From contig CAYUNM010000034.1 of NCBI GenBank assembly GCA_964446175.1, forward strand, positions 15,115-79,114: a stretch of 64,000 nt of DNA, given 5' to 3'. Both the position numbers and the translations under genes were made by a program. The DNA comes from an uncultured Kofleriaceae bacterium. GTDB lineage: Bacteria; Myxococcota_A; Polyangia; Haliangiales; Haliangiaceae. This document shows, one piece after another, positions 1 through 64,000 of this stretch. Numbering within the stretch: position 1 is the stretch's first letter; the number at the start of each line of letters is the position of its first letter. The notes under the pieces are model-generated. The model ran no database searches. It had not been told where the DNA came from and was given only the letters and a program-made list of their open reading frames with translations.

Positions 1-1
1 C

Positions 2-652
2 GAGCTGCCGCTGTCGATCCAGCCCAAGCTGCTGCGCGTGCTGCAGTCGGGCGAGGTGCAGCGGGTCGGGTCGGACAAGCCGTGTCGGGTGGACGTGCGG
101 ATCGTCGCGGCGACGAACCGCGACCTGCACGAAGAGGTGCGCGCGGGGCGGTTTCGCAGCGATCTGTACTACCGGCTGAGCGTGTACCCGCTGGTCGTGC
201 CGCCGCTGCGCGAGCGCCGCGATGACATCGCGCTGCTGAGCGGACACTTCCTGCACGCGGCGCAGGAGCGGCTCGGACTCGGGCAGCTGCGGCTCACCCT
301 GGATGCGCGGCGGCGGCTGCGCGAGCATGGCTGGCCCGGCAACGTGCGCGAGCTCGAGCACACGATCCTGCGTGCGGCAGTGCGCGCCGCGGAAGGGCCG
401 CATGATGGGACGATCGTCATCGAGCGCGCGCACCTCGGCCTCGATGCACCCGCGAGCGCCGCGACCGCCGCGGCGACAGACGGGCCTGCGCAGGCGCGCC
501 AGCCGCTGCGCGCCACCGTCGACGCGTTCACTCGCCAGCTGATCGAGGCGACCGTCGCGGAGTGCGGGGACAACTGGGCGGAGGCCGCACGGCGACTCGG
601 CGTGCAGCGTGGGAACCTGCACCGGCTCGCCGCGCGCCTGGGCATGGAGTAG
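2..652 (+). CDS. Sigma-54-dependent transcriptional activator, C-terminal part (end of AAA+ domain plus Fis-type HTH), NorR-like; 5' end lies outside the window
   Basis: Frame of ORF 38..652 is open back to nt 2. Contains ELPLSIQPKLLRVLQSGEVQRVG, VRIVAATNRDL, RFRSDLYYRLSV, PPLRERRDDI, WPGNVRELEH and a C-terminal HTH (NWAEAARRLGVQRGNLHRLAARLG), typical of bacterial enhancer-binding proteins and closest by eye to NorR. Confidence 0.85.
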   Translation, partial: ELPLSIQPKLLRVLQSGEVQRVGSDKPCRVDVRIVAATNRDLHEEVRAGRFRSDLYYRLSVYPLVVPPLRERRDDIALLSGHFLHAAQERLGLGQLRLTLDARRRLREHGWPGNVRELEHTILRAAVRAAEGPHDGTIVIERAHLGLDAPASAATAAATDGPAQARQPLRATVDAFTRQLIEATVAECGDNWAEAARRLGVQRGNLHRLAARLGME

Positions 653-715
653 CGCGCTCGACGGAATAGGGAGCGCTCGACGGAATGGGGAGCGCTCGAC
701 GGAACGGGGAGCGCG
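652..715. repeat. Tandem repeat, about 3.4 copies of a 19-bp unit GAGCGCTCGACGGAAYRGG between two convergent genes
   Basis: Read directly: units at 652-670, 671-689 and 690-708, plus a partial unit at 709-715. Each full unit carries the palindrome GAGCGCTC. Differences are confined to 2 positions per unit. Confidence 0.9.
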
Positions 716-721
716 GATGAC

Positions 722-1147
722 CTAGTCGTCGGCGCGCCGCGCGACGGAGGCGACCCGCACACGCTCCGCGGGCACCGAGATCGCGCGCATGAAGTAGGCC
801 TTGAAGCTCTCGGCCCAGGGCTGCTCGGCGACCGCGTGCGCCATGCAGAGCAGCCAGGCATCGCGCTCGGCCTCGTCGATCGCGAAGCGCGCGTGGACGC
901 CCGGGATCGAGATCGGCCCGAAGCGCGCGCGGTAGTCGTTCGGGCCGCCGAGCCAGGCACAGAGAAACACGAACAGCTTCTCGCGGACCTCGTCGAGATC
1001 GGGGCCGTGCATGTCGCGGACGGTGCGGGCCTCGGGCAGCGCGTCCATGTGCTCGTAGAAGCGCCAGACGAGCGCGCGCAGGCCGTCGCTGCCGCCTGCC
1101 GCGCGATACGAGGCGTCGCCGGTGCCGTAGTCCATGCGCGGCGGCAT
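722..1147 (-). CDS. Group II truncated hemoglobin / globin-family protein (141 aa)
   Basis: Pattern FYEHMD...LFVFLCAWLGGPNDY...HARFAIDEAERDAWLLCMAHAV matches the 2-on-2 globin (GlbO/YjbI-like) signature. High GC3 in this frame. Confidence 0.7.
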   Translation of the reverse strand: MPPRMDYGTGDASYRAAGGSDGLRALVWRFYEHMDALPEARTVRDMHGPDLDEVREKLFVFLCAWLGGPNDYRARFGPISIPGVHARFAIDEAERDAWLLCMAHAVAEQPWAESFKAYFMRAISVPAERVRVASVARRADD

Positions 1148-1300
1148 AGCAGGATCCGCACCGCGGCGCCCTCGTCGAGGCAGCGGCGCGGCGCCGTCCT
1201 CATTTCGACGCCGCGTGTTCTCGTTTCGACGACAACACGGCGCGCCGGGAACGAGGGCGCGCGGACTTGCGGCGGCATGCGCGTCGCAACTCGCGCGCGC

Positions 1301-1480
1301 ATGGCTGCAGTCCTTTGCCTCATGTTCCTGCCCCTGATGTTCGGGGTCCTCTTCATGCTCGGATCGATGGGCTCGTTCTCCGTCGGCGTCGTGCTCGGCG
1401 CGGCGACGTTCCTGCTGCTCGGCTTCGGGCTCGTGTTCGGAACCCTACGCCTCGCGACGCAGTGGGAGGGCGAGCACTAG
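1301..1480 (+). CDS. Small hydrophobic membrane protein (59 aa, 2 predicted TM helices); alternative start at 1277
   Basis: ATG at 1301 inside ORF 836..1480. MAAVLCLMFLPLMFGVLFMLG...VVLGAATFLLLGFGLVFG. Third codon positions are almost all G/C. No recognisable family. Confidence 0.45.
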   Translation: MAAVLCLMFLPLMFGVLFMLGSMGSFSVGVVLGAATFLLLGFGLVFGTLRLATQWEGEH

Positions 1481-1507
1481 CCGATCCGACGGCGCCACCT
1501 GGCCGGG

Positions 1508-3004
1508 CTAGCCGATCAGGTGGAGCCACCAGCCCGGGAGGATGCCGAGCTCGAGGACGAGCAGCGGCATCAGGGCGATCACGAACAGCAGGCCGGCGGA
1601 GCGCGTCGGCGCGAACGGCTGCGAGGCCTCGCGGAAGTACATCGCGGTGACGATGCGCAGGTAGTAGTAGATGCTGATCGCGCTGTTGACGACGCCGATC
1701 ACGACGAGCCAGAGCAGCTGGCCGTTGTAGACGTCCATCGCGCTCTTGAAGATCTCGAACTTCCCGAAGAAGCCGCCGGTCGGCGGCATGCCGCCGAACG
1801 AGAGCAGGCAGATCGTCATCGCGAGCGCGGCGCCCGGGTGCTGGGTGGCGAGGCCGGCCCAGTCGTCGACGAGCAGGCGCTCGCGGCCCTTCGAGCCGAC
1901 GAACGAGACCACCGAGAACGCGCCCAGCGTCGTGACCGAGTACGCGATCAGGTAGTAGACGATCGCGGACTGCGCGCTCGTCGAGCCGAGGCCCATCGCG
2001 CACAAGCCGACCATCAGGACGCCCGCGTGCGAGATGCTCGAGTACGCGAGCATGCGCTTGATGTTGTCCTGGCGGACGGCGGTGATGTTGCCGATCGTGA
2101 TCGTGATCGCGGCGATCACGACCATCGGCGAGGCCCAGCCGAGCGTGCCGAACGGGATGATGTCGCCGCCCAGCGCGACGCCGAACACGCGGATCATACC
2201 GGCGATGGCCGCCGCCTTGACCGCCGAGGCCATGAAGCCGGTGACCGGCGTCGGAGCGCCTTCGTACGCATCGGGCGCCCACATGTGGAACGGCACCGCC
2301 GCGATCTTGAAGCCGAACGCGACGACGAGCAGGAACGCGCCGGCGACGATCAGGCCCGGGTTCGCCGAGGAGGCGAGCGCAGCCTGCATGTGCAGCAGCG
2401 ACAGCGTGCCGGACGCGCCGTAGAGCAGCGCGCAGCCGTACATCAGGAAGCCCGTCGCGAATGCGCCGATCAGGAAGTACTTCATCGCGGCTTCGTTGCC
2501 GCGACGCGAGCGGCGGCGCATCGCCGTCATCACGTAGACGCCGATCGACATCGTCTCGATGCCGAGGAAGATCGTGACGAGGTTGACGGCGTGCGCGAGC
2601 ATCACCATGCCCGACGCCGACAGCAGCATCACGCCGTAGTACTCGCCCATCTGCCAGTCGTGCTCGCGCTGGTGGCCCGGCGAGGCGAGCGCGGTCAGCG
2701 CGGTCAGCACGGCGAACAGCGCGGAGAGCACGTAGCCGGTGCGATCCGCCATCAGCATCGCGGAGCGGAGCGTGCCGCTCTGGTCGATGTCGGTGAACAG
2801 CGCGTGCGTCTCGCCGGGTGCGAGCTGGCGATAGAGCACCACCGACGCGATCGCGGACGCGAGCGAGCCGGCGACCGCGAGGCCGCTGAGCGCCGTGCGG
2901 TCACGGCCCTTGTAGAAGGCCTCCGCGAGGACGAGCAGCATGCCCGTGATGGCGAGGATCAGGTACGGAGCGCACCAGCCGAGGTCGTTGGGGTTGAAGC
3001 TCAC
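1508..3004 (-). CDS. nuoN: NADH-quinone oxidoreductase subunit N
   Basis: 498-aa polytopic antiporter-like protein (FHMWAPDAYEGAPTPVTGF motif). Last gene of the nuo block, with a 4-nt overlap with nuoM. Confidence 0.93.
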   Translation of the reverse strand: MSFNPNDLGWCAPYLILAITGMLLVLAEAFYKGRDRTALSGLAVAGSLASAIASVVLYRQLAPGETHALFTDIDQSGTLRSAMLMADRTGYVLSALFAVLTALTALASPGHQREHDWQMGEYYGVMLLSASGMVMLAHAVNLVTIFLGIETMSIGVYVMTAMRRRSRRGNEAAMKYFLIGAFATGFLMYGCALLYGASGTLSLLHMQAALASSANPGLIVAGAFLLVVAFGFKIAAVPFHMWAPDAYEGAPTPVTGFMASAVKAAAIAGMIRVFGVALGGDIIPFGTLGWASPMVVIAAITITIGNITAVRQDNIKRMLAYSSISHAGVLMVGLCAMGLGSTSAQSAIVYYLIAYSVTTLGAFSVVSFVGSKGRERLLVDDWAGLATQHPGAALAMTICLLSFGGMPPTGGFFGKFEIFKSAMDVYNGQLLWLVVIGVVNSAISIYYYLRIVTAMYFREASQPFAPTRSAGLLFVIALMPLLVLELGILPGWWLHLIG

Positions 3005-4623
3005 CGGGCACCTCCCGCCGGAGCCGCGGCAGGCGGCGGCGTGGCCGGAAGCGATCCGTAGATGTGCGGCGGGCCGTCAGGCTCGTCGATGCGCTTGGTG
3101 TAGTCGTGGAGGAACTTGTCGGTTGCAGGCTGCATGGTGTTGAGCAGCGGGCGCGGGAACAGACCGAGGCCGAAGATGCCGAGCGCGAGCGTGATGAACA
3201 CGATCAGCTCGTGCACCTTGAGGTCAGGCAGGCGGCCGTTCTTCGCCTTGTCGAGCGGTCCGAAGAAGACCTTCTGGAACATGAACAGCAGGTAGACCGC
3301 GCCGAGGATCACGCCCGTGCACGCGAGCGCTCCCAAGAGGCGCGGGTACGGCAGGAAGTGGGCGTGGTTCGCCGGGAACGAGTCCCCCGCGTTGAACGTG
3401 CCGAAGATGGTGAAGAACTCGCCGATGAAGCCCGACAGCGACGGCAGACCCGCCGAGCCCATCACGACGATGAGGTACAGGCCCGCGAAGATCGGCATCT
3501 GCTTCCAGATGCCGCCGTACTCGGCGAGCCGGCGCGTGTGGCGACGCTCGTAGAGCACGCCGATGCCGAGGAACAGGCCGCCCGTCGTGAGGCCGTGCGA
3601 GAGCATCGCGTAGATCGAGCCCTGCACGCCCATCTGCGTCAGCGCGACGACGCCGAGCATGCAGAAGCCCATGTGGCTGACGGACGAGTACGCGATCAGC
3701 TTCTTGACGTCATCCTGCGCGAACGCGACGAACGCGCCATAGATGATGCCGATGACGGCGAGGATCGCGAGCGCGGGGGCCCACACCTCGGCGCCGTGCG
3801 GGAACAGCGGCATCGCGTAGCGCAGGAAGCCGTAGATGCCGAACTTCAGCAGCACGCCGGCCAGGATCACGGAGCCGGCCGTCGGCGCCTCGACGTGCGC
3901 GTCAGGCAACCACGTGTGCAGCGGGAACAGCGGCACCTTGATGCAGAACGCGAGCGCGAACGCCGCGAAGCACCAGACCTGCGCGTGATACGGCAGCGCG
4001 ACGGTCGTCAGCTTCTCGAGGTCCGTCGTGTACGTGCCGAGCACCGCGCCCGCCTTGACGTACACGTAGAAGATCGCGACGAGCATCAGCAGCGAGCCGA
4101 CCATCGTGTAGACGACGAACTTGATCGACGCGTAGAGCCGGCGCTGACCGCCCCAGATCCCGATGAGCAGGTACATCGGGATCAGCATCACTTCCCAGAA
4201 CGTGTAGAAGAGGAACAGATCGAGCGCGACGAACGCGCCGATCATGCCCGCCTCGAGCACGAGCATCGCGGCCATGAACTCGCGCGCGTGCCGCTCGACC
4301 GAGGCGCGCGTGCCGAGCAGCGTGAGCGGCATCAGCAGCGTCGTCAGCAGGACGAGGAAGATCGAGATGCCGTCGATGCCGGTCTTGAAGTGAGCGCCGA
4401 GGCCCGGGATCCACTCCGTGTCGAACACGAGCTGGAAGCCCGCCTCGTGCGGGTTGAAGTAGCGGAACACGGCGAGCGACACGAGGAACGTGATCGTCGT
4501 GATCGCGATGCCGAGACCGCGCTGCAGCGACTGCTCGCCCTTCGGCGTGCACATGACGAAGACGGCGCCGAGCAGCGGCAGGCCGATCAGCAGGGGAAGC
4601 AGGAATCCACCACCCGGGCTCAT
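3001..4623 (-). CDS. nuoM: NADH-quinone oxidoreductase subunit M
   Basis: 540-aa antiporter-like subunit (PLHTWLPDAHVEAPTAGSVILAGVLLK). Overlaps both nuoL and nuoN by 4 nt. Confidence 0.93.
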   Translation of the reverse strand: MSPGGGFLLPLLIGLPLLGAVFVMCTPKGEQSLQRGLGIAITTITFLVSLAVFRYFNPHEAGFQLVFDTEWIPGLGAHFKTGIDGISIFLVLLTTLLMPLTLLGTRASVERHAREFMAAMLVLEAGMIGAFVALDLFLFYTFWEVMLIPMYLLIGIWGGQRRLYASIKFVVYTMVGSLLMLVAIFYVYVKAGAVLGTYTTDLEKLTTVALPYHAQVWCFAAFALAFCIKVPLFPLHTWLPDAHVEAPTAGSVILAGVLLKFGIYGFLRYAMPLFPHGAEVWAPALAILAVIGIIYGAFVAFAQDDVKKLIAYSSVSHMGFCMLGVVALTQMGVQGSIYAMLSHGLTTGGLFLGIGVLYERRHTRRLAEYGGIWKQMPIFAGLYLIVVMGSAGLPSLSGFIGEFFTIFGTFNAGDSFPANHAHFLPYPRLLGALACTGVILGAVYLLFMFQKVFFGPLDKAKNGRLPDLKVHELIVFITLALGIFGLGLFPRPLLNTMQPATDKFLHDYTKRIDEPDGPPHIYGSLPATPPPAAAPAGGAR

Positions 4624-6932
4624 GGCTGTACCTCCTCCGCGCGGATCGCTCGGGTGACCGGCACGGTCTTCTGCGAGATCGGGTCGTCGATGAACAGTGT
4701 GACCTTCGCGGCGGTCTCGCCGGCGCGCACGGTCACGTCGCGACCCTCGTGGTCGGGCTGGCCGTCACCGTCGGTGTCCCAGCGCAGCTTCGCGCTGGAG
4801 CCGACGATGCCCGCGCCCGGTTCGGCGTGCAGATGCAGCATCTCGCCGTTCTGGCCTTCGAATCGGTAGATGAACGACGGCTTCTGATGGCAGTCGGTGA
4901 CGAGGAACACCGCGGCCGCGCCGATCACGAGACCGACGAGGTAGCGCTGAATGTTGCCGTTCTGCACCCACCGCGACACGCGGCCGAACAGCCCGACGAC
5001 GAACGCCGAGCCGTTGACGGCGACCGTATCGATGATGAAGCGATCGACGACCTCGAACATGCCTCGCGCCACCGCGCGGAACGGCCGCACGATGATGACG
5101 TCGTAGACCTCGTCGAACCACAGCTTGTTCTTCGACGCGATGTACGCGCCCTCGAGCGGGCCGTGATCGACGAGGCGCGTGACCGTCGGCGACGGGCCAC
5201 GGCCGTACAGCGCCCACGCGATCGCGATGCCGATGACACCGATCGAGAGCGCGACGCCCATCAGCACCATCGTGGTGCCGTCGTGGACCTCGCCGTGGAT
5301 CGGCAGGCCCTCCATGCCGGGGTTGTACCAGTTGGCCGACACGCTCGGCTCGAGCCACGACGCGAGCGAGTGCACGATGCCAGGCAGGTGCGTGTGCTCG
5401 AGGTGCGGCAGGCCGAGGAAGCCGACGACCGTCGCGAAGAACGCGAGGACGATCAGCGGGACCGTCATCGAGAACGGCGACTCGTGCGCGTGCTTCGCCT
5501 CTTCCGTGCGCTCCTCGCCACCGAAGACGAGGAAGTAGAGGCGCCACATGTAGAACGCGGTGCCGAGCGCCGCGATCAACAGGCCGCCCCACAGCACCTT
5601 GCCGTAGAACGCCGGCCAGCCCGGCGGATGCACGCCCCACGCGCCGGCGAGGATCTCGTCCTTCGAGAAGAAGCCCGAGAACGGGAAGATGCCGGCGATC
5701 GCGAGGCACGAGATCATGAACGTGATCCGCGTGATCGGCATGTGCTTGCGCAGGCCGCCCATCGTCGTGATGTCGCCCGGCGTCTTCGAGCCACCGTGCT
5801 CCATGCCGTGCATGACCGAGCCCGCGCCGAGGAACAGACACGCCTTGAAGAACGCGTGCGTGCCGAGGTGGAAGATCGCGGCGAGCCAGTTTCCGGTGCC
5901 CGCGGCGACGAACATGAAGCCGAGCTGACTCACCGTCGAGTAGGCGAGCACCTTCTTCAAGTCTGTCTGCGCGAACGCCATGAAGGCCGCGGCGAGCGCC
6001 GTGAGCAGACCCACGGTCGACACGACGATCAGCGCGGTCGTCGAGCTCGCGTAGAGGAACGACAGCCGGCAGATCATGTAGACGCCGGCGGTGACCATCG
6101 TCGCGGCGTGGATGAGGGCGGAGACCGGCGTGGGGCCCGCCATCGCGTCCGGCAGCCAGACGAACAGCGGCAGCTGCGCGGACTTTCCGCACGCGCCGAT
6201 GAACAGGAAGATGCCGGCGGCCGCCGAGAGGCGCTCGCGGCCCCAGAACGGCTGGACGAACTCCGCGCCGTGCTTGCTGACGTCCTTGAGGTCCTGGAAG
6301 TCGAGCGTCTTCGTCGCCCAGAACAGCAGGAACATGCCGAGCAGGAAGCAGAAGTCGCCGATGCGGTTGACGACGAACGCCTTGCGGCCCGCGTTCGCGT
6401 AGCTCTCGTTCTCGTACCAGAACCCGATCAAGAGGAACGAGCAGAGGCCGACGCCCTCCCACCCGATGAACATCACCGGCAGGTTGCCGGCGAGCACGAG
6501 GATGAGCATCGCGCCGGTGAACAGGTTCAGGTAGCCGAAGTACCGGTGGTAGCCCGGGTCGTGGGCCATGTAGCCGGTCGAGTAGATGTGGATCCACGTG
6601 CCGATGAAGGTGACGATGATGATCATCACCGCCGACAACGTATCGAGGTGGAACGCGAGGTCCGCCTTGAAGTTGCCGACCTCGAGCCAGTGGTACACGA
6701 CCTGCGTGATGCCCTGCTCTGCTTCGCCGCCCTTGAACTGCTTCCAGAGCGGACCGAACACCATGTAGAACGCGATGCCGCATGCACCGGCGACCGCCGC
6801 GATGGCGATCGTGTGGACCGTGCTCTTCGAGAAGCGACGGCCGACGGTGAGGTTGATCAGCGCGCCGAGCAGCGGCAGCGCCGGAATCCACGCGAGCAGC
6901 GGAAGGCCCAGGAATTGAGGGGTCGATTCCAT
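4620..6932 (-). CDS. nuoL: NADH-quinone oxidoreductase subunit L with an extra ~90-aa C-terminal PKD-like domain
   Basis: 770 aa. Has NuoL motifs (WEGVGLCSFLLIGFW, LPLFVWLPDAMAGPTPVSALIHAATMVTAGVY), a long lateral-helix region and a final TM helix, then a soluble tail with RWDTDGDGQPD. Confidence 0.92.
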   Translation of the reverse strand: MESTPQFLGLPLLAWIPALPLLGALINLTVGRRFSKSTVHTIAIAAVAGACGIAFYMVFGPLWKQFKGGEAEQGITQVVYHWLEVGNFKADLAFHLDTLSAVMIIIVTFIGTWIHIYSTGYMAHDPGYHRYFGYLNLFTGAMLILVLAGNLPVMFIGWEGVGLCSFLLIGFWYENESYANAGRKAFVVNRIGDFCFLLGMFLLFWATKTLDFQDLKDVSKHGAEFVQPFWGRERLSAAAGIFLFIGACGKSAQLPLFVWLPDAMAGPTPVSALIHAATMVTAGVYMICRLSFLYASSTTALIVVSTVGLLTALAAAFMAFAQTDLKKVLAYSTVSQLGFMFVAAGTGNWLAAIFHLGTHAFFKACLFLGAGSVMHGMEHGGSKTPGDITTMGGLRKHMPITRITFMISCLAIAGIFPFSGFFSKDEILAGAWGVHPPGWPAFYGKVLWGGLLIAALGTAFYMWRLYFLVFGGEERTEEAKHAHESPFSMTVPLIVLAFFATVVGFLGLPHLEHTHLPGIVHSLASWLEPSVSANWYNPGMEGLPIHGEVHDGTTMVLMGVALSIGVIGIAIAWALYGRGPSPTVTRLVDHGPLEGAYIASKNKLWFDEVYDVIIVRPFRAVARGMFEVVDRFIIDTVAVNGSAFVVGLFGRVSRWVQNGNIQRYLVGLVIGAAAVFLVTDCHQKPSFIYRFEGQNGEMLHLHAEPGAGIVGSSAKLRWDTDGDGQPDHEGRDVTVRAGETAAKVTLFIDDPISQKTVPVTRAIRAEEVQP

Positions 6933-6933
6933 G

Positions 6934-7263
6934 CTAGTGCCTCAAGGTCGTCAGACGGTCGACATCGACGTTGCGACGACCGCGGAACACCGCGACGACG
7001 ATCGCGAGACCGACGCTCGCCTCCGCCGCTGCGACGCCGATGACGATCAGCGCGAACGTGTGCGCCGACAAGGCGCCCATCCCACCCCACATCCGAGAGA
7101 ACGTCAGCAGCGTCATGTTCGCCGCGTTGAGCATGAGCTCCACGCTCATCAGGATGATCAGCGCGTTGCGGCGAATCAGGACGCCTGCCATTCCGATCAG
7201 GAACAGCAGCGCGGCGAGCACCAGGAAGTGGCCGTAGCCGATGTTGAACAGGACGTCGTTCAT
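6934..7263 (-). CDS. nuoK: NADH-quinone oxidoreductase subunit K
   Basis: 109 aa, 3 TM helices. LIRRNALIILMSVELMLNAANMTLLTF is the NuoK signature. Confidence 0.93.
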   Translation of the reverse strand: MNDVLFNIGYGHFLVLAALLFLIGMAGVLIRRNALIILMSVELMLNAANMTLLTFSRMWGGMGALSAHTFALIVIGVAAAEASVGLAIVVAVFRGRRNVDVDRLTTLRH

Positions 7264-7850
7264 ACCGAGTGTCCCTCCACCGCGGGGTCATTCGGGTTGT
7301 TCGGATCCGCGGGAACCGCATCCTCGTGGAGCGGCCGGGCGATCGCGATCGCACCGACGACGGCGATCAGGAGCAGGATCGAGATCGCCTCGAACGGGAA
7401 CAGCCCGCCGTTGAACAGGTCGGTGCCGACGGACTTCACACCGCCCCACGCGACCGGCGCATCGACGCCCGCGTAGTGCAGATCCGCCGGCGCGCCCATC
7501 GCCTGCGCGGGGACGTGCACGTGGATCAGCAGCATCGCGAGGCGGCCGACGAGATAGATGATCGCGAGTGCGCCGATGCCCTGCCCGACGCGGCCCGACG
7601 GCGCGACCGGCTCGTCTTCGGGCCGGTTCAGGATCATGATGACGAAGACGAACAGCACCATGATCGCGCCGGCGTACACGAGCATCTGCACGACGGCGAG
7701 GAAGCTCGCGTACAGCATCATGTAGACGGCGGCGATTCCGACGAAGCTGCCGACCATGCCCATGACGGCGGCGATCAGGTTCTTGCGCGTGATGACGAAC
7801 ACGGCGCCACCGACCGCCACGAGCGCGAACAACCAGAAGAAGAGCGCCAT
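7260..7850 (-). CDS. nuoJ: NADH-quinone oxidoreductase subunit J (start at ATG 7850; the ORF is open to 7940)
   Basis: MALFFWLFALVAVGGAVFVITRKNLIAAVMGMV...VQMLVYAGAIMVLFVFVIM matches NuoJ. The 30 aa upstream (to 7940) have no NuoJ counterpart, so the shorter start is preferred, but this is uncertain. Confidence 0.88.
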   Translation of the reverse strand: MALFFWLFALVAVGGAVFVITRKNLIAAVMGMVGSFVGIAAVYMMLYASFLAVVQMLVYAGAIMVLFVFVIMILNRPEDEPVAPSGRVGQGIGALAIIYLVGRLAMLLIHVHVPAQAMGAPADLHYAGVDAPVAWGGVKSVGTDLFNGGLFPFEAISILLLIAVVGAIAIARPLHEDAVPADPNNPNDPAVEGHSV

Positions 7851-7940
7851 GCCCTTCCCGGTCGACTCGATCGTATCGAGGTGCGGCGCGTGCTTGATCA
7901 CGGTCGCGGTGACGGGCTGAGCCCACAACAAGGACATCAT

Positions 7941-9268
<1,328 letters not shown>

Positions 9269-9269
<1 letters not shown>

Positions 9270-9766
9270 CACACGACCTCGCCTTCGGGGTGGGGATCGC
9301 GCTCGAGCTCGGCGACGATGTCGGCCACCTGAGCAGGCGTGATGTCGTAGAAGTACTTCGTGCCGACGAGGGCACACGGGGCCTTGTCACACGCCGCGAT
9401 GCACTCTTCCTCGACGAGAGTGAACTTCGCGTTGGACTCGCCCTTCTCGAGCCCGAGGCGCTTCTCGAACGCATCGAGCACCTCGTAGCCGCCGCGCAGC
9501 ATGCACGAGATGTTCGTGCACATCCGGATCGTCTGCGCGCCGCCCGGCTCGCGCCGGAACATCGTGTAGAACGTCGCGACGCCGTACACGTGCGCGTACG
9601 GCAGATCGAGCGTCCGCGCGACGAGACGAAGCGCGTCGTCGCTCAGATGCCCGTGCTCTTTCTGCGCGAGATGAAGGGCGGCGAGCACGACCGGTTTCTT
9701 CGTCGGATACCGTTCGCACAATGCCGCGATCTTCTTCTGCGCGTCTGCAGAGAATTCGAGTGACAT
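9269..9766 (-). CDS. nuoE: NADH-quinone oxidoreductase subunit E (2Fe-2S)
   Basis: MSLEFSADAQKKIAALCERYP..., with cluster cysteines CTNISC and CIAACDKAPC. Start taken at the internal ATG at 9766. Confidence 0.9.
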
Positions 9767-9861
9767 CGAGGTGTTGCGGAACTTAGTCGCCCGGTGGGGG
9801 GCCGTCAACGGACGCGCCCGCCAAATGAGAGGCATGGGGATCCTGTGGTAAGTGGTCGCAG

Positions 9862-10752
9862 ATGGCTGAAGAAGCCCCGCTGTCGCGGGTGGAGAAGCTC
9901 GCCCTGAGGTTTGCCGAGCTCGCGAACGAGGACTCGCGCGGCAAGTGGCTGCAGACCCGGTTCCTTCGCGGCGTCTCGTACGTCTGGGTGCGGGCCGCGC
10001 TCGCGAACCGGATGTTCGTCGAGGGACTCGATGATTTGTGTGCGATGACTCCCCAGACCGGCGTCATGCTGGTGTCGAACCACCGCAGCTTCTTCGACCA
10101 GTACGCGATGCTGCTGGCCTGCTACATGGGCCCCGTCCCCTGGGCGAAGCGCCTGTACTTCCCGGTGCGGTCGAACTTCTTCTACGACCAGCCGCTGGGG
10201 ATCGCGGTCAACGCGCTGGTCGCGGGCGGCGCGATGTACCCGCCGATCTACCGCCAGGCCGAGCGACGCGCGCTCAACGACGAGGCGCTCGACAAGATGG
10301 TCGAGATCCTGCGCGGCCGCGGCAACGTGCTCGGCATGCACCCCGAGGGCACGCGCGGCAAGGGCGACGATCCGTACACGTTCCTGCCCGCGCAGCCGGG
10401 CGTCGGCAAGGTCGCGCTCGTCGGCAAGCCGGTCGTCATTCCCGCGTTCACGCTCGGGCTCGGCAACAACATCGGGCAGGACATCGCGTGGAACTTCAGC
10501 GCGAAGGCGCGCCGCGAGCACGCGGTGATCTCGGTGTTCGGCGATCCGATCGACTACTCCGATCTGCTCGCCGAGAAGCCGCGCCCGACGCTCTACAAGA
10601 AGACGGCCGACCGCTTCATGGCCGAGATCAAGAAGCTCAGCGTGCGCGAGAAGGAGCTTCGCGCCGAGCTGCACGCGGGCGCGATCGGCGATGACGACCC
10701 GCGCTGGCTTTCGACGCGTCCTGTTGGCAAGCTGTACGCGCGCGAAGGCTAG
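9862..10752 (+). CDS. Lysophospholipid / 1-acyl-sn-glycerol-3-phosphate acyltransferase family protein
   Basis: HX4D motif (NHRSFFD) and PEGTRG block of PlsC-type acyltransferases. Divergent from nuoE. Confidence 0.75.
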   Translation: MAEEAPLSRVEKLALRFAELANEDSRGKWLQTRFLRGVSYVWVRAALANRMFVEGLDDLCAMTPQTGVMLVSNHRSFFDQYAMLLACYMGPVPWAKRLYFPVRSNFFYDQPLGIAVNALVAGGAMYPPIYRQAERRALNDEALDKMVEILRGRGNVLGMHPEGTRGKGDDPYTFLPAQPGVGKVALVGKPVVIPAFTLGLGNNIGQDIAWNFSAKARREHAVISVFGDPIDYSDLLAEKPRPTLYKKTADRFMAEIKKLSVREKELRAELHAGAIGDDDPRWLSTRPVGKLYAREG

Positions 10753-10833
10753 TCGCACGCGCGCCGGGACGGATCGCAAGTCTTAAGAGGCGCGTAGTTG
10801 CAATCGAGTCGCAACTGCGGCAGGTTCCCTGCC

Positions 10834-13185
10834 ATGCGCCGTCTTGCCGCGATCGCCGCGATCTGCTGGTCGGCGCAGGCATACGCGGACGACGCGCAGG
10901 TCACCGGCATCGTCGAGGACGCGCTGCTGCACCCGCTCGAGGGCGCGACGGTCGTGATCCACGATCCGTCGGGCAACACCGTCGCGAAGGCGACGACGGG
11001 CAAGGACGGCAAGTTCACGTTCTCGGGCGTGCCGCTCGGCGACTTCACGGTCGAGGCGAGCTCGCCGGGGCTCGTCGGCGATCACCAGCACGTGCAGCTG
11101 ACCGCGGGCAGCGCCGCGAACGTAGAGCTCGTGCTCGTCAACAGCGAAGAGGTCGTCACGATCCACGAGGACTGGGCCGTGCCGCCGCCGCCTCCGGCCA
11201 CGGGCAGCGTCGCGAGCGTGAATCGCCAGCAGCTCGCCGAGCAGCCCGGTGGCGAGGACCGCCCGGTGACGGATGTGGTCGCGACGCAGCCCGGCGTCGT
11301 CGCCGATGCGCTCGGCAACATCTACGCGCGCGGCAACCACGGCAGCATCCAGTACCAGATCGATGGCGTGCCGGTGCCCGACTCCGTCGGCAGCCTGTTC
11401 GCGGCATCGATCCCGACGCGCCTCGTCCAGAGCCTCGACATGTACACGGGCGGGATGCCCGCCGAGTACGGCGACCGGCTCTCCGCGGTCGTGAACCTCC
11501 AGACGCGCGCCGCCGGCGACCACCCGGAAGGCACGATGCAGGTCCGCTACGGCTCGTTCCAGACGATCGAGCCCGGCGTCACGTACTCGACGAAGCTCGC
11601 CGACAACTGGGGCATGTTCGCGGGCGGCAGCTTCCAGTACTCGCAGCGCGCGCTCGATCCGCCGTCGATCGATCCGATCCTCCACGACAGTGGCTCGACG
11701 GGCCGCGTGTTCGCGCGCATCGACTGGAAGCAGTGCGAGTGCAACCGCTACGAGCTGTTCGTCACGTACGCGCACAACAAGTTCCAGATCCCGATCGATC
11801 CGTCGAGCGTGCCGTTCGATCCGAACAACCCGCGGCCGCCGGATCGCTTCGGCAACGCCGGCCCCGCGTACGTGCCGCGCGATACCGACGCGACCGAGAC
11901 CGAGGACGAGCTGTTCAGCGCACTGTCGTTCGTCCACACGATGGACCACGGCGCGCTGCAGCTCGCGCCGTACTACAAGCTGTCGCGCGGCGCGCTGTTC
12001 TCCGATCCACGCCACGCGCTCGGGCCTCTCTCGGATCCCGATGCGACCGCGAGCGACGTCACGCGGCTGCAGCACCACGCCGGCGCGGTCGCGTCGCTGA
12101 CGTACAAGACCGGCTCGCACGCGTTGAAGACCGGCGCCCAAGCGGACTTCGTGCACGGCACGGCGGACTTCACCGCGTTCACGCGCGCGATGGGCGGCGG
12201 CATCGCCGACGCGACGAGCGGCCACGACACGACGGATGCGCTGACGACCGGCGCGTACGCCCAGGATCACGTCACGCTCGATGATCTGCAGATCGATGCG
12301 GGCGTTCGCCTCGACGAGCTCCACGTCATGCTCGAGGGCGGCAAGACCGACGACTCGCTGGGCGTGTCGCCGCGCCTGGGCGCCTCCTACGCGCTGACGA
12401 AGGACACGCTCGCGCACGCGTTCACGGGGATCCTGTGGCAGCCGCCCTCCCCGCTCGATGCCGCGAGTGCGGCGCGTGCGCTGGGCGTCGTCGATCCGGG
12501 GATGCCGATCACGTACGACCTGAAGCCCGAGACCGACGCCTATGCCGAGCTCGGCCTCACGTCCCGCCTGATCTCCGAGCTGCGCGGTGGGCTCACCGCG
12601 TGGGGCCGCTATGCGTGGAACCAGCTCGACGACACGGCGATCGGCTCGACGAGCCTGTTGTCGAACTACAACTTCCGGCGCGGCCGCGCCGCCGGCCTCG
12701 AGGGCTCGCTCGACGTGCGCATCGGCCCGTGGATGAGCGCGTTCGGCAACGTGTCGTACGGCTTCGCGCAGGGCCAGGGCATCTCGTCGGCGAAGTACCT
12801 GTTCACGGCCGAGGAGCTCGCCTCGAACAGCTGGCAGACGCTCGATCACGCGCAGACGCTGACCGCGAACGCCGGCGGGACGATCCGCGACGGCCGCTAC
12901 TCGATCACCGGCCTCGCGCAGTACGGCTCGGGCCTGCGCACCGGTCCCGCGAACAACCAGCACGTGCCCGGGCACGTCCGCGTCGATCTCTCGCAGGCGT
13001 ACACGTTCGTGAGCGGCGGCTATCCGTTCAAGGTCGGCATCGACATCATCAACCTGTTCGACGCGCACTACGCCTATCGCATCGCGAACGGGTTCGTCGG
13101 CAGCTCGTACGCGGCGCCCCGAAGCGTATTCGTCACGCTGTCGCTGCCGCTCGCGCCCGAGCCGCACCACCCCGGCGAGAAGTAG
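10834..13185 (+). CDS. TonB-dependent outer-membrane receptor with N-terminal carboxypeptidase-regulatory-like domain (Oar-like)
   Basis: Signal peptide MRRLAAIAAICWSAQAYA; CarboxypepD_reg-like VTGIVEDALLHPLEGATVVIHDPSGNTVAKATTGKDGKFTFSGVPLGDFTVEA; plug-like NIYARGNHGSIQYQIDGVPV; C-terminal barrel ending in an aromatic-rich strand region. Confidence 0.8.
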   Translation: MRRLAAIAAICWSAQAYADDAQVTGIVEDALLHPLEGATVVIHDPSGNTVAKATTGKDGKFTFSGVPLGDFTVEASSPGLVGDHQHVQLTAGSAANVELVLVNSEEVVTIHEDWAVPPPPPATGSVASVNRQQLAEQPGGEDRPVTDVVATQPGVVADALGNIYARGNHGSIQYQIDGVPVPDSVGSLFAASIPTRLVQSLDMYTGGMPAEYGDRLSAVVNLQTRAAGDHPEGTMQVRYGSFQTIEPGVTYSTKLADNWGMFAGGSFQYSQRALDPPSIDPILHDSGSTGRVFARIDWKQCECNRYELFVTYAHNKFQIPIDPSSVPFDPNNPRPPDRFGNAGPAYVPRDTDATETEDELFSALSFVHTMDHGALQLAPYYKLSRGALFSDPRHALGPLSDPDATASDVTRLQHHAGAVASLTYKTGSHALKTGAQADFVHGTADFTAFTRAMGGGIADATSGHDTTDALTTGAYAQDHVTLDDLQIDAGVRLDELHVMLEGGKTDDSLGVSPRLGASYALTKDTLAHAFTGILWQPPSPLDAASAARALGVVDPGMPITYDLKPETDAYAELGLTSRLISELRGGLTAWGRYAWNQLDDTAIGSTSLLSNYNFRRGRAAGLEGSLDVRIGPWMSAFGNVSYGFAQGQGISSAKYLFTAEELASNSWQTLDHAQTLTANAGGTIRDGRYSITGLAQYGSGLRTGPANNQHVPGHVRVDLSQAYTFVSGGYPFKVGIDIINLFDAHYAYRIANGFVGSSYAAPRSVFVTLSLPLAPEPHHPGEK

Positions 13186-13280
13186 GCGTCGCGGGCGTGT
13201 CGCAGGCGGTCGCGGCTACTTGCCCCGTCGCCGGCAACTCGAGTGGCCACCGTTTAAACGCCGCGCTGCCGGATCGGTGC

Positions 13281-13296
13281 TGGCACGGTGATGGCA
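13281..13296 (+). promoter_or_regulatory. Sigma-54-type -24/-12 promoter-like motif TGGCACGGTGATGGCA
   Basis: GG at 13282-13283 and GC at 13294-13295 have canonical spacing. One mismatch to TGGCACG-N4-TTGCW. It overlaps the upstream candidate starts of the next CDS. The predicted start site lies just before ATG 13312. Confidence 0.2.
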
Positions 13297-13893
13297 AAGC
13301 GCGCGGCCATCATGCGTAGCTTCCTGTTCATCGCTCTCGTCTCGATCGCGGCCTGCGCCGCTGACACCGCTGACCTCGACAACTCCGATCAGCTCGACGC
13401 GCCCACCGGCAAGGAGGACGCCGCGTCCAAGCCGGCCGGCTTCTACACGAACAGCAACGTCGCGCACGCCGGCGATCTCGTCACGCTGACGCTCGACGCC
13501 GACCACACGTTCATCGCCGAGAAGCAGGTCGAGTGCATCAAGGCGCCGTGCAACCCCGTCGAGGAGACGGGCACGTACCTGTTCACGCACGGCACGTCCA
13601 AGGGCGTGACGAAGACGTACATCCGCCTCTACAACGAGGACGGCGAGTCGCTCGCGCGCTACCAGTGGCAGCTCGACCGCACCGACCTCAAGCTCAAGCT
13701 CGACGGCACGGCGAGCTGGTCGACGCTGCAGCACACCGACACGCCCGAGCAGGGCGGCGCCAACACCTGCGCGGCCGACAGCGACTGCAGCGGCATCTTG
13801 CCGCAGTTCTGCCGGACCTGCGATGACGGCTCCACGTCGTGCGCCCACTGGTCCTGCGTCACGAACGCTTGCCAGATCGCGACCTGCAACTGA
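13288..13893 (+). CDS. Secreted Cys-rich lipoprotein, unknown function (start at 13288, 13291 or 13312)
   Basis: Lipobox LVSIAAC. C-terminal Cys-rich segment CAADSDCSGILPQFCRTCDDGSTSCAHWSCVTNACQIATC. No family recognised. Confidence 0.65.
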   Translation: MMAKRAAIMRSFLFIALVSIAACAADTADLDNSDQLDAPTGKEDAASKPAGFYTNSNVAHAGDLVTLTLDADHTFIAEKQVECIKAPCNPVEETGTYLFTHGTSKGVTKTYIRLYNEDGESLARYQWQLDRTDLKLKLDGTASWSTLQHTDTPEQGGANTCAADSDCSGILPQFCRTCDDGSTSCAHWSCVTNACQIATCN

Positions 13894-13905
13894 TATTCGC
13901 CCGCG

Positions 13906-14754
13906 ATGGAAGACGTAGTCGCCCGGCTCGCATCCTGGCTCGAAGCAAACGCGCCCGAGGTTGCGAGCGCGATGTCCCCCGGCGCCTCCGACGAGGAGCT
14001 CGCCGCGTTCGAAAAGGATCTCGGCACGGCGCTGCCTGCCGGCATGCGCGCGCTCTACCGCTGGCACAACGGCGGCAAGGGCGCGCTGATCGGCAACCGG
14101 ATGGTGATGTCGCTCGCCGACATCACGAAGACGCGCCAGATGATGAACAAGCTCGTCGACGAGGGCGCGTTCAAGACGTCGAACTGGTACCGCAAGACGT
14201 GGGTGCCGTTCCTGTCCAACGGCGCCGGCGATCACGTGTGCTGGGATCCGCGCGGCAGCTTCTCCGGCGAGCCCGGCCAGGTCCTCGAGTTCTGGCACAC
14301 CGATCACGATCGCAAGGTGCTCGCACCGAGCTTCGACGGCTGGCTGACGGCGCTCGTCGATTCGATGGAGGCCGGCATCTGGCGCCTCGACAGCGACGAG
14401 GGCATCACGGATGACCGCGGCTTCGCCGAGTTCGTCGGCGGCAAGTTCCCCGGCTTCCCCAAGCTCGCGATCGACAGCGACGGCAAGCGCCCCAAGCGCG
14501 CCGCCCCCCCTCCGAAGGTCGACGCCGATCCGACGCGCGAGACCAAGACGTACAAGGCGAGCGAGCGCTTCGCGGTCGCCGACACGATCACGCACCCGCA
14601 GTTCGGCACGGGCGTCGTGCAGCGCGTTCACGACACCGCGATCGACGTGCTGTTCGACAACGGCATGCGCACGCTCGTCCACGCCAAGGGCGCGACGGGC
14701 GGCCTCGCGAAGCCCAAGCCGTTCGACCACAGCAAGGGTCCGACCCGCGTCTGA
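13906..14754 (+). CDS. SMI1/KNR4 (SUKH-1) family protein with a C-terminal small beta-barrel-like extension
   Basis: FEKDLGTALPAGMRALYRWHNGG...WVPFLSNGAGDHVCWD is the SUKH signature. The C-terminal ERFAVADTITHPQFGTGVVQRVHDTAIDVLFDNGMRTLVH resembles Tudor/DUF3553-like domains. Confidence 0.75.
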   Translation: MEDVVARLASWLEANAPEVASAMSPGASDEELAAFEKDLGTALPAGMRALYRWHNGGKGALIGNRMVMSLADITKTRQMMNKLVDEGAFKTSNWYRKTWVPFLSNGAGDHVCWDPRGSFSGEPGQVLEFWHTDHDRKVLAPSFDGWLTALVDSMEAGIWRLDSDEGITDDRGFAEFVGGKFPGFPKLAIDSDGKRPKRAAPPPKVDADPTRETKTYKASERFAVADTITHPQFGTGVVQRVHDTAIDVLFDNGMRTLVHAKGATGGLAKPKPFDHSKGPTRV

Positions 14755-14770
14755 GGTAAGGCGTGTACGA

Positions 14771-14819
14771 CGAGCCGTCCCGGATCGTACGGATGGCTCG
14801 TGACGACACGTTTCGTCAC
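14771..14819 (+). terminator. Two adjacent GC-rich hairpins downstream of the SUKH gene (no U-tract)
   Basis: CGAGCCGTCC (14771-14780) pairs with GGATGGCTCG (14791-14800), 9 Watson-Crick pairs plus 1 G-U. GTGACGA (14800-14806) pairs with TCGTCAC (14813-14819). Confidence 0.3.
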
Positions 14820-14899
14820 GTGACGCCCCTCGCGACGACGTAACCCCGCGTCGCATGCCGCTTCCGATGGCGGCGTGGCGATTGCTACCATGGTCGGCC

Positions 14900-16621
14900 A
14901 TGCGGACCTCGTGGTTGGTCGTCGTCGGTATCTGCTCGCTGGCCGGATGTGGTTCTGTCGGCTCCAAGCCCGACGCATCGCCCGGTGGCGATGGCGGCAA
15001 CGGCAACGGCGCGCTGACGCTCGCGAAGCCCAGCAGCTGGGTGCCGCAGACGCAGTCGCGCACGGTCGACTTCACGATCGCGCGCGACACGAGCACGACG
15101 GGCGCGCTGACGGTTCACGTCGCGAGCCTGCCGGCGGGTGTCACGGCGCCCGATGTCGCCGTCGCGGCAGGCGCGTCGTCGGGCACGCTGACGTTCGCGG
15201 CGGACGCGAGCTCGACGCTCGGCAGCGCGACGAGCGTCGACGTGCAGCTGCTCGACGGCGTGAAGATGCTCGACTCCAAGCCGTTCACCGTGAAGGTCAG
15301 CGGGCTGCCGGGCACGGTCGACACGACGTTCGGCACCGGTGGCAAGGCCGTCGTGCCGCTGCCGGATCCCGCGGTCACCGGCACGGGCAACAGCTACGTG
15401 CGCGCGATGCTGACGTACCCGGCATCCGCCGGCGCGAACGCCGACAAGATCCTCATCGGCGCCGAGATCGATACGACCGGCGGCACGACGACGACCTACA
15501 AGGGAGCGGTCGTGCGCCTCGATGCCAACGGTGCGCCCGATACGACGTTCGGCGGCGGGACCGGCTACGTGCTCGTCGATGGCAGCCCCGCGCACGGGTT
15601 CTTGCCCGTCGGTCTCGCGCTCGACTCGCAGGGCCGGATCGTCGTCGTCGCGTATCGCATCGATGCGTCCAGCATCTGCACGGTCTACGTCGCGCGGCTG
15701 ACGCCGGCGGGCGATCCCGACCCGCAGTTCACGACGTTCGACGAGCAGCCCGACGGAGGCGGCTACTGCGGCAACGCCTGGTCGGTCGTCGTGCTGCCCG
15801 GCGACAAGATCCTCGTCGCGGCGACCTGGAATAACCCCGATCAGAGCCAGCGCCCGCTGCTGCTGCAGCTCAAGTCGGATGGCACGCGCGACGGCACGGC
15901 GTTCGGCACGTCGTCGGCGATCCGCGTCTCGAACCCCGATGTCGACAAGCCGAGCTGGGAGCTGACGCGCGGCCTCGCGGTCGACAGCAGCGGCAGCATC
16001 TACCTCGAAGGTGCGAAGTGCGAAGGCGGCTGGAACGTGGCGGTCAGCGCGTGCGAGAGCGTCGTCGGCCGGCTCACCTCGTCGGGCACGTGGGACACGT
16101 CGTTCGGCACCGCCGGCACCGGCGGTCACAAGGGCTACTCGCAGCTGACGCTCGGCACGACCTCGAACGCATCGCTGCACGAAGGCTTCGAGCAGCTGAC
16201 GCGCGACGCCGCCGGCAACATCGTCCTCGTCGGCTACAACGACGGCTTCACGACGGGCGTGCTCGCGCGGTTCACCTCGACCGGCGCGGCCGATACCACG
16301 TTCGCGACGGGCGGCCACGTCGCGCCGACGCTCGTCTCGGGCGCCAGCGTGCAGGAGCTCGACGCGCTGGCGATCGACAGCGCCGGCAACGTCCTCGTCG
16401 CGGGCTACGCGAACAACGGTACCCCGCTGCTCGTCACGAGCCGCTACACGCCGTCGGGTGTGCTCGACCGCTCGTGGGGCACCAGCGGCGTGCAGACGAC
16501 CGCGGAGGTCGCGATCAGCCCGCAAGCCGCGGTGCAGTCGGATGACCGGTTCATCGCCGGCGGCGGCACGCCGCGAGGCGCGAACGGTACGGACGTCGCG
16601 GTCTGGCGCTACTGGCCCTAG
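14900..16621 (+). CDS. Delta-60 repeat (beta-propeller) lipoprotein
   Basis: Lipobox ICSLAGC. Repeated D(T/P)(T/S)FG(T/G)GG blades (DTTFGTGGKAVV, DTTFGGGTGYVLV, DTSFGTAGTGG, DTTFATGGHV, DRSWGTSGV). Confidence 0.75.
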   Translation: MRTSWLVVVGICSLAGCGSVGSKPDASPGGDGGNGNGALTLAKPSSWVPQTQSRTVDFTIARDTSTTGALTVHVASLPAGVTAPDVAVAAGASSGTLTFAADASSTLGSATSVDVQLLDGVKMLDSKPFTVKVSGLPGTVDTTFGTGGKAVVPLPDPAVTGTGNSYVRAMLTYPASAGANADKILIGAEIDTTGGTTTTYKGAVVRLDANGAPDTTFGGGTGYVLVDGSPAHGFLPVGLALDSQGRIVVVAYRIDASSICTVYVARLTPAGDPDPQFTTFDEQPDGGGYCGNAWSVVVLPGDKILVAATWNNPDQSQRPLLLQLKSDGTRDGTAFGTSSAIRVSNPDVDKPSWELTRGLAVDSSGSIYLEGAKCEGGWNVAVSACESVVGRLTSSGTWDTSFGTAGTGGHKGYSQLTLGTTSNASLHEGFEQLTRDAAGNIVLVGYNDGFTTGVLARFTSTGAADTTFATGGHVAPTLVSGASVQELDALAIDSAGNVLVAGYANNGTPLLVTSRYTPSGVLDRSWGTSGVQTTAEVAISPQAAVQSDDRFIAGGGTPRGANGTDVAVWRYWP

Positions 16622-17307
16622 CGGCGGCGCACGAGCAGCAGCGCGGCGCCAACGGCGAGGAACACGCCGCCGATCGCGAGGAAGATCCACGCGCGGCCCC
16701 AGAAGCCGGTCGCCCGCGTGAAGGGCGTCCGCGACTCGACGTGCATCGCGGGCGCCGCGCCCGCCACGAGCAGCGCGCGCAGGTCCTCCGACTGGCGCAG
16801 GCTCGCCATCGGGACGTGCATCGTGCGGCCCTCGACGCGGTCGGGGGTGGCGGCGAGCTTGATCTTGCCGTCGAGCACGAACGTGATCTCGGAGTGGACG
16901 TGGAACGGCAGCGTGGTGGTCGAGTCGATCGTCACGCCCTGGTCGTCGGCCGCGATGTGCGAGAGCACGTGGGCGTCGACCGGCGGCGTGTCGGGGTGCT
17001 CGGCGTCGCGCAGCTCGACGTGGGCGGTGCGTTCGAGCAGCGCGGCCTGGTCGGCGACGAGCTGGGGATCGTCGGTGCCGAGCTCGACGACGATCCGGTC
17101 GCCCGCCGCGATCACGCGCGTCGGGGCGCCCTTCTCCTCGACGCGCAGCGCGGCGGCCTCGCGCGCCAGGGCGATGTTGCCGCCGGCCGTCGTGAGGATC
17201 AGGCGCGTGCCGTGCGCGGGGCCCGATGACGACAGGCCGCGCACGACGCCGAACACGGCGATGCCGAAGCCGATGACCGCGACCAGCAGCGCGGTGATGA
17301 TTCGCAT
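16618..17307 (-). CDS. Bitopic membrane protein (N- and C-terminal TM helices) with a SecD-head-like periplasmic segment
   Basis: TM helices at both ends. The central DRIVVELGTDDPQLVADQAALLERTAHVELRD resembles the SecD P1-head motif (IVVxLPG...A..lg.TA.LEFR). This is a weak, by-eye similarity. Confidence 0.55.
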   Translation of the reverse strand: MRIITALLVAVIGFGIAVFGVVRGLSSSGPAHGTRLILTTAGGNIALAREAAALRVEEKGAPTRVIAAGDRIVVELGTDDPQLVADQAALLERTAHVELRDAEHPDTPPVDAHVLSHIAADDQGVTIDSTTTLPFHVHSEITFVLDGKIKLAATPDRVEGRTMHVPMASLRQSEDLRALLVAGAAPAMHVESRTPFTRATGFWGRAWIFLAIGGVFLAVGAALLLVRRR

Positions 17308-17367
17308 GCGGGGACTCTACACGCGTGCGTCTCGCGGCGGGCTCACACGCGCGCGTCTCGGGGCACG

Positions 17368-19449
17368 CTACTGCACGGGGCCCGACTGCACGCGTGCGGG
17401 GGCGTGGACCTGCTGGCGCGCCTGCTGCTCCTCCTCGACGGCCTGGACCGTGCGGTTGATCTCCTCGACGAGGCCGCGCTTCTTGCGGTAGTCGACGGCG
17501 GGGACGTACGGCATGTGGTCGAGCGCGTGGAACGACGCGACGAACTCGTCGTGCTCGCGCGCCTTGCGCTCGAGGATCTGCTGGAGATCGAGCTGGTCCT
17601 TGATGATGTAGGGCGTCAGCAGGATGAGGACGTTGCTCTTCGTCTTGCTGCGCTTGGTGTACTTGAACAGGTAGCCGAGCAGCGGGATGTCGCCGAGGAC
17701 CGGGACCTTCGTCGTCTTCGCGCTCTCGTGCTCCTGCGTGAGGCCGGTGAGCACGATCGTCTGCTGGTCGTGTACGACGACGCGCGTCTCGAAGCCGCGC
17801 GTGTTCCACGTCGGGCCGAGCGACGTATCGACGCCGTAAGACTTCGCGTCGTTCGTGATCTCGAGCATGACGTTGTCGTTCGCCGAGATGTGCGGCTTGA
17901 TATCGAGCTCGAAGTTGAGGTCCTGGCGATCGACGTTCGTGCTCGTGCCGGCGAGCGGATTCGTCGCGACGCTCTGTGCGAGACCGCGCAGGTACGGGAC
18001 GTTCTGGCCGACGTGGAACTTCGTCGTCTCGTTGTCGACGGCGATGATGCTCGGCGTCGAGACGTCGTTGTTGTGCGAGTTGACGGCGAGCGCGGAGAAC
18101 AGCACGGCGTAGGACGGGATACTCGTGCCGAGGAAGCTCTGCGACGAGGTCAGCGCCGAGCCGACGATGCCGCCAAGCAGGCCCTGGAAGTTGCCGATCG
18201 TGTCCTTGATATCGAGCGTGTTGACGGTCTGCGTCTCGACGCCACCGACGACGATCGAGTTGCCACCGGTCGTCGGGATCGCGCCGTGCGAGCTCGTGCC
18301 GAAGCCGAGGTCGTTCGACGTGTCGACGGTCAGCACGACCGTCTCGATGTAGACCTGACGGCGCGGCTCGTCGAGCTGGCGGATCACGTCCTGGATCGCG
18401 AGGTAGTCGCGGCCGCTCGCGGTAACGATCAGCTTGTTCGTCTTCGGGTCCGCGATCACGTGGACCTGACCTTCGAGCGTGAGCGAGTCCGTGGGCGGCG
18501 CGGCGGTCTTCGGCGCTTGCGCGGCAGGGCCGCCGCCCGATTGCTGGCGCTGGATCGCGTCGTTGAGCGTCTTCGCGACCTCTTCGGCGATCGCGTTGCC
18601 GAGCTGGTAGACGTGGATCGACGCGCCGCCCTCGATATCGAGCGAGATATCGAGCCGATCGACGAGCGCCTGCACGCGCTGGAACACGGCCTGCGGGCCG
18701 GCGACGATCAGCGTGTTCGTGCGCTCGTCGACGAGGATCTTCGGCTGCGGCTGGTCGGGCTTCGCGGGTGCAGCCGTGCCGAGGATGTCGTCGAGCTTGG
18801 CCTTGAGCTTCGTCGCGTCGGCGTGCAGCACGGGGATCATGAACAGGCCGTCGTTGCCGCCCGCGACGTCGATCTGCTTCGCGAGCGAGACCATCTCCTT
18901 GACGTGCCGTGCGTAGTCCGTGATCACGAGCACCGAGCCGAGCTGCTTGATCTCGCCGGCATCCGACTTCAGCGACTCGAACGCGGCCGCGATCGTCTCG
19001 GGCTTCGCGTAGGTCGGCCGCAGCACGAAGCGCACGACCTCGTTGCCGTCGCCGGGCTTCTGCACGAATGGCACGGCCTCGCGCTTCGCGGCCTGGCTCT
19101 CGACGATCACCCACGCGTCCCCCTTGCGCACGACGGCGAGGCCGGCGGTCGCGAGCGAGCCGAGGAACAGCTCGTACGCGTCGTGGGGGCTCATCTTCTC
19201 GGGCGCCATCACGGTGACGTGCCGGTTCTGCACGAAGCGCATGTCGTACATGTACTTGTTGCAGGTGAAGCCCATCGCCCACGTGATCAGCTCCTTGACC
19301 TCGATGTCGGGCTTGAACGTGATCGCGACCTCGCCGACCTTCTTGCTGCACGACAGCACGCTGGTGTCGTCGGGATGCTCGGCGTCGGCGAGCACCGCCC
19401 GCGGGATCAGCAGCACGAGAATCAAGAGCAGGCGCATATGGCCGCGCAT
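17368..19449 (-). CDS. gspD: Secretin, type II secretion system protein D family
   Basis: Signal peptide MRLLLILVLLIPRAVLA, N0-N3-like repeats, and a secretin core (VPVLGDIPLLGYLFKYTKRSKTKSNVLILLTPYII). No other gsp genes are nearby. Confidence 0.85.
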   Translation of the reverse strand: MRGHMRLLLILVLLIPRAVLADAEHPDDTSVLSCSKKVGEVAITFKPDIEVKELITWAMGFTCNKYMYDMRFVQNRHVTVMAPEKMSPHDAYELFLGSLATAGLAVVRKGDAWVIVESQAAKREAVPFVQKPGDGNEVVRFVLRPTYAKPETIAAAFESLKSDAGEIKQLGSVLVITDYARHVKEMVSLAKQIDVAGGNDGLFMIPVLHADATKLKAKLDDILGTAAPAKPDQPQPKILVDERTNTLIVAGPQAVFQRVQALVDRLDISLDIEGGASIHVYQLGNAIAEEVAKTLNDAIQRQQSGGGPAAQAPKTAAPPTDSLTLEGQVHVIADPKTNKLIVTASGRDYLAIQDVIRQLDEPRRQVYIETVVLTVDTSNDLGFGTSSHGAIPTTGGNSIVVGGVETQTVNTLDIKDTIGNFQGLLGGIVGSALTSSQSFLGTSIPSYAVLFSALAVNSHNNDVSTPSIIAVDNETTKFHVGQNVPYLRGLAQSVATNPLAGTSTNVDRQDLNFELDIKPHISANDNVMLEITNDAKSYGVDTSLGPTWNTRGFETRVVVHDQQTIVLTGLTQEHESAKTTKVPVLGDIPLLGYLFKYTKRSKTKSNVLILLTPYIIKDQLDLQQILERKAREHDEFVASFHALDHMPYVPAVDYRKKRGLVEEINRTVQAVEEEQQARQQVHAPARVQSGPVQ

Positions 19450-19637
19450 TCCACGTCGCGGGCCAGCGGCCAAGTGCGCGATTGCCAGCGCGCGCGAACG
19501 CTGATCGTGCCAGCGAGGCAACGCGGGGCGCCGTGGGCTACGTCAGCGCGACAGCACGTGCGCGAAGATCTCGCGGACCCCGACGAACGAGCCCGGGTCG
19601 AGCGGCACGCGACGCGCCCGCTCGAGCGCCTCCTCGG

Positions 19638-19862
19638 TCACTTGTCCTTCCGCGGACTCGACGAACGCGGCGACTCGTTCTCGACATCTTCGCCAACGTC
19701 GCGAAGAAACGAGACAAATGCCATCTGCGGGCGGCGCGAGCCCTCGCCGACGACGAACCGGATGCCGTCGAAGGTCCAGCCCTGCCCGACCCAGTCGTTC
19801 ACGCACTCGGTGAGCGTCTCGTCGGTGACGATCGAGAGCTCGACGAACTTGTACGTCACCAT
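19638..19862 (-). CDS. Small conserved-looking hypothetical protein (74 aa), possibly frameshifted at its 3' end
   Basis: MVTYKFVELSIVTDETLTECVNDWVGQGWTFDGIRFVVGE...MAFVSFLR looks like a compact alpha/beta domain. The tail becomes low-complexity (SPRSSSPRKDK) while another frame (19543..~19680) stays protein-like. Confidence 0.45.
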   Translation of the reverse strand: MVTYKFVELSIVTDETLTECVNDWVGQGWTFDGIRFVVGEGSRRPQMAFVSFLRDVGEDVENESPRSSSPRKDK

Positions 19863-20839
19863 CGCTGCTTGGCGAGCAGCTTACATGCGAGCGGTGCGTG
19901 GTAGCTGATGATCATGTCGGAGCCGGCGCGGCGGATGCCGAGCAGCGTCTCCATGACCACGCGCTCGCGATCGATCCAGCCCTTCTCGGCGGCCGCCTCG
20001 ATCATCGCGTACTCGCCGCTGACGTTGTACGCGGCGATCGGCATGTTCACCTCGTCGCTGACCGCGCGGATCACATCGAGGTACGCGAGCGCCGGCTTGA
20101 CCATGATGATGTCGGCGCCCTCGGCGACGTCGAGCGAGACCTCGCGCAGCGCCTCCGCGACGTTGCCCGGATCCATCTGGTGGCCGCGGCGGTCGCCTTC
20201 CTGCGGCGTCGAGTCGACGGCATCGCGGAACGGCCCGTAGTAGCCGCTCGCGTACTTCGCCGAGTACGCCATGATCGCGACCTGATCGAAGCCGTCCTCG
20301 TCGAGGCTCTCGCGGCACGCGGTCACGAACCCGTCGAGCATGCCGCTCGGCGCGACGACATCGACGCCCGCCTTCGCGTAGCTGACGACCGTGCGCGCGA
20401 GGTTCTCGAGCGACGCGTCGTTGTCGAGCTCGCCGTCGTGCAGGATCCCGCAGTGGCCGTGGTCGGTGTACTCGCAGAAGCACGCGTCGGCCATCACGAC
20501 GAGCTCGGGGCGCGCCTTCTTCACGGCGCGGATCGCCTTCTGGATGATGCCGTTGTCCTTCCACGCCTCGCTGCCGACGGCGTCCTTCTTCTCGGGCACG
20601 CCGAACAGGATCACGGCCGGGATACCGAGGTCGGCCGCGGCCGCCGCTGCATCGACCATCTTGTCGATCGAGTAGTTGAACTGCCCCGGCATCGACGGGA
20701 TCGGCTTGGCGACACCCGAGCCCGGCACGCAGAAGAGCGGATAGATGAAGTCGCTGGGCGACAGCCGCGTCTCGCGGATCATCCGGCGGAAGTTCTCGGT
20801 GCGCCGCATCCGGCGCGGCCGGTAGTCGGGGTAGTTCAT
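19856..20839 (-). CDS. hemB: Porphobilinogen synthase (delta-aminolevulinic acid dehydratase)
   Basis: MNYPDYRPRRMRRTENFRRMIRETRLSPSDFIYPLF... is a full-length HemB pattern (327 aa). ATG at 20839 overlaps the hemD stop. Confidence 0.93.
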   Translation of the reverse strand: MNYPDYRPRRMRRTENFRRMIRETRLSPSDFIYPLFCVPGSGVAKPIPSMPGQFNYSIDKMVDAAAAAADLGIPAVILFGVPEKKDAVGSEAWKDNGIIQKAIRAVKKARPELVVMADACFCEYTDHGHCGILHDGELDNDASLENLARTVVSYAKAGVDVVAPSGMLDGFVTACRESLDEDGFDQVAIMAYSAKYASGYYGPFRDAVDSTPQEGDRRGHQMDPGNVAEALREVSLDVAEGADIIMVKPALAYLDVIRAVSDEVNMPIAAYNVSGEYAMIEAAAEKGWIDRERVVMETLLGIRRAGSDMIISYHAPLACKLLAKQRW

Positions 20840-21543
20840 CGTCCTATCGGATACACCGAGCGGACCGCCTGCGCTATTCCCTCCGGCGTCGGCGTGGCCG
20901 CCACCGCGACCTCGGTACGACCCGCACCGCGCACCGCGGCGGCCGTCGTCTCGCCGATCGCACACATCTTCGTACGCAGCTCGGGAATCCGCACGATCTG
21001 CGCGAGTGCAGCCACTTGCGACGGCGCGAACACGCAGCACACCGCCGCCGCGCCGCCCACGAGCAGCTCGCGCCCTCGCTGGATGGCGGGGTCGTCCGCC
21101 GCGACGGGCACGGTGCGATACGCGATGACGTCGATGACCTCGGCGCCGGCCGCGCGCAGGATCTCGAGCGGCTCGGTGCGCCCCTCCTCGGCGCGCGGCA
21201 CGAGCACGCGCTTGCCGGCGACGCCCGCCTTCACGAGCGCACGCGCGAGCCCCGCGCCGTCGACGACCTCGGCCGGCACGTGCGCCGGCAGCTTCGCGAT
21301 CTCGAGCGCACGCTTCGTCGCGGGCCCCACCGCCCAGATGCTCGCCGCCTCGATGCCGCTCTTCACGAGCAGGTGCGCCGCGCGCGGGCTCATCACGACG
21401 ACGACATCGGCACGCTGAGGCGTCAGCGCACCGGCGATCTCTACCGTGCGAGTCACCGGCATCGCCACGACCTCGAGCGGCGCGAGCGCGCTCGCGTAGC
21501 CCACCGCATCCGCCGGATCCCTCGTCAACACCGCGTACGCCAT
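20836..21543 (-). CDS. hemD: Uroporphyrinogen-III synthase
   Basis: About 235-aa two-lobed HemD-like sequence directly upstream of and overlapping hemB. ATG at 21543 (a GTG at 21552 is also possible). Confidence 0.75.
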   Translation of the reverse strand: MAYAVLTRDPADAVGYASALAPLEVVAMPVTRTVEIAGALTPQRADVVVVMSPRAAHLLVKSGIEAASIWAVGPATKRALEIAKLPAHVPAEVVDGAGLARALVKAGVAGKRVLVPRAEEGRTEPLEILRAAGAEVIDVIAYRTVPVAADDPAIQRGRELLVGGAAAVCCVFAPSQVAALAQIVRIPELRTKMCAIGETTAAAVRGAGRTEVAVAATPTPEGIAQAVRSVYPIGR

Positions 21544-21556
21544 CGCCACCACAGTG

Positions 21557-21572
21557 TGGCACGGAGCGTGCT
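21557..21572 (+). promoter_or_regulatory. Sigma-54-type -24/-12 promoter-like motif TGGCACGGAGCGTGCT
   Basis: GG at 21558-21559 and GC at 21570-21571 have canonical spacing. It sits in the 41-bp hemD/DUF4112 divergent gap. The predicted start site is about 21583, 2 nt before ATG 21585. Confidence 0.2.
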
Positions 21573-21584
21573 CTATTTCCGGAT

Positions 21585-22001
21585 ATGCCCGATCCCGATC
21601 GCGAGCTCGCCCGGGTACGCACGCTGGCGCGCGTGATGGACGGCTACTTCGTCGATCCGCTGATCGGCCTCGTGCTGCCGGGCATCGGCGACGTGATCGG
21701 GTCGCTGATCGGCTTCTACACGGTGTTCGTCGCGTACCGGCGGCGCGTCTCGCCGGTGATCATCGCGCGCATGATCCTGAACCTCGGCATCGACGCCGTG
21801 CTCGGGATCATCCCGCTCGTCGGCGACGTGTTCGATCTCGGCTTCAAGGCGAACCAGAAGAACGTCGCGCTCCTCGAGCAGCGGCAGACGGGCCGGGCAA
21901 CCGGCCGCGACTGGCTCGTCGTGGCGGGCGCGACAGCGGCCTATCTCGCCGTGATGGCGCTCGCCGTGTGGGGCGTGGTCGCGCTCGTCCGCGCGCTGTA
22001 G
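21585..22001 (+). CDS. DUF4112-like small membrane protein
   Basis: LARVMDGYFVDPLIGLVLPGIGDVIGSLIGFY...IIPLVGDVFDLGFKANQKN matches the DUF4112 pattern. Confidence 0.7.
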   Translation: MPDPDRELARVRTLARVMDGYFVDPLIGLVLPGIGDVIGSLIGFYTVFVAYRRRVSPVIIARMILNLGIDAVLGIIPLVGDVFDLGFKANQKNVALLEQRQTGRATGRDWLVVAGATAAYLAVMALAVWGVVALVRAL

Positions 22002-22013
22002 TAGCGTCCGGGC

Positions 22014-22499
22014 GTGCGCATCCACGTCTTGCTGTTTGCCCTGGCCGCTTGTTCGTCGGGCGCGAAGCACGACGACGCCCCCGCCACGCCGGTCGCGCCC
22101 GCCGCGGCAGCGGCAAAGCCCGCGAACCAGCCGAAGGTCTCGATCGACACGCCGCGCGGCCCGGTCACGGTCGATGTCGAGATCGTGTCGACGCCCGCGA
22201 AGATCGAGAAGGGCCTGATGTACCGCCAGTACCTCGCGCCCGACGCCGGCATGCTGTTCCTGATGGGCAAGGAGAAGGCGTGGACGTTCTGGATGCACAA
22301 CACGCTCATCCCGCTCGACATGATCTTCATCACGAAGGACATGACGGTCGCCGGCGTCGTGCACGACGCGGAGCCGAAGACGGACACGCTGCGCCAGGTC
22401 GAGGCGCCGTCGCTCTATGTCCTCGAGGTCAACGGCGGCTACACGGCGAGCCACGGCGTGATCGACGGCGCGAAGGTCCGCTTCGAGAACGTCCAGTAG
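22014..22499 (+). CDS. DUF192 family lipoprotein
   Basis: Lipobox LFALAAC. GLMYRQYLAPDAGMLFLMGKEKAWTFWMHNTLIPLDMIFI is the DUF192 core. Confidence 0.75.
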   Translation: MRIHVLLFALAACSSGAKHDDAPATPVAPAAAAAKPANQPKVSIDTPRGPVTVDVEIVSTPAKIEKGLMYRQYLAPDAGMLFLMGKEKAWTFWMHNTLIPLDMIFITKDMTVAGVVHDAEPKTDTLRQVEAPSLYVLEVNGGYTASHGVIDGAKVRFENVQ

Positions 22500-25235
22500 T
22501 CAGTGCGCGCTGCCCGCGCCCGAGCCGGGGCCGTCGGGGATGTAGGGCGGGATCTCGACGGGCACGGTGATCGTCTGGTGATCCGGCGCGCCGTTGATCG
22601 TCGCGGCCGCGCAGAATGCGGGCAGCTTGTCGCCATGGCGCTCCATGTAGCCCATCGCGCCCATGCCCTGCACCTCGATCGGATACGGCACGACGCACGC
22701 GCTGTACGTCCCCGGCGCGACTTCCGTGAGCTTCGCTGGCTCGCCGCCGCGGATGATCGTCAGCTGCGACGCGCCCGCGCCCGCCGCGGCGACCTTCAGC
22801 TGCAGCTCGCTCGCCGTGCGCGCCGTGATCGTGCCGCTGACGAGCCACGAGACCGCGACGCCGAGCTTGCCCGCCTTCGGTGCCGCGACGAGGTCGACCT
22901 CGACGTTGCCCGGATCCACCGTGAGATCGGCGTGGACCTCCTGCCCCGACGGCACGACGACCTCCTTCGAGTAGAACTTCATGCCGCTCATCGGCATGCC
23001 GACGGTCGCGGAGACCTTGTACGTGTCGGGCGCGAGCTTGTCGTAGCGATAGCTGCCGTCGGGGCCGGACGCGACCGCGTAGATCGCGCCGGGCGTCGTC
23101 GTCGACTGGCACGACACGAACACGCCCTCGACCGGCTTGCCGTTCTGGCGGAGCGCGCCGGAGAGCGCGCCGAACGGCTGGAGCTCGAGCACGAGCTCGC
23201 CCTGGCCCGGCATCTCCGTCGGGATGCGCAGCGCCTTGCTGCGGCCGTATGCAGGGTGCTCGGCGGTGATCGCGAGGTCGCCGTCGTTGAAGCCGGCGAG
23301 CGAGAAGCCGCCGTTCTGATCGGTGGTCGTCGACTTCGCGCCCCGCCCCATCGGCCCGAAGCTCGCGCTGTTCGTCGAGCCGTTGCCGAAGATCTGGCGG
23401 CCCGCGTAGACGGTCGCGTCGGGGACGGGCGTGCCGTTCGCGACGACCACGCCCGCGAGCGTGCGGCCCTTCTGCACGCTGATCGTGCCGACGTCGGTCG
23501 TCTTGCCCGGCTCGACGAGGACGCTGACCGCGCGTGTCTCGAACAGCGGGCCTCGCACCTGCAGCTCGTACGTCTGCGGTGCGAGCGCGTCGAGCACGAA
23601 CTCGTCGGTCGCGACGAACGATTGCTGCGTGATGCCGACCGAGATCGTGAACGCGTCGGGGCGCGTGCCATCGGAGAGCGCGACCTTGCCTTTGATGCCG
23701 CCCTCGGGCTGCAGCACGAGCCTGAGGTCCTTCGTGCCGGTCTCCGCGACCGTGCCCTCGGTCGTGCCGCGGCGGCCGCGACTCGCCGCGTGCGCGCGCA
23801 TCGCGGTGACCATGTAGCTGCCGGGCGCGAGGCCCGTGAGCGTGAACTTGCCCGAGCCGTCGGTCAGCTCCTGCGGGAAGCCGCGCATGCGGAAGTTCTG
23901 GAAGTCGCCCATGCCGCGCTGGTCGCGGAAGTTCGGGCCGGCCGAGACCTGCACGCCCTCGACGGGCTGACCCTGCGGATCGACGACGATGCCGCTGATC
24001 GTGCCGGTCACGTCGATCACGAGCTTGACGTTCGACACGTCGCCGTTCGTCGTGTCGACGTCCTCGCTCTTGCTCGCGCCGGTCTCGTGCATCGCGACCG
24101 CGACGAGCTCGTGGCGCGGCAGGCCCTTGATCTCGAACGCGCCGTTGCCGTCGGAGTACGCCTGGCGCGGCGGCTCGAAGATCATGCCGCGGCGAGACGC
24201 GCGGCCGACGCGCACGCGCGCCGAAGCGACCGGCTTGCCCTGCAGATCGACGACGGTGCCGCGCACGGTGGCGCCCGCGCCGAGCGTGATGAGAACGCCG
24301 GTGTGCTCGTGCTTGCCGTCGAGCGTGACGATCGCGGTCTGGCCCGGCGCGTACTCGCCGTGCGTCGCCGCGAACCGGAAGCTGCCGGCGCCGAGCGCGT
24401 CGAAGCGGAAGCTGCCGTCGGCGCCGCTCGTGACGCCGTCGTAGCGGCCGTCGGCCTGCTGGCTCCAGTCGCTCGCGCCGTGGAACGTCACGCGCGCGCC
24501 CGCGATGCCGGCGCCCTTCTCGTCGACGACGCGCCCCGCGACCGGCGCGCCCGGCATCAGGATGAGCTTGACCGAGTGCTCGCCGGCGCCGACCTGCACC
24601 CACTGCAGCGAGCGCGCGAGGCCGTCGGCCCACGCCGCGACCTGGTAGCCGCCGGGGACGACCGGCTCGAACGTCGTCACGCCGTTCTTCGTCGCCTGGC
24701 GCTGCGAGTCGGTGCCGCGCAGCTCGACGGTCGCGCCATCGATCGGCTTGCTGTCGCCGCCGACGACCGTCACCGTGACCTTCGCGCCAGGGCGCAGATG
24801 TAGGACCACCGGATCCGACTTCTCGGTGAGCCGCGCCGTGACGGGGCCGGCGATCCCCTGCTTGGCACGCGCGGTCAGCGTGTAGGGGCGTGCGACCAGC
24901 GCGTCGAATGCGAAGCCGCCGTCGGCCTCCGTCGTCGCGGTGCGCGGCGGATTGCTGCCGAGCACGACGGTGGCAGCCGCTACTGGACGGTCGTCAGCAT
25001 CGAGGACTTCCCCCTCGAGCCGCAGCGTGCCCTTCGGATCGTCGTCGACGAGCACGGCGGGTTGTGACTCGCGGTCGTCTGGCCGCTCTCGGTCGCCGCG
25101 CGCGCTCTCGTGAGGAGTTGTTACCGCGGCCTTCGCGGCTGCCGGCTGCTGTGAGGAATGACGCAGGAGGAGCGCCCAGATCGCCACTGCACCGACGACA
25201 AGCGCCGCGATCACGGCGAGCACCCGCTTCCGCAT
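22500..25235 (-). CDS. Membrane-anchored protein with about 9 tandem carboxypeptidase-regulatory-like (CarboxypepD_reg) beta-sandwich domains
   Basis: N-terminal TM helix (VIAALVVGAVAIWALLL) followed by repeats of the form G.V.D..G.PV.GA.V.......TD..G.F....L..G.Y.V.A. Confidence 0.75.
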   Translation of the reverse strand: MRKRVLAVIAALVVGAVAIWALLLRHSSQQPAAAKAAVTTPHESARGDRERPDDRESQPAVLVDDDPKGTLRLEGEVLDADDRPVAAATVVLGSNPPRTATTEADGGFAFDALVARPYTLTARAKQGIAGPVTARLTEKSDPVVLHLRPGAKVTVTVVGGDSKPIDGATVELRGTDSQRQATKNGVTTFEPVVPGGYQVAAWADGLARSLQWVQVGAGEHSVKLILMPGAPVAGRVVDEKGAGIAGARVTFHGASDWSQQADGRYDGVTSGADGSFRFDALGAGSFRFAATHGEYAPGQTAIVTLDGKHEHTGVLITLGAGATVRGTVVDLQGKPVASARVRVGRASRRGMIFEPPRQAYSDGNGAFEIKGLPRHELVAVAMHETGASKSEDVDTTNGDVSNVKLVIDVTGTISGIVVDPQGQPVEGVQVSAGPNFRDQRGMGDFQNFRMRGFPQELTDGSGKFTLTGLAPGSYMVTAMRAHAASRGRRGTTEGTVAETGTKDLRLVLQPEGGIKGKVALSDGTRPDAFTISVGITQQSFVATDEFVLDALAPQTYELQVRGPLFETRAVSVLVEPGKTTDVGTISVQKGRTLAGVVVANGTPVPDATVYAGRQIFGNGSTNSASFGPMGRGAKSTTTDQNGGFSLAGFNDGDLAITAEHPAYGRSKALRIPTEMPGQGELVLELQPFGALSGALRQNGKPVEGVFVSCQSTTTPGAIYAVASGPDGSYRYDKLAPDTYKVSATVGMPMSGMKFYSKEVVVPSGQEVHADLTVDPGNVEVDLVAAPKAGKLGVAVSWLVSGTITARTASELQLKVAAAGAGASQLTIIRGGEPAKLTEVAPGTYSACVVPYPIEVQGMGAMGYMERHGDKLPAFCAAATINGAPDHQTITVPVEIPPYIPDGPGSGAGSAH

Positions 25236-25343
25236 CGCGGCGGAGTATGGCCCGGATCACGTCCACGGGCGTGAAGACTCGCTTATTGTGCAGCGACGGG
25301 GTTCTGCGATAGAACCACGGTCACCATTACGAGGGGATTTTCA

Positions 25344-26309
25344 ATGGCCTTCCGTCCGCTTTTGCTCGCGTCTGCCCTGATTCCGATGTCGCTCGTCGCC
25401 TGCGGTGGCAGCGACGGTACGCCGACCCCCGAGGGCGCGCACACGCATTACATCGCGAACAAAGTCAACGTTCCGACGTCGAGCACCGAGAGCCGCGAGT
25501 ACGGCCTCGATCTCAACGGCGACGGCACCGTCGACAACCAGCTCGGCGCGACGCTCGCCGCGCTGAAGTCGCAGGGTAACTTCGACATCCAGGGCACGAT
25601 CGATACCGCCGTGAACGAAGGCAGCATCATCCTGCTCGTCGACTTCCAGACGAAGAGCTTCACGAGCTCGTCGGCGGCCGGCATCCAGGTGTTCCTCGGC
25701 GACAAGGCGCAGACGACCCCGGCGCCGTGCAACGGCTCGGCGGACACGACCTGCGGTCATCACCTGACCGGCACGGCCTCGACGGCGATCTCGGCGACGA
25801 GCCCGAACAACGCGGCGCTCGCCGGCAAGATCGTCGGCGGAACGTTCACCGGCGGCCCGGGCAAGCTCTCGCTCCAGATCTCGCTCGGCGGCAACGCGCC
25901 GATCCAGCTCGATCTCATCGGCGCGAAGGTCAAGGCCAGCGGCATCACCGATACGACGATCGGCGGCGCGATCTTCGCCGGCGCGATCAGCAAGGATGAC
26001 ATCGACAACAAGATCATCCCGGCGATCCCGCCGCAGCTGAACATCACGATCATGCGCGACTGCAACGCGCCGACGATGCCCCCGGGCTGCGGCTGCACCA
26101 GCGGCTCGACGGGCGCGACGATCATCAGCTTCTTCGACGCGAACAAGGACTGCACGATCACGCCGGAAGAGCTGAAGATGAACAGCCTCGTCATGAGCCT
26201 CCTGCAGCCGGACGTCACGATCGATGGCGTCATGGCGCTGTCGCTCGGCATCAAGGCGACGGCCGTCGGCGCGATGTTCACCGTCTCGGGCCAGGGCTCG
26301 GGCGCGTAA
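25344..26309 (+). CDS. Lipoprotein, unknown function (321 aa)
   Basis: Lipobox MSLVACGG, SD-like GAGGGGA before the ATG, Gly/Thr/Ile-rich secreted-protein composition. No family recognised. Confidence 0.6.
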   Translation: MAFRPLLLASALIPMSLVACGGSDGTPTPEGAHTHYIANKVNVPTSSTESREYGLDLNGDGTVDNQLGATLAALKSQGNFDIQGTIDTAVNEGSIILLVDFQTKSFTSSSAAGIQVFLGDKAQTTPAPCNGSADTTCGHHLTGTASTAISATSPNNAALAGKIVGGTFTGGPGKLSLQISLGGNAPIQLDLIGAKVKASGITDTTIGGAIFAGAISKDDIDNKIIPAIPPQLNITIMRDCNAPTMPPGCGCTSGSTGATIISFFDANKDCTITPEELKMNSLVMSLLQPDVTIDGVMALSLGIKATAVGAMFTVSGQGSGA

Positions 26310-27296
26310 TCAGCGCTGCCGGTCCGGCGTCGTCGCCTGACTCGCAGCGAGGTGCGCGGCACCGACGAGCCCGGCGTCATCGCCGAGCTCGGCCAGCACC
26401 ACGGAGAGCGGCCCCCACGAGGGGCCGTTCGTCGTTTCGGCCATGTGCTCGCGCACCATCGCGACGAGCGCCGGCGTGCGCGACAGGACGCCGCCGCCGA
26501 GCACGAGCCGCTCGGGGTTGAGCAGCGCGACCGCGTTGCCGAGCGTGATCGAGAGCAGCGGCGCGAGCTCCTGCCACAGCGCGCGCGCCCACGGATCGCC
26601 GGCGGCCGCGAGCCGATCGACATCGGCCGGCGTCCCCGCGGTGCCCGTCTCGCGGGCGATGCGCGCGAGCAGATAGCTGCCGCCGACGTACGCCTCGATG
26701 CAGCCGCGCTGCCCGCACTGACACGGCGCCGCGTCGCGATCCCAGCGCACCTTCGTGTGGCCGATCTCGCCGGCCGCGTTCGTCACGCCCTCGACGAGCG
26801 CACCGTTCGCGACGACGCCGCCGCCGATGCCCGTCCCGACGTACACGCCGAGCACGTCGCGACAGCCGCGCGCCGCCCCCGCGACGAGCTCTCCCCAGAT
26901 GATCGCGTTGACATCGTTGGTGACGGTCAGCGCGTAGCGCGCGCCCAGACGCGCCGCGAGCAGCCGCCCGAACGGCACGTCGCGCCAGCGCAGGTGGGGC
27001 GAGTTGGCGACGGTGCCGGCGCGGTCGGAGAGCATCGCGGCGATGCCGATGCCGACGGGCCCGCCCGGCGCCAGGCTCTCGACGACGCGCGCGACGTTCT
27101 CGACGATCGTCTGTGGATCGCGCGGCTCACCGACTGGTTCGCGAACCGCGCCGCCAACCAGCCGCGCGCTCTTCGATCCGCCGCCCGCGCCACCCCCACC
27201 ATCGCCGGCGCCGCCAACCTCGACGAGCGCCGCGCGCAGGTTCGAGCCGCCGAGATCGATACCAACTGCTGGCTGCTGGGATCCGCCGGATGCCAT
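26310..27296 (-). CDS. ROK family sugar kinase (glucokinase-like)
   Basis: VGIDLGGSNLRAAL N-terminal ATPase motif and the ROK Cys motif (CQCGQRGCIEAY). Confidence 0.8.
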   Translation of the reverse strand: MASGGSQQPAVGIDLGGSNLRAALVEVGGAGDGGGGAGGGSKSARLVGGAVREPVGEPRDPQTIVENVARVVESLAPGGPVGIGIAAMLSDRAGTVANSPHLRWRDVPFGRLLAARLGARYALTVTNDVNAIIWGELVAGAARGCRDVLGVYVGTGIGGGVVANGALVEGVTNAAGEIGHTKVRWDRDAAPCQCGQRGCIEAYVGGSYLLARIARETGTAGTPADVDRLAAAGDPWARALWQELAPLLSITLGNAVALLNPERLVLGGGVLSRTPALVAMVREHMAETTNGPSWGPLSVVLAELGDDAGLVGAAHLAASQATTPDRQR

Positions 27297-27332
27297 CTAG
27301 GCCTCGAGCTGTTGCGCGCTACGCGACCACAT

Positions 27333-28685
27333 CTACTTCGCGGCCGCGATCTCGCGCTCAATCCGCGCGCGGATCTCGGCGAGCCGCTCCGGCGTGTCGG
27401 CCTCGCAGCGCATGACGAGCGCCGGCTGCGTGTTCGACGCACGCACGAGGCCCCAGCCGCCCTCGAACATCGCGCGCACGCCGTCGATGTCGACGACGCG
27501 CGTGACATCCGGCGCCGCCTTCAGCGCCTTCGTCACGGCCGCGACCACCGCCTGCTTCTTGTCGTCGGGGCAGTCGACGCGGATCTCCGGCGTCGTCACC
27601 GTGACCGGCAGCTCGTTGGCGCGATCGACGAGCGGAATCTCGCCGCGCGACAAGAGCTCGAGCAGGCGCGCGCCGGCGTAGATCGCGTCGTCGAAGCCGA
27701 GCCAGCGGTGCGCGAAGAACAGGTGCCCCGACATCTCGCCGGCGAGCAGCGCGCCGGTCTCCTTCATGCGCGCCTTGATCAGCGAGTGACCGACCTTCCA
27801 CATCTCGACCTGGCCGCCCGCCCTCGCGAGCTCGTCGTACATCGCCTGCGAGCACTTGACCTCGCCGACGAGCTTGGCGCCCGGGACCTCGAGCAGCAGC
27901 GCCTTGCCGAGCAGGATCATCAGCTGGTCGCCCCACAGGATGCGGCCGGTGCTGTCGACGGCGCCGAGGCGGTCGGCGTCACCGTCGAGCGCGATGCCGA
28001 GCTCGGCGCCTTCCTCGGCGACCTTCGCGATCAGGTCCGCGACGTTCTCGGGCTGCGTCGGATCCGGGTGGTGGTGCGGGAAGCGGCCATCGAGCTCGCA
28101 GTAGAGCGGGATGACGTCGAAGCCGAGCCGGCGATAGAGCGAGACGGCGGTCGGGCCGCCCGCGCCGTTGCCCGCGTCGACGACGACCTTGAAGCGGCGC
28201 GCGCCGAGGCGCAGCTCGCTCGCGGCGCGATCGAGGTACGCGGCGGTGACGTCGCGCGAGTGGAGCGCGCGGTGCGGGTGCGGCAGCGGCGACTTCAGGA
28301 TCTCGGCGACCTCGTCGCGCAGCGCCGCGATGTCGGGGCCGTGCAGCGCTTCCCGGCCCGCGAGGATCTTGAAGCCGTTGTCCTCGGGCGGGTTGTGGCT
28401 GCCCGTGATCATCACGGAGGCGGCCGGCTCGAGGTGGTGCGCGGCGAAGTAGAGGACGGGCGTCGGGACGACGCCGATGTCGGTGACGTCGGCGTGGACG
28501 CGCAGGCCGTCGGTCAGCGCCGCGAACAGGCGCGGCGAGTGCAAGCGCGGATCGCGCCCGACGACGACGGTCTGGCCTTCGACGCGCTTGCCGATCGCGA
28601 TGCCGAGCGCGTGCACCGTGGTGTCGTCGAGGTCGCGCTCGGCGACCCCACGGATGTCGTACTCGCGAAAGCTGCGTGGGTTCAT
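27333..28685 (-). CDS. manB: Phosphomannomutase / phosphoglucomutase
   Basis: FREYDIRG, active-site TGSHNPPEDNGFK, metal loop DGDADR. Confidence 0.88.
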   Translation of the reverse strand: MNPRSFREYDIRGVAERDLDDTTVHALGIAIGKRVEGQTVVVGRDPRLHSPRLFAALTDGLRVHADVTDIGVVPTPVLYFAAHHLEPAASVMITGSHNPPEDNGFKILAGREALHGPDIAALRDEVAEILKSPLPHPHRALHSRDVTAAYLDRAASELRLGARRFKVVVDAGNGAGGPTAVSLYRRLGFDVIPLYCELDGRFPHHHPDPTQPENVADLIAKVAEEGAELGIALDGDADRLGAVDSTGRILWGDQLMILLGKALLLEVPGAKLVGEVKCSQAMYDELARAGGQVEMWKVGHSLIKARMKETGALLAGEMSGHLFFAHRWLGFDDAIYAGARLLELLSRGEIPLVDRANELPVTVTTPEIRVDCPDDKKQAVVAAVTKALKAAPDVTRVVDIDGVRAMFEGGWGLVRASNTQPALVMRCEADTPERLAEIRARIEREIAAAK

Positions 28686-28719
28686 CTGTCGCTCTCCCTG
28701 TCGCTTCGCTCCAGGTCCG

Positions 28720-29748
28720 TCAGAGGTACCTCGCCAGGCCGCGCGCCGAGAGCGCGTCGATGACCTTGCGGACGTCCTGGGCCTGGTCCTTCTTGATCAC
28801 GAGGATCGCGTCGCCGCTCTTCACGACGACGATGTCGCTGAGGCCGACGACCGCGATGATGCCGTCGTCACCGACGACCACGTTGTCCTTGCCTTCGATC
28901 ACGATCGCGTTGCCGACGATCGTGTTGCGCGCCGCATCCGTGCCGCGCACGGCGGGAAGCGCGGCCCACGAGCCGACGTCATCCCAGCCGACCGCCGCCG
29001 GCACCGTCACGATGCCGCTCGCCTTCTCCATCACCGCGTGATCGATCGAGATCGAAGGCAGCGTCGGGTAGAGCGTCTTCGCGAGCTCGGGGTTCGCCGC
29101 GATCTCGCGGACCGCGCGGCCGGTGCCCGGCAGGTGCTGGTCGAGCTCGGCGAGCAGGCGATCCGCGCGCGCGCAGAAGATGCCCGCGTTCCACAGGTAG
29201 CGCGTGCTCGCGACGTACTGCGCGGCGGTCGCCGCGTCGGGCTTCTCGACGAACTGCAGCACCGGCGTGACCGTGCCCGGCGTGGTCGCCTCGACCTCGA
29301 GGTAGCCAAAGCCCGTCTCGACGCGCGTCGGCGTGATGCCGACGGTGGCGATCGGTCCCTGCTCCGCCGCGTCCATCGCGATGCCGAGGATCTTCGCGAG
29401 ACCGGCGCGATCGGTGACGTGCTGGTCGGCGGGCAGGATCGCGAGCACGGCGTCGGGGTCGCGCGCGAGCAGGATCGCGGCCGCGAGGCCGATCGCGGCC
29501 GCGGTGTTGCGGCCGACCGGCTCCGCGATCACCTCGGAGCCCGGCAGCAGCGCGCGCGTCGCCTCCGCCTGCGACTCGGCGGTGACGAGCACGACGTGCT
29601 GCGCGACCTGCGCGCCGAGCTGCGCGGCCGCCGCGACCATCGGGACGCCGTCGGCAGCGAGCGCGAGCAGCTGCTTGGGACGCGCGCGGCGGCTCGCCGG
29701 CCAGAGGCGGGTGCCGCTGCCACCCGCGAGGATCACCGCATGTCTCAC
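28720..29748 (-). CDS. manC: Mannose-1-phosphate guanylyltransferase (short form)
   Basis: N-terminal AVILAGGSGTRLWPASR and an overall nucleotidyltransferase pattern. 342 aa without the C-terminal isomerase/cupin part. Confidence 0.85.
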   Translation of the reverse strand: MRHAVILAGGSGTRLWPASRRARPKQLLALAADGVPMVAAAAQLGAQVAQHVVLVTAESQAEATRALLPGSEVIAEPVGRNTAAAIGLAAAILLARDPDAVLAILPADQHVTDRAGLAKILGIAMDAAEQGPIATVGITPTRVETGFGYLEVEATTPGTVTPVLQFVEKPDAATAAQYVASTRYLWNAGIFCARADRLLAELDQHLPGTGRAVREIAANPELAKTLYPTLPSISIDHAVMEKASGIVTVPAAVGWDDVGSWAALPAVRGTDAARNTIVGNAIVIEGKDNVVVGDDGIIAVVGLSDIVVVKSGDAILVIKKDQAQDVRKVIDALSARGLARYL

Positions 29749-29755
29749 AGCGGAA

Positions 29756-31522
29756 CTATCGCACGCTGAGGCGGCCGGCGGGCAGCAGCTGACCGAGGTG
29801 CCACGCCTGGATCCGCACCTCGTGACGGAGCTTGCGCGTGATCTTGTTCGCCTGTGCGGCGAACAGCGCCACCGATGTGAGCACGATCAGGTGCCCGAGC
29901 ACGAGCGCGTACGGATCGGCGGGACTCGCACCCTCGAGCAGCCGCGAGATCGACATGATGCCCTCCGCACCGACGAAGTACGTCGGCGCGAAGATGTGCG
30001 CCGCCTCGAGCAGCACCGGCGCGAGCAGCAAGAGCCACACCCAGCCGATCAGGATCGTGCGTCGCTTCTCGAGCCACGGGTTCGCCGAGATCGCGAACGA
30101 GGCGCCGACGATCACGATCGGCGTCAGGATCCACGGCCCGAGCACGCGCGAGAACGCGAGCGACAGCACGAGCGTGCCGAGCATGTTCGCGACGACCGAC
30201 GTGCGCCCCGCCTTGTACAGCGCCCAGAACGTGGTCATCACGACCGTCAGCGCGCCGTAGAACGTCGCGACCTCGCCCCAGCTGCGAACGCCGATGAACG
30301 GCGCGAACGCGAGCAGCGGGAACATGAACGCCATCGAGATCGCGGCGAACCGCAGGCGCAGCACGCCGAATGCGCGGTCCTCGGCGTCGAGCGTCTGCGC
30401 GAGCTCCGCGGGCAGCGCGGGCGGCGGCTCGACGATGAGCCCGGTGACGAGCCGCGCCGCCTCCGCCGACGCCGGATCGAGCGCGAGCGCCTGCCCGGCC
30501 GCCTGCATCGCTTCTCCGCGCCGCTCCGGGTCATTCGCCGCGATCGCGCGGCGCGCGGCCTCGAGGTACTCGGTGGCGAGCTCGCGGCGTCGCTCGACAT
30601 CGCGATCGCCGTCGAGATAGCGCTGCACGCGGTCGGCGAGCTCGCGCGCGGTCGGGCGCGCCGCCGGATCCTCGGCGAGCGCCGCGCTGCACGCCGTATC
30701 GAGCTCGGGTGGCACGTCGCTGCGTCGCTGCGCCGGTGCCTGCTGCGGCGCCGAGAGCGTCGTCGCGAGGCCGGCCGTGCCGCGCGGGTGCAGCGGCTCG
30801 CGCGCGAGGATCTCGAACAGGATCGCGCCGAGCGCGTACACGTCGCTCGCCGCCTGCACGTCCTGCCCGCGCACCTGCTCCGGTGACATGTAGCCGGGCG
30901 TGCCGAGCAGGTCGCCGGTCTTCGTGCCCTCCTCGAGCGAGTCGATGTCCTCGCTGCCCGTCGGTGCGCGGACCTTCTCGTCGACGACGCGCGCCACGCC
31001 CCAGTCGAGCACGTACACCTCGCCGTAGTCGCCGACCATGATGTTCGACGGCTTCAGGTCGCGGTGCACCACGCCGCGCGCGTGCGCGAACTCGATCGCG
31101 AGGCAGACGCCGATGAACGGGCGCAAGAGCGGCTGCAGCGGCGCGGCCTGCGTCAGCTGGTCGGCGAGCGTCGTGCCGGCGAGCCGCTTCATCGTGAAGT
31201 ACGGGCGCCCGGCGTCGTCGACGCCGAGCTCGTGCACGGGCACGATCGCCGGGTGATCGAGGCGCGCCTGGATGCGTGCCTCGCGCAGGAAGCGGCGGAT
31301 CGCGTTCGCCGAGGGCTGCTGCTCCTTCATCCGCTTGATCGCGACCGGCCGGCCGATGCGCTTGTCCTCGGCGCCGACCACCTCGCCCATGCCACCGCGG
31401 CCGATCACGTCGCCGACGAGGTAGCCCGCGTCCGGCAGCACGACCCGCGCCGCGCCACCGCGCTCTTCGACGAAGGTGTCCCCCGGCTCCGTCGTGGCGA
31501 AGCCCCTCGCGTCTGTGGTCAT
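29756..31522 (-). CDS. Ser/Thr protein kinase with a C-terminal polytopic membrane domain
   Basis: GRGGMGEVV, VAIKRMK, HRDLKPSN, DWG (a DFG variant), GTPGYMSPEQ, then about 6 hydrophobic helices. ATG at 31522 chosen because the upstream extension overlaps the thioredoxin gene. Confidence 0.88.
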   Translation of the reverse strand: MTTDARGFATTEPGDTFVEERGGAARVVLPDAGYLVGDVIGRGGMGEVVGAEDKRIGRPVAIKRMKEQQPSANAIRRFLREARIQARLDHPAIVPVHELGVDDAGRPYFTMKRLAGTTLADQLTQAAPLQPLLRPFIGVCLAIEFAHARGVVHRDLKPSNIMVGDYGEVYVLDWGVARVVDEKVRAPTGSEDIDSLEEGTKTGDLLGTPGYMSPEQVRGQDVQAASDVYALGAILFEILAREPLHPRGTAGLATTLSAPQQAPAQRRSDVPPELDTACSAALAEDPAARPTARELADRVQRYLDGDRDVERRRELATEYLEAARRAIAANDPERRGEAMQAAGQALALDPASAEAARLVTGLIVEPPPALPAELAQTLDAEDRAFGVLRLRFAAISMAFMFPLLAFAPFIGVRSWGEVATFYGALTVVMTTFWALYKAGRTSVVANMLGTLVLSLAFSRVLGPWILTPIVIVGASFAISANPWLEKRRTILIGWVWLLLLAPVLLEAAHIFAPTYFVGAEGIMSISRLLEGASPADPYALVLGHLIVLTSVALFAAQANKITRKLRHEVRIQAWHLGQLLPAGRLSVR

Positions 31523-31535
31523 CACCACCAGTCTA

Positions 31536-31940
31536 TTACGGTTCCGCGAGCAGCTGGCGGGCGAGCTCGGGGGCGCGCAGACAATCGCCCCCGACGAGCT
31601 CGTAGCGGAGCCGCTTCTTGCGATCGTAGATCTTGAAGTGCGGCAGGGCGCTGATGTCGTAGGCCTTCGCCACCGGTGTGAACCCATCGCCGACATCGAC
31701 CTTGCGTACGACCACGTACGGTTCGTTCGCGGTCTGCACGGCCAGCACGCCCGCGGCCGTCGTGCACGCGCCGCACGACTCGCTCCAGAAGTCGATCACG
31801 GTCACGCTGCCCGGCACGAGCGCGGCCGCGATGTCGACCATCGCGCCGGCGTGGTTGATCTCGAGCGACTTCGGCGCCACGGGAGGCGGAGGCGCAGCGG
31901 TCGCACCGCACGCCGCGAGCACGAGAACGAGCGCTTTCAC
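31536..31940 (-). CDS. Thioredoxin-fold lipoprotein (CxxC = CGAC)
   Basis: Lipobox VLVLAAC, then IDFWSESCGACTT and a thioredoxin-like continuation. GTG start overlaps the Hsp70 stop. Confidence 0.75.
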   Translation of the reverse strand: MKALVLVLAACGATAAPPPPVAPKSLEINHAGAMVDIAAALVPGSVTVIDFWSESCGACTTAAGVLAVQTANEPYVVVRKVDVGDGFTPVAKAYDISALPHFKIYDRKKRLRYELVGGDCLRAPELARQLLAEP

Positions 31941-33499
31941 GAGGCCTCGAGCTGCTTCGCGAGGCGCGTGACCTCACCGCGCGCGAGGCCGGCGTGGAAC
32001 ACCTGCTCGAGCGTCAGCCGCTCGCCGGAGACCATCTCGGTCGCGCCGAGGCGAACGACCCCATCCGTATCGATCGTCACCTCGACGAGGCACAGCACGT
32101 CGCCCGCCGGCGCGGGCGGCAGGTCGACGACCGCGTAGCGCCCGAGGTGCCGGTTCTGCGACGGATCCTGCGACTCGCCTTCCCACACGTCGAACTCGAG
32201 GCGCGCCTGCTCGTCGGTGCGCGTCGCGAGCAGGCGGTGCTCGCGCGTCGGCACGACCGCGCTCTGCGCGATCACCATCTCGCACTCGCCCTGCTGCACG
32301 CTCATCGAGAGGCCGCGCGCCGTGACGTCGATCAGCAGCACGCCCTCGATCGTGCCGTCGAGCCGCGCGACCTCGAGCGCCGCGCCGACCGCGACGACCT
32401 CCTCGGGGTTCGCGATCACGCTCGGCTCGCGGCCCGTGATCCGCGCCAGCTCCTTCTTCACGGCCGGCATGCGCGTGCTGCCGCCGACGAGCAGCACCTC
32501 CTCGATCTCCTCGCGCTTGCGGCCGCACCGGCGCAGCGCCTCCTTCACGGGCGGCTCGAGGCGCTTGACGAGCGGCGACGCCCACAGCTCGAGCTCGTCG
32601 CGCCGCACCGGGCGGGCGTAGTCGACGAGCTTGCCGCTCGGCAGCTCCGCGAGGCCTGCCACCGTGACCGTCGCGCTGCCGTGATCCGACAGCTCGTGCT
32701 TCGCGCGCTGCGCGGCGAGCCGCAGCTTCTCGATCGCGAACGCATCGGTCGAGACGTCGATGCCGCGCGTCTGCCGCACGTCGCGCACGAGGTGCTCGAC
32801 GATCGCGCGATCGACGTCGTCGCCGCCGAGGAACGGATCGCCGGTCGTCGCGAGCACCTCGAAGACGCCGGCCTCGACGTCGACGGCCGCGACGTCGAAC
32901 GTGCCGCCGCCGAGATCGCACACGAGGTAGCGACGATCCGCGCCGCGATGCGCGCCGTGGCCGAGCGCGGCCGCCGTCGGCTCGCTGATGAGCCGGATCA
33001 CCTGCAGCCCCGCGATCGCGGCCGCGTCTTTCGTCGCCTGGCGCTGCGCGGCGTCGTACCACGCGGGGATCGTGATCACCGCGCTCGTCACGGGAGCCTT
33101 GTAGAACCGCTCCGCCGTGCGCTTGAGCTCGCGGAGGATCAGCGCCGAGACCTCCTCGGGCGAGACGGCGCGGCCGTGCGCGAGCTGGATCCACGTGTCG
33201 CCGTTCGGCGCCTCGGTGATCTCGTACGGCAGGATGCGCGCGAGCTTCTTGATCTCGGGATGATCGAAGCGACGGCCGAGCAAACGCTTCGCGCCGAAGA
33301 TCGTCAGGTCCGGCGAGTGATCGAGCCCCTCGCGCGCCGCCTCGCCGACGACCGGCCCGTGTGGCGAGAACCACACGAGCGACGGCAGCGTCGTCGAGCC
33401 TTCCGCGGTCGTCAGGATGCGCGGCACGCCGTCGCGATCGATGACCGCGACGACCGAGTTCGTCGTGCCGAGATCGATGCCGACCGCGCGCGCGCTCAT
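31937..33499 (-). CDS. Hsp70 family ATPase, short form lacking the C-terminal lid (520 aa)
   Basis: VGIDLGTTNSVVAV, DLGGGTFDV, LVGGSTRMPAVK. Substrate-binding beta domain is present, the helical lid is absent. ATG at 33499. Confidence 0.88.
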   Translation of the reverse strand: MSARAVGIDLGTTNSVVAVIDRDGVPRILTTAEGSTTLPSLVWFSPHGPVVGEAAREGLDHSPDLTIFGAKRLLGRRFDHPEIKKLARILPYEITEAPNGDTWIQLAHGRAVSPEEVSALILRELKRTAERFYKAPVTSAVITIPAWYDAAQRQATKDAAAIAGLQVIRLISEPTAAALGHGAHRGADRRYLVCDLGGGTFDVAAVDVEAGVFEVLATTGDPFLGGDDVDRAIVEHLVRDVRQTRGIDVSTDAFAIEKLRLAAQRAKHELSDHGSATVTVAGLAELPSGKLVDYARPVRRDELELWASPLVKRLEPPVKEALRRCGRKREEIEEVLLVGGSTRMPAVKKELARITGREPSVIANPEEVVAVGAALEVARLDGTIEGVLLIDVTARGLSMSVQQGECEMVIAQSAVVPTREHRLLATRTDEQARLEFDVWEGESQDPSQNRHLGRYAVVDLPPAPAGDVLCLVEVTIDTDGVVRLGATEMVSGERLTLEQVFHAGLARGEVTRLAKQLEAS

Positions 33500-33575
33500 C
33501 GCGGGTCCTCGCTCCGCTCGGCCCGCGACGCAAGCCCACCCATCCCCAACACCCCGCAAGCTTCGCTTGCTCTCC
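33500..33575 (-). promoter_or_regulatory. 76-nt structured intercistronic element, copy A (between the J-domain gene stop and the Hsp70 start)
   Basis: Sense strand reads GGAGAGCAAGCGAAGCTTGCGGGGTGTTGGGGATGGGTGGGCTTGCGTCGCGGGCCGAGCGGAGCGAGGACCCGCG, flanked by TGA and ATG. About 88% identical to the copies at 39637 and 42560. Confidence 0.8.
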
Positions 33576-34694
33576 TCATTCGAACACCCGCTTCAGCCGC
33601 TCCGGGCTGCCCGCACCATGGCGGCGCACGTGCTCGAGCAGCCGCGACGCCTCGATGCAGTGCTCGTGGTGCGCGAGCGCGGTCTCGAGCTGCGTCGTCG
33701 CGAGCACGAGCTCGCCTTCCTGCAGCGCGGCGAGCGCCGTCGCGACGTAGTACAGCGAGCGCAGCGGCTTGCTGCGCGGATAGATCACGAGCGCGGCCGC
33801 GAGCACCTCGCGCGCCGCATTCGCGTCGCCCGTCCTGAGCTGCGCGCGCGCACGATGCTCGAAGGCCTCCGCACCCTGCGGCGGCGCGGCCGGCGGCGGC
33901 TGCGGCGCGACCGGCTGCGGCGTGGGCGGACGCTCGAAGCGGCGCGGCGCGGTCTTCGGCACCGGCGTCGCATCGCCGCTCTGGATGTCCTCGAAGCCGA
34001 CGAGCCAGCCCGGCGGCGTCGCGATCAGCGAGCCCGCCTTGATGCCCTCGCCCTTCGCCATCAGCGCGATGCGCAGCCGGTCGTACGCGCGGTTGCCGAG
34101 GATCGTCAGCTCCTCCGCGAGGTGCGTGATCGCGGGCGCACCCCGCCGCGCGACGAGATCCGGATGATGCCGCCGGATGTGCGCCTTCCAGCCGTCGCGC
34201 AGCTGCTCGGGCGTCGGATCGCGCGGCACGCCGAGCACCTCGTGCACGGCCGCGGTGCGCATGCGGCGCAGCTCGCTCGACAGCTGCTGGAACAGCGCGC
34301 GCTCGTCGGCCGGCAGCTCGTCGCCGCCCATCGCGCTCGACTTGCGCGTCGGCGCGGCGGGCACGGGAATCTGCGGATCCGTCTCGACGTCGTCGTTGCC
34401 GCGCGCGGCGAGGTTCTTGATCCGCGCCAGCGTCTCCTCGGTGAGCCCGGTGAGATCGACCTCGATCCACATGCGCTGCGCGTCGCCCTCGACCGGCGAG
34501 GCCCGCTGGATGACGCCGTCGATCGCGATCACCATCTCGTTCGGCAGCTCGAGCCCGAGCGTCACCGGCGAGCCGAGCTTGGCCTGGAACGGCACCTTCA
34601 TCGACAGCAGGCGTCCCTTGCGCAGCTTGCGCTTCGTGAACGTCTCGACCTGCTCCCAGGTCGCGCATCGCACGTGCAGCGTGCGTGCGGCCAC
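33576..34694 (-). CDS. PilZ-like beta-barrel / J-domain (HPD) / TPR-like co-chaperone
   Basis: The N-terminal about 95 aa resemble the myxobacterial PilZ-type domain (canonical RxxxR and DxSxxG motifs not evident). J domain VHEVLGVPRDPTPEQLRDGWKAHIRRHHPD. Helical-repeat C-terminus. GTG start abuts the upstream stop (TAGGTG). Confidence 0.7.
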   Translation of the reverse strand: MAARTLHVRCATWEQVETFTKRKLRKGRLLSMKVPFQAKLGSPVTLGLELPNEMVIAIDGVIQRASPVEGDAQRMWIEVDLTGLTEETLARIKNLAARGNDDVETDPQIPVPAAPTRKSSAMGGDELPADERALFQQLSSELRRMRTAAVHEVLGVPRDPTPEQLRDGWKAHIRRHHPDLVARRGAPAITHLAEELTILGNRAYDRLRIALMAKGEGIKAGSLIATPPGWLVGFEDIQSGDATPVPKTAPRRFERPPTPQPVAPQPPPAAPPQGAEAFEHRARAQLRTGDANAAREVLAAALVIYPRSKPLRSLYYVATALAALQEGELVLATTQLETALAHHEHCIEASRLLEHVRRHGAGSPERLKRVFE

Positions 34695-36947
34695 CTACTT
34701 CCCCTTCTTCGCGTTCGGGTCGGGCTGCAGCTCGACCTTCTTCTCGAGGACGGCCTTCTTCTTCGCGGAGTCGATCGGCGTCGACGGATCGTTGTCGCGC
34801 CAGTCATTCTCCTTGAACTCGACGATCTCGGTCTTGAAGCCGGGCTTCACGACGGCGGCCGTGTAGTCGCGGCCCGCCCACAGGTTCTCGAAGTGCGCGT
34901 GGTTCGCGCCGATGAACAGCCACACGTCGGCATCGGCCGGCGACGAGTCGATGTGGACCTTGCCCGAGCCGACGATGCCCGTCGTGCCGAGCACGGCGCT
35001 CGTCGGCTGCAGCGGCAGCTCCGCCGGCTTGCCGGCCTTGCCGGGCTTGAGCGTGACGCTGAGCTTCGCGGCGAGCGACTTGCCGCTGCCGGTCCAGGTC
35101 GTGCCGTTGATCTGCGCCTCGGTCGGCTCGAAGCCGTCCTTGAGCAGCACGAGGTCGTGCTGCTGCGTCGCGGGCAGCGCGATCGGCACGTCGACGGGCG
35201 TCTTGCCGAGCTTGAGCCAGATGCCGGCCGCATCGGCGGTGATGTCGATCGCGCCCGGATCGGGCAGCGCTTCCTGCGCGGCCTTCGTCTTGTTCGCGGC
35301 CTCCTGCTCGGCACGCTCCTTCGCTTCCTTCGCGGCCTGCGCCTGCGCGTCGTCGGCGTGCAAGCGGTAGTAGATGCCGTAGCCGGCAGCGCCGAGGACG
35401 CCGAGGATCAGGATCGTGCCGATCACGCCGCGCAGCGGGCTCTTCAGCTTCGGCGCCGCGAGGTCCGTCATCTCGGGCATGTCGACGATCGGCGCCGCGC
35501 GCGGTGGAGTGCGCTTCGCGGGATTGCCGGTCTCGGCGCGCACGGCGGCGCGTTCGGCGCGCGCGGCGGCCTCCTCGAGCTTCGCGGCAGCCGCAGCCGC
35601 CTGCTCCGCGGCCGTCGAGACGCGCTTCGCGCCCTCGTCGAGCGAATCGATCGCGGCGAGTGCGGCCGCCTCATCGGTCGTGCCGCCGCGCATGCCGTTC
35701 GGGCTCGAGATGCGGCTCGGCGCGCGCAGCGGGAGCTCGCTCGACGACTCGCGGTGCGGCGACGGCGGCGGCAGCGGCGTCATGTCGTCGTCGGGATCGT
35801 CGAGCGACGGCACGCGTGCGCGCGACACGATCGCCTCGCGCTCGCGCGGGTCGTGCCGGATCAGCTCGCTGACCGGATCGCGCCGGAACGCCGACGGCGG
35901 CTCGGGATCGATGTGCGTCATCCCGGTGTCGTCGAGATCGTTGAGCAGCGAGCCGAGCCGGTCCGAGCCCGGGCGCGCCTTCTGGATCTTCTGCGCCTCG
36001 GCGCGCAGATCGAGGCTCGGCCGCGTGACCTGGATCGGACCGCCGCCGCCGAGCGACGCGAGCAGATCTTCGGTCGCGTCGTCGATGTTCGTGTCGCTGT
36101 GCGACAACCCCGCCTCGCGGATGAGCTCGCCACGATCCGCGAGCTCCCAGCGATCGTCCTCCATCGCCTCGAGCAGGTTCTCGAGCAGATCGCTGGCCGA
36201 CTTGTAGCGGCGCGACGTGTCGGTATCGAGCGCGCGCTGGACGAGCCGCTCGACGGCAGGCGTGACGCGCAGCGAGCCGGGCGGCACCTCGCCCGAGAGC
36301 ATCGTGAACAGCATCGCGCCGACGGCGAACACGTCGACGGCGGGCGTCGGATCCTCGCCGACGACGAGCTCGGGCGCGATGTAGCCGGTCAGCCCGCGCC
36401 ACAAGGACGAGTCCGCGCCCTGCGCGACCGCCTTCGTCAGCGCGTGGCCGACGATGAAGTCGGTCAGCCGCACGCCGCCGTCTTCGTCGATCAGCACGCT
36501 GCGCGGGTGCACGGCGCCGTGGATCACGCCCGCCTCGTGCGCGGCGGCGAGCGCCTCGATCACGCTGCGGCCGATCAGGCCCGCGATCGGCGTCGACAGC
36601 TTGCCGCCCTGCTTCGACTTCGCCTTGGCGGCCGTGATCAGGTCCTGCACGGTGACGTACCGCCCGACGCCGCGCGTGACGACGACGACATCGGGCCCGC
36701 CCGACTCGACGCCGACCGTCGGCACGATGTTCGGGTGCTCGAGCTTGGTCACCGTCGTGATCGTCTTCGCGTCGGTCAACGCGATGCGAAACGTGTCGTC
36801 TTCGAGGATCTTTGGATCGACGATCAGACCACGCAGGTTGCGCTGCCCCATGAACTGCGCGCGGTGAATCGCGCCATACATGGTGACGGCCAACCGCTCG
36901 CTGAGGACAACGCCGGCGATGATCTGCTCGGCCGCTTGGCCACCCAC
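34695..36947 (-). CDS. Membrane-spanning Ser/Thr pseudokinase with extracytoplasmic PEGA domains (start at GTG 36947 or ATG 36881)
   Basis: Kinase fold retained (LEHPNIV, YIAPE, RY.SA.DLL) but the Gly loop is absent, HRDLKPxN is replaced by HGAVHPRSV, and DFG by TDF. Then a TM helix (VIGTILILGVLGAAGYGIYY) and two PEGA-like modules. Confidence 0.75.
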   Translation of the reverse strand: MGGQAAEQIIAGVVLSERLAVTMYGAIHRAQFMGQRNLRGLIVDPKILEDDTFRIALTDAKTITTVTKLEHPNIVPTVGVESGGPDVVVVTRGVGRYVTVQDLITAAKAKSKQGGKLSTPIAGLIGRSVIEALAAAHEAGVIHGAVHPRSVLIDEDGGVRLTDFIVGHALTKAVAQGADSSLWRGLTGYIAPELVVGEDPTPAVDVFAVGAMLFTMLSGEVPPGSLRVTPAVERLVQRALDTDTSRRYKSASDLLENLLEAMEDDRWELADRGELIREAGLSHSDTNIDDATEDLLASLGGGGPIQVTRPSLDLRAEAQKIQKARPGSDRLGSLLNDLDDTGMTHIDPEPPSAFRRDPVSELIRHDPREREAIVSRARVPSLDDPDDDMTPLPPPSPHRESSSELPLRAPSRISSPNGMRGGTTDEAAALAAIDSLDEGAKRVSTAAEQAAAAAAKLEEAAARAERAAVRAETGNPAKRTPPRAAPIVDMPEMTDLAAPKLKSPLRGVIGTILILGVLGAAGYGIYYRLHADDAQAQAAKEAKERAEQEAANKTKAAQEALPDPGAIDITADAAGIWLKLGKTPVDVPIALPATQQHDLVLLKDGFEPTEAQINGTTWTGSGKSLAAKLSVTLKPGKAGKPAELPLQPTSAVLGTTGIVGSGKVHIDSSPADADVWLFIGANHAHFENLWAGRDYTAAVVKPGFKTEIVEFKENDWRDNDPSTPIDSAKKKAVLEKKVELQPDPNAKKGK

Positions 36948-36967
36948 GGAAGCGAAGATACCACGGC

Positions 36968-37819
36968 TCAGTAAGCAGTTAGCCGCATGTGGACCTCGAT
37001 CCACGGCTCGGCGAACAGGTAAAAGACCGCCGCCGCCGCGAGGTACGGCCCGAACGCGAGCTCGCTCGTCATCGAGCCCTCGCCCCGGCGCAAAAGCCGC
37101 ATGGTCTCGATGACGGTCCCGAGCATCGAGCCGCCGAACAGGGTCGCGAGCACGCCCTTCCACCCGAGCAGCGCGCCGACGAGCGCGAGCAGCTTCGCGT
37201 CGCCGAGCCCGAGGCCCTCGCGCTTGCGGATGCGGAAGTAGAGCTCGCCGATCAGCCACGGCAGCCCGTAGCCGATCGCGATCCCGACGAGGCCGTCGTA
37301 CCAGCGCCGCTCCGGCAGCAGGAACGTTGCCGCGTAGAAGATCGCGACCGATGGATACGTGACCTTGTCGAGGATGTACTTCGTGTCGAGGTCGATGAAC
37401 GTGATCACGATCATCACGAACACGAACGCCGCCATGATCACGAACCGGATCACGCGCAGCTGCATCGGCTCGAGCATCCCGGCCGGCCCGATGGTGAACC
37501 ACCACGCCACGCCGAACAGCGCGCCCGTGATCGCCTCGACGAGCAGGTAGCGCGCGGAGAACGGCGCCTTGCAGTTGCGGCACTTCCCGCGCAGCCACAG
37601 CCACGAGATCAGCGGGACGTTGTCGTACCACTTGATCGGCGCCTTGCAGGCGAAGCAGTGCGAGCCCGGCGCGACGACGGAGCGGCCCTTGGGAAACTCG
37701 TCGCTCGGCGCCCAGCGATAGATGCAGACGTTCGCGAAGCTGCCCCAGAGCAGGCCGAGGACGACGGCAAATGCATAGGCACCGGGCGTATCGGCCAGCG
37801 GCTCGAGCTCGGTGAGCAC
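36968..37819 (-). CDS. pilD: Prepilin peptidase (A24 family, PilD/GspO-type)
   Basis: Zn-finger-like CFACKAPIKWYDNVPLISWLWLRGKCRNCK, catalytic Asp contexts FIDLDTKY and GLGDAKLLA. Start inferred at GTG 37819. Confidence 0.85.
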   Translation of the reverse strand: MLTELEPLADTPGAYAFAVVLGLLWGSFANVCIYRWAPSDEFPKGRSVVAPGSHCFACKAPIKWYDNVPLISWLWLRGKCRNCKAPFSARYLLVEAITGALFGVAWWFTIGPAGMLEPMQLRVIRFVIMAAFVFVMIVITFIDLDTKYILDKVTYPSVAIFYAATFLLPERRWYDGLVGIAIGYGLPWLIGELYFRIRKREGLGLGDAKLLALVGALLGWKGVLATLFGGSMLGTVIETMRLLRRGEGSMTSELAFGPYLAAAAVFYLFAEPWIEVHMRLTAY

Positions 37820-37873
37820 GATGCAATTGTGCCGTGGTTGACCCGGCTCGTCGAGAAAGCTAAGACCTCCGGG

Positions 37874-38848
37874 ATGATCCGCTCCACCCTGCTTGCCACG
37901 CTGGCACTCGCCGCGTGCGGCCGCTCGCAGGGCGTCGAGGATCGCGATCTCGGCGGGCTCGTCGTCGCGCCGACGCATGAAGACAAGCCGATCCAGCTCG
38001 ATCGCGCGGCCAAGGATCCCGCGGAGCTGGGGCGCGCGCTGTCGGTGCCAAAGCGGCAGGTCGACGCGGCGCTCGGTGTCCACACGGTTGCCATCTCGAC
38101 GCAGACGACCGTCGAGGAGGCCGGCAAGCCCGTCTCCGACCTCCGCGACCACACGACGATCGAGCTCGGCGAGGCGGGCGCGTACCACGGCGTCTACACG
38201 AACTCGGCGGACTACGGACGCGAGGTGATCTTCGTCGGCGGCCAGCTCTACCTCGAGCCGCGCTACCAGCGCTGGCACCAGCGCGCGCCCGAGTCGCCCG
38301 AGGAGCCCGCGCAGATCGAGGACGACATGTACGGCGCGATCGCGGCGACGTGGGATCTGCTCGCGCCGGGCGCCGAGCTGACCGACCAGGGGCCCGCACA
38401 GGTCGGCGGGCGCGCCGGCCGCAAGATCGCGGTGAAGCTGTCTCCGTCTCCGAAGAAGCCTCCCGCCGAGAAGCTCGCTCAGCGCAAGTGGCGCGAGAAG
38501 CGGACGATCGATGCCGTCTCCGGCGAGGTCATCCTCGACGCCGAGAAGGGCGTGCCGCTCTCCGTGAAGCTGACGGGCACCGTCGGGTTCACGCGCGACA
38601 ACCGCCGGTTCTCGATGAAGATCACGCTGCAGAGCGAGGTCTCCGGAATCGGCGTCGCCGCGGCGGTGAAGGCCCCTGCCCCCGAAGACACCGTCGCGAC
38701 GCCGGAGCGGCTGCGCGAGGTCGATGACCGCGATTTCCTGCTCCAGGGCATCGCCCCGCCGCTGCGCAAGAACCCCGACGGCTCGCCGGTGACGCCCGCT
38801 CCTGCGGCTCCCGCCGCCGCCGGTTCTGCGTCAAACTCGGCTAAATGA
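37874..38848 (+). CDS. Lipoprotein, unknown function (324 aa)
   Basis: ATG at 37874. Lipobox LATLALAAC. No family recognised. Divergent from pilD. Confidence 0.6.
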   Translation: MIRSTLLATLALAACGRSQGVEDRDLGGLVVAPTHEDKPIQLDRAAKDPAELGRALSVPKRQVDAALGVHTVAISTQTTVEEAGKPVSDLRDHTTIELGEAGAYHGVYTNSADYGREVIFVGGQLYLEPRYQRWHQRAPESPEEPAQIEDDMYGAIAATWDLLAPGAELTDQGPAQVGGRAGRKIAVKLSPSPKKPPAEKLAQRKWREKRTIDAVSGEVILDAEKGVPLSVKLTGTVGFTRDNRRFSMKITLQSEVSGIGVAAAVKAPAPEDTVATPERLREVDDRDFLLQGIAPPLRKNPDGSPVTPAPAAPAAAGSASNSAK

Positions 38849-39636
38849 CCGCGCTCGTCCAGCGCCGCGACTACCTCGAAGGCCAGCGCCGCACGATCAT
38901 CGCGCGCGCGCTGCTCGGGAGCCTCGCCGGGACGATTCCGCTGCCGTTCGTCGACGACTGGGCGATCGAGCGCATCCTCGGCGGCGGCTACCGCCGGATC
39001 GCGGCCGCGCACCACGTCGATCTGACCGACGAGGCCGTCGCGGCGCTCGTCCACGGGCCGGGCAAGGCGCCGTCGATCACGGAGATGGCGGCCGGCGGCA
39101 TCCTGATGCGCGTCGCCGGCCGCGCGGCGAAGAAGATGATGGTCGCGCTCGCGACGATCAACCGCGCGCGCTCGGCGGCCCGCACGTTCACGGCGATGAC
39201 GCTGTTCGATCACTACTGCGCGAAGCTCCACCGCGGCCTCGCGCTCGATGCGCCCACCGCGCTCGCGCTCCGCGAGGAGATCGCGCGCTCGATCGACAAC
39301 ACGCCCGGCGCGCTCGTCTTCCATCCGTTCCGCCGCGGCGTGCTCGCGGCCGCTCGCGCGACGGTCAAGGCGCCGCTCGAGCTCGCCGACCTCGCGACCG
39401 GAGGCCGCGTGCGCAAGCTGCTCGCGAGCAAGAACGACGTGCACGATCCCGAGCACGTCGGCGACCTCGAGCAGGTGATGGATGCCGCGCTCGCGGATAA
39501 AGACGGGTTCCTCGCGCGCACGGTGACCGCCGTCGAGGTCCAGCTGTCGAGCGAGGTCAACCCGTACCTCGATGCCGCGCTCGACTCGCTCGATCGCCGG
39601 TGGCGCGCGCGGATCGCGGCAGGCGTCGTGAAATGA
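38845..39636 (+). CDS. Hypothetical protein (263 aa), weakly DUF697-like N-terminus
   Basis: ATGA overlap with the upstream gene. IIARALLGSLAGTIPLPFVDDWAIERILGGGYRRIAAAH resembles the DUF697 pattern (low confidence). High GC3. Confidence 0.55.
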   Translation: MTALVQRRDYLEGQRRTIIARALLGSLAGTIPLPFVDDWAIERILGGGYRRIAAAHHVDLTDEAVAALVHGPGKAPSITEMAAGGILMRVAGRAAKKMMVALATINRARSAARTFTAMTLFDHYCAKLHRGLALDAPTALALREEIARSIDNTPGALVFHPFRRGVLAAARATVKAPLELADLATGGRVRKLLASKNDVHDPEHVGDLEQVMDAALADKDGFLARTVTAVEVQLSSEVNPYLDAALDSLDRRWRARIAAGVVK

Positions 39637-39712
39637 GGAGAGCAAACGAAGTTTGCGGGGTGTCGGGGCTGGGTGGGCTTGCATCACGGGCCGAGCGAAG
39701 CGAGGACCCGGG
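39637..39712 (+). promoter_or_regulatory. 76-nt structured intercistronic element, copy B (immediately upstream of proB)
   Basis: GGAGAGCAAACGAAGTTTGCGGGGTGTCGGGGCTGGGTGGGCTTGCATCACGGGCCGAGCGAAGCGAGGACCCGGG between TGA (39634-39636) and ATG (39713). Confidence 0.8.
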
Positions 39713-40800
39713 ATGACGGAGCGCGAGCAGCTACGCGCGAGCAAGCGCGTCGTCATCAAGATCGGCAGCCGGCTGCTCGCGGAGGCGCCCGCGAGCCGGC
39801 CCGCCGTGATCGCGGACCAGATCGTCGCGCTGCGTGCGAAGGGTATCGAGGTGCTCGTCGTGTCGTCGGGCGCGATCGCGCTCGGCATGCGGCGCCTCGG
39901 TCTCGCGGCGCGGCCGACGGAGATGCCGGCACTCCAGGCGGCCGCCGCCGTCGGGCAGTCGCGGCTGATGCAGCACTGGGAGCACGCGTTCGGCGCGCAC
40001 GAGGTCGAGATCGGGCAGGTCCTGCTGACGCACGACGACCTCGGGGATCGCCGGCGCTTCCTCTCGGCGCGGCTGACGCTGCGCGCGCTGCTCGATGCGC
40101 AGTGCGTGCCGATCATCAACGAGAACGACACGGTCGCGACCGAGGAGATCAAGTTCGGCGATAACGATCAGCTCGCCGCGCTCGTCTGCAACCTCGTCAG
40201 CGCGGACTGCCTCGTGATCCTCACCGACGTCGAGGGCGTGCGCGGCGCGGACGGCGTGCGGATGCCGATCGTGCGCGACATCGATCGCGAGGCGGTGCCC
40301 GTCGCGGGCGGCTCGACGAGCGGCGTCGGCTCGGGCGGCATGGCGAGCAAGGTCGGATCCGCGCGCATCGTCACGCGGACCGGCGTCGCGGCCGTGGTCG
40401 CCCCGGGGCGCGAGCCCGACGTGCTCGTGCGCGTGCTCGCCGGCGACGACCTCGGCACGCTGTTCGTGCCGGCGAGCAAGCTGTCGAGCCGCAAGCACTG
40501 GATCGCCTACGGCGCGAAGCCCGCCGGCAAGCTGACGATCGACGACGGCGCGGCTCGCGCGCTGCGCGACGGCGGCAAGTCCCTGCTCCCGGCCGGCATC
40601 GTTTCGGTCGACGGGGACTTCGAGCTCGGCGACACCGTGTCGATCCTGACTCGCGACGGTCACGAATTCGCCCGTGGTCTCGCGGCCTACGGTGGGGCGG
40701 ATCTGCGCAAGATCCAGGGCTTGCAATCCGCCGGCATCGAGGCCAGGCTGGGATACAAAGGCATCGACGAAGCAATCCACCGGGATGATCTCGTGATCTT

Positions 40801-40804
<4 letters not shown>
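39713..40804 (+). CDS. proB: Glutamate 5-kinase
   Basis: KRVVIKIGSRLL, VLVVSSGAIALG, NENDTV, and a C-terminal PUA domain. Confidence 0.93.
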
Positions 40805-42054
<1,250 letters not shown>

Positions 42055-42073
42055 GAGGGAGAGACGACAGGGA

Positions 42074-42559
42074 ATGACCAAAGCGAAGAAGCACGCCCCG
42101 CCCCAACCGCCCAAAGCGCGCGGCCGCGCCAACGAGACGCCCGACGCGACGCAGACGTCGACCGAAGGCCTCGACGGTGCGATGCGCGCGCTCGCGATCG
42201 CGCTGGACAAGAAGGCCCTCGAGCCGATCCTGCTCGACGTCCGCCAGCTGTGCTCGTTCTGCAACTACCAGCTGGTGCTGTCGGGCCGCTCGGACCGCCA
42301 GGTCGACGCGATCGCCGACGGCATCGAGCTCGCGCTCAAGCAAGAAGGCTTGCGCCCGATCTCGACGGAAGGCGCGCGCAGCGGCCAGTGGGCACTGCTC
42401 GACTACGGCGACTTCGTCGTGCACGTGTTCCTGCACTCGGCGCGCGAGCACTACGATCTCGAAGGCCTGTGGAACGATGCGCCGCGCGTGCCGATCGACG
42501 TGCCCGCCGAGGCGCGCGTGCCGGTCGACGATCAGTACGACGCGTCGTTCGTCTCGTGA
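42074..42559 (+). CDS. rsfS: Ribosome silencing factor RsfS (iojap-like) with an N-terminal basic extension
   Basis: ILLDVRQLCSFCNYQLVLSGRSDRQVDAIADGI...WALLDYGDFVVHVFLHSAREHYDLEGLW. Confidence 0.88.
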   Translation: MTKAKKHAPPQPPKARGRANETPDATQTSTEGLDGAMRALAIALDKKALEPILLDVRQLCSFCNYQLVLSGRSDRQVDAIADGIELALKQEGLRPISTEGARSGQWALLDYGDFVVHVFLHSAREHYDLEGLWNDAPRVPIDVPAEARVPVDDQYDASFVS

Positions 42560-42635
42560 GGAGAGCAACCGAAGGTTGCGGGGTGTTGGGGTTGGGTGGG
42601 CTTGCACAACGGGCCGAGCGAAGCGAGGACCCGGA
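42560..42635 (+). promoter_or_regulatory. 76-nt structured intercistronic element, copy C (between rsfS and rlmH)
   Basis: GGAGAGCAACCGAAGGTTGCGGGGTGTTGGGGTTGGGTGGGCTTGCACAACGGGCCGAGCGAAGCGAGGACCCGGA between TGA (42557-42559) and GTG (42636). Confidence 0.8.
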
Positions 42636-43064
42636 GTGAAGATCTTCGTGGCGGCCATCGGCCGCCTCAAAGAACAGTACCTGCACGCGGCGGAGGCCGA
42701 GTACACCAAGCGTCTCCGCCCGTACTGCACGCTGAAGGTCGACGAGCACGAGTCGGAGGCCGCGCTGCTGAAGTCTCTCCCCGGCACCGCGCACCTCTAC
42801 GCGTTCGACGAGCGCGGCGAGCAGCTCTCGTCGCAGCAGTTCGCCGAGCTGCTAGCCGCCGAGGCCTCGCACGGCGGCGGCGCGCCCGTCGTGTTCGCGA
42901 TCGGCGGCGCCGACGGCCACAGCGACGAGCTACGCAAGCGCGCGCGCAAGCTGATCGCGTTCGGCCGGCTGACGATCGCGCACCGCCTCGTACGGATCCT
43001 CGTGCTCGAGCAGGTCTATCGCGGCTTCAAGATCCTCAAGGGCGAGCCGTATCACCGCGAGTGA
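42636..43064 (+). CDS. rlmH: 23S rRNA (pseudouridine1915-N3)-methyltransferase
   Basis: GTG start giving (M)KIFVAAIGRLKEQYL...FAIGGADGHSDELRKRA...LTIAHRLVRILVLEQVYRGFKILKGEPYH, a SPOUT/RlmH pattern. Confidence 0.88.
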   Translation: MKIFVAAIGRLKEQYLHAAEAEYTKRLRPYCTLKVDEHESEAALLKSLPGTAHLYAFDERGEQLSSQQFAELLAAEASHGGGAPVVFAIGGADGHSDELRKRARKLIAFGRLTIAHRLVRILVLEQVYRGFKILKGEPYHRE

Positions 43065-43522
43065 GCCTTCTTGGCGCGGTCCATCTCGCGCTTGTCGTCG
43101 GCTTCCTTCTTCGACTGCCGCTTGTCGTGCATCTTCTTGTGCGTGACGAGCGCGAGCTCCGCCTTCACGCGGTGGCCCTTGAAGTAGAGCGACAGCGGGA
43201 TCAGCGTGAAGCCCTTCTGCGTGACCTTCGTCGTGAGCTTGTCGATCTCGTGCTTGTGGAGCAGCAGCTTGCGCACGCGCTCGATGTCGTGACCCCAGCG
43301 GTTCGCCTGCGAGTACTCGTTGATCTGCACCTTGTGCAGGTACGCCTGACCCTTGCGGAACTCGACGAAGCCGTCCGAGATCACGACGCGCGCGTCGCGC
43401 AGCGACTTGACCTCCGAGCCGACGAGCTGCACGCCCGCCTCGATCCGCTCGTGGATCGTGAAGTCATGCGTCGCCTTGCGGTTCGTCGCGATGACCTTGA
43501 TCGGCTCGGCTTTCTTCTCCAC
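43052..43522 (-). CDS. smpB: SsrA-binding protein
   Basis: IATNRKATHDFTIHERIEAGVQLVGSEVKSLR...LLLHKHEIDKL...GFTLIPLSLYF. GTG start at 43522 (alternative at 43531). Confidence 0.9.
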   Translation of the reverse strand: MEKKAEPIKVIATNRKATHDFTIHERIEAGVQLVGSEVKSLRDARVVISDGFVEFRKGQAYLHKVQINEYSQANRWGHDIERVRKLLLHKHEIDKLTTKVTQKGFTLIPLSLYFKGHRVKAELALVTHKKMHDKRQSKKEADDKREMDRAKKAHSR

Positions 43523-43524
43523 TG

Positions 43525-43947
43525 CTACCACTCGCCGACGTTCGGCATCGTCGTCCAGGGCTCGGCGGGCGCGCGCGCCTCGCCCTTCTGGAGCAGCTCG
43601 ACCGAGATCAGGTCCGGAGACCGGACGAACGCCATGTGGCCGTCGCGCGGAGGGCGCGAGATCGTGTAGCCGAGATCGATGAAGCGCTGGCACGCGGCAT
43701 AGATGTCGTCGACCTCGTAGGCGACGTGACCGAAATTGCGGCCGTGCGTGTACGGATCGGTCTGGTCCCAGTTGTGCGTGAGCTCGATCTGCGGCGAATC
43801 ACCTTCGCGCTCGCCGAGAAACACGAGCGTGAAGCGGCCCTTCTCGTTGTCGCGGCGGCGGATCTCGCGCAGGCCGAGGCCCTCGCAGAAGAAGCGCAGC
43901 GCGGCCGGCAGGTCGCGGACGCGAACCATCGTGTGCAGGTAGCGCAT
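43525..43947 (-). CDS. gloA: Lactoylglutathione lyase (glyoxalase I)
   Basis: [13 protein letters not shown]...IELTHNW...[18 protein letters not shown]...[18 protein letters not shown]. Confidence 0.88.
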
Positions 43948-43982
43948 GGCGTGTGGGTAGCACCTTTGGCTATGCTCGCGCC

Positions 43983-44387
43983 ATGAGCGAGCCCGCCGTC
44001 CTCGTCAATTTCCGCCTCGACAAGGAGTCGCCGCTGCGGTTCCGCTGGCTCGCGACGGACGGCGTTCCCGGCGACGGCTACAAGGCCCAGATCACGGCGA
44101 TCAAGCTCGCGGGCGGCGGCGTGCTCGAGATGGACGGCAGCTCGATCGTGGAGCAGACCGCACCGGATGCGGCGGGCGGGCTCGGCGCGTACCTGCTGAC
44201 GTTCTCGGGGATGATCGGCTACGCGTCGGATCATCCGCACCGCAAGCAGATCGACAAGCTCGATGATCAGCAGGTCGAGTACGATCTCGCGTTCGTGCAC
44301 GACGACTCGGGGCGCGTCGCGATCGAGAACGAGGACTACAAGATCGTCGACCGGCCGCGCGGCTGGCTGCGCAAGCTGTCCAAGTGA
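43983..44387 (+). CDS. Hypothetical protein (134 aa; the ORF is open from 43953)
   Basis: High GC3 and a GTGA overlap with the downstream methyltransferase. No family recognised. Confidence 0.5.
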
Positions 44388-45256
44388 AGGACGAGTCGCC
44401 AAGCCGCACGGCAGCGTGGGTCGCCGCGGCGCGCCAGATGGCGCAGCTGCTGCCGCCCGAAGCGCAGCTCGTCCGCGATCCGTACGGCGCCGCGTTCTCG
44501 TATCCCCGGCTGCGCGCGCGGATCGAGCGCCTCAAGCCGCTCGCCGAGACGCGCATGTTCAAGCAGTGGATCCTCTACATGCAGGTGCGCACGCGCGTGA
44601 TCGACGATGCGCTGCGCGCCTGGGTCGCCGGCGGCGGGCGTCAGCTCGTGCTGCTCGGCGCGGGGTACGACACGCGCGCGCTGCGCCTGCCGGAGCTCGC
44701 CGACGCCACGATCTTCGAGGTCGATCACCCCGCGACCCAGCGCCACAAGCAGGGCGTGCTCGCGCAGCTGCACGCCGAGTCGCCGAGCCGCTACGTGACG
44801 TGGGACTTCGAGACGCGCGCGATGGACGACCTGCCCGACGTGCTCGAGGAGGCCGGCCTCGATCGTACGAGACCCGTCTTCACGATCTGGGAAGGCGTCA
44901 CGATGTACCTGACCGATGCGGCGATCGATGCGTCGTTGCGTGCGATCCGTGCGTGGAGCCCGCAAGGCTCGCGGCTCGCGATGACCTACTTCACGAAGTC
45001 GCGCATCGAGCAGCCCACGCTCGCGACACGCGCGCTCAAGGCGATCGTCGCGACGTTCGGCGAGCCCTGGCGGTTTGGCTGGGTGCCCGATCAGCTGCCG
45101 GAGTATCTCGAGGCGCGCGGCTTTCGTCTCGAGCAGGACATCGCGCTCGCGGATGCCGCACGCGAGCTGCTTCCGCCCGCCTACGCGTCGCTCGTAGCGC
45201 GCCAGGATCGCCATTTTTCGCTCGCCGCGCCCGAGGCCATCGGCCTCGCGAGCTGA
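44384..45256 (+). CDS. Class I SAM-dependent methyltransferase, leucine carboxyl / O-methyltransferase (TIGR00027-like) family
   Basis: SRTAAWVAAARQ N-terminus, VLLGAGYDTRALRL SAM-binding loop, FEVDHPATQ. Confidence 0.78.
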   Translation: MKDESPSRTAAWVAAARQMAQLLPPEAQLVRDPYGAAFSYPRLRARIERLKPLAETRMFKQWILYMQVRTRVIDDALRAWVAGGGRQLVLLGAGYDTRALRLPELADATIFEVDHPATQRHKQGVLAQLHAESPSRYVTWDFETRAMDDLPDVLEEAGLDRTRPVFTIWEGVTMYLTDAAIDASLRAIRAWSPQGSRLAMTYFTKSRIEQPTLATRALKAIVATFGEPWRFGWVPDQLPEYLEARGFRLEQDIALADAARELLPPAYASLVARQDRHFSLAAPEAIGLAS

Positions 45257-45353
45257 GCGCAGTTTTTCCGTGCGCTTGCGCACGTGCGCTTAACCTTTCG
45301 CACACTGGCGGAGGTCTTTAGCGGGGTTACACTGAGAGCAAAGGAGAGCTCCG

Positions 45354-45887
45354 ATGAAACGATTCCTGCTACCTGCCATGTTGCTGGGCGCCCTCGCGGC
45401 AGCCGGCTGCTACAGCGAGGAACCGGGCGTCGCCTATTCGGCTTCGTATGGCTACGCCGGTCCCGACATGGCTTATGTCGCTCCCGGCGTCGAAGTGGTC
45501 GCTGATTACGACTATCCCGTCTTCTACTCCGACGGCTTCTACTGGCGATACGACGCCGGCTACTGGTACCGCTCGCCCTACTGGGATCGCGGCTGGATCG
45601 GCGTGAGCACGGTCCCGTACGGGATCCGCTCCGTCCGCGATCCGTGGATCTACTCGCACTATCGCGCCGGCGCGACGTGGAACGGCAGCCGCTGGGAAGG
45701 CGGCCGCGCGGTCTCGTACGGCCGCGGCCCCGTCGTACGCGATCACCGCGGCTACGACGGCGGCTATCGCGCTCAGCCCGCGTACCGCCCGGCACCGGCC
45801 TACCGCCCGGCACCGACCTATCGCTCCGCGCCGGTCTACCGCGGCGCGCCGGCGCGCGGTCCCGTGATCCGCGACCACCGTCGTTGA
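45354..45887 (+). CDS. Tyr/Trp/Arg-rich lipoprotein with C-terminal hexapeptide repeats
   Basis: SD AAGGAG before the ATG. Lipobox LAAAGC. 22 Tyr in the 177-aa ORF. xYRxAP repeats near the C-terminus. Confidence 0.65.
   Translation: MKRFLLPAMLLGALAAAGCYSEEPGVAYSASYGYAGPDMAYVAPGVEVVADYDYPVFYSDGFYWRYDAGYWYRSPYWDRGWIGVSTVPYGIRSVRDPWIYSHYRAGATWNGSRWEGGRAVSYGRGPVVRDHRGYDGGYRAQPAYRPAPAYRPAPTYRSAPVYRGAPARGPVIRDHRR
45762..45851 (+). repeat. Five tandem 18-nt (hexapeptide x-Y-R-x-x-P) repeats inside the lipoprotein CDS
   Basis: GYRAQP / AYRPAP / AYRPAP / TYRSAP / VYRGAP read in frame from 45762. Confidence 0.85.
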
Positions 45888-45916
45888 GAGCACGCGCCTC
45901 GCGCCAGCCCCGCCCC

Positions 45917-47335
45917 ATGCATCATGGGCTGGGGTTCCTGCTCCCACGCGAGCCCGATCCGACGACGCGCGGGCCGGGTCTTGTCGTTCTCGCACTCGCC
46001 GTCAGCGCCTGCGCGAGCTCGTCGCCCGCGTGGCCGCCGGCGCGAGCGCCGCATCGCGAGCGCGCGAGCGGGCCGATGCACGACCCCGACCTGCGGCGCG
46101 GCGAGTTGCCCTCGGCGCAGACGCGCAAGCACGAGCTCGCCGCGATCCGCGACGCCCTCGACAAGATGTACGCGCATCGCCAGGACAAGGAAGAGCGCTA
46201 CCACATCGACGAGGACGCGCTGTTCGGCCGCGGCGAAGACGCGCTGCTCGCCGCGCGCACGTGGCAGGACTACGATGCCGCGATCTACGGCACGCTCGCC
46301 GCATTCCACGACAGCCACCTCGTCTATCACCCGCCGCAGGAAGCGGCGCCGGCGCGCGGCTACACGAGCTTTCGCCTCGGGCTGACGACGGTGCTCGCGC
46401 AGGGCCGGATGCTCGTGCAGACGAGCGAGCTCGCGGGTGTCGCGCCCGGAGACGAGGTGCTCGCGATCGACGGCAAGGCCGTCGCGGCGGTGCTCGCCGA
46501 TGCGATCGCCGCGCGCGCGGTCTCGCGGCCCGAGGCGGCGATGGCGGCATTCGCGAAGACGTGGACGAGCGTGCTGTATCCGAAGGGAGACGCGCCGCGG
46601 AAGCGCCGCATCAAGACGCGCGACCGCGCCGGCGTCGAGCACGACATCGCGATCGAGCCGCACGAGGCGCACGGCAAGCACGAGGTCGTCGGCGTCGAGG
46701 CGCGCGGCGATGTCGCGGTCGTCTCGATCAAGTCGCTCGAGGGAGGCAAGGCGCGCGCAAAGGCGATCGACGAGACGCTCGAGAAGGCGCGCACGCAGAA
46801 GGGCATCGTGATCGATCTGCGCGGCGATCGCGGCGGCGTCGATCAGGTCGGCTATCGCATCGTCGCCGACCTCGCCGAGGGCCGGGCGCACCTCGGCACC
46901 GCGAGGATCCTCGCCGCCGAGGAGACGCTCGCCCGGCGCCCGAGCTGGAAGAAGCTCGCGGTCGGCGCCGACGGCTGGGCGACACTCGACCTGACCGTCG
47001 ACGCCCTGCCCGCCCGCTATCCGGGCCGCGTCGCGGTGCTCGTCGATGCAGGCTGCGTGTCGACGTGCGAGGTTGTCGCGGCGGCGCTGCGCGCGGACCT
47101 CGGCGCGGTGCTCGTCGGCGAGACGACCGGCGGCTCGAGCGGCGCGCCGGTCGAGGTCACGCTCGCGTCGCACGCGACGGTCGCGATCCCGACGTGGAAC
47201 CTCGTCTCCGCCGAGGGCAAGCCGATCGAGGGCGACGGCGTGGTGCCCGATGTCGCCGTCGAGCACACGGCGGATGCGCTCGCGACCGGCCGCGACCTGC
47301 CGCTCGAGACGGCGCTGGCTAGAGCGGCGCCGTGA
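45917..47335 (+). CDS. S41 family (tail-specific / C-terminal processing) peptidase lipoprotein
   Basis: Lipobox LAVSAC. GIVIDLRGDRGG and VLVDAGCVSTCEVVAAAL...VGETTGG resemble the S41 catalytic region. ATG at 45917. Confidence 0.72.
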   Translation: MHHGLGFLLPREPDPTTRGPGLVVLALAVSACASSSPAWPPARAPHRERASGPMHDPDLRRGELPSAQTRKHELAAIRDALDKMYAHRQDKEERYHIDEDALFGRGEDALLAARTWQDYDAAIYGTLAAFHDSHLVYHPPQEAAPARGYTSFRLGLTTVLAQGRMLVQTSELAGVAPGDEVLAIDGKAVAAVLADAIAARAVSRPEAAMAAFAKTWTSVLYPKGDAPRKRRIKTRDRAGVEHDIAIEPHEAHGKHEVVGVEARGDVAVVSIKSLEGGKARAKAIDETLEKARTQKGIVIDLRGDRGGVDQVGYRIVADLAEGRAHLGTARILAAEETLARRPSWKKLAVGADGWATLDLTVDALPARYPGRVAVLVDAGCVSTCEVVAAALRADLGAVLVGETTGGSSGAPVEVTLASHATVAIPTWNLVSAEGKPIEGDGVVPDVAVEHTADALATGRDLPLETALARAAP

Positions 47336-50300
47336 TCCAGAAGTCGCGCGGGTAGAGCTTCGTCAGCACGGCGTCCTTGCCGACCGCTGCCTTGAGGTAG
47401 TCCTGGTAGGCGGCGAGCTGCTTGTCGTTGCCGATCACGAAGTAGACGCCGTGCGGATCGAGCTTGCCGTAGCCCGGCAGCACCTTGCCGTAGACCTTCT
47501 CCATGCGGCCGAACAGCTGCTGCGCGAGGTCGGCGCGCTTGCTCGCGTCGAGGAGCTTGCCGCGGAACGTCTTGACGAGCGCCGGCGTGACGCCGTCGGT
47601 GAGGTCGGCGGCCATCGCGCTCGCGCGCGCCTCGTAGCCGTTCGCGATGCGCGAGCCGAACGCCGACGCGATCGCGTAGCGCGCGATGTTCGGATCCGGT
47701 TGCGCCTTGCGCAGCTCGCCGATGACGAAGCGGATCGTCTGCGGCAGCAGCGGGCAGCGTTCGGCGTAGTAATCGAGCGCGCCGATGTTGAGCCGCGGGT
47801 GCAGGCCGTTGGAGTACGCGAGCCCGGCCGCCCACGTCTTCATGAAGATCGAGTGGGCGCCGTGGCCGGTGTAGAGGTTCGAGGCGAGGTAGTCGAGCAC
47901 CGCGTCGTCGCTCGTATCCGCGTAGTACGTCGACGGCGCGAGGTTGAGGAAGACGCCGCTCGACGTCGACGGCGCGACGAGCCCGACGAACGCCGGCCGC
48001 TTGCCCGTGCGCTCCTGCACGCGCTCCGCGAGCAGCGCCTTCTCCGGCACCGTGCCGGTCGCGCTCGTGTGCTCGCTCAGCATGCCGACCAGCGCGTCGA
48101 CATCCTTCGCGATCGCCTTCTGGTTCGCCGCCGACCCGACCTCGACGAACCGCGCGCGCCACTTCGCGAACAGCCGGTCGCGCAGCTGCGCCAGGTGCTG
48201 CAGCGCCGCCGGCGCACCGACCTTCAGATCCTTCGCCATCTCGCGGCACAGGTACTCCCAGTCCGCCGCGAGCGAGTCATCCGGCAGCTCGCCGACGAGC
48301 GCCGCGAGATCCTTGCCCGCCTCGCGCGCGAGCGGCGCCGCCTTCGCGGAGAGCCGGCCGACCGCGCCCGTCCAGGTCGCGAGCGCCTTGTCGTGCGACG
48401 AGCCGCCCTTCTCGAGCAGCCCGGCGAGCTGCACGAGCTGCGCGCGCTTCAGCTTCTTCGCGGTGGCGAGCGTCTCGAGGAAGCCGGCGACCTCGGTCGT
48501 GGTCGCGGCATCACCGGGGTCGGCGAGCATCCAGCGCAGGCGATGGAGGTCGTGCGCCTGCGTGAGGAACGACGACGTGTGCAGGTACTCGAGCGGCAGC
48601 CGCTCCATGCCCTGCTGCCACCACGCGTCGCGCGGGTCGTCGACCCACGTCTCCTCGGGGCCGAGCATCCGCTGCCGCACGCCCGTCAGCTGCTGATCGA
48701 CGAGGTCGCGCAGCCGCGGCAGGTTGTCGACGCGCCAGTCGGGCGCGGTCATCACGCGACGCATCCACGCGAGCGCGGCCTTCGTCTCGCCCGCGCCGTT
48801 GCCCGCGCCCGCGACGACGAGCTCCGTGCGGCCCGTCTTGAGGTTCGTCGAGTAGTAGACGCTGAGCTCGAGGATCTCCTTGCGCAGCCGATCCTTCATC
48901 TCGTCGGCCGCGATCGGCTTGCCGTTGTCGATCACGCCCGCATCGCTGAGCAGCGACGGGAGCGCGGCGAGCCAGACTTCATCTTCCGGCGACGCGACGG
49001 CGCCGAGGCCGAACGACAGCTGCACGCGCGCGCTCGCCATCGAGTCGAACGTCGCGACGAGGCCGGGCACGCTGCCGAGCTTCGTCTGCTCGTACTGCAG
49101 CCCGTCGTCGAGCGTCATCGGCGGCGACGCGACGAGCGGCGGCAGCTCGACGGACTTCGCCGTCTGTTCGAGCTTCGCGGTCTCCGCGTCGTAGTCGTGC
49201 TGGTACTTCGCGAGCGTGCCGGCCGCGTCCTTCGTGCCGTACTGCTTCTGCAGGCGCGCGAGCTCGTCGGCGATCCGCCCGTCGCGCTCCTTGTCGAGCT
49301 GCTTGCGCAGGTCCGGGCTCGGCTTCGCGGCCACGCCGAACGGCGGCTGCAACAGGCCCCATTTCGGCAGGCGCTCGCGCCACGGATTCTTGCTGCCCCC
49401 GACGATCTTCTCGATCGCGGCGAGCTCCGGCCGCAGCGTCAGCGACTTGCGGAAGCCCTTCGTCTTCGACAGCTCGTGCAGGTGATCGATCCACCCCGAG
49501 CCGGTGCCGCGGAACCCGAAGCCCGGCGGCGTGTCGAGGAACTTCGCGAGCCGGCGCCGCATGTCGACGACGCGCGTCTCGATCTTCTGATCGAACGCGA
49601 CGAGCTCGGGATCGCCGTCGGGCAGCTTCGCGATCCGATCGAGCTCGGCGAGCACGAGCGTGCGCACGTCGTCGACGGTCTTCGCGTCGAGCTTGTCGGC
49701 CCGCACGCCCGAGAGGCCGATGAACACCGGCTGGCCCTGATCCGTCGAGACGCTCGCCCACACGCTGTTCGCGCCGAGATCCACGACGCGCGTCTTGCTG
49801 TCGATCAGCTTCTTGTAGAGCGGCGTGGACTCGTCGCCCGCGAGCGCATCGGCGAACAACGAGAGCAGCGTGTGCTCGGTCTCGTCGAGGTTGCGCGACG
49901 CGGGCCACGCCAGCATCAGCGGGCCGGGGTTCGCGGTGTCCGCGTACGGGTAGTCGACGACCTCGACCGTGCCGGCCGCACCGGGCGCCGGCGCCGGCAG
50001 ATCCGCCTCCGTCATCTTCTTGCCCTGCCGCCCCGCTTCCTTCTCGAGGATCGCGCTCGTCTGATCGAGCACGTCGGGCAGCGTCATCGCCGACGGGAAC
50101 GCGCCGACCATCCCCATGTTCGCGAGGTGATAGGCGGCGTCGTGGAAGTGCCGGATGTCCTCCGGCGTCATCGTGCGGATCGCGGGCGGATAGCCGCCCG
50201 AGTCGAGCGCGAGCGGGTGCTTCGCGCCGTAGACGAGCTGGCCCGCCGCGCGCCAGAGGTTGGTCTCCGGCTGCTCGTACGTGCGCACCATCTCGTTGTA

Positions 50301-50921
50301 GACGGTGCCCTTCTCCTCGAGACGCAGCTTGCCGTCGTCGGCCTTGTCGACGCCGAAGTTCCGCACCTCGCGCCGGATCTCCTCGTCGGTGTAGTCGGGG
50401 TTGAGCAGCGCGTCGAGGTGGTTGCCGAACACCGGCCAGAACTCCGCGTTCCCCGCGACGGTGTGGAAGTGATACGCGGTGCGCCACTGCGCGGTGAACG
50501 CGCTCGACTCCGCGAGCGCCATCGCTTCGCTCGATCCGAGCCGCCGCCCACGATCACCCTTGCCGAGCAGCAGGTGCTCCTGCGTGTGCGGCTCGCCCTG
50601 ATCATCGGTCGGAAACGAGTTGACCCAGATGAAGCCCTGCGGCGCGCTCTCGATGCGCAGGTAGTCGAACACGAAGCCGGTCTTGTCGTGCACGAAGCGC
50701 GCGCCGAGCGGCTTGTCGGCGTCGTCGAGGTACAGCGCGACCGCCGTGAACCCGTGGAGCTTCTGACCTTCGGTGAGCGCGTCGAGCGAATCCGTCATGG
50801 GGGCTGGTGCGATGGCCGGTCGTGCCGGAGGTGGCGGCGCGCTCGTCGCGACCTTCGCAGGCTTGGGCGGACAGCACGCAGCGACGAGCAGCAACAACGG
50901 GAGCGACCGCATCGCGCGCAC
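47319..50921 (-). CDS. Large M16 (pitrilysin/insulinase-type, PreP-like) zinc metallopeptidase lipoprotein, 1200 aa
   Basis: Lipobox LLVAAC. Inverted zinc motif HTQEH followed by LLLGKG. Size and layout suggest four M16-like lobes. Confidence 0.8.
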   Translation of the reverse strand: MRAMRSLPLLLLVAACCPPKPAKVATSAPPPPARPAIAPAPMTDSLDALTEGQKLHGFTAVALYLDDADKPLGARFVHDKTGFVFDYLRIESAPQGFIWVNSFPTDDQGEPHTQEHLLLGKGDRGRRLGSSEAMALAESSAFTAQWRTAYHFHTVAGNAEFWPVFGNHLDALLNPDYTDEEIRREVRNFGVDKADDGKLRLEEKGTVYNEMVRTYEQPETNLWRAAGQLVYGAKHPLALDSGGYPPAIRTMTPEDIRHFHDAAYHLANMGMVGAFPSAMTLPDVLDQTSAILEKEAGRQGKKMTEADLPAPAPGAAGTVEVVDYPYADTANPGPLMLAWPASRNLDETEHTLLSLFADALAGDESTPLYKKLIDSKTRVVDLGANSVWASVSTDQGQPVFIGLSGVRADKLDAKTVDDVRTLVLAELDRIAKLPDGDPELVAFDQKIETRVVDMRRRLAKFLDTPPGFGFRGTGSGWIDHLHELSKTKGFRKSLTLRPELAAIEKIVGGSKNPWRERLPKWGLLQPPFGVAAKPSPDLRKQLDKERDGRIADELARLQKQYGTKDAAGTLAKYQHDYDAETAKLEQTAKSVELPPLVASPPMTLDDGLQYEQTKLGSVPGLVATFDSMASARVQLSFGLGAVASPEDEVWLAALPSLLSDAGVIDNGKPIAADEMKDRLRKEILELSVYYSTNLKTGRTELVVAGAGNGAGETKAALAWMRRVMTAPDWRVDNLPRLRDLVDQQLTGVRQRMLGPEETWVDDPRDAWWQQGMERLPLEYLHTSSFLTQAHDLHRLRWMLADPGDAATTTEVAGFLETLATAKKLKRAQLVQLAGLLEKGGSSHDKALATWTGAVGRLSAKAAPLAREAGKDLAALVGELPDDSLAADWEYLCREMAKDLKVGAPAALQHLAQLRDRLFAKWRARFVEVGSAANQKAIAKDVDALVGMLSEHTSATGTVPEKALLAERVQERTGKRPAFVGLVAPSTSSGVFLNLAPSTYYADTSDDAVLDYLASNLYTGHGAHSIFMKTWAAGLAYSNGLHPRLNIGALDYYAERCPLLPQTIRFVIGELRKAQPDPNIARYAIASAFGSRIANGYEARASAMAADLTDGVTPALVKTFRGKLLDASKRADLAQQLFGRMEKVYGKVLPGYGKLDPHGVYFVIGNDKQLAAYQDYLKAAVGKDAVLTKLYPRDFWITAPL

Positions 50922-50929
50922 TCTAGCCC

Positions 50930-52552
50930 ATGTGTTACACGCGCTGGATGCGTTTGTGGGTGCTCTTCTTGGCGGCGTGCGTGCACGCAGGAGCCGTCCC
51001 CTCGGTACGCGGAATGGGACACGTCCATCGCGCGATCGCGACGGCCTCGCCCGAAGCCCAGCGGCACTTCGATGCCGGCCTCGCGCTCGCCTACGGCTTC
51101 AACTTCGACGAGGCCGCGTACGAGTTCAACGTCGCGTCGCACGCCGATGCCGGATGCGCGATGTGCTGGTGGGGCCTCGCCTACGTCACGGGCCCGAACA
51201 TCAACGATCCGGGCAAGCAGCTCCCGATGGCGTTCGAGCTCGCGCACCGCGCCGCCGCGCTCGCCACGACGCCCGCCGAGAAGGCGCTCACCGCCGCGCT
51301 CGTCCAGCGCTACGACATGGCCCCCGCCGACGACGCGCGCCGCACGCAGCTGCACCACGCGTACGCGGAGGCGATGCGCCGGGTCGTGCAGCAGTTCCCC
51401 GACGACGTCGACGTCCTCACGCTCGCGAGCGAGGCGCTGATGATCGACACGCCCGTCGGCCCGAACTGGAGCAAGCCCGAGGGCAAGCCGCTGTCGCCGA
51501 ACATCATGGCCGGCAAGCAGCTGCTCGAGCACGCGCTCGCGCTCGCGCCCGATCACATCGGGGCCATCCACTACTACATCCACCTGCTCGATGACGGCCC
51601 CTATCAGGAGCTCGCACTCCCCTACGCCGACAAGCTCGGCAAGCTCGCACCGGGCGCCGGCCACCTCGTCCACATGCCGTCGCACGTCTACCTGCACGTC
51701 GGCCGCTGGGCCGACGCCGAGGACGCGAACCACCACGCGATGGCCGCCGACGCGGAGTACCTGAAGAACGCGATCCCCAAGACCGAGTACGCGATGTTCA
51801 CCGGCCACCCGAAGGACTTCCTCTGGTACGTCGTCCTCTGGGAAGGCGAGCGCGCGCAGGCCGTGAAGCTCGCGAACGAGCTCGCGCACCAGATGATGGA
51901 CATGGATCCGAACGCGCCCGACTGGACGCAGACGTATCCCGCGTACACGTACGTGCGCTTCGCGATGTGGGACGAGGCGCTGGCGCTGCCCGAGCCGAAG
52001 GGCCCGTCGAGCGGCGTCGCCACCCACTTCGCCAGGGGCCTCGCGCTCGCCGCGAAGGGCAAGCTCGACGACGCGGCACACGAGGCCGAGCTCGCGCGCA
52101 AGGCGCCGGACCTGCCGCCGCTCGCACCTCCGGATCCGCAGATGCCGGCGGCCTTCGCCGCGCGCCGCCGCGACTTCCGCGTGAACATCGCCGAGAGCGC
52201 CGCGAAGACGATCGAGGCCGCCGTGGCCGAAGCGCGCGGCGATCGCACGGCCGCGATCGCGCTGCTGCGCGATGCCGTGGCCGCCGAGGACAAGGCCCCG
52301 CCGATGGGCGAGCCGCCGTCGTGGCCGCTCTCGGCACGCCAGCGCCTCGGCGCCGTGCTGCTCGCCGACCGCAAGCCCGCCGATGCCGCCGCCGTCTACC
52401 GCGAGGATCTCGCGCGCCATCCGCACAACGGCTGGGCGCTCTACGGCCTCGCGACCGCGCTCGACGCGCAGCACGATCCCGCCGCGAAGGCCGCCTGGCG
52501 GGAGTTCACGGCCGCGTGGGCGCGCGCGGATGTGAAGGCGAGCTTGCGGTAA
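50930..52552 (+). CDS. Secreted TPR-like helical-repeat protein (start at 50930 or 50948)
   Basis: Signal/lipobox VLFLAAC. All-alpha repeat-like sequence ending in GWALYGLATAL. No catalytic motif seen. Confidence 0.6.
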   Translation: MCYTRWMRLWVLFLAACVHAGAVPSVRGMGHVHRAIATASPEAQRHFDAGLALAYGFNFDEAAYEFNVASHADAGCAMCWWGLAYVTGPNINDPGKQLPMAFELAHRAAALATTPAEKALTAALVQRYDMAPADDARRTQLHHAYAEAMRRVVQQFPDDVDVLTLASEALMIDTPVGPNWSKPEGKPLSPNIMAGKQLLEHALALAPDHIGAIHYYIHLLDDGPYQELALPYADKLGKLAPGAGHLVHMPSHVYLHVGRWADAEDANHHAMAADAEYLKNAIPKTEYAMFTGHPKDFLWYVVLWEGERAQAVKLANELAHQMMDMDPNAPDWTQTYPAYTYVRFAMWDEALALPEPKGPSSGVATHFARGLALAAKGKLDDAAHEAELARKAPDLPPLAPPDPQMPAAFAARRRDFRVNIAESAAKTIEAAVAEARGDRTAAIALLRDAVAAEDKAPPMGEPPSWPLSARQRLGAVLLADRKPADAAAVYREDLARHPHNGWALYGLATALDAQHDPAAKAAWREFTAAWARADVKASLR

Positions 52553-52654
52553 GCGCGCATGCGAAATTCTTGGAGGGTGACGATCACGTTTTTGTCAGTT
52601 GTGGGGCAGTTTGTCTTGACGCTATAGAGGCCAATTCGCTACTCGCTTCCGCGC

Positions 52655-55600
52655 GTGAAGCTCCAAACGATTTTCTTCCTCGCAGTTTCGATCGCGGTGG
52701 TGGGGTGCGGGGGCGACGGCAAGAAGGCGCCGACAGGGCCCGAGTGCTCGAACGGCGTCGACGATGACGGCGACGGGAAGATCGACTTCCCCGACGATCT
52801 CGGCTGCTCCAACGCCCAGGACGACAGCGAGGACAGCGCCCTGCTTCCGCAGTGCAACGACGGACGCGACAACGACGGCGACGGAAAGATCGACTATCCG
52901 AACGATCCCGGCTGCCTCGTCGCGCAGCAGGACAGCGAGACCGACGACTGTCCCGACGGGCCGGGTTGCCCGCAGTGCAGCAACGGCAAGGACGACGATG
53001 CGAACGGTCTGACCGACTATCCGAACGATCCCGGTTGCACGTCCGCCGGCGACTTCGACGAGTACACGCAGAACCCGAACGCGTGCGGCACCGGCATCAT
53101 GATCCATCAGCTGCCGCCCACCGGCATGGTGACCGCGATGGTCGACGGCATGCAGCTCTATCCGAACGTCTCGCCGTGCGGCGGCGGCGGCAGCAGCGGC
53201 ATCGACGTCGCCGCGTACGAGCTGCACCTCACCGAGCCGAAGGTGATCGTCGCGTCGACGGCGGGCTCGGCGATCGACACCGTGCTCGACATCCGCAGCG
53301 CGGCGTGCAGCGCGGCCGACTCCGAGCTCGCGTGCAATGACAACGACGGCAACCTCACCACGTCGAAGCTCGCGTACTCCGCGCAGCCGGGCACGTACTA
53401 CATCCTCGTCGAGACGAGGTCGGGCGTCGCCGGCAACTTCATGCTGACCGTGCAGCAGCTCGCCGGCGAAGGCACCGCGTGCACCGACAACAGCGAGTGC
53501 GGTCCCGGCCTCGTCTGCCGCATCCCGCACGGCGGCTCGACGATGTCGTGCGAGAAGCCCGTCTGCAACGACGGTCGCGACGACGACGGCGACGGCAAGA
53601 TGGACTACCCGAACGATCCGGGCTGCACGTCGGCCGACGACGACGACGAGACCGATGACTGCCCGAGCGGCCCCGGCTGCCCCGCGTGCGCGAATGGCGT
53701 GGACGACGACAACGACGGGATGACGGACTATCCGGCCGACACGTCGTGCACGAGCGCCTCGGGCAACAGCGAGGCGTGCCAGGGCGAAGAGGATCCGATC
53801 ACCGCGATCACCGCGGGGACGACCTCGGGAACGCTCGTCGGCGCGCACGACAACCACGACCCGACGTGCGGTGGTGACGGCGGCGGCGACATCCTCTACA
53901 CGCTCACCGTCCCGCCGATGCGCTCGCTCGTGCTCGACACCGAGGGCACGACCGGCGACACGCTGCTGTCGATCATGACGGCGACCTGCAGCGAGCCGAG
54001 CCTGGCGTGCGATGACGACGGCGGCACGTCGGGAAGCTCGTCGCGCCTCGCGCTGAGCAACCTCGCCGCCGGCACGTACATCGTCGCCGTCGACAACTAC
54101 AACGGCACGAAGCCGCCCGCGCCCTACGACCTGCACCTCACCGGCGTGATCCAGCCGGGCGGCAGCTGCAACCCCTCCGACACGCTCGGCGGCGCGCTGC
54201 AGTGCCCCGTCTCGAATCCGTGCTCCGGCACGACCGGCAACCTCAAGTGCCAGCCGAGCGCGTGCGGCGACGGCCAGGACAACGACGGCGACGGCAAGAC
54301 CGACTACCCCGACGATCCGGGCTGCGCGTCGGCCGACGACACCGACGAGTCCGACTCGTGCCCCGGCGCCGGCCCGAACTGCCCCGAGTGCGCCGACGGC
54401 GTCGACAACGACGGTGACGGCCAGATCGATTACCCGAACGACACGAACTGCACGTCGCCGGGCCAGGCGTCGGAAGGCTGCCCGTCGACGGACGGCGTCA
54501 CCGCGATCACGACCAGCGTGACGCAGGACTCGACGACCGGCGCGAACAACGACGTCCACCCGACGTGCAGCAGCAGCAGCGAGGCGGCGCCGGACCACAC
54601 GTTCAGCCTGCAGCTGCCGACGCTCAAGTCGCTGTCGATCGTGGGCTCGAACACGTGGGACGGCGTGCTGGCGCTCTACGACTCGACCTGCGGCGGCACG
54701 CCGCTGTCGTGTCAGGACGGCGAGAACATCTCGCTGCAGAACGTCACGGCCGGCAACTACTTCCTCGTCCTCGACGGCTACTCGACGGGATCGGGCGACT
54801 CGACGATCACCGTCAGCGGCGTGATCCAGAACGGCGGCAGCTGCGAATCGCCGCTCGCGCAGAACGGCGCGCTGACGTGCTCGACGGGCTTCGCCTGCGC
54901 CGGCACGCCCGGCTCGCGCACCTGCCGTCCCGCTGCCTGCAACGACGGCCACGATAACGACGGCGACGGCATCGCCGACTACCCGAACGATCCGGGCTGC
55001 GCCTCGATCAGCGACAACGACGAGTCCGACGCGTGCCCCGGCGGCGCGGGCTGCCCGGCGTGCAGCGATGGTCAGGACAACGACGGCGACGGCATGATCG
55101 ACTATCCGGATGATCCGAGCTGCGGCGCGGCATCGGGAACGTCGGAAGCCTGTGCCTCGAGCGAGCAGGTCATCGCGCTCGTCGCTCCGTCGACGCCCGG
55201 CACGACCGTCAACAGCGTGAATGACGTCATCCCGACGTGCGGCAGCTCGTCGAACACGGCTGGCGATCTCACGTACTCGCTCACCGTCCCCGCGCTGTCG
55301 AGCCTGACGATCACGAACACGAACTCGTTCGACGCGGCGGTCGAGCTGCTCGACTCGACGTGTGGCGGCGCGCCGCTGCAGTGCAAGGACGAGCCCGAGA
55401 CGATCCAGGTCGGGCCGCTCGATGCCGGCACGTACTACTACGTCATCGACGGCTACAGCTCGTCGACCGGTGCGTACACGATCGACGTCGCGGGCACGAT
55501 CAAGAACGGCGCGAGCTGCGAGGGCACGCTCGCCGATACCGGCGCGCTGACCTGCGGCGCGGGCTACGCGTGCAAGGGCGTCGCGGGCGCGCGCACGTGC

Positions 55601-56290
55601 CAGCCCCTCCAGTGCGCCGATGGCATGGACAACGATGGCGACGGCAAGATCGACTTCCCGTTCGAGCCGGGCTGCGATTCGCCCTCGGACGACGACGAGA
55701 CCGATCCCGCCACCGCTTCGGTGTGCTCGAACGGCGCCGACGACGACAACGACATGGCGACCGACTTCCCGGCCGACTACGGCTGCTCGTCGGCGGCCGG
55801 CACGAGCGAGGTCTTCTGCGCGCCGGAGATGAACCCGACCGCGCTGATCACGACGACGCCGGTGACCGGCACCACCGCCGGCCTGACGAGCGAGTTCGCG
55901 AGCCACAGCTGCCAGTCGAGCTCGAGCGGCGCGGACACCGTCCTCGCACTCCAGCTGCCCGTCGCGGTCGACACGCTCGTCCTCGACCTGTCGAACTCGA
56001 GCTACGACACCGTGCTCAGCGTCCGCGACCTGACGTGCGGCACGCAGCTCGCCTGCGACGATGACAGCGGCGACCCCGGCTCGCAGTCCAAGCTGACGAT
56101 GACGGCGGTGGCGGCTGGCACGTACGCGGTCGTCATCGACGGCTACAGCGGGAGCTCGGGCGCGTACACGCTGGCGGTCCACGGCACGCTCGGGGCGGGC
56201 ACGCGCTGCGACTCGCCGCTCGTCACGTCGGGCGTGCTCGCCTGCGCGACCGGCCTGACCTGCTCGGGATCGCCGGCGACCTGTCGCTGA
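52655..56290 (+). CDS. Giant modular lipoprotein: 5 super-modules of MopE-type Cys/Asp metal-binding motifs + PPC-like beta-sandwich + small Cys-knot segment
   Basis: GTG start. Lipobox IAVVGCGG. 11 copies of C.(N/D)G.D(D/N)D.(D/N)G..D(Y/F)P.D..C. 5 copies of a GTY..V.DGYS...G.Y...V.G segment, each followed by GG.C......GAL.C..G..C. Confidence 0.8.
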   Translation: MKLQTIFFLAVSIAVVGCGGDGKKAPTGPECSNGVDDDGDGKIDFPDDLGCSNAQDDSEDSALLPQCNDGRDNDGDGKIDYPNDPGCLVAQQDSETDDCPDGPGCPQCSNGKDDDANGLTDYPNDPGCTSAGDFDEYTQNPNACGTGIMIHQLPPTGMVTAMVDGMQLYPNVSPCGGGGSSGIDVAAYELHLTEPKVIVASTAGSAIDTVLDIRSAACSAADSELACNDNDGNLTTSKLAYSAQPGTYYILVETRSGVAGNFMLTVQQLAGEGTACTDNSECGPGLVCRIPHGGSTMSCEKPVCNDGRDDDGDGKMDYPNDPGCTSADDDDETDDCPSGPGCPACANGVDDDNDGMTDYPADTSCTSASGNSEACQGEEDPITAITAGTTSGTLVGAHDNHDPTCGGDGGGDILYTLTVPPMRSLVLDTEGTTGDTLLSIMTATCSEPSLACDDDGGTSGSSSRLALSNLAAGTYIVAVDNYNGTKPPAPYDLHLTGVIQPGGSCNPSDTLGGALQCPVSNPCSGTTGNLKCQPSACGDGQDNDGDGKTDYPDDPGCASADDTDESDSCPGAGPNCPECADGVDNDGDGQIDYPNDTNCTSPGQASEGCPSTDGVTAITTSVTQDSTTGANNDVHPTCSSSSEAAPDHTFSLQLPTLKSLSIVGSNTWDGVLALYDSTCGGTPLSCQDGENISLQNVTAGNYFLVLDGYSTGSGDSTITVSGVIQNGGSCESPLAQNGALTCSTGFACAGTPGSRTCRPAACNDGHDNDGDGIADYPNDPGCASISDNDESDACPGGAGCPACSDGQDNDGDGMIDYPDDPSCGAASGTSEACASSEQVIALVAPSTPGTTVNSVNDVIPTCGSSSNTAGDLTYSLTVPALSSLTITNTNSFDAAVELLDSTCGGAPLQCKDEPETIQVGPLDAGTYYYVIDGYSSSTGAYTIDVAGTIKNGASCEGTLADTGALTCGAGYACKGVAGARTCQPLQCADGMDNDGDGKIDFPFEPGCDSPSDDDETDPATASVCSNGADDDNDMATDFPADYGCSSAAGTSEVFCAPEMNPTALITTTPVTGTTAGLTSEFASHSCQSSSSGADTVLALQLPVAVDTLVLDLSNSSYDTVLSVRDLTCGTQLACDDDSGDPGSQSKLTMTAVAAGTYAVVIDGYSGSSGAYTLAVHGTLGAGTRCDSPLVTSGVLACATGLTCSGSPATCR

Positions 56291-57119
56291 CTCGAGCCTG
56301 CGGCACGCCGGTGACGAGCACGTAGTTCTTGCCCGTCACGAAGACCTGCATGTGGTGCTGCTGCAGGTACTTCCGGTAGAACGCGACGTCCTTGATCACG
56401 AGGCCGAGCTCCGGCTCGGTGAAGTTGACCATGCGCGCGCCGTACTCGATCTCGCCGTCGATGTAGCGGCAGTTCGGCCAGCCGAAGATCACGGCGCCGC
56501 CCAGTGCGAGCAGCTCCTGCACGACGGTGCGGACGAGAGCGCGATCGTCGAGTGCGCCGCTCTGCAAGAGGCCCACCGACATCACGAGATCGAAGCGCCC
56601 GAGCGCGGGCAGCGCCGTGACATCGGCCTCGACGAACGTCGCCTCGGGCACGCGTTCGCGCGCGAGGGCGAGCGCCGCCGCGCTGCGGTCCACGCCGACG
56701 CGCTCGCCACCGACCAGCGTCAATAGCTCGCCCGTGCCGCAGCCGAGGTCGAGCACGCGCGCCCGCGGCCCCACGCGCGCGAGCGCCGCCTGCAGATCGA
56801 GCACGAGCGGCTCCTCCAGCTTCGAGGGCAGCTGCGCGTAGTCGCCGCTCCAGCGACGCTCGCGATCGAGGCGCTCGAACGACAGCTCGACGAGCGGTCC
56901 GTGCGCGCGCGGCGTGCGCATGCGAAGGCCGAGCCGCTCCGCGACATCGAGCCACGTGCGCCACGGGCGATGTACGAACATCTCGCCGTCGACCTCGACG
57001 AGCTCGCCCGCATAGCGCCCCGCGCCACGGTCGGGATCGAGTACGGAAAACCGAATCTCCGACTGATTCGCGATCCAGCTCACGATTCTTACGAGAGGCT
57101 CTCGTCGGAACACGGTCAC
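56223..57119 (-). CDS. Class I SAM-dependent methyltransferase
   Basis: VLDLGCGTGELL (motif I) and DLVMSVGLLQ. GTG start at 57119 (alternative at 57113). The 3' end overlaps the convergent giant lipoprotein gene by 68 nt. Confidence 0.7.
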   Translation of the reverse strand: MTVFRREPLVRIVSWIANQSEIRFSVLDPDRGAGRYAGELVEVDGEMFVHRPWRTWLDVAERLGLRMRTPRAHGPLVELSFERLDRERRWSGDYAQLPSKLEEPLVLDLQAALARVGPRARVLDLGCGTGELLTLVGGERVGVDRSAAALALARERVPEATFVEADVTALPALGRFDLVMSVGLLQSGALDDRALVRTVVQELLALGGAVIFGWPNCRYIDGEIEYGARMVNFTEPELGLVIKDVAFYRKYLQQHHMQVFVTGKNYVLVTGVPQARVSDRSPAIPSRSGRSRRRARPT

Positions 57120-57167
57120 GTGCCAACGATACGCGTGTATCCTGGGAACTGTCGCCGAGCTGCACGC

Positions 57168-59999
57168 ATGGAGCGCGACCCTCACGACGAGCCGACGGAG
57201 ACGGTAGTCGACGGACAGCGCAGGCACGACAAGCGCCGCCCGACGGAAGAGGTGCACGCGCAGCCGACGCTGCTCGGCCGCTACGTCGTCCTCGGCGAGC
57301 TCGGCCGCGGCGGCATGTCGGTCGTGTACGCCGCCTACGATCCCGAGCTCGATCGCCGGGTCGCGCTCAAGGTCGTGCGCGCCGATCAGCTCTCGGCCAC
57401 GCATCGCGCGCGCCTGCACCGCGAAGCACAAGCGCTCGCGCGCCTCTCGCACCCCAACGTCGTCACCGTGTTCGACGTCGGCGACCTCTCGAGCGACACG
57501 TTCGTCGCGATGGAGCTCGTCGACGGCCAGAGCCTGCGCGACTGGAACCGCCAGCCGCGCACGTGGCGCGAGGTCGTCAAGGTCGTGCTCGCCGCGGGTC
57601 GCGGGCTCGCGGCCGCGCACGCCGCCGGCATCGTCCACCGCGACGTCAAGCCCGACAACATCATGCTGGCGCCGAACGGCGCCGTGAAGCTCGTCGACTT
57701 CGGCCTCGCGCGCGACCTCGGCGATCGCACGATGGACTCCGGCGAGGTGTTCTCCGAGGACCCCGTGATGCCGCCGGAGGAGTCGAGCCTGTCGATGCCG
57801 AGCCAGAGCGGCTCGATGCGGCTGGGCAAGCCGCTCGAGGCGATCACGCAGCACGGCTACATCGTCGGCACGCCGGCCTACATGCCGCCCGAGCAGCGCA
57901 GCAAGAAGCCGGAGGCCGACGAGCGCTCGGACCAGTTCAGCCTGTGCGCGACGCTCTACGAGGCGCTCTACAAGCAGCGCCCGTTCACGACGTCGAAGAA
58001 GGAAGTGATCGATCGCCGCGAGCTCGTGACGATCGCCGACAAGCCCGGCACCGACACGCGCACGCTCGCCGCCGCCCCGCCGAAGGATTCCGGCGTGCCG
58101 ACCTGGCTGCAGAAGGTCGTCGCGCGCGGGCTCGCCGTCGATCCGAAGCAGCGCTACCCGAGCGTCGAGGCGCTGCTGCGCGAGCTCGAGCGCGATCCTG
58201 CTCGCACGATGCGGCTCGTCGCGGGCGCGTCCGCCGCGCTCGTCGCGGTCGCCGCCGTGGCCACGCTCGTCACCTACAAGATGATGCCGGCACACACGCA
58301 GGCTCCGAGCTGCGGCACCGGCGCCGATCGCATCGCGAAGACGTGGAACGCCGACAAGCGCGCGCAGCTCGTCTCCGCTGCCACGTCGCGCGGCGGGGCG
58401 CCCGCGGCCTCCGCGATCGGCGTGTTCGCGACGCGCGTCGAAGACTACGCCGATCACTGGCAGCAGATGTTTCACGAGAGCTGCGAGGCGACGCAGGTCC
58501 ATCACACGCAGTCCGCCGAGGCGATGGACCTGCGCATGGCCTGCCTCGATCGCCGGCTGGCCGAGCTCGGCGCGCTCGTCGACGTCATGCACGACGCCAG
58601 CCCTGCCGTCCTGCGCAAGGCCGGCGAGGTGGTCGACGGCCTGCCCCCGCTCACCGAGTGCGCCGACCTCAAGGCCCTGCGCGAGGTCGTCAAGCGCCCG
58701 ACCGACCCGGTCATCGCGAAGCGCCTCGACGCGATCGACGGCGATCTGGCCCGCCTCACGGCGCTCTACGCCGTCGGCGACATGAACAAGACGCTCGCGC
58801 TCGCCGACACCGTCATCGACGAGGCGCGCGCCGCCGGCTACGCCCCGCAGCTCGCCGAGTCGCTGTACTGGCGCGGCCGCGCGATCGCCGACCGCGACGG
58901 CGGCCCCGACGCGATCGCGATGTTCGATCAGACGTTCTCCGCCGCGCTCGGCGCCGGCCAGGACCAGCGCGCCGCCGATGCCGCCGCCCGCATCGCCCAG
59001 GAAGCACTCTGGGCCGCCCAGCTCCCCGAGTTCGAGCGCTGGGCCCGCATCTCCCACGCGCTCGCCGCCCGCTCGGGCGCCGCGCCCGTCACGCGCTTCG
59101 TCGATCAGCTCTCGTGCATGTCGAACCACTACTACGGCAAGGTCCGCACGCGCCTGACCTGCCTCCGCGACCTCGCCGCGCGCAAGGACGGCCAGCCGAA
59201 CGAGTGGCTCGTCACGACCCTCGGCATCGCGGCCACCGAGGCCGGCGAGCCCGCCGAGGCGATCCACTGGCTCGAGCAAGGCGTCGAGCTCGCGCGCGCG
59301 GAGAACGGCGCCGATCATCCACGCACGCTCGAGATGCGCGCGTACCTCTGCAAGGGGCTCTTCGAGCTCGGCGACTACGACCGCGCCGCCGGCGAGTGTC
59401 GCGACGCGCTCGCGCGCCTGCAGCGCATCGCCCCCGACGACACCGCGCTCGTCGCGCGCCTCCAGGACTACCTCGCCGATGCCGACGTGGCGCTCCACCA
59501 TCCCGACGAGGCGCGCCCGCTCTACGAGGCCGCGATGCAGACCGGCGACGACGAGATCAAGCTCGACGCGAAGAGCGCGCTCTCCGAGCTCGCCGGCAAG
59601 AAGGGCGACGCCACCGCCGCCGTCGCCGAGCACCGCGAAGCGCTCGCCGAGACGATCAAGGCGTTCGCCGCCTACAACCCGCACCACCCGAACATCCTCG
59701 CCGAGCACTACGAGCTCGGCAAAGCGCTCCTCGCCCAGGGCGACGCCAAGGCCGCCCTCGCCGAGCTCACGCGCGCCGACGAGGATGCCGACCCGACCGA
59801 GTCATCGCCGCTCGCGCTCGCCCAGACCCGCTACGCGCGCGCGCAGGCGCTCGTCAGGGCGAAGGGCGCGCCGGCGACGGACCAGGCACGCGCGCTCGCG
59901 CAATCGGCGCTCGACCTCTACCGCGACCACGCGCCCGACACCGCGCGCTTCCGCGACGAGCGCGATGCGATCGCGAAGTGGCTCGCGTCATTGAAATAG
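57168..59999 (+). CDS. Ser/Thr protein kinase - TM helix - long TPR/helical-repeat domain (943 aa)
   Basis: GRGGMSVVY, VALKVV, HRDVKPDN, DFG, GTPAYMPPEQ, TM helix LVAGASAALVAVAAVATLV, then about 600 aa of TPR-like repeats. Confidence 0.88.
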   Translation: MERDPHDEPTETVVDGQRRHDKRRPTEEVHAQPTLLGRYVVLGELGRGGMSVVYAAYDPELDRRVALKVVRADQLSATHRARLHREAQALARLSHPNVVTVFDVGDLSSDTFVAMELVDGQSLRDWNRQPRTWREVVKVVLAAGRGLAAAHAAGIVHRDVKPDNIMLAPNGAVKLVDFGLARDLGDRTMDSGEVFSEDPVMPPEESSLSMPSQSGSMRLGKPLEAITQHGYIVGTPAYMPPEQRSKKPEADERSDQFSLCATLYEALYKQRPFTTSKKEVIDRRELVTIADKPGTDTRTLAAAPPKDSGVPTWLQKVVARGLAVDPKQRYPSVEALLRELERDPARTMRLVAGASAALVAVAAVATLVTYKMMPAHTQAPSCGTGADRIAKTWNADKRAQLVSAATSRGGAPAASAIGVFATRVEDYADHWQQMFHESCEATQVHHTQSAEAMDLRMACLDRRLAELGALVDVMHDASPAVLRKAGEVVDGLPPLTECADLKALREVVKRPTDPVIAKRLDAIDGDLARLTALYAVGDMNKTLALADTVIDEARAAGYAPQLAESLYWRGRAIADRDGGPDAIAMFDQTFSAALGAGQDQRAADAAARIAQEALWAAQLPEFERWARISHALAARSGAAPVTRFVDQLSCMSNHYYGKVRTRLTCLRDLAARKDGQPNEWLVTTLGIAATEAGEPAEAIHWLEQGVELARAENGADHPRTLEMRAYLCKGLFELGDYDRAAGECRDALARLQRIAPDDTALVARLQDYLADADVALHHPDEARPLYEAAMQTGDDEIKLDAKSALSELAGKKGDATAAVAEHREALAETIKAFAAYNPHHPNILAEHYELGKALLAQGDAKAALAELTRADEDADPTESSPLALAQTRYARAQALVRAKGAPATDQARALAQSALDLYRDHAPDTARFRDERDAIAKWLASLK

Positions 60000-62792
60000 C
60001 ATCAGGTGGCTCGCCCAGTCGCCGTGCGCGGCACGTACCTCCGCGAGCGCCTGCGCGATCGGCGTACCGGCTGCGATGCGGCGGTGCAGATCGTCGAACA
60101 CCGCGCGCGCCTGCGCATCGGGAATCTCGACATCGGCCGCGATCACCGCGCGCGCACCGGCCGCGAGGAACGCGTCCGGCAGGCTCCAGCGCTCGCGCTG
60201 CAGCGGTGCGACCTGCGCGGCGCGACACGCCGCGAGCACGACGACCGGCGCGCCCGCGAAGTGCGCCTTGCGGAGCGCACCCGCGCGCAGCGCGTACACG
60301 CCCGACGGCTCCGGCGAGAGCGCGAGATACGCGGCATCGGTGTGGGTGGCCGCCGCGATGCCATGCACGTCGAGCTCGGCATACGTCGCGTCGCCGAGCG
60401 CGGCGAGCACGCGCGCCGGTGTCGCGTCGGCGCCGGCGAGCGTCGCATCGAAGGACACGGCCGGCGCGGCCATCGCCGGCAGGTGCGGAAGGCTGGCATC
60501 CGGCGGCCGCGCATCGACGACCTGGATCGCGCGCTTGACCGGCGCGGGCAGCACGCCGCGCGCCTGCGAATCGCCGGCGAACCACCACGGCAGGTTTGCC
60601 GGCAGCAGGTCGCCGCGACCGTGCAGCGGCGGGCGCGCGATCACCGCGACCCCCGTGCAGTGCGCGAGGTGAGCGACGAGCGAGCTCGAGACCACCGGGG
60701 CGGCCGCGAGCTGGCCCGTCTCGCCGAACACGCCGTCGGGCGTGCGCGCCGCCACCGTCAGGCGATCGTCGTCGGCGCTCGCCGCCAGCATGCACGGCGC
60801 GGCCGCGATCGGATGCTCCTCCACCGCGAGCGCGAGCACGCGATCCCACTGCTGGTGCGTGCCCGCATCGGTGATCAGCGTCGCGAACGCGTAGGTGCGG
60901 AGGCCCTGTGCGGTCGCGTCGGAAAGAGAGAGCGTCGCGACGCGATCGTGGAGCGCCGCGATCTGTGCCCCATCGATGCGCGCCGCGCCGATCAGCGCGA
61001 GCACGTCGTCGTGGGCATCGCGCGCCGCCGCGATCCAGGCCTCGGCGCGCTCGCGGTCGTGCGCATCGCCCGAGAGCCTCGCGAGATCGATCGCGGTGGC
61101 AAAGCCGATCGGATCGACCGCCGCGCAGCACGGATCGACCGGCGCCGGCAGCAGCGCGCGCGCGGCCGCGAGGTCGCGTGCGGCGAACGCGACGTTCGCG
61201 CGGCTGATCTGCGCATACCGCGAGAGCCGCGGATCGCGGTCTCCGACCTCGGCGATCACCTCTTCGAGCTCGGCGCGAGCGAGGGCAAAGCGCCCGTGGC
61301 GGCGGTGGATGTCCGCGAGCAGCGCGCGCGCGTTCGCGACGAGCATCGGCATCGCGGCCCGTCGCTGATCGTCGACGGCAGCGCGCGCGTGGGCCTCCGC
61401 CTCGCTGTCGCGACCGGTCGCGAACAGCAGCTGCGCGAGGTCCTGCTCGAGCCCTCCGCAGCGCATCGCCCATGCCGCGTTGCCGCACGCCGCGAGTGCA
61501 TGCACGAGCGCGGGCTCCGCACGCAGATCCGAATCCGGGAATGCCTTGCGGATCCGCTCGCGCTCGCCGAACAAGTCGAACCACGGGTCGTGCCACGGCG
61601 CGCTGATCGCGCGCAGCTTGTCGAGCCGCGCGGCCGCCTGCCCCGCGAGGATCGCGGCGCCGACGTAGAGATCCGCCGCCGCCGGGCCCGCCGCTTCGAG
61701 CTGCGCGACGAGCGACGCGGTGCGCTCCGCCGGCAGCGTGTGCGCGACGAGCGCGCGATAATCGTCGACGAAGCGCGCGCGCACCGCGAAGTCGCTGGCC
61801 GCCACGCGATCGGCGGCTGCCGTCGCCGTCGTCGTGCCGCTCTCCGCGTCGAGCGCCTTCGCGAGCGGCCGCAACCGCTCGACCTCGTCGCGCGACCGCG
61901 CCGTGCGCAGCGCATCGTAGAACGCCACACGCGCGTACGCCGGATACTCGGCCGCGCGCGCCGCATCGACAACCGCACCACCGGCGATCATCGTCGCGCA
62001 GTCCTGCTGGAATGCCGCGAACCCGCGCGCCCGCGCGAGCCACGGATCGGCGGCGGCGAGCGTGCGCGCATCGGCGCTCCAGCCCGGCTCGCCGGCCGCT
62101 GCCACCCGCTCGAACGCCTGCGCAGCGACATACGGCAGCCCGAGGTCGCGCGCGGCGAGCCCGAGGTTCCACGCGCCCGCCGGCGTCGTCGAGGCTGCAT
62201 ACGCATGCCCGAGCGCGCGCTCGGGATCGCCGGCGATCAGCGCGAGCGCGGCGCGATCGGCTTCCGCCCTCGGATCCGCGGGCAGCTTCGCCGCGATGTC
62301 CTCCGCGCGCGCGATATCGCCGCTCGACGCGAGTGCCGCGACCAGGTCGCGCCGATCATCGCGCTTCTCGAGGTTCGCGAGCACGCCGAGCGCGATCGGC
62401 TCGCGCGCGTGAACATCGCCGCGCACGACCGCACGCGGCCGGTACGGCACGAACAGCTCGCCGGAGAATCGCGCCTCGACGGCGCGCTCGTGCGGCAGCT
62501 CGATCGCGACCTGCGGTGCCGGTTCGTGCGGGCGCCGCCCGAGCCACAGCGCGATCGCCGCCGCCGCCGCCACCGCCGCACCACCGGCGGCGAGCCACCA
62601 GCGCCGTCCGGAACGCACGACCGCCGCGACCTTCGGCGCGCGCGAGGCCGCCGCATCGAGCGAGACCGCCGCACCGAGCAGCGACTGACACTCCGCGCAC
62701 TGCGCCAGGTGCGCGAGCACGTCGGCGTGCTCGGCCTCGGGCAGCTCGCCGTCGAAGTACGCCGAGGTCCTCGCCAGATGGTCATCCGCCAT
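59988..62792 (-). CDS. Anti-sigma factor (zf-HC2) - TM helix - TPR-like region - C-terminal CHAT protease domain (934 aa)
   Basis: N-terminal FDGELPEAEHADVLAHLAQCAECQ (H-x3-C-x2-C). TM helix WWLAAGGAAVAAAAAIALWL. C-terminal CHAT pattern: AELDVHGIA (His), PVVVLAACRAAQ (Cys), LPDAFLAAGARAVIAADVEIPD. 11-nt overlap with the ECF sigma gene. Confidence 0.8.
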   Translation of the reverse strand: MADDHLARTSAYFDGELPEAEHADVLAHLAQCAECQSLLGAAVSLDAAASRAPKVAAVVRSGRRWWLAAGGAAVAAAAAIALWLGRRPHEPAPQVAIELPHERAVEARFSGELFVPYRPRAVVRGDVHAREPIALGVLANLEKRDDRRDLVAALASSGDIARAEDIAAKLPADPRAEADRAALALIAGDPERALGHAYAASTTPAGAWNLGLAARDLGLPYVAAQAFERVAAAGEPGWSADARTLAAADPWLARARGFAAFQQDCATMIAGGAVVDAARAAEYPAYARVAFYDALRTARSRDEVERLRPLAKALDAESGTTTATAAADRVAASDFAVRARFVDDYRALVAHTLPAERTASLVAQLEAAGPAAADLYVGAAILAGQAAARLDKLRAISAPWHDPWFDLFGERERIRKAFPDSDLRAEPALVHALAACGNAAWAMRCGGLEQDLAQLLFATGRDSEAEAHARAAVDDQRRAAMPMLVANARALLADIHRRHGRFALARAELEEVIAEVGDRDPRLSRYAQISRANVAFAARDLAAARALLPAPVDPCCAAVDPIGFATAIDLARLSGDAHDRERAEAWIAAARDAHDDVLALIGAARIDGAQIAALHDRVATLSLSDATAQGLRTYAFATLITDAGTHQQWDRVLALAVEEHPIAAAPCMLAASADDDRLTVAARTPDGVFGETGQLAAAPVVSSSLVAHLAHCTGVAVIARPPLHGRGDLLPANLPWWFAGDSQARGVLPAPVKRAIQVVDARPPDASLPHLPAMAAPAVSFDATLAGADATPARVLAALGDATYAELDVHGIAAATHTDAAYLALSPEPSGVYALRAGALRKAHFAGAPVVVLAACRAAQVAPLQRERWSLPDAFLAAGARAVIAADVEIPDAQARAVFDDLHRRIAAGTPIAQALAEVRAAHGDWASHLMLFQ

Positions 62793-63342
62793 GGCGGCAC
62801 CTCGCGATCAGCAGGTCACGGAGCTTCGTGCGCGCACGCAGCACGCGCGTCCCGACGGTCGCCTTCGCGATGCCGAGCGCGGCCGCGATCTCGTCGTAGG
62901 ACTTGCCGTCGAACGCGAACATCTCGAACGTCACGCGCTGCTCGTCGGGGAGCTGCGCGAGCTCGGCGCGAATGTGCTCGGCGGTCAGCGCCAGCCACCA
63001 CGCCTCCTCCTCGGCCACCGGCGCGGCGGCATCGACGAGCTCCTCCTCGCGGCGCGTCGCCCGGCGGCGCACCCAGTCGATGAACTTGTTGTGCATCACA
63101 CGCGACAGCCACGCGCGCTCGTCGGCTCCCGTGGGGATCGGCGACCGCAGCGTGCTCACGAGTACTTCCTGCACCAGATCCTCGGCATCGAAATGGCCCC
63201 GACACAGCTTGCGCGCCAGGCCCTCGAGATACGGGCGATGAGCGCGCGTCAACTGCTCGATCTCACGGGTCTTGCGGGCGTCCTCCATCGATATGACGGA
63301 AGGCTCGGGCGTTTCTTCCCGTACTAGAGACCGCTTGGACAT
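62782..63342 (-). CDS. ECF (sigma-70 family, group IV) RNA polymerase sigma factor
   Basis: Region 2 (DAEDLVQEVLV, WLSRVMHNKFIDWVRRR) and region 4 (LPDEQRVTFEMFAFDGKSYDEIAAALGIAKATVGTRVLRARTKL). ATG at 63342. Confidence 0.88.
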   Translation of the reverse strand: MSKRSLVREETPEPSVISMEDARKTREIEQLTRAHRPYLEGLARKLCRGHFDAEDLVQEVLVSTLRSPIPTGADERAWLSRVMHNKFIDWVRRRATRREEELVDAAAPVAEEEAWWLALTAEHIRAELAQLPDEQRVTFEMFAFDGKSYDEIAAALGIAKATVGTRVLRARTKLRDLLIARCRHGG

Positions 63343-63409
63343 GGGGCCGGAAGATCGGGCGCCCACCGCGTCTGAGAAGCGCCAGGTCCCACCATAAACC
63401 AAGGAGCGG

Positions 63410-63889
63410 TTGATGAAGCGTTGGATTAGTCACCTGTTGATCGGGGGCGCGCTCGTCGGATGCGCGCAGCAGCCGGCGGATACGAGCACGAGCACGGCGG
63501 CCCTCACCGCCACGTGTCCCGGCCCCAACAACTATCCCAAGGCGACCTTGCCGCTGATCGGGTACTGGAACGGCACGGTGAAGGCGCCGCAGCCGGGCCA
63601 GTACCTGATCTCGTTCCCCGACCCGAACAGGCCCGGCGAGTCGCTGGTGCTCCTCGTCGATCCGGTCAACGCCGTGATCCCGTGGGGCGCTCGCTTCAAG
63701 ACCTACCAGCTGGCGCAGGTGCGGAGCTCGGCTGGCTCGTACGGCTGGGTCGACGTCGGTCGCCCGCCGCCGCCTCCTCCTCCGATCGGTGACGGCTGGC
63801 TCGCGAGCTACGCGCTCGAGCTCGGCCTCGACTTCTCGGGCGCGCCGGATCGCGCGGCCGCGAACGTGTACCACCAGGTCTATCCGTAA
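63410..63889 (+). CDS. Lipoprotein with a poly-Pro tract, unknown function; divergent from the ECF sigma gene
   Basis: SD AAGGAG. Lipobox GALVGC. PPPPPPP tract. No family recognised. Confidence 0.6.
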   Translation: MMKRWISHLLIGGALVGCAQQPADTSTSTAALTATCPGPNNYPKATLPLIGYWNGTVKAPQPGQYLISFPDPNRPGESLVLLVDPVNAVIPWGARFKTYQLAQVRSSAGSYGWVDVGRPPPPPPPIGDGWLASYALELGLDFSGAPDRAAANVYHQVYP

Positions 63890-63912
63890 CTACTGGAGCC
63901 GCTCTGGACGAT

Positions 63913-63944
63913 GCGGACCGCCGCCGCCCGGATGTGCGGCGGTC
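63913..63944 (+). terminator. Strong GC-rich hairpin downstream of the lipoprotein gene (no U-tract)
   Basis: GACCGCCGC (63916-63924) pairs perfectly with GCGGCGGTC (63933-63941). The stem can be extended by G-U, C-G and G-C pairs. 8-nt loop. Confidence 0.35.
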
Positions 63945-64000
63945 TGCTGCGCGAGCGGGACCTCGCCGATAACGACGCGGCCGGTGCCGAGCTGCGTCGA

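Follow-up and report, generated by a model that had tools for sequence, protein, structure and literature searches.

Introduction

To our knowledge, myxobacteria carry a dozen or more paralogues of Hsp70 and of J proteins, few of which have a known job. PilZ-DnaJ and PilZ-DnaK proteins are already on record for Myxococcus xanthus, where 4 of the 24 PilZ proteins carry a DnaK or DnaJ domain (Kuzmich et al. 2021). The PilZ-DnaK proteins CsdK1 (MXAN_3778) and CsdK2 (MXAN_6605) stabilise a specific client, with which they interact independently of c-di-GMP (PMC10313047). Among deletions of each of the 24 PilZ-protein genes of that species, those for PilZ-DnaJ included, motility or developmental phenotypes were seen only for plpA, pixA, pixB and pkn1; the deletion of MXAN_7024 had no motility, exopolysaccharide or developmental phenotype (PMC8316039). 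The deletion of MXAN_7025 gave mild sporulation and oxidative-stress defects (PMC8265645).

Here, we have analysed a window of 64,000 nucleotides from an uncultured soil myxobacterium (uncultured Kofleriaceae bacterium); positions are counted from the first letter of this whole stretch. We show that a J protein and an Hsp70 encoded side by side in the window are a real and conserved pair, and that this pair adds to the specialised chaperone pairs on record for myxobacteria.

Results

Gene order and conservation of the locus

Both genes are on the minus strand at the positions given in a preliminary description of this DNA, which had reported a 372-aa J protein and a 520-aa Hsp70 with a 76-nt gap between them (Table 1). 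That both are real genes is supported by their GC3 (0.94 and 0.95), by the number of J-protein homologues (at least 675) and by the kept gene order. The J gene starts with a GTG immediately after the TAG that ends the kinase-like gene before it, and the start position is the same in the orthologues.

Table 1. Features of the J/Hsp70 locus, in window positions
Feature	Position	Strand	Description
Mannose-1-phosphate guanylyltransferase-like (ManC)	28720..29748	-	homologous to genes matching NTP_transferase and ManC_GMP_beta-helix
Thioredoxin-fold lipoprotein	31536..31940	-	lipobox LAAC, active site CGAC; Pfam Thioredoxin E 6.2e-8
Lidless Hsp70, 520 aa	31937..33499	-	nucleotide-binding domain, linker, beta-sandwich, only helix A of the lid
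76-nt dispersed repeat between J and Hsp70 genes	33500..33575	.	BLAST against genome contigs
J-domain co-chaperone, 372 aa	33576..34694	-	PilZ-fold, disordered linker, J domain, Pro-rich linker, TPR
TPR region, residues 272-372	33579..33881	-	about three repeats and capping helix
Short conserved motif PPGWLVGFEDIQS, residues 227-239	33978..34016	-	inside predicted disordered linker
J domain, residues 148-213	34056..34253	-	HPD residues 177-179 (34158-34166)
Divergent PilZ-fold domain, residues 1-100	34395..34694	-	without RxxxR, without D/NxSxxG
Membrane-spanning pseudokinase, PEGA-like ectodomain	34695..36947	-	Pkinase E 3e-19, weak PEGA match
Prepilin peptidase (PilD, peptidase A24)	36968..37810, start approximate	-	first gene of co-directional unit

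The order pilD, pseudokinase with PEGA, J protein, Hsp70 and lipoprotein thioredoxin is found in about 70 Kofleriaceae/Haliangiales genomes (71 genome loci were counted, with metagenome contigs in addition). The genes for J protein and Hsp70 are neighbours in all of these roughly 70 genomes and usually overlap or abut, and an Hsp70 gene is also the next one downstream in distant members of the J-protein family. Wherever the contig is long enough to show it, the pseudokinase gene precedes the J gene, pilD is upstream of the unit wherever the contig extends far enough, and the lipoprotein thioredoxin follows Hsp70 in most loci. No minus-strand terminator-like site was found within the J-Hsp70-thioredoxin stretch, which we count in favour of an operon.

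The prepilin peptidase of the window is 60-90% identical to genes at the same position in relatives, and these counterparts match Pfam A24_N_bact and Peptidase_A24. In the pseudokinase, which likely starts with the GTG at 36947, the Pkinase match spans only profile positions 49-253, and 60 of 63 orthologues have HGAVHPRS in the catalytic loop where HRDxKxxN would be expected. The thioredoxin gene overlaps the Hsp70 stop by 4 nt, and its CxxC is kept in orthologues. The manC gene often, not always, comes after the unit at a position that varies among relatives; its Pfam matches come from genes in two loci of relatives (L001 and L002).

The gap between the J and Hsp70 genes is a dispersed repeat that has been inserted at a junction where most orthologues overlap or abut. 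It has about 30 BLAST matches of at least 39 nt across the genome contigs, of which six are almost complete (74-76 nt), and the window contains two further copies. Its 3' end supplies an AGGA Shine-Dalgarno sequence 6 nt before the Hsp70 ATG.

The N-terminal PilZ-fold domain

The PilZ-type domain proposed earlier for the N-terminus of the J protein was recovered by both profile and structure comparison, the searches that had been named as able to refute it. PilZ and TIGR02266 models of Pfam and NCBIfam gave no match at E <= 0.1 for the window J protein, which is not among the 24 TIGR02266 matches of the genome. Residues 1-100 were matched by hhalign to the TIGR02266/PilZ domains of the same genome with 95% probability (E 3.7e-8). 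TIGR02266 matches 20 of 35 family members, and so does an in-genome paralogue on contig C14, with E 4.5e-9 (36-38 bits, under the cut-off of 68.7); this paralogue can be aligned colinearly to the J protein over 207 aa at 28% identity (E 7e-15). Judged from these profiles, the N-terminal domain derives from the myxobacterial TIGR02266 branch.

In the AlphaFold2 (AF2) model of the domain (pLDDT 88.3, pTM 0.73), strands are predicted at residues 4-9, 29-34, 43-49, 55-68 and 71-80, and a helix at 86-99. The best PDB matches by Foldseek (4fou_D, 3cnr, 7lkm and 3dsg) are all Xanthomonas PilZ proteins with TM scores of 0.55-0.63 over 96-100 aligned columns. The best alignments (TM 0.60/0.63) cover the domain from end to end; with E 1.4e-4 and an rmsd of 3.9 Å, this is a moderate match of a predicted model. 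All family members share C10 and W13.

The c-di-GMP motifs had been reported missing and nucleotide binding called doubtful, and the sequences of the orthologues bear this out. RxxxR is absent: residue 4 is already the first of strand 1 in every orthologue, so that the three residues before it leave no room for the motif, and the profile alignment of the domain starts after the RRxxxR columns of genuine TIGR02266 domains. D/NxSxxG is also absent. The equivalent positions are K23-L-R25-K-G27-R28 (KLRKGR, or K-x-R-x-G-R), in which the D, S and G of the motif map to K23, R25 and R28, and orthologues keep the site as RKLR[KR]G. Both motifs are retained in the genuine TIGR02266 domains of this genome, and a more distant paralogue group retains D-L-S-R-G at the second.

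The J protein is currently named only 'J domain-containing protein' and its N-terminal domain has no annotation; the PilZ-fold reading is useful for annotation for this reason.

J domain, conserved motif and TPR region

The J domain that had been proposed is borne out by its HPD: H177-P178-D179 does not vary among 31 close homologues and shows at least 90% conservation across 35 diverse members. Pfam DnaJ (PF00226) matches the window protein with E 0.014 (15.9 bits, under the gathering score of 27.8) and matches 31 of 35 family members at E <= 0.01. A profile of the family matches solved J domains, Sec63 and E. coli DnaJ included, with E values from 7.8e-18 (DNAJC3) to 2.8e-8; the pLDDT of the J region in the predicted model is only about 60.

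After the J domain comes the motif PPGWLVGFEDIQS, in a region with pLDDT below 50, where 31 homologues all share G229, W230, L231, V232, F234, D236 and S239. The pilD-cluster orthologues (P0126-P0196) have this motif, and the distant paralogue group lacks it.

The C-terminal helical repeats noticed earlier are TPR-like. Helices are predicted at residues 275-287, 291-304, 309-325, 329-342 and 347-359 (pLDDT 70-86), and the region matches consensus TPR proteins with a Foldseek probability of 1.00. TPR families match 23 of 35 family members; the window protein alone gives a weak TPR_14 match below cut-off.

The lidless Hsp70 and its clade

The ATG start of the Hsp70 aligns with DnaK residue 3, the alignment spans DnaK residues 3-521, and PF00012 matches over profile positions 1-515 of 599 (E 5.7e-145). 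Since the protein ends at DnaK position 521, it has no lid, in agreement with the preliminary description. The lid is lost in all 65 complete orthologues, which run a median of 4 residues past the alignment end. The ATPase and the beta-sandwich are intact: D8, K70, E171, D194, T199, D201, R151, R167, P143, the VLLxD linker (VLLIDVT, residues 387-393) and D481 are invariant in 66 Hsp70 sequences. On this evidence, every residue needed for ATP hydrolysis and interdomain coupling is kept. The substrate arch is changed, with M404 replaced by Q, G or A and A429 by R or K.

Three assignments to known Hsp70s were rejected. The protein is not a canonical DnaK: its scores against the DnaK equivalogs NF001413 and TIGR02350 are 472 bits (cut-off 648) and 456 bits (cut-off 823), helices B-E and the C-terminal tail are missing, and it branches apart from E. 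coli DnaK and two canonical paralogues. It is not HscC, the type of which the preliminary description was reminded: identity is 31% to HscC (199 bits) versus 39% to DnaK (374 bits) and HscC branches far away, so that the comparison stands only as a functional analogy. Nor is it HscA (37% identity, 416 bits against a cut-off of 709), the orthologue of which in this genome is another gene on contig C53; no isc genes are near the Hsp70 unit.

The genome encodes about nine Hsp70 paralogues and many J proteins. In the phylogeny, the window Hsp70 falls in a separate clade of lidless paralogues, each encoded beside its own J-TPR protein. Of the three such J/Hsp70 pairs in the genome, the two others are encoded on contigs C14 and C11, and the Hsp70s of the pairs group together (support 98/100). 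The locus shows that the two-gene module was duplicated as a whole.

Discussion

We think it likely that the two genes encode a dedicated J protein with an Hsp70 of its own, which the PilZ-fold and TPR modules direct to a specific client. The J domain would trigger ATP hydrolysis in no Hsp70 other than the adjacent one. The two targeting modules, PilZ-fold and TPR, would act as protein-binding adaptors, not as nucleotide sensors, and would bring the Hsp70 to one client or one site; the model for such an adaptor is the c-di-GMP-blind Xanthomonas PilZ with PilB and FimX. An Hsp70 without a lid may bind and release faster, or may accept folded surfaces. The pair would most likely work at the inner membrane, on its cytoplasmic side, where the neighbouring pseudokinase could be its scaffold or its client, a link based on gene order alone. 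CsdK1 and CsdK2 offer a precedent for a specific client. As M. xanthus PilZ-DnaJ deletions are without a motility, exopolysaccharide or developmental phenotype, the module may be redundant or conditional. The observations of the preliminary description are confirmed, and its interpretation is partly supported.

Other roles have to be weighed against this one. The PilZ fold could dock on the type IV pilus ATPase PilB in the way of Xanthomonas PilZ, and the pair could tune pilus assembly or exopolysaccharide in the manner of the M. xanthus Hsp70 homologues StkA and SglK, to which the preliminary description had pointed for exopolysaccharide and social motility. The best fold matches are indeed PilZ proteins from PilB-PilZ-FimX complexes (PMC8389850), pilD opens the unit, manC and a phosphomannomutase gene often come after it, and StkA, a 540-aa Hsp70 homologue, negatively regulates exopolysaccharide downstream of pili (PMC4319316). 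However, identity to Xanthomonas PilZ is only 18-20%, the unit has no other pil gene, pilD serves type II secretion too, and the position of manC differs among relatives. Moreover, the neighbours of stkA (the SCP2-like StkB, and StkC) are unlike this unit (PMC4319316), and motility and exopolysaccharide are normal in M. xanthus PilZ-DnaJ deletions (PMC8316039). We regard a role in pili or exopolysaccharide as quite unlikely. A redundant, general-purpose paralogue that adds folding capacity in stress or development, with no dedicated client, is very unlikely in our view. The many Hsp70 and J paralogues of the genome would suit it, as would the mild sporulation and oxidative-stress defects shared by M. 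xanthus non-canonical Hsp70 mutants (PMC8265645), but about 70 genomes strictly keep both the gene order and the adaptor domains, the arch residues M404 and A429 are altered, the lid is lost in every orthologue and the score is below the DnaK equivalog cut-off, all of which argues for specialisation.

Least probable, and to our mind highly improbable, is a co-chaperone controlled by c-di-GMP, in which the PilZ-like domain would use a non-canonical site to sense this nucleotide, or a different one, and so turn the J protein on and off. That the domain descends from the TIGR02266/PilZ family and that the distant paralogue group keeps D-L-S-R-G at the second motif would be compatible with such a switch, and M. 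xanthus CsdK2 carries an intact motif on a chaperone (PMC10313047). Against it, no orthologue has room for RxxxR, the second motif has K and R in place of its D and S, the domain is most similar in structure to PilZ proteins whose c-di-GMP binding has been called trivial (10.1101/814665), and M. xanthus PilZ proteins without the motifs are predicted to be non-binders (PMC8844925). A PilZ domain of the TIGR02266 branch has probably been converted here from a second-messenger receptor into a protein adaptor.

We mention, as an unlikely extension, that the unit could work across the membrane as a device for signalling or assembly that is based on a chaperone. The PEGA pseudokinase would sense something in the envelope, where the lipoprotein thioredoxin acts, and through its dead kinase domain would call in the PilZ-fold/TPR J protein, which would then fire the lidless Hsp70 on a membrane-proximal client. 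The Hsp70 cycle would in this way replace phosphotransfer as the output of a Hanks-type receptor. As a corollary, the invariant, acidic-flanked PPGWLVGFEDIQS could be a built-in pseudo-substrate for the binding cleft, the arch of which has Arg or Lys in place of A429. A true pseudokinase link would be a new coupling of an envelope sensor to a cytoplasmic output; if it is false, the locus is one more specialised chaperone pair. The locus is a clean and strongly conserved study case, with identifiable PilZ-fold and TPR targeting modules, an unambiguous partner Hsp70 and a candidate membrane scaffold encoded next door.

Comparison with known systems

The best solved match of the J domain, DNAJC3/P58IPK, also combines TPR and J domains. 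It has the reversed order, TPR then J, with nine TPRs and no PilZ, and belongs to the eukaryotic ER; the likeness is convergence in architecture, not orthology. In E. coli HscC with DjlB/DjlC and HscA with HscB, a specialised Hsp70 is likewise encoded beside a dedicated J protein with a targeting module. At the level of subfamilies there is no homology to the present pair: HscC (556 aa) and HscA (616 aa) reach further past helix A than the window Hsp70, and DjlB and DjlC, unlike the window J protein, have no PilZ and no TPR domains.

CsdK1 and CsdK2 are, like the present pair, myxobacterial and non-housekeeping, and join PilZ to an Hsp70 system (Seidel et al. 2023, PMC10313047). The PilZ domain of CsdK1 likewise lacks half of the c-di-GMP motif, and the interaction of both with their specific client, CdbS, is independent of c-di-GMP (PMC10313047). 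The difference is that PilZ is fused to the N-terminus of Hsp70 in the CsdK proteins; here, the PilZ fold is on a TPR-bearing J protein, and the separate lidless Hsp70 starts directly with the ATPase domain. Their genomic context is also different. Compared by description only, MXAN_7024 is a PilZ protein without c-di-GMP motifs (PMC8844925), like the window domain, and MXAN_7025 is a non-canonical Hsp70 without a C-terminal tail, like the window Hsp70. From the consecutive tags, a pairing like that in the window may be suspected. Full-length matches to the family profile were found only in the host's own order among 200 genomes of the phylum.

The Xanthomonas PilZ (XAC1133/XC1028) and P. aeruginosa PilZ PA2960 are c-di-GMP-blind 'xPilZ' proteins in which the RxxxR loop is likewise gone and which serve as adaptors between proteins. 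They stand alone and bind PilB and FimX, whereas the window domain is derived from TIGR02266 and fused to a J domain. The change of the window PilZ from receptor to probable adaptor parallels that of the Xanthomonas and Pseudomonas proteins.

Results

Gene organization and the J/Hsp70 junction

The preliminary description had placed the genes of a J protein and of an Hsp70 on either side of a 76-nt gap, and both reading frames and the spacer lie where it put them (see table). Every gene discussed here is on the minus strand, and GC3 is 0.94-0.95 in the J-protein and Hsp70 genes. The preferred start of the Hsp70 gene is the ATG at 33499, because in the alignment it falls opposite E. coli DnaK residue 3. 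A large protein collection contains at least 675 homologues of the J protein; those that bear a name are annotated 'J domain-containing protein [Kofleriaceae bacterium]', which places the source organism among the uncultured Kofleriaceae (Haliangiales, Myxococcota). The gene following Hsp70 encodes a thioredoxin-fold lipoprotein with the lipobox LAAC and the active site CGAC, which is conserved in orthologues; a predicted exported redox protein is, judging from the reading frames, translationally coupled to a cytoplasmic chaperone. Within the J, Hsp70 and thioredoxin genes the promoter scan detected neither a sigma-70-type promoter nor any terminator-like site on the minus strand, which is weak evidence that the three are co-transcribed.

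Positions of the genes, repeats, domains and paralogous units discussed
Feature	Position	Strand	Remarks
Pseudokinase gene	34695-36947	-	Upstream of the J-protein gene
J-protein gene	33576-34694	-	372 aa; GTG start immediately behind the upstream TAG stop
J protein, N-terminal domain	residues 1-100		AlphaFold2, pLDDT about 90, confident
J protein, linker after N-terminal domain			AlphaFold2, disordered
J protein, helical J region	residues 129-213		AlphaFold2, pLDDT about 60
J protein, Pro-rich stretch between J region and helical repeats			AlphaFold2, disordered
J protein, helical-repeat domain	residues 275-371		AlphaFold2, pLDDT 70-86
76-nt dispersed repeat	33500-33575		Between J and Hsp70 genes; BLAST
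Further copies of the repeat	about 39637-39710; about 42560-42633
Hsp70 gene	31937-33499	-	520 aa; ATG at 33499, product begins MSARAVGIDLGTTNS
Thioredoxin-fold gene	31536-31940	-	134 aa; 4-nt overlap with Hsp70 stop
Second J-TPR/lidless-Hsp70 pair	C14:117466-120557	-	J protein with PilZ-like domain, D-L-S-R-G kept
Third J-TPR/lidless-Hsp70 pair	C11:80666-83346	-	J protein without PilZ-like domain, HPA for HPD
Distant relative of the window unit, on the contig with P0157			Order pilD, kinase/PEGA, Hsp70, small DnaJ, PilZ-like J protein, Hsp70, 165-aa gene; the four chaperone genes encode 523, 170, 508 and 523 aa, respectively

BLAST of the spacer against the genome contigs gave about 30 matches of at least 39 nt; near-full-length copies number six (74-76 nt, 89-100% identity), and two further copies lie in the window. 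The Hsp70 gene takes its ribosome-binding site, AGGA, from the 3' end of the spacer. As RNA, the spacer has no more stable a fold than shuffled sequence (z -1.39), and we therefore rejected a role for it as a structured element controlling the two genes. The J/Hsp70 junction seems to be an insertion hot spot. Gaps of 75, 90 and 272 nt occur in other relatives, with junction insertions in L008, L052 and L024, and in the relative's locus L001 a 54-nt unit, translated APASPAEAINRPGATVSR, is repeated four times in tandem at the junction (9122-9420).

The J protein combines a PilZ fold, a J domain and a TPR domain

The full-length J protein was modelled by AlphaFold2 with a 31-sequence alignment. 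Its Pfam DnaJ score is 15.9 bits, under the cut-off of 27.8, and its TPR score also falls under the Pfam cut-off. The J domain with HPD that had been proposed is nevertheless borne out by the family: HPD (residues 177-179) is invariant in the alignment, PF00226 is matched by 31 of 35 diverse members, and the family profile finds solved J domains (DNAJC3, E 7.8e-18; Sec63, 2.6e-10; E. coli DnaJ, 2.8e-8). The C-terminal helical repeats can likewise be named as TPR, since the domain matches consensus TPR proteins with a Foldseek probability of 1.00 and TPR families are matched by 23 of the 35 members.

Homology of the N-terminal domain to PilZ is visible only through relatives, profile-profile comparison and structure. 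Pfam and NCBIfam HMM scans gave no direct PilZ or TIGR02266 match of the window J protein at E <= 0.1, nor was it among the places found by a whole-genome scan with TIGR02266, the myxobacterial PilZ-type domain. That profile is matched by 20 of the 35 relatives (best E 4.1e-11) and by the C14 paralogue from the same genome (E 4.5e-9), which is colinear with the window J protein (28% identity over 207 residues, E 7e-15). When the N-domain alignment was compared by hhalign with an alignment of 12 genuine TIGR02266 domains drawn from this genome, the probability was 95% (E 3.7e-8, 93 columns), so that the profile search on residues 1-100 proposed in the preliminary description did find homology to TIGR02266. 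As TPR matches swamped the full-length model in Foldseek, with the first PilZ protein at rank 39, an AF2 model of the N-terminal domain alone (pLDDT 88.3, pTM 0.73) was used instead. Its best PDB matches are 4fou_D, 3cnr, 7lkm and 3dsg, the Xanthomonas PilZ proteins XAC1133/XC1028 (E 1.4e-4 to 4e-3, TM 0.55-0.63, 96-100 aligned columns), while the canonical c-di-GMP-binding PilZ proteins MotI, MrkH and PP4397 matched more weakly (E 0.07-0.22).

The RxxxR and D/NxSxxG motifs had been reported missing, and the profile alignment agrees. It starts past the RRxxxR columns of the genuine domains, and K23, R25 and R28 occupy the places of D, S and the final G in D/NxSxxG; only 3-4 residues precede strand 1 in all orthologues. 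Because the alignment begins after the one motif and the key residues of the other are replaced, we take the N-terminal domain to be a predicted PilZ fold that has lost both c-di-GMP-binding motifs. TIGR02266-like PilZ domains occur at 24 places in the genome; four exceed the curated cut-off, and one genuine domain lies at C2:37747-38043. Clear RRxxxR and D/NxSxxG motifs are retained in the best of them, so that one genome offers both intact domains and the degenerate one on the J protein for comparison.

Several other residues are conserved. In the PilZ-fold domain, C10 and W13 (34656-34667) are invariant even among members only 22-25% identical, and C346 of the TPR domain is invariant across the close family; a redox role is only a guess. 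The motif PPGWLVGFEDIQS (window 33978-34016), with an acidic C-terminal flank, is strictly conserved and sits in the disordered linker between the J and TPR domains.

The partner Hsp70 is lidless and distinct from HscC

PF00012 matches the window Hsp70 with E 5.7e-145 (profile positions 1-515 of 599). Across 66 orthologues aligned to DnaK, D8, K70, R71, P143, R151, R167, E171, D194, G196-198, T199, D201, D393 and D481 are invariant, and the linker is V/I-L-L-I-D. The window protein stops at DnaK position 521, the end of helix A. Across the 65 complete orthologues a median of 4 and a maximum of 48 residues lie past the alignment end, so the lid is absent throughout the family. These comparisons show an Hsp70 that is, by its residues, catalytically competent and lidless, in line with the intact ATPase and missing helical lid first described. 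In the substrate arch, M404 of DnaK is changed to Q/G/A and A429 to R/K, the A429 change being present in 63 of the 66 orthologues. The motif PPGWLVGFEDIQS could serve as a built-in pseudo-substrate for this arch with Arg or Lys at A429.

The Hsp70 had also been likened to the HscC type. It shares 39% identity with E. coli DnaK, 37% with HscA and 31% with HscC, and in a maximum-likelihood tree it groups with the lidless C14 and C11 paralogues (support 98/100), apart from DnaK, HscA and HscC. The low identity and the separate position rule out HscC membership, and scores under the curated cut-offs rule out the DnaK and HscA equivalogs. The likeness to HscC is therefore one of presumed functional analogy only.

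A conserved unit and a duplicated module

We sampled 71 genome loci, all from Kofleriaceae/Haliangiales metagenome-assembled genomes, together with metagenome contigs. Throughout, the order is pilD, a kinase-like/PEGA gene, the J gene and Hsp70; where the contig reaches far enough, most loci continue with a thioredoxin gene, and manC is often downstream. The J and Hsp70 genes overlap or abut in most orthologous loci. No full-length J-protein relative outside the window's own genus, family and order was found in a phylum-wide sample of 200 genomes. By its motifs, the membrane protein encoded upstream is a conserved pseudokinase: in 60 of 63 orthologues the catalytic loop has HGAVHPRS in place of HRD. 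It also has DF[IV] for DFG, retains APE, and carries a transmembrane helix and a PEGA-like ectodomain.

The window's genome has three J-TPR/lidless-Hsp70 pairs in total. Together with the grouping in the Hsp70 tree, this indicates that the two-gene module was duplicated as a whole. In a 24%-identical family member the Hsp70 gene starts 3 nt after the J gene, and a unit with a 35%-identical J protein reads pilD, kinase/PEGA, Hsp70, small DnaJ, J protein, Hsp70 and a 165-aa gene. The P0157 contig (JGI 3300056388) carries two chaperone pairs in a row.

Discussion

Here, we have shown by sequence comparison and structure prediction the domain anatomy of the J protein, its loss of c-di-GMP motifs, its tight conserved linkage to Hsp70 and their co-duplication. 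The structural interpretation of the preliminary description as a whole (PilZ fold, J domain, TPR, lidless Hsp70) is supported. We consider it fairly probable that the locus encodes a dedicated J/Hsp70 pair with PilZ-fold/TPR adaptors. The J domain would activate its neighbouring Hsp70 only, and the PilZ fold and TPR domain may act as adaptors that choose client or site. The absent lid would change the client kinetics of the Hsp70, and the neighbouring pseudokinase would likely be a scaffold or a client.

Dedicated J-protein/Hsp70 pairs and PilZ-chaperone combinations are already known. The N-terminal domain resembles the 'xPilZ' adaptors in having a PilZ fold without c-di-GMP-binding motifs; these bind PilB and FimX, not c-di-GMP (10.1101/814665; 10.1101/2020.02.11.943704; PMC8389850). 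The chaperone set of M. xanthus includes 15 Hsp70 and 16 J proteins. Among the 24 PilZ proteins of this species, four have a DnaK or DnaJ domain, and deletions of its PilZ-DnaJ genes gave no phenotype in motility, exopolysaccharide or development (PMC8316039). Its two PilZ-DnaK fusions, CsdK1 and CsdK2, stabilise CdbS, itself a PilZ protein, in an interaction that is c-di-GMP-independent (PMC10313047). MXAN_7024, also a PilZ protein, lacks the binding motifs (PMC8844925), and the adjoining locus tag, MXAN_7025, is a non-canonical Hsp70; from these descriptions and the neighbouring locus tags, the two may be a pair like that of the window. StkA, a 540-aa Hsp70 homologue, represses exopolysaccharide (PMC4319316), and the gene neighbours of stkA are unlike those of the window unit. 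Our literature searches found no description of a PilZ-fold/J/TPR protein together with a lidless Hsp70 and a PEGA pseudokinase. The window locus is a variant of both known themes, joining a dedicated J-protein/Hsp70 pair to a PilZ-chaperone combination.

Follow-up and report, generated by a model that had tools for sequence, protein, structure and literature searches.

A dispersed 80-nt unit inserted at gene junctions of a Kofleriaceae bacterium: a probable mobile mini-cistron resembling mycobacterial MIRUs

The 64,000-nt stretch of DNA from an uncultured Kofleriaceae bacterium analysed in this study (the window) carries three copies of an 80-nt unit, each placed at the junction of two genes. 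[quoted passage not shown] A regulatory effect of the unit is plausible as a by-product or as an exaptation.

An earlier note on this DNA had described three 76-nt copies running from stop to start, all in the same orientation relative to their co-directional genes, and re-extraction recovered them as described. Copy A was located at 33500–33575 on the minus strand, and copies B and C at 39637–39712 and 42560–42635 on the plus strand, each filling the 76 nt from a TGA stop to the next ATG or GTG. The copies are mutually ~90% identical and their flanking genes are co-directional. Pfam searches identified most of the genes beside them, namely hsp70 (copy A), proB (copy B), and rsfS and rlmH (copy C); the ORFs upstream of copy A (372 aa) and copy B (263 aa) had no Pfam match. 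A 26-nt G-rich block and a 24-nt 3′ block occurred three times each in the window and were absent from 100 dinucleotide-preserving shuffles. When the window was searched with the covariance model with filters off, copies A–C scored ~100 bits each (100.4 for copy B), the next best hit reaching only 12.5 bits. Identical tetranucleotides stand on either side of each copy (ATGA/ATGA for A, ATGA/ATGA for B and GTGA/GTGA for C), and approximately three of the eight RTGA overlaps (R = A or G) in the window are occupied by the unit.

In copy B, the putative host target is the ATGA at 39633–39636 (plus strand), which contains the stop TGA of the 263-aa gene and whose ATG now opens a mini-ORF. The inserted unit, GGAGA ... 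GGGATGA, spans 39637–39716 and consists of the 76-nt gap together with its own terminal ATGA, which provides the proB start. A relay ORF of 27 codons (MRRANEVCGVSGLGGLASRAERSEDPG, followed by a stop; 39633–39716) begins in overlap with the upstream stop and terminates in overlap with the proB start. In copy C, the target is the GTGA of the rsfS stop (42556–42559, plus strand), followed by the unit at 42560–42639 with hairpin 1 at 42565–42579, hairpin 2 at 42605–42638 and the rlmH start GTG at 42636–42638; its relay ORF at 42556–42639 (plus strand) reads VRRATEGCGVLGLGGLAQRAERSEDPE before the stop. Copy A follows the same plan on the minus strand, with the target ATGA at the stop of the 372-aa gene (33576–33579), the unit at 33496–33575, hairpin 1 at 33556–33570, hairpin 2 at 33497–33530 (−22.9 kcal/mol), the hsp70 start ATG at 33497–33499 and the relay ORF MRRASEACGVLGMGGLASRAERSEDPR, with its stop, at 33496–33579.

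The unit comprises, from 5′ to 3′, the sequence GGAGA, a GAA-triloop hairpin (hairpin 1), a G tract capable of G-quadruplex formation and a longer hairpin 2, the 3′ arm of which carries GAGGA, a Shine-Dalgarno sequence, and the terminal RTGA of the unit. GAGGA ends 6 nt before the downstream start. The arms of hairpin 1 are GCAAGC/GCTTGC in copy A, GCAAAC/GTTTGC in copy B and GCAACC/GGTTGC in copy C, and the compensatory changes previously claimed for its fifth pair (G-C, A-T and C-G, respectively) were confirmed. In copy B, hairpin 1 (GCAAAC-GAA-GTTTGC, 39642–39656, plus strand) has a fold energy of −4.1 kcal/mol as RNA and is covered by the family covariation. Copies A–C differ only at this compensated pair, at loop positions of the G tract, at the variable base (N) of the GNA loop and in the outer stem of hairpin 2.

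The outer stem of hairpin 2 is CGTCGC/GCGATG in copy A, CATCAC/GGGATG in copy B and CACAAC/GGAGTG in copy C. Since the segment previously given as N4 pairs with N2 and the start codon, hairpin 2 is 6 bp longer than first drawn and includes the start codon. The earlier proposal that this hairpin hides the Shine-Dalgarno sequence thus held and extends to the start codon, with −16.5 to −22.9 kcal/mol (z ~ −3.5) for the isolated hairpin as RNA. In copy B, hairpin 2 (CATCAC-GGGCC-GA-GC-GAA-GC-GA-GG-a-CCC-GGGATG, 39682–39715, plus strand; −17.0 kcal/mol, z −3.6) has a covarying outer stem and encloses both GAGGA at 39702–39706 and the proB start ATG at 39713–39715.

The G tract follows the canonical G-quadruplex motif GGGG-N4-GGGG-N2-GGG-N-GGG. 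With G-quadruplexes allowed, RNAfold returned hairpin 1, a G-quadruplex and hairpin 2, a structure 9–14 kcal/mol more stable than the best fold lacking the quadruplex; for copy B, the minimum free energy of the RNA fell from −28.0 to −37.0 kcal/mol. The four G runs of copy B (GGGGTGTCGGGGCTGGGTGGG, 39657–39677, plus strand) are predicted to form a three-tier quadruplex. In the family alignment the G runs are kept and the loop positions vary; the first run is weaker (GGTG) in one subfamily. Whole-element fold energy is unremarkable for this GC content (z −0.96 as RNA; a modest −2.04 as DNA); the case for structure is made by covariation and by the isolated hairpins. Minimum-free-energy folds computed without the quadruplex gave the 5′ arm of hairpin 1 a different partner, the GCTTGC just downstream of the G tract. 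This pairing was rejected because the compensations in copies B and C lie in the local 3′ arm and the distal GCTTGC does not vary.

In the family, hairpin 1 most often reads GCGAGC-GAA-GCGAGC, with tandem G·A pairs. The 12-mer GAGCGAAGCGAG occurs as a direct repeat in hairpin 1 (family consensus GC-GAGCGAAGCGAG-CG) and in the apex of hairpin 2 (CC-GAGCGAAGCGAG-GA), so one hairpin motif is present twice in the unit. GCGNAGC has been described as an “extraordinarily stable” DNA mini-hairpin (PMC13037366). A literature search for the core motif GAGCGAAGCGAG returned unrelated eukaryotic papers only.

Both hairpins are under selection for pairing, in agreement with the selection on structure argued for in the earlier note. 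The two-hairpin structure had a covariation score of 0.235 in an alignment of 44 family members, compared with 0.082 in column shuffles (none of 500 reached 0.235), and slid-partner controls gave 0.03–0.07. At the base pair containing the initial nucleotide of the start codon, 23 sequences have C-G, 14 have U-A and 6 have G-C, meaning that the choice of ATG or GTG is mirrored by CAT or CAC, respectively, in the 5′ arm. Compensatory changes were also found in old orthologous copies. The orthologous contigs L026 and L029, with 84% identity over 1.8 kb, have two copies in common, one fused in frame to its downstream gene and one of the relay type seen in the window. The fusion copy is ~91% identical between the contigs versus 84% in its surroundings. 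The relay copy differs by an in-frame deletion, and its stem 2 shows compensatory changes, one of them from G-C to A-T within the otherwise invariant core. These changes indicate that the stems are maintained in place after insertion and not only during mobilisation.

Relatives of the window were located by ProA homologues, which yielded four syntenic loci with the gene order of the window throughout: L074 (MAG JAFAOG01, ProA identity 91%), L077 (JGI metagenome contig, 91%), L076 (JGI metagenome contig, 80%) and L078 (Kofleriaceae MAG, 79%). Wherever these contigs reach (L077 stops short of the hsp70 junction), the window junctions are bare 4-nt overlaps; the rsfS-rlmH junction of L078 reads CTGA, and the rlmH start is ambiguous there. 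The copy B site, between the 263-aa gene and proB, is a simple overlap, GTGA in L074, L077 and L078 and TTGA in L076. The copy A site, between the 372-aa gene and hsp70, is a bare ATGA overlap in L074, L076 and L078. The copy C site runs uninterrupted in L074 and L077 as TTCGTCTC-GTGA-AG(A/G)TC; at this rsfS-rlmH junction, L074 has TTCGTCTC-GTGA-AGATC versus TTCGTCTC-GTGA-[GGAGA...GGAGTGA]-AGATC in the window. A search with the covariance model over 79 kb of the four relatives' loci detected no copy. MAG JAFAOG01, which is devoid of the three window insertions, has the unit at other loci (L001, L005, L015). The empty junctions imply that the window copies were gained after the divergence of lineages 91% identical in ProA, and that the unit has been mobile in recent times. 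The exact filling of the intergenic gaps, which the earlier note had pointed out, was confirmed at 76 nt and is accounted for by insertion into a zero-length junction.

Orthologous empty sites, that is, presence/absence polymorphism, were found for six junctions in all. A relay site reads GTGA-AGTGG in L081 and L082 versus RTGA-[80 or 71 nt ...RTGA]-AGTGG in L029 and L026, a fusion site reads ATGA-GGTGG in L081 and L082 versus ATGA-[81 nt ...GCTCCGA]-GGTGG in L029 and L026, and a site between convergent genes reads TGA-C-CTA in L079 versus TGA-[81 nt]-TCA in L020. Filled and empty alleles thus exist for the relay, fusion and convergent contexts, which is unusually clean evidence.

The same loci bear on whether the unit is instead a dedicated cis-regulatory RNA for translation, processing or stability of the downstream cistron, the candidate role given in the earlier note, its spread reflecting recruitment for regulation and not selfish mobility. 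The covarying stems agree with such a role, as do the pairing and the higher identity (~91% vs 84% in the surroundings) retained by old orthologous copies, the enclosure of the Shine-Dalgarno sequence and start codon in a hairpin of −17 to −23 kcal/mol, and the predicted G-quadruplex between the hairpins. However, a locus-specific regulatory RNA that evolved with these operons is contradicted by the absence of the unit from the same junctions of the four syntenic relatives. The flanking genes also have no common function (proB, rlmH, hsp70, an HlyD-type adaptor, cysC-like, rluA-like and lipoprotein genes). Nor is the unit restricted to operons, since it adjoins unrelated genes, convergent genes and, in one case (L016), a plain spacer with no downstream gene. 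Rfam 15 gave no match anywhere in the window at the gathering score, and a search of 33300–42900 relaxed to E ≤ 10 gave none that overlapped the copies; this was consistent with the earlier note, which recognised no named riboswitch or leader in the element, and it is a further point against a dedicated RNA, which we consider unlikely.

Searches for other functional elements gave the following results. No tRNA or tmRNA was found, and a scan for sigma-70 promoters and intrinsic terminators returned nothing in the copies, the scan being weak for myxobacteria. Hairpin 2 runs directly into coding sequence, and the combination of GC-rich hairpin and U tract typical of an intrinsic terminator is absent.

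The family of the unit was gathered by scanning metagenome and genome contigs once each and then applying the covariance model; most matches in the genome-contig scan were chance matches in coding DNA (L003, L004, L006–L014). It comprises ~47 distinct copies beside unrelated genes. Their sources are mostly soil metagenomes, and the named relatives are Kofleriaceae or “Deltaproteobacteria” MAGs, placing the dispersed unit in a soil Myxococcota lineage (Kofleriaceae-like). A blastn search of a plasmid collection gave no match to the unit, and literature searches on myxobacterial repeats brought up no description of the family. The unit length is 80 nt, or 81 nt in a sister subfamily, and all copies are single and in the same orientation relative to the upstream gene.

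Nearly all of the ~47 copies lie directly 3′ of N-T-(G/A)-A, which is nearly always a stop codon. The stops at the left flank are mostly TGA, with ~10 TAA and one TAG, and the preceding base is mostly G; the single TAG copy resembles a 1-nt deletion of TGAGG. Over-representation of TAA and near absence of TAG argue for sequence recognition rather than for insertion after any stop codon. L016 lies in plain spacer behind a non-stop GTGA, 45 nt past the true upstream stop, with GTGA on the left, ATGA on the right and no gene at the right end. The earlier note had also envisaged that the copies might be a dispersed repeat with random placement; dispersed they are, but their orientation and position are far from random.

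The right end of the unit differs by subfamily (RTGA in the relay type, CCGA or ACGA in the fusion type and TTCGGCG in the convergent type) and pairs with the 5′ arm of the unit itself. Terminal inverted repeats are absent, the ends being GGAGAGC... and ...GGACCCGNNRTGA. Comparison of filled and empty sites in the convergent and fusion contexts showed no direct repeat at the insertion, and in 7 of the 18 relay-type or start-abutting copies the first bases of the left and right RTGA are unequal. From these three observations we infer that the RTGA...RTGA pattern in the window represents a host target followed by the unit's own end, and not a target-site duplication.

The opposite interpretation, a classical cut-and-paste MITE moved by a DDE transposase and duplicating a 4-bp RTGA target, would explain the identical flanking tetranucleotides at all three window copies and the RTGA that ends 18/18 relay-type or start-abutting copies. 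A DDE element is, however, at odds with the missing terminal inverted repeats, with the flanks whose first bases differ, and with the lack of a direct repeat at convergent (TGA...GGCGG-TCA) and fusion (ATGA...CCGA) copies, direct repeats being confined to relay-type copies. In addition, the right-end RTG, CCG or ACG is paired to the unit's own 5′ arm and GCTCCGA is common to the unlinked L026/L029, L033 and L057, so the right end travels with the unit. L016 has unequal tetranucleotides and no right-end gene. The 4-bp duplication model was dropped once the empty sites of the convergent and fusion contexts, together with L016, had been considered, and a DDE-type MITE is very unlikely.

The reading frame was traced from the NTG (N = any base) that shares bases with the upstream stop. 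In copies A–C the RTGA-to-RTGA spacing is 80 nt, so that the upstream RTG opens a 27-codon ORF closing on the TGA of the downstream RTGA. This relay state was found in 15 copies, including all three in the window: the frame closes on a TGA that overlaps the next start codon, and the junctions of these copies read NTGA on the 5′ side and RTGA on the 3′ side. In the relay copy of L026, a 9-nt deletion leaves the frame intact at 24 codons.

A further 13 copies, 1 nt longer or altered at the junction, are in the fusion state, being in frame with the downstream gene, with GC3 (G+C at third codon positions) ≥ 0.9 there. Fusion variants would add ~28 N-terminal residues to the downstream protein. In L029, L033, L042, L063 and L018 the former ATG is now CCG or ACG and the frame leads into a signal peptide, of the lipoprotein or another type. 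The frames of L048 and L017 lead into cysC-like and rluA-like cores, respectively. No other in-frame start was found in these copies between the unit and the conserved protein. For such alleles, which have no host start codon, the host protein could be made only by initiation inside the repeat. Orthologues of the L029 adaptor that have no unit are 388 aa long and start with MRWL... or MKWL..., and the filled allele is called as 415 aa from the unit's ATG (ENA gene caller).

In the convergent state (9 copies), the frame is not kept. Six of these copies follow TAA, which cannot overlap a start codon, and in two the G tract contains TAG. A start-competent NTG over the upstream stop, together with a frame open as far as the downstream gene, was present in 27 of 30 co-directional copies (14 relay, 13 fusion) versus 1 of 9 convergent ones (Fisher's test, p = 2e-5, indicative only, as the copies are related and independence is overstated). 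The co-directional exceptions are L001 and L037, which are out of frame, and L023, with CTG at the 5′ junction. The right ends of relay, fusion and convergent copies differ, and subfamily ancestry could yield part of the association between context and frame.

The in-frame fusion of 1-nt-longer copies, several of them lacking any other start, makes it very probable that the 80-nt unit is translated. The compensated bases of hairpin 1 are second positions of their codons (S/N/T and A/V/G), and the same nucleotides are conserved across two reading frames (..RAERSEDP. in relay copies and ..GRAKRGP.. in fusion copies), which argues for selection on nucleic-acid structure and an open frame, not on peptide sequence. 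A small-protein gene with the 27-residue peptide as its functional product is scarcely credible, for the start-to-stop frame kept in 15 relay copies and the conserved C-terminal half are offset by hairpin 1 compensations that keep pairing rather than peptide, by the conservation of the same nucleotides in the other frame of fusion copies, by loss of the frame in convergent contexts and by the coincidence of the conserved peptide stretch with the invariant hairpin core.

Under the mobile mini-cistron reading, the insertion target in the window would have been the RTGA at which two operon genes overlapped. Because 80 nt is 2 modulo 3 and one frame of the unit is open, the old host start would now open the 27-codon mini-cistron. 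Ribosomes translating the upstream gene would terminate and start again on the mini-cistron, just as on the former overlapping start, and would open both hairpins and the G tract between them while translating it. They would then stop at the UGA and re-initiate at the overlapping AUG or GUG, probably helped by GAGGA. In this way the original −4 translational coupling would be relayed across the insert. Free ribosomes would be largely excluded, the Shine-Dalgarno sequence and the start codon both being held in hairpin 2. In the 1-nt-longer variants, reading would pass directly into the downstream gene. Independent initiation would be suppressed, and with the insert in place the simple coupling probably becomes gated by structure.

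By analogy, the mycobacterial MIRU is the closest counterpart of the 80-nt unit. MIRU unit lengths are also 2 modulo 3 (77 and 53 bp), and tandem arrays (VNTRs) are typical of these elements. A 2025 review (PMC12548453, citing Supply et al. 1997, Mol Microbiol 26:991) presents MIRUs as mobile repeats that go in at start codons, where their internal ORF is coupled by a −4 spacing and expression is hardly affected. The two elements are alike in being short intercistronic repeats at stop-start junctions with a small ORF coupled by −4 (ATGA/GTGA) spacing. In contrast to MIRUs, to which it is not known to be related in sequence, the unit is hosted by Myxococcota and not Actinomycetota; it is classed as one that “works like” a MIRU and not as a member, and every copy is single, with no tandem arrays. 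The unit also differs in having two GNA-triloop hairpins and a G-quadruplex motif, as well as sister subfamilies that form N-terminal fusions or lie between convergent genes. Unlike the MIRU of senX3-regX3, its copies give no hint of an internal promoter. A MIRU-type solution, with a translated relay cistron in a −4 overlap, would then have arisen independently in a second phylum with a different architecture.

Rickettsia palindromic elements are mobile palindromic repeats with an open frame of their own that form in-frame fusions with unrelated host genes (PMC10969869). The 81-nt fusion copies act alike, at N-termini. The Rickettsia elements are ~150 bp long and lie inside ORFs, whereas our unit is 80–81 nt and stands at a gene boundary after the upstream stop, the window copies forming a separate relay cistron and not a fusion. 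In translational coupling and bicistronic design, a short upstream cistron brings ribosomes to a stop-overlapping start and unfolds inhibitory structure (PMC12548453, PMC6728339). Those leaders represent general mechanisms or engineered parts, whereas the 80-nt unit is a dispersed natural repeat family.

With respect to mobility, a single-strand route of the HUH type (IS200/IS605- or REP-like) may be involved. IS200/IS605 elements have subterminal imperfect palindromes on one strand at both ends and no inverted terminal repeats, insert 3′ of a short target without duplication and rely on pairing between the cleavage site and a “guide” 5′ of the hairpin foot (PMC3201880, PMC5027513). Similarly, the 80-nt unit has hairpins at both ends on one strand and no terminal inverted repeats, and it inserts 3′ of a specific short target in one orientation with no duplication. 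The RTG of its right end has a pairing partner, CAY (Y = C or T), on the 5′ side of hairpin 2. It is this combination of two like subterminal hairpins on one strand, ends that are not inverted, a short unduplicated target and end-“guide” pairing (compare IS608; PMC3201880) that points to an HUH-type route. The left “linker” of the unit differs from IS200/IS605 in being only 5 nt, and unlike REP/RAYT systems the unit has neither a GTAG motif nor inverted doublets (REPIN/BIME). A tblastn search of 0.5 Mb of DNA with an IS200 TnpA query gave no Y1 transposase match, the test being a weak one. The family offers a handle for finding any enzyme that recognises N-T-R-A beside GCGNAGC hairpins.

A more far-reaching possibility, which we regard as unlikely, is that the unit is an undescribed N-T-R-A single-strand transposition substrate co-opted by its hosts as a modular “coupling cassette”. 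If so, the block of hairpin, RNA G-quadruplex and hairpin would tie the downstream cistron strictly to upstream translation, and helicases, K+ or temperature, among other factors, could perhaps tune expression. The cassette would also graft a start codon and ~28 N-terminal residues onto proteins, acting as a source of N-terminal novelty in Myxococcota, and would amount to a natural, mobile version of the synthetic bicistronic design.

For annotation, the mobile mini-cistrons imply that gene callers will mis-set starts and overlook 27-codon cistrons in these genomes. Within the window, copy A lies on the minus strand and copies B and C on the plus strand, all within 10 kb, so there is no obvious replication-strand bias.

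In the left flanks of the family alignment (A1, 44 sequences), AAG was often the final sense codon 5' of the unit, giving ...AAG-TGA or ...AAG-TAA. TAA stops accounted for about 10 of 47 left flanks, far more than would be expected for a genome of ~70% GC. The frequency of AAG before the stop, together with the apparent excess of TAA, suggests that the target preference of the unit may extend past T-R-A (R = A or G).

According to a crude gene call based on G+C at third codon positions (GC3), about five RTGA stop/start overlaps in the window carry no unit (positions 40801, 31939, 3003, 7262 and 4622); examples are proB/proA and hsp70/thioredoxin. The three occupied window junctions all fall inside 10 kb.

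Several family copies were aberrant or diverged. The copy at L057:413-502 (minus strand of a retrieved contig) lacks the GGAGA leader and is preceded by GGTAA, whose TAA is not where the upstream gene's high-GC3 frame terminates. At L059:2853-2950 (minus strand), an insertion of ~9 nt breaks up the G tract (GGGGTCACCATCTGGGCTTGG). The second copy on contig L018 (L018:466-555, minus strand) is located at CTGA and has a diverged hairpin 2 (CCTCGCACGCCGAGCGAACCGAGGTCGAGCGAGG). It was detected by the covariance model only; exact-pattern scans therefore under-count the family.

The 22-nt hairpin core of the unit was also found, identical, in an unrelated repeat class on metagenome contigs L021, L024, L039, L056/L065, L067 and L069. 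This class has the consensus (C)GTCAT(T/C)CC-GGGCCGAGCG(A/C)AGCGAGGACCC-GG(A/G)ATCCAT(A/G)ACC, without the G tract and without hairpin 1, and may resemble alphaproteobacterial REP-like palindromes. Given the identical core and this possible resemblance, the GAGCGNAGCGAG apex may represent a widely reused hairpin module.

Two further features were observed in the window. An ORF of 1211 aa (52655-56290, plus strand), with PPC and galactose-binding-like domains according to Pfam, consists of a 94-nt unit repeated about 10 times; this unit encodes the Cys/Asp-rich motif C..DG.DNDGDGKIDYP.DPGC and is spaced in a super-repeat of roughly 675-700 nt. Where the 372-aa gene borders on the kinase gene (34658-34745, plus strand), Rfam gave a weak, sub-threshold match to SorY that is probably due to chance; it scored 31.6 bits (E = 0.0026), whereas the gathering score is 111.

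Follow-up and report, generated by a model that had tools for sequence, protein, structure and literature searches.

The described systems closest to the repeat reported here are the IS200/IS605 miniature elements, the REP/RAYT systems, the Rickettsia palindromic elements (RPEs), the mycobacterial MIRUs and the G-rich repeats of Xanthomonas and Nostoc. Elements of the IS200/IS605 and REP/RAYT types are mobilised by Y1 HUH transposases in a process that takes place on single strands and is guided by hairpins. The RPEs are located inside genes, where they add peptide segments to the encoded proteins. The MIRUs are mobile, insert at start codons and contain an internal ORF coupled at -4 nt spacing, according to the passage that cites Supply et al. 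1997 in a 2025 review of translational coupling (PMC12548453). The G-rich repeats of Xanthomonas (GGGAATC) and Nostoc are quadruplex-forming tandem heptamer microsatellites with a variable number of units (Rehm et al. 2015, PMC4692102).

The window (the whole stretch of DNA analysed, 64,000 nucleotides) contains three copies of a repeat whose centre is the motif GGGGTGT(T/C)GGGG(T/C/A)TGGGTGGG, and their coordinates are collected in Table 1. A 26-nt degenerate pattern allowing up to 3 mismatches gave exactly 3 matches in the window and none in 100 shuffles. A sequence-only reading of this DNA had placed a four-tract G-quadruplex (G4) motif on the transcribed strand; the motif is indeed there, on the sense strand of the flanking genes. 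All three copies present four runs of at least 3 G with loops of 1-7 nt, which is the canonical definition used throughout. The 14 tract guanines are identical in the three copies and the substitutions are confined to the loops, as had been claimed, at two positions (T/C/T and T/C/A, in loop 1 and loop 2). The location described for the motif, between two hairpins and about 35 nt before a start codon, was likewise confirmed: the distance is 35 nt in each copy and the hairpins show strong covariation. When G4 energies are included in ViennaRNA, most copies have a quadruplex in their minimum-energy fold, which is 8-14 kcal/mol more stable than the best non-G4 fold; the quadruplex is compatible with both hairpins in one predicted fold. 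The predicted energies with and without G4 are -38.9 and -30.3 kcal/mol for copy A, -37.0 and -28.0 for copy B, and -45.3 and -31.7 for copy C.

Table 1. Coordinates of the three repeat copies and of their parts in the window
Feature	Position	Strand	Remarks
Copy A, 84-nt repeat, GTGA to GTGA	42556..42639	+	between rsfS (stop TGA 42557-42559) and rlmH (start GTG 42636)
Copy A, mini-ORF, 27 codons	42556 to 42639	+	reading frame through the element
Copy A, hairpin 1, GCAACC-GAA-GGTTGC, 6-bp stem, GNA triloop	42565..42579	+	covariation
Copy A, G4 motif, GGGG TGTT GGGG TT GGG T GGG (GGGGTGTTGGGGTTGGGTGGG), G/T-only spacer	42580..42600	+	mini-ORF codons 9-15
Copy A, GGGTGGGCTTG, tracts 3-4 plus CTTG	42594..42604	+	block of highest conservation in the family, adjoining hairpin 2 on its 5' side
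Copy A, hairpin 2, 15-pair stem, bulged A, GAA triloop	42605..42638	+	covariation
Copy A, SD-like GAGGA	42626-42630	+	in the 3' arm of hairpin 2
Copy A, rlmH start GTG	42636-42638	+	pairs with CAC 42605-42607 in hairpin 2
Copy B, ATGA to ATGA	39633..39716	+	between a 263-aa ORF (stop 39634-39636) and proB (ATG 39713)
Copy B, hairpin 1	39642-39656	+	
Copy B, G4 motif, GGGGTGTCGGGGCTGGGTGGG	39657-39677	+	
Copy B, hairpin 2	39682-39715	+	
Copy C, ATGA (33579-33576) to ATGA (33499-33496)	33496..33579	-	between a J-domain protein gene and a Hsp70-type gene (ATG 33499)
Copy C, hairpin 1	33570-33556	-	
Copy C, G4 motif, GGGGTGTTGGGGATGGGTGGG	33555-33535	-	
Copy C, hairpin 2	33530-33497	-	

The motif is the G/T-only central spacer of a dispersed repeat, 84 nt long in the window and ~81-84 nt across the family. 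The assembly searched comprises 8.04 Mb (70% GC) in 99 contigs; two nhmmer rounds identified 34 copies in it and a covariance model 35, and the 3' hairpin used alone as query retrieved ~25 full elements. Every copy is solitary, the closest two being ~2 kb apart. Carriers were identified among public genomes with the pattern GGGYGGGCTTGY-N13-CGNAG, the loci being re-scored by the covariance model. They are two sister genomes, G047 and G048 (Deltaproteobacteria bacterium CP_BM_ER_6 and Kofleriaceae bacterium SMAG_U5072 by their record titles), with at least 22 and at least 4 copies, respectively, among the matches listed. The 60-copy set used below is formed by 34 copies from this genome, 22 from G047 and 4 from G048. 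Of 40 relatives scanned with the covariance model, 24 of them congeneric species, none yielded a copy, and no Rfam family was matched in a gathering scan of the window or in a sensitive scan of copy A.

The consensus is RTGA-GGAGAGC, hairpin 1 (GCRAnC-GAA-Gn'YYGC), CGGGGTGTTGGGGTTGGGTGGGCTTG, hairpin 2 and a terminal RTGA, so that the order from 5' to 3' is AGGAGAG, hairpin 1, the four-tract spacer and the long hairpin 2. Both hairpins are supported by covariation, with changes on both sides in 15 of the 21 pairs, and 83% of the cells are paired, versus 70% when shuffled and ~30% when the partners are slid. In hairpin 1 four of the six pairs have changed on both sides, and the fifth is G-C, A-U or C-G depending on the copy. 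Family-wide, hairpin 2 has a 15-pair stem with a bulged A and a GNA triloop; 11 of its 15 pairs have changed on both sides and 87% of its cells are paired. Its 3' arm carries GAGGA, a 6-nt spacer and the RTG start of the downstream gene, and the opposite CAY covaries with this start (ATG with CAT, GTG with CAC), with wobbles in some copies (U-G in 6, G-U in 4). Compensatory hairpin changes that arose in place were identified in orthologous copies. Directly 5' of hairpin 2 the block GGGYGGGCTTG is found in 33 of the 34 copies of this genome (the exception reads CTCG), which account for 33 of its 39 genomic occurrences. A long-range helix between the 5' arm of hairpin 1 and GCTTGC, present in some minimum-energy folds, was discarded; the covarying fifth position tracks the local hairpin 1 instead.

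Two loci of this genome present parts of the repeat in other arrangements. C48:35792 is a short relative without hairpin 1 and the G-run (ATGAGGGCAAGCCGAGCGCAGCGAGGACTTGCTCCGAGG), and at C8:165949 two tandem ACGAGCGAAGCGAGC mini-hairpins adjoin a tRNA gene. A wider superfamily of repeats may be built around the GAGCGNAGCGAG hairpin.

The sites occupied in the window are empty elsewhere. In ~20 genomes of the same genus rsfS and rlmH share a plain GTGA overlap (...gtctcGTGAAGATC, with the empty junction ...cgtctcGTGA|AGATC), and the site is also empty in G047; in this genome 80 nt ending in GTGA are placed after the TGA of rsfS. In G047 and G048 alike, each of the three window sites is an empty RTGA overlap of stop and start, reading in G047 ...atcaaGTGA|CCGAAC at the site of copy B and ...ttcacATGA|GCAAGG at that of copy C. 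The G047 flanks of the window sites are 87-90% identical to those of this genome, the overall range for flanks being 82-94%. Among the matches listed, 4-5 sites are filled in both this genome and G047, and at least 12 copies of G047 have empty counterpart sites here. Since their sites are empty in G047 and G048, the window copies are insertions younger than the split from the sister (~10% DNA divergence), and the simplest reason for the identity of their G-tracts is recent insertion from a common origin.

Pairs of empty and filled sites locate the point of insertion: CGGTGATAC versus cggTGA[GGAGAG...GGGATGA]tat, GCGCATGCAAGTC versus gcgcATG[CGGAGAACC...GAGATG]GACGTC, and GGGGTGGTAC versus ccggTG[AGGAGAG...CCGGTG]GTAC. 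These junctions indicate that the point of insertion lies immediately 3' of a start codon's (R)TG and that the element brings its own RTG; a 2-4-nt duplication would also fit them. The orientation of insertion is sense, and the target is most often an RTGA stop/start overlap.

Some loci depart from a simple presence or absence. At the rsfS-rlmH junction of G048 (contig C188, locus L242) the sequence reads ...gtcgTAAGCGAGGACCCGACGTGAagatc, where the 11-mer GCGAGGACCCG, a spacer and GTGA are identical to the SD-like box and start with which the element terminates at its 3' side; they look like either what is left of an earlier insertion here, now possibly serving as ribosome-binding site, or an independent hit at this site. 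In the orthologous pair C2:58039 (this genome) and L217 (G047) the 3' two-thirds are nearly identical and the 5' third differs (GGTTTCGCGAGCGCAGCGAG vs GGAGAGCAAACGAAGTTTGC), a mosaic suggestive of gene conversion between copies or of a renewed insertion at this locus. The element at L231 of G047 is full; its counterpart in this genome (C2:55872-55948) keeps the 3' half, the G-run region being replaced by CCCGCCCGCCGAGTAGGCGGGC.

A conserved cis-regulatory RNA or leader was considered and rejected, given the 0 copies in 40 relatives, the empty sister sites, the unrelated downstream genes and the lack of any Rfam match.

A reading frame runs through the element. Its 5' RTG overlaps the TGA of the upstream gene, and most copies open 26-28 codons that end in a TGA overlapping the downstream RTG; the full arrangement, RTGA to RTGA with 26-28 open codons, was identified in ~20 copies. 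The frame is kept in ~24 of the 34 copies and is broken or shifted in about one quarter. Indels preserve the frame by being single changes of -3, -9 or +3 nt or paired +1/-1 changes. One orthologous pair differs by two mutually cancelling indels and another by a single frame-breaking one, and a +2 subfamily has its stop (TGA or TAA) 1 nt before the start. A long ORF with high third-codon-position GC (GC3) terminates at the 5' TGA of 26 copies, and one begins at the 3' RTG of ~24. In ten downstream proteins the Pfam matches begin at residues 1-11, which confirms the downstream starts; the products are IGPS, a protein kinase, an ABC ATPase, URO-D, PGK, a nucleotidyl transferase, an amidohydrolase, a VWA protein, a methyltransferase and a hydrolase. 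The downstream genes are functionally unrelated and comprise trpC, pgk, hemE, kinases, an ABC ATPase, rlmH, proB and Hsp70. The spacer is read in three different frames by different subfamilies; its conservation is therefore not a protein constraint, and protein-coding constraint on the G-run was ruled out.

Two subfamilies depart from the common arrangement at their ends. The one with a ATGCGGAGAGCC start comprises C5:122326, C14:123412, C54:3533, C51:10644 and C66:17823 in this genome and L230 in G047, whose empty site in this genome reads ...CTATTTTCCGGCGCATG|CAAGTC. A -10-like hexamer (TAGAAT, TAGCAT, TATGCT, TATATT or TACTGT) precedes the RTG by 6-7 nt, and the stop (TGA or TAA) lies 1 nt before the start of the gene. 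To judge from these letters, its members seem to be inserted at the start codons of leaderless genes, in which case the mini-ORF would itself be leaderless. The other subfamily has a different 3' end (...GGACCCGGTCCGAGG...) and was identified at C56:51791, C3:292834, C43:37828 and C62:35862, and also at C97:2741, all in this genome. The ORFs into which its frame continues are 185 to >500 aa long and carry sequences resembling signal peptides or lipoboxes (e.g. ...RGPGPRWLVLLALVAC), and this subfamily appears to encode an N-terminal extension of putative secreted proteins. A second G4 motif, GGGCGGGCTTGCGGGGCGGG, arises in it as well.

The three window copies say little about selection on the motif. 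About 13 of the 84 element positions vary among them; the probability of zero change at the 14 tract sites is ~0.095 and that of both variable sites falling within the 7 loop positions of the 21 is 0.10. Loop-only variation among three copies, the main argument of the sequence-only reading, is weak evidence (p ~0.1). That reading had also assumed that G-runs and G4 motifs are common at 70% GC, which the census contradicts: only 307 canonical motifs were identified in the 8.04 Mb, both strands included. Of these, 26 lie inside elements, all 26 on the sense strand, so the elements hold 8.5% of the G4 motifs of the genome in 0.04% of its DNA. Since such motifs are rare genome-wide, the one in the element is no by-product of GC content.

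Across the 60 copies the differences from consensus amount to 5.4% of the tract cells versus 23.8% of the loop cells. For the 34 copies of this genome analysed by themselves, the values are 4.8% for the tracts, 24% for the loops and 20% for the other consensus guanines of the element (Mann-Whitney U, p = 0.0014 for tracts versus loops and p = 0.003 for tracts versus other guanines). Within the 60-copy set the contrast is present in this genome (5.5% vs 25.6%), in G047 (2.6% vs 13.6%) and in G048 (19.6% vs 64%). Thus tract changes in the family are 4-5 times rarer than loop changes; equal frequencies, the outcome that the sequence-only reading had named as contrary to it, are not observed. The contrast between tracts and loops is present at the scale of the family, and the identity within the window is explained by recent insertion. 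The invariance of the tracts, true of the three window copies, does not extend to the family, where tract changes occur and 20 of the 60 copies are without a canonical motif.

The canonical motif is found at the central place in 24 of 34 copies of this genome, 16 of 22 in G047 and none of the 4 in G048, the more distant of the two sisters. This retention (40 of 60) compares with ~5-15% expected if the tracts varied like the loops or like the element average. Highly diverged subfamilies still present four G-tracts, and in some copies, e.g. C35 and C9_159476, the register of the tracts is shifted with four runs kept. Several copies have lost the motif despite intact hairpins and frame (C8, C19, C94, C1_334157 and C3_57214), the last by a 9-nt deletion in the spacer. 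No significant relation between loss of the motif and overall decay of the copy was detected (p = 0.13); pure decay and strict retention of the motif are both unsupported by this value. The form GGTGG of tract 2 is present in at least three sub-lineages (7 copies), and sources without a canonical tract 2 therefore apparently still spread. In the same tract, of four G, the inner guanines have changed 16 times and the edge ones 4 times, whereas a three-tetrad quadruplex would lead to the reverse expectation. The spacer substitutions are mostly exchanges between G and T (T>G 51, T>A 23, T>C 19, G>T 22, G>C 15 and G>A 3), and transitions are rare. A quadruplex accounts for this spectrum no better than do slippage or oxidative damage in a G/T run, or selection for a G/U-only composition that avoids stops and self-pairing. 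Among four orthologous pairs, 4 of 56 tract sites and 4 of 28 loop sites have changed, a difference without statistical significance.

Within this genome, none of the 204 cells of tracts 3-4 has changed, versus 26 of 272 (9.6%) in tracts 1-2. The invariant GGGYGGGCTTG extends past the last tract and weakly suggests a sequence-specific role beside hairpin 2, an argument that is weak because the asymmetry is absent from G047 and G048. For the same reason the asymmetry was set aside as proof of a sequence motif over a quadruplex. As a whole, some constraint on the G-tracts is real across the family and acts on the element itself; a quadruplex is a possible target of selection. The G4 potential is genuine, and the interpretation as a selected quadruplex is partly supported.

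The explanation that we consider probable makes the G-tract segment the central spacer of a mobile repeat of ~81-84 nt, young and restricted to one lineage, that works as a translated mini-cistron. In most copies the old start codon opens a 26-27-codon frame through the element, with a TGA overlapping the new start. Ribosomes translating this mini-ORF would then melt hairpin 2 and re-initiate on the downstream gene, and the insertion would be tolerated because they do so. The window copies would share their G-tracts as recent insertions from related source copies. The constraint on the tracts could come from the GGGYGGGCTTG block, from a non-pairing, stop-avoiding G/U composition or from a quadruplex fold, and the canonical quadruplex would be dispensable for the persistence of a copy.

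Set against this mini-cistron explanation, the contrast between tracts and loops in three genomes is exactly what a selected quadruplex predicts, and the ~4-fold higher conservation of tract guanines relative to the other guanines of the element goes beyond mere descent. A folded quadruplex maintained by selection for the benefit of the element itself is possible, but we consider it doubtful in either of its forms. In a single-stranded DNA transposition intermediate it would stand between two d(GCGNAGC)-type mini-hairpins; in RNA it would be a lock against mispairing, keeping the G-runs off the C-rich arm of hairpin 2. The conservation of all four tracts relative to the loops in three genomes, the retention far above expectation and the register shifts that keep four runs agree with it, whereas the canonical motif is missing in one third of the 60 copies, GGTGG recurs in at least three sub-lineages, the inner guanines of tract 2 change more than the edge ones and one copy lacks 9 nt of the spacer with frame and hairpins kept. 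The predicted gain of 8-14 kcal/mol in a fold that coexists with both hairpins is also in its favour, as is the closing of both hairpins by C-GNA-G triloops with tandem G.A pairs, a combination characteristic of highly stable mini-hairpins in DNA. The 37 Y1_Tnp matches of this genome (see below) are possible mobilisers, but all lie more than 3.8 kb from the copies. A combined version, in which the quadruplex is a working part of the translated mobile mini-cistron, is a little less credible still and we regard it as unlikely. It would be either a K+- or temperature-tunable coupling valve in >30 operons, the RNA quadruplex standing in the path of the ribosomes that open the hairpin occluding SD and start, or part of the single-stranded transposition intermediate between the d(GCGNAGC) mini-hairpins.

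The proposal of the sequence-only reading that a quadruplex in RNA or non-template DNA acts as a cation- or temperature-sensitive roadblock, regulating the downstream genes for the benefit of the host, is improbable. The motif does lie on the sense strand in 26 of 26 cases, inside the mini-ORF and upstream of a hairpin that occludes SD and start, where it could slow the ribosomes opening that hairpin, and its tracts are more conserved than its loops. However, the downstream genes are unrelated and the insertions recent, and the absence of the element from the same sites in sister species means that these genes function without it. One third of the copies have lost the motif with no other sign of decay there, and RNA quadruplexes are reportedly largely unfolded or depleted in bacteria (Guo and Bartel 2016). 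A gene-specific regulatory switch evolved for the downstream genes, sensing cations or temperature, is unlikely because the genes are unrelated and lack the element in sister species. At the other extreme, the pattern could reflect no constraint at all, just chance, base composition and shared ancestry. This is very improbable: it accounts for the non-significant result in the window copies alone (p ~0.1), is in line with the youth of the copies and could attribute the G/T exchanges (T>G 51, G>T 22, G>A 3) to slippage or oxidative damage, but it is opposed by the rarity of canonical motifs in the genome, by tract guanines 4 times more conserved than the other guanines of the element (p = 0.003) and by the repetition of the tract/loop contrast in three genomes.

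Candidates for the mobilisation of the repeat were sought in the same assembly. Y1_Tnp (PF01797, IS200-/RAYT-like) gave 37 weak matches, all above threshold, in ORFs of 185-830 aa. The set is unusually large and paralogous, and one member (C34:13698-13898) is located just upstream of the window. None of the 37 is within 3.8 kb of any copy in this genome, and the genome-wide search for copies gave no longer element bounded by the same ends. A link of the element to the Y1 transposases was not retained, none of the PF01797 matches being adjacent to a copy.

If the G-tracts work as a fold, the element would be a rare case of a bacterial quadruplex multiplied by a mobile element inside a translated coupling cistron, and the genome supplies a natural series of mutants, with copies carrying GGTGG, GTGG or deleted tracts. 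In the single-stranded form, the quadruplex would belong to the transposition intermediate of an undescribed start-codon-targeting element. The G4 census of the genome is strongly shaped by this one element, and apparent conservation of a G4 motif among a handful of copies within one genome can simply mean that the repeat is young. The element also brings MIRU-type behaviour, in which a repeat with a coupled mini-ORF inserts at start codons, to a myxobacterium-like lineage, and its covariation-supported hairpins, a difference from MIRUs, make the mechanism of coupling directly testable.

Among the known systems, the Xanthomonas and Nostoc repeats resemble the element in being abundant, G4-capable and transcribed, in lying mostly between co-directional ORFs and in their bias to four tracts (PMC4692102). 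They differ in structure, since a single four-tract spacer is here enclosed in a complex 84-nt element with hairpins and an ORF. With the RPEs it shares the character of a selfish hairpin repeat that survives by being in frame and translated, a translation that is predicted here; unlike them, it forms a separate coupled mini-cistron, with the exception of one subfamily fused to signal peptides. The likeness to the IS200/IS605 miniature elements and REP/RAYT comprises hairpins near both ends with the shared core GAGCGNAGCGAG, strand-specific insertion, apparently directly 3' of (R)TG, with the element ending in the same letters, and the many Y1_Tnp-like genes (37) of this genome. The differences are that no transposase gene is adjacent to or bounded by the element and that the lower stem of hairpin 2 contains U-G and G-U wobbles and the start codon, which points to a role at the RNA level too.

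By analogy, the behaviour of the element matches best that of the mycobacterial MIRUs. Both are short dispersed repeats, apparently mobile, located in sense orientation between co-directional genes; both insert at start codons, and in the present case related genomes differ in which sites are filled; and both contain a small ORF whose start overlaps the upstream stop and which shares a 4-nt RTGA overlap with the downstream gene. The copies reported here are solitary, unlike the tandem arrays of variable number known for MIRUs, and they have two covarying hairpins, one of them occluding SD and start, as well as a G4-motif spacer, features that to our knowledge have not been described for MIRUs. 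The host here is an uncultured myxobacterium-like lineage; the hosts are unrelated and the likeness is one of behaviour only.

Follow-up and report, generated by a model that had tools for sequence, protein, structure and literature searches.

The 934-aa transmembrane anti-sigma factor encoded in the 64-kb window (the whole stretch of DNA analysed, 64,000 nucleotides) is a full-length homologue of DdvA of Myxococcus xanthus and a new, distant member of its family. The joining of an anti-sigma factor to a CHAT domain is a design already known from the DdvA/DdvS pair and not a new kind of system; the novelty of the fusion falls because the same architecture is that of DdvA. The sequence-only reading had held that no characterised anti-sigma-CHAT protein was known, which is wrong: DdvA/DdvS was described genetically in 2018 and DdvA-like pairs had already been reported in several Myxococcota (NAR 2018; PMC6061681), and structures are available for DdvA, which forms the MXAN_7288/7289 pair with DdvS (PDB 8ROT, 8RW5, and 8RLZ, the last an N-terminal NMR structure) (Sci Adv 2024; PMC11506125). 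The interpretation thus stood in its assignment of domains and fell in its claim of novelty. The mechanism it offered, sigma release driven by self-cleavage or proteolysis of periplasmic targets, is reasonable and corresponds in essence to the published DdvA model. The fusion itself is not new and opens no new category, and its value is comparative. A distant Kofleriaceae/Haliangiales clade with no link to phage defence is now seen to share the DdvA design. The pair is accompanied there by a small partner protein and by a promoter motif specific to the clade, and these conserved features are concrete candidates for the trigger and the substrate of the DdvA CHAT domain. The features of the locus are listed in Table 1.

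Table 1 Features of the sigma/anti-sigma locus, with positions counted from the first nucleotide of the window
Feature	Position	Strand	Remarks
DdvA-family transmembrane anti-sigma factor gene	59988..62792	minus	934 aa; stop codon 59988..59990
CHAT (caspase-like) domain, aa 660-934	59991..60815	minus	Pfam CHAT 54 bits; 14 beta strands in model
Cys856 codon	60225..60227	minus	predicted dyad Cys, context VVLAAC
His810 codon	60363..60365	minus	predicted dyad His, context AELDVHG
Periplasmic helical scaffold and TPR-like superhelix, aa 135-659 (predicted)	60816..62390	minus	all-helical in AlphaFold2 model; aligned to DdvA scaffold/TPR
Juxtamembrane linker, aa 86-134	62391..62537	minus	aligned to DdvA linker Q95-S143
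Single transmembrane helix, aa 66-85 (predicted)	62538..62597	minus	WLAAGGAAVAAAAAIALWLG; top hydropathy window of the protein
Predicted zinc-binding anti-sigma domain, cytoplasmic, aa 1-51	62640..62792	minus	H28-x3-C32-x2-C35 and H5
ECF sigma factor gene (predicted)	62782..63342	minus	two candidate starts, ATG 63288 (168 aa) or ATG 63342 (186 aa)
ECF-type promoter-like motif GGAAGA-N15-CGTC	63295..63319	minus	points into sigma gene; inside longer candidate sigma ORF
ECF-type promoter-like motif GGAAGA-N14-CGTC	63349..63372	+	begins 64 nt upstream of divergent lipoprotein ATG
Small lipoprotein gene, 158 aa	63413..63889	+	lipobox LVGC; C-terminal RPPPPPPP-x-G-x-GW motif

Judged by its conservation, the anti-sigma ORF, whose translation begins MADDHLARTSAYFDGEL, is a conserved gene and not a chance ORF, because it has 65 homologues, most of them full length (28 to 71% identity to the window protein, and one identical copy). 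Its GC3 of 0.88 matches that of the remaining genuine genes in the window, which has 70% GC. The identical protein was present in NCBI and Logan records, the best match among GTDB representatives was 52% identical, and the closest relatives of the sigma/anti-sigma pair were found in Kofleriaceae/Haliangiales MAGs. Residue conservation was counted over 52 aligned homologues and gene neighbourhood over 81 related loci.

The two Pfam profiles that had been proposed as a check on the domain assignment both scored above their cut-offs, namely, zf-HC2 (PF13490) with 32.4 bits against 22.2 at aa 10 to 36, as expected for the N-terminal anti-sigma motif, and CHAT (PF12770) with 54 bits against 24 at aa 783 to 921, a match that at the sequence level spans profile positions 123 to 264 of 289 and thus the C-terminal half only. 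The AlphaFold2 model of the protein (mean pLDDT 90.1, pTM 0.84) starts with an anti-sigma domain of three helices (aa 3 to 13, 19 to 31, and 33 to 51). The zinc-ligand residues H28, C32, and C35 were kept in 51 of the 52 homologues. A redox-switch function of the RsrA type was considered for this domain and set aside, the RsrA model scoring 20.8 bits, short of its cut-off of 62.5. The single transmembrane helix that had been claimed was located at aa 66 to 85, the sole hydrophobic segment that the model leaves unpacked, as a lone helix at aa 73 to 86. The net charge of the 15-aa flanks is +5 on the N side versus 0 on the C side, and an N-in, C-out orientation is therefore predicted. The sequence accordingly predicts one transmembrane helix with a cytoplasmic N terminus and a periplasmic C-terminal part, and the extracytoplasmic placement of the CHAT domain proposed earlier stands as a prediction from this charge bias and from the alignment with the transmembrane helix of DdvA. 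Cys667 and Cys712 in the C-terminal part were invariant, and Cys436, Cys445, and Cys555 were each kept in 49 of the 52 homologues, which fits an oxidising compartment.

Between the membrane and the first scaffold helix lies a linker with pLDDT below 50 at aa 87 to 91 and 93 to 95 and high values from about aa 101. Its arginines R103, R108, and R118 were invariant in the homologues and are present also in the DdvA orthologues, and the linker is a candidate site-1 cleavage region. The long helical region described in the sequence-only reading was recovered as about 525 aa that are all-helical in the model, and TPR proteins were matched by the family profile of the anti-sigma factor at profile positions 151 to 239. 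It is followed by a mixed alpha/beta domain of 275 aa, in which the model shows 14 strands and 6 helices and which is aligned with the CHAT region of DdvA without large insertions. The intact dyad was likewise confirmed, His810 and Cys856 being invariant in 52 of 52 homologues and aligned with H862 and C907 of a 991-aa DdvA orthologue.

The relation to DdvA was evident from both sequence and fold. DdvA was the only PDB sequence match of the anti-sigma factor (8ROT_B, E = 2.4e-51, aa 9 to 921 against 9 to 972), and the family profile matched DdvA with an E value of 1.6e-240; in the N-terminal domain, it also matched 8RLZ, RsiW, and 3HUG_B. In the Foldseek search with the AlphaFold2 model, the top match was 8ROT_A (E = 4.2e-34, TM-scores 0.67/0.70), and TM-scores to 8ROT_A and 8RW5 ranged from 0.67 to 0.72 over about 900 columns.

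The gene upstream encodes a protein with Sigma70_r2 (48.5 bits) and Sigma70_r4_2 (54 bits) matches and 81 bits to TIGR02937 (sigma70-ECF) against a cut-off of 42.9, and its domain content, sigma2 and sigma4 only, identifies it by sequence as an ECF (group IV) sigma factor. Of its two candidate starts, ATG 63288 is the one called on an identical public contig. The stop codon of the sigma gene (TGA 62784..62782) lies within the beginning of the anti-sigma gene (ATG 62792..62790), so that the two ORFs overlap by 11 nt exactly as the sequence-only reading had given it, and the anti-sigma gene is predicted to be translationally coupled to the upstream sigma gene. When the co-occurrence was surveyed, as had also been suggested, a sigma homologue was detected in 64 of the 81 related loci and, among those listed, mostly directly upstream of the anti-sigma gene.

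The motif GGAAGA-N14/15-CGTC was matched twice in the 64-kb window with 0.35 matches expected, and both matches are located between the sigma and the lipoprotein genes. On the sigma side, it was kept in 10 of the 13 closest loci examined (12 of the Kofleriaceae/Haliangiales clade and the window), with unusual GAA/GAT codons. The first codons of the longer sigma ORF showed synonymous variation between loci, which suggests that these codons are translated; since the sigma-side motif lies inside this ORF, autoregulation of the sigma gene is uncertain. On the lipoprotein side, the motif begins 64 to 76 nt upstream of the ATG in 7 of the 12 lipoprotein-bearing loci, the window included; in an eighth locus (L013) it is found at -35, where the start is probably mis-called. 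Roughly every second locus, the window among them, has an AAGGAG Shine-Dalgarno sequence after the lipoprotein-side motif. The published DdvS pattern GTAA-N16-CGT was rejected as the promoter of the window sigma gene, its only matches (14756 and 54411) being far away and at chance level; in the island of a DdvA orthologue, which served as positive control, this pattern turned up three times, each time before the expected genes.

Taken together with what is published for DdvA, the locus is, with somewhat better than balanced confidence, a DdvS/DdvA-type pair of a high-GC myxobacterium in which the CHAT domain serves as a built-in site-1 protease. At the inner membrane, the N-terminal zinc-binding domain would keep the ECF sigma factor inactive, by analogy with the ZAS domain of DdvA, which has been shown to bind sigma2 and sigma4 (PMC11506125). 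The anti-sigma factor would cross the membrane once, so that its large scaffold-TPR-CHAT module comes to lie on the periplasmic side, where it probably dimerises. Of these elements, the fold has been tested, the predicted topology is based on the charge bias and the DdvA structure, and the dimer is inferred. The resting His810/Cys856 site would then be activated by a signal from the periplasm, probably a protein to which the TPR region binds. In the DdvA dimer, the dyad of either protomer is turned towards the linker of the other (PMC11506125), and by analogy the activated site would cut the juxtamembrane linker of the partner protomer. The cut would expose a stub to the RseP site-2 protease and free the sigma factor, as suggested by the RseP-dependent loss of truncated DdvA (PMC11506125). 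As judged from motif conservation, the freed sigma factor would most likely use the GGAAGA-N14/15-CGTC promoters of its own operon and of the divergent lipoprotein gene. Self-cleavage by the CHAT domain, which is also the model published for DdvA, is put forward here as a hypothesis, not a finding. The invariance of the dyad and of the three linker arginines across homologues of 28 to 71% identity argues that the predicted protease activity is real.

Beside the pair, the small lipoprotein gene appears from its distribution to be a conserved third gene of the module. The lipoprotein had no Pfam match, and its family comprised 90 representatives among 1.84 billion proteins. With the family HMM, a member was found directly beside the family anti-sigma gene in 31 of the 81 related loci, either divergent from the sigma gene or just downstream of the anti-sigma gene, and nowhere else in their 10-kb flanks. 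A 138-aa "protein of unknown function" encoded downstream of a ddvA orthologue matched the same HMM with 28 bits. The DdvA family might, as a tentative proposal of low probability, be a three-part module of ECF sigma factor, TPR-CHAT anti-sigma factor, and a small partner through which the CHAT site is turned on, be it as periplasmic ligand, inhibitor, or substrate; this partner may be the lipoprotein in the clade of the window and, in M. xanthus, the "protein of unknown function" encoded downstream of ddvA. Were this the case, both the trigger and the substrate of a DdvA-type protease would become directly testable in a non-defence context.

The best-surviving alternative to the built-in site-1 protease, although an improbable one, builds on the same gene: the CHAT domain would act on, or be controlled by, a separate periplasmic protein, for which the co-conserved lipoprotein is the best candidate, either as substrate or as a securin-like pseudosubstrate or inhibitor that would set the sensor's state by binding or by being lost, and sigma release would follow. 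TPR modules usually bind peptides or proteins. The exclusive adjacency of one lipoprotein family to the pair, the 28-bit relative in the ddvA operon, and the ECF-type promoter motif that the lipoprotein gene shares with the sigma side are all in favour of such a partner, as is the control of the structural relative separase by a pseudosubstrate (PMC11506125). Against it, no member of the family was detected with the HMM in 50 of the 81 loci, and the homologue in the ddvA operon, as called, lacks a signal peptide, a poor fit for a periplasmic partner there. The lipoprotein model also offers little help, its core being moderately confident (mean pLDDT 66 overall, about 77 to 92 at aa 41 to 110, and 63 to 79 at aa 111 to 140) with no match to PDB structures beyond a best E value of 0.24.

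It is unlikely that the CHAT domain is catalytically silent, in which case the periplasmic module would be a ligand sensor and a steric block to RseP and a separate site-1 protease would act as in the RseA and RsiW systems. Several results on DdvA point in this direction: the dyad variants H862A and C907A behave like the wild type in unstimulated M. xanthus cells and still repress ddvS, autoproteolysis was not observed and no cleavage was seen upon infection with phage Mx4, the active site is incomplete in that it lacks the three-helix motif and has a resting geometry, and truncations indicate that the TPR-CHAT domain blocks RseP (PMC11506125). All but the last of these results also count against the built-in site-1 protease. 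The invariance of both dyad residues in all 52 homologues at 28 to 71% identity, however, is hard to explain without catalysis, and no protease gene is conserved beside the pair. In none of the 81 related loci is there a counterpart of the S41 and M16-like peptidase genes, which lie 9 to 17 kb off in the window, and the S41 peptidase was rejected on this ground as a dedicated site-1 protease.

Other neighbours, too, were not counted as belonging to the module. In the related loci, genes for the PPC-repeat protein and the convergent Ser/Thr kinase recur just sporadically, and the genes for the TPR protein, M16-like peptidase, S41 peptidase, LCM methyltransferase, and glyoxalase are absent from them. 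Among the families listed for the 43 window proteins (the best 25 of each scan by members), the PADLOC matches were all generic Ser/Thr kinase models, and neither PADLOC nor Pfam gave CBASS or Cas genes. Homologues of the genes in the DdvA-orthologue island (SMODS, CHAT-SAVED, Cap2, JAB, and C25) were found by tblastn neither in the window nor in the 81 related loci. No functional equivalent of the DdvS regulon, with its control of CBASS and CRISPR-Cas via GTAA-N16-CGT, was observed within the 64-kb window; nothing in the window links the pair to phage defence, unlike DdvA, and its output would be local. That the pair nevertheless regulates anti-phage defence like DdvA/DdvS, through targets outside the window, is very improbable: membership of the DdvA family and the almost unseen side beyond the sigma gene, of which just about 0.6 kb lies inside the window, are outweighed by these negative searches, by the absence of the DdvS pattern at the window sigma gene, and by the statement of the DdvA authors that defence systems are close to only some of the DdvA-like pairs.

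The favoured reading, a DdvA-type anti-sigma factor with a built-in site-1 protease, is best placed by comparison with the known systems. The window protein and DdvA are collinear in their ZAS domain, transmembrane helix, linker with three invariant arginines, scaffold, TPR region, and CHAT dyad. H28, C32, and C35 are numbered exactly like zinc ligands of DdvA (PMC11506125), the transmembrane helix is aligned with W71-L92 of DdvA, and the modelled CHAT region has as many strands as that of DdvA (PMC11506125). Both pairs come from Myxococcota hosts, couple the anti-sigma gene translationally to an upstream ECF sigma gene, and have a related small protein encoded beside them. In contrast to these likenesses, the window protein is only about 26 to 29% identical to DdvA and its sigma factor 33% identical to a DdvS orthologue, and the first zinc ligand is His5 (HHCC) where DdvA has Cys6 (CHCC). 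The locus carries GGAAGA-N14/15-CGTC and not the GTAA-N16-CGT of DdvS, the CBASS and type III-B CRISPR-Cas genes next to DdvA/DdvS are under the control of DdvS whereas none are found beside the window pair, and the small partner is a lipoprotein encoded divergently upstream, compared to a downstream gene for DdvA. Given this low identity and the different promoter motif, details of DdvA may not transfer.

Like RseA with DegS and RseP, and RsiW with PrsW and RasP, the window protein is a single-pass anti-sigma factor whose periplasmic part would be removed before the site-2 protease acts, and by the family profile its ZAS domain resembles RsiW. RseA and RsiW differ in having small periplasmic domains and a separate site-1 protease, whereas the window anti-sigma factor contains a candidate protease itself. 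Craspase (type III-E Cas7-11 with the TPR-CHAT protein Csx29, which cleaves the putative anti-sigma factor Csx30) likewise ties a TPR-CHAT protein to sigma release (PMC11506125), and Csx29 was recovered by Foldseek with E values of about 1e-6 to 1e-7, below DdvA. It is, however, cytoplasmic, monomeric, and RNA activated and cuts a separate protein in trans, while the CHAT domain of the window is fused to the anti-sigma factor, lies on the predicted periplasmic side, and has no CRISPR partner. Separase-securin shares the TPR-like superhelix followed by a CHAT/caspase domain and a protease restrained until a signal arrives; separase was matched by Foldseek with an E value of about 2e-7 and TM-scores of only 0.2 to 0.3, and the family profile gave no sequence-level match to craspase or separase. 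Separase differs further as a much larger, monomeric protein of eukaryotes that is located in the cytoplasm or nucleus.

By sequence and predicted fold, the 934-aa anti-sigma factor belongs to the DdvA family. Its sole PDB sequence match was DdvA of Myxococcus xanthus (8ROT_B; E = 2.4e-51, aa 9-921 versus 9-972), and a profile of 52 homologues matched DdvA with E = 1.6e-240 and also the DdvA N-terminal NMR entry 8RLZ. With the predicted structure, Foldseek ranked 8ROT_A and 8RW5 best (E = 4e-34, TM 0.67-0.72, 26% identity), followed far more weakly by separases and craspase Csx29 (E about 1e-7). His810 and Cys856 aligned on H862 and C907 of the 991-aa DdvA orthologue P0064, and H28, C32, and C35 corresponded to DdvA zinc ligands, whereas the first ligand differed, being only His5 here, Cys4 plus His6 in most of the clade, and C6 in DdvA. 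The DdvA/DdvS pair refutes the novelty claim of the sequence-only reading, which was not aware of a characterized anti-sigma-CHAT protein.

DdvA is a single-pass anti-sigma factor with a cytoplasmic zinc-binding domain of ~70 residues and a periplasmic TPR-CHAT region of ~900 residues, translationally coupled to the ECF sigma factor DdvS (PMC6061681). In a 2024 study, structures were determined for the DdvA-DdvS dimer by cryo-EM and for the DdvA N-terminal domain by NMR, with the zinc centre C6/H28/C32/C35, the catalytic dyad H862/C907, and linker Q95-S143 facing the active site of the other protomer (PMC11506125). Truncated DdvA was degraded in an RseP-dependent manner, and signal-induced CHAT autoproteolysis in trans was proposed as the site-1 step, unproven by the authors' own statement; the H862A and C907A variants kept repression, and no DdvA cleavage was seen during Mx4 infection (PMC11506125). 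Sigma release by self-cleavage, suggested from the sequence, was a reasonable idea but not a new one, having been published as a hypothesis for DdvA.

The sigma stop codon TGA (62784..62782) lies inside the anti-sigma ORF, whose ATG occupies 62792..62790, giving an 11-nt overlap. The top hydrophobic segment, aa 66-85, has flanks with net charges of +5 on the N-side and 0 on the C-side, a bias that predicts a cytoplasmic N-terminus. The AlphaFold2 model, computed from the 52 homologues, was confident (pLDDT 90.1, pTM 0.84) and comprised an N-terminal three-helix bundle, the TM helix, a partly disordered juxtamembrane segment, helical repeats of ~525 aa (aa 135-659), and an alpha/beta domain with 14 strands. 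His810 (AELDVHG) and Cys856 (VVLAAC) were invariant in 52/52 aligned homologues, as were linker R103, R108, and R118 and CHAT C667 and C712, DdvA orthologues included. The earlier description of a zf-HC2 anti-sigma motif, an 11-nt overlap with an ECF sigma gene, a single TM helix with helical repeats, and a CHAT domain with an intact His/Cys dyad was right in every detail.

Features of the anti-sigma locus and its surroundings (window positions, or residues of the anti-sigma factor)
Feature	Position	Strand	Remarks
Anti-sigma ORF	59988..62792	-	934 aa; third-position GC 0.88, as in other genes of the 70% GC window
zf-HC2 domain	aa 10-36		Pfam 32.4 bits, cut-off 22.2
CHAT domain	aa 783-921		Pfam 54 bits, cut-off 24
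Sigma start candidates	ATG 63342 (longer ORF) or ATG 63288 (shorter)	-	Ambiguous
Lipoprotein gene	63413..63889	+	158 aa, divergent from sigma gene
GGAAGA-N14/15-CGTC, sigma side	63295..63319	-	
GGAAGA-N14/15-CGTC, lipoprotein side	63349..63372	+	Starts 64 nt upstream of ATG 63413; then AAGGAG ribosome-binding site
Ser/Thr kinase with C-terminal TPR repeats	56901..59999	+	1032 aa
Large secreted protein, lipoprotein-type signal peptide	52655..56290	+	1211 aa

The published DdvS pattern GTAA-N16-CGT was absent near the sigma gene in the window search; as a positive control, a search of the DdvA-orthologue island recovered precisely three copies, each 35-55 nt ahead of an expected gene. The motif GGAAGA-N14/15-CGTC had 2 matches in the 64 kb window versus 0.35 expected, divergent and 30 bp apart between the sigma and lipoprotein genes. 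Counting the window, 12 loci bear the lipoprotein; in 7 of them the lipoprotein-side motif starts between 64 and 76 nt before the ATG, and in an eighth, L013, where the lipoprotein start is probably mis-called, it is at -35. The sigma-side copy was present in 10/13 loci with a divergent lipoprotein. Judged from the sequence, both copies form a candidate bidirectional ECF promoter pair shared by related Kofleriaceae-clade loci.

The ORF upstream of the anti-sigma gene encodes an ECF sigma factor (Sigma70_r2 and r4_2 domains; TIGR02937 match, 81 bits). Its longer-start ATG precedes the promoter-like motif by 23 nt; 6 loci conserve this codon, and the related locus L007 has GTG in its place. ATG 63342 has no Shine-Dalgarno sequence. 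The MSKR codons that follow it differ synonymously between loci, so this stretch looks as if translated. The sigma-side motif lies inside the longer ORF and 6 nt upstream of ATG 63288, and its -35-like element is made of rare GAA/GAT and CTA/GTA codons, GAA and GAT being uncommon in these genomes. Given the motif within the longer ORF and the synonymous variation there, the sigma start is ambiguous and sigma autoregulation putative: the promoter may sit within the coding sequence, or translation may begin at the shorter start, which is nearly leaderless.

The lipoprotein had no Pfam match; a lipobox, a second Cys, a beta-rich core, and a proline run at the C-terminus are common to its homologues. 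These occupy the same divergent position in 12-13 clade loci, and in other clades a homologue directly follows the anti-sigma gene. By family HMM, a member adjoins a family anti-sigma in 31/81 loci, with none elsewhere in the 10-kb flanks of the 81 loci, and the family counts only 90 representatives in a set of 1.84 billion proteins. A 138-aa protein downstream of the ddvA orthologue in Archangium (L082, 13025..13441) matched the HMM weakly (28 bits) and, as called, has no signal peptide. The lipoprotein model (mean pLDDT 66; ~77-92 over aa 41-110, 63-79 over aa 111-140) had no PDB structural match. That the CHAT domain acts on, or is controlled by, this partner remains a rival to the DdvA account.

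The family scan, run on one genome per species, found 98 encoding stretches, of which 80 were retained; the representative set did not include the genome that the window comes from. Nearest relatives (38-52% identity) came from Kofleriaceae, Haliangiales, and 'Myxococcales' MAGs, the remaining ones from Myxococcus, Corallococcus, Pyxidicoccus, Archangium, Cystobacter, and Hyalangium, often in several copies per genome, and one record was labelled Comamonas; this distribution agrees with that in PMC11506125. A sigma homologue was found in 64/81 related loci, mostly directly upstream of the anti-sigma gene among the loci listed. Tandem duplicates, the second copy ~4.7 kb downstream, occur in L030, L046, L060, and many Myxococcaceae loci, and Myxococcus, Corallococcus, and Pyxidicoccus also carry several unlinked pairs per genome.

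Among the PADLOC matches listed for 43 window proteins, only Ser/Thr kinase models appeared, involving at most three proteins; the three kinases, matching PD-T4-6, mad6, MkoA, and Stk2, are most probably kinases of the usual myxobacterial kind and not defence proteins. Window Pfam families among the matches listed were housekeeping (NADH dehydrogenase, Hsp70, secretin, proA, and rsfS). The DdvA-orthologue island encodes SMODS, CHAT-SAVED, C25-like peptidase, Cap2, and JAB proteins; neither the window nor the 81 related loci contained homologues of these. Control of defence genes outside the window remains a second alternative. The TPR kinase gene is convergent with the anti-sigma gene, their 3' ends overlapping by 12 nt, a neighbourhood not conserved in related loci.

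proA (Aldedh) and rsfS (40789..42559, +) lie 17-20 kb from the pair and convergent with it; they also occur at L082 21730..22976, ~9 kb from the Archangium ddvS-ddvA island in the same relative orientation. This arrangement may be left over from a common location, or it may be coincidental. The large secreted protein contains many Cys-rich C-x-D/N-G-x-D-D/N-D-G-D-G-x-x-D-Y/F-P-x-D-P-G-C repeats alternating with PPC and galactose-binding-like domains. Two long minus-strand ORFs, 34695..37859 and 36968..38830, share ~890 nt and both have high third-position GC; a frameshift, sequencing error, or miscalled boundary could be responsible.

The DdvA model, carried over by homology, is the best-supported account of the pair. 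Tests on the pair itself covered fold, dyad, zinc motif, topology bias, and coupling; sigma binding and the RseP step were demonstrated only for DdvA (PMC11506125). By analogy, the ZAS domain would hold sigma sequestered in the cytoplasm and the periplasmic TPR-CHAT sensor would block RseP. A periplasmic signal would switch on the dyad, catalysis being putative for every family member, the juxtamembrane linker would be cut, and RseP would process the stub, freeing sigma to transcribe from putative clade-specific promoters. A silent CHAT domain, with a separate site-1 protease doing the cleavage, remains a further alternative, but the invariant dyad argues against it.

The pair adds a distant new member to the DdvA family, placed in a setting other than defence. 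Its additions to the known system are modest: a partner gene that is conserved, and a promoter motif that differs, GGAAGA-N14/15-CGTC in contrast to the GTAA-N16-CGT of DdvS.
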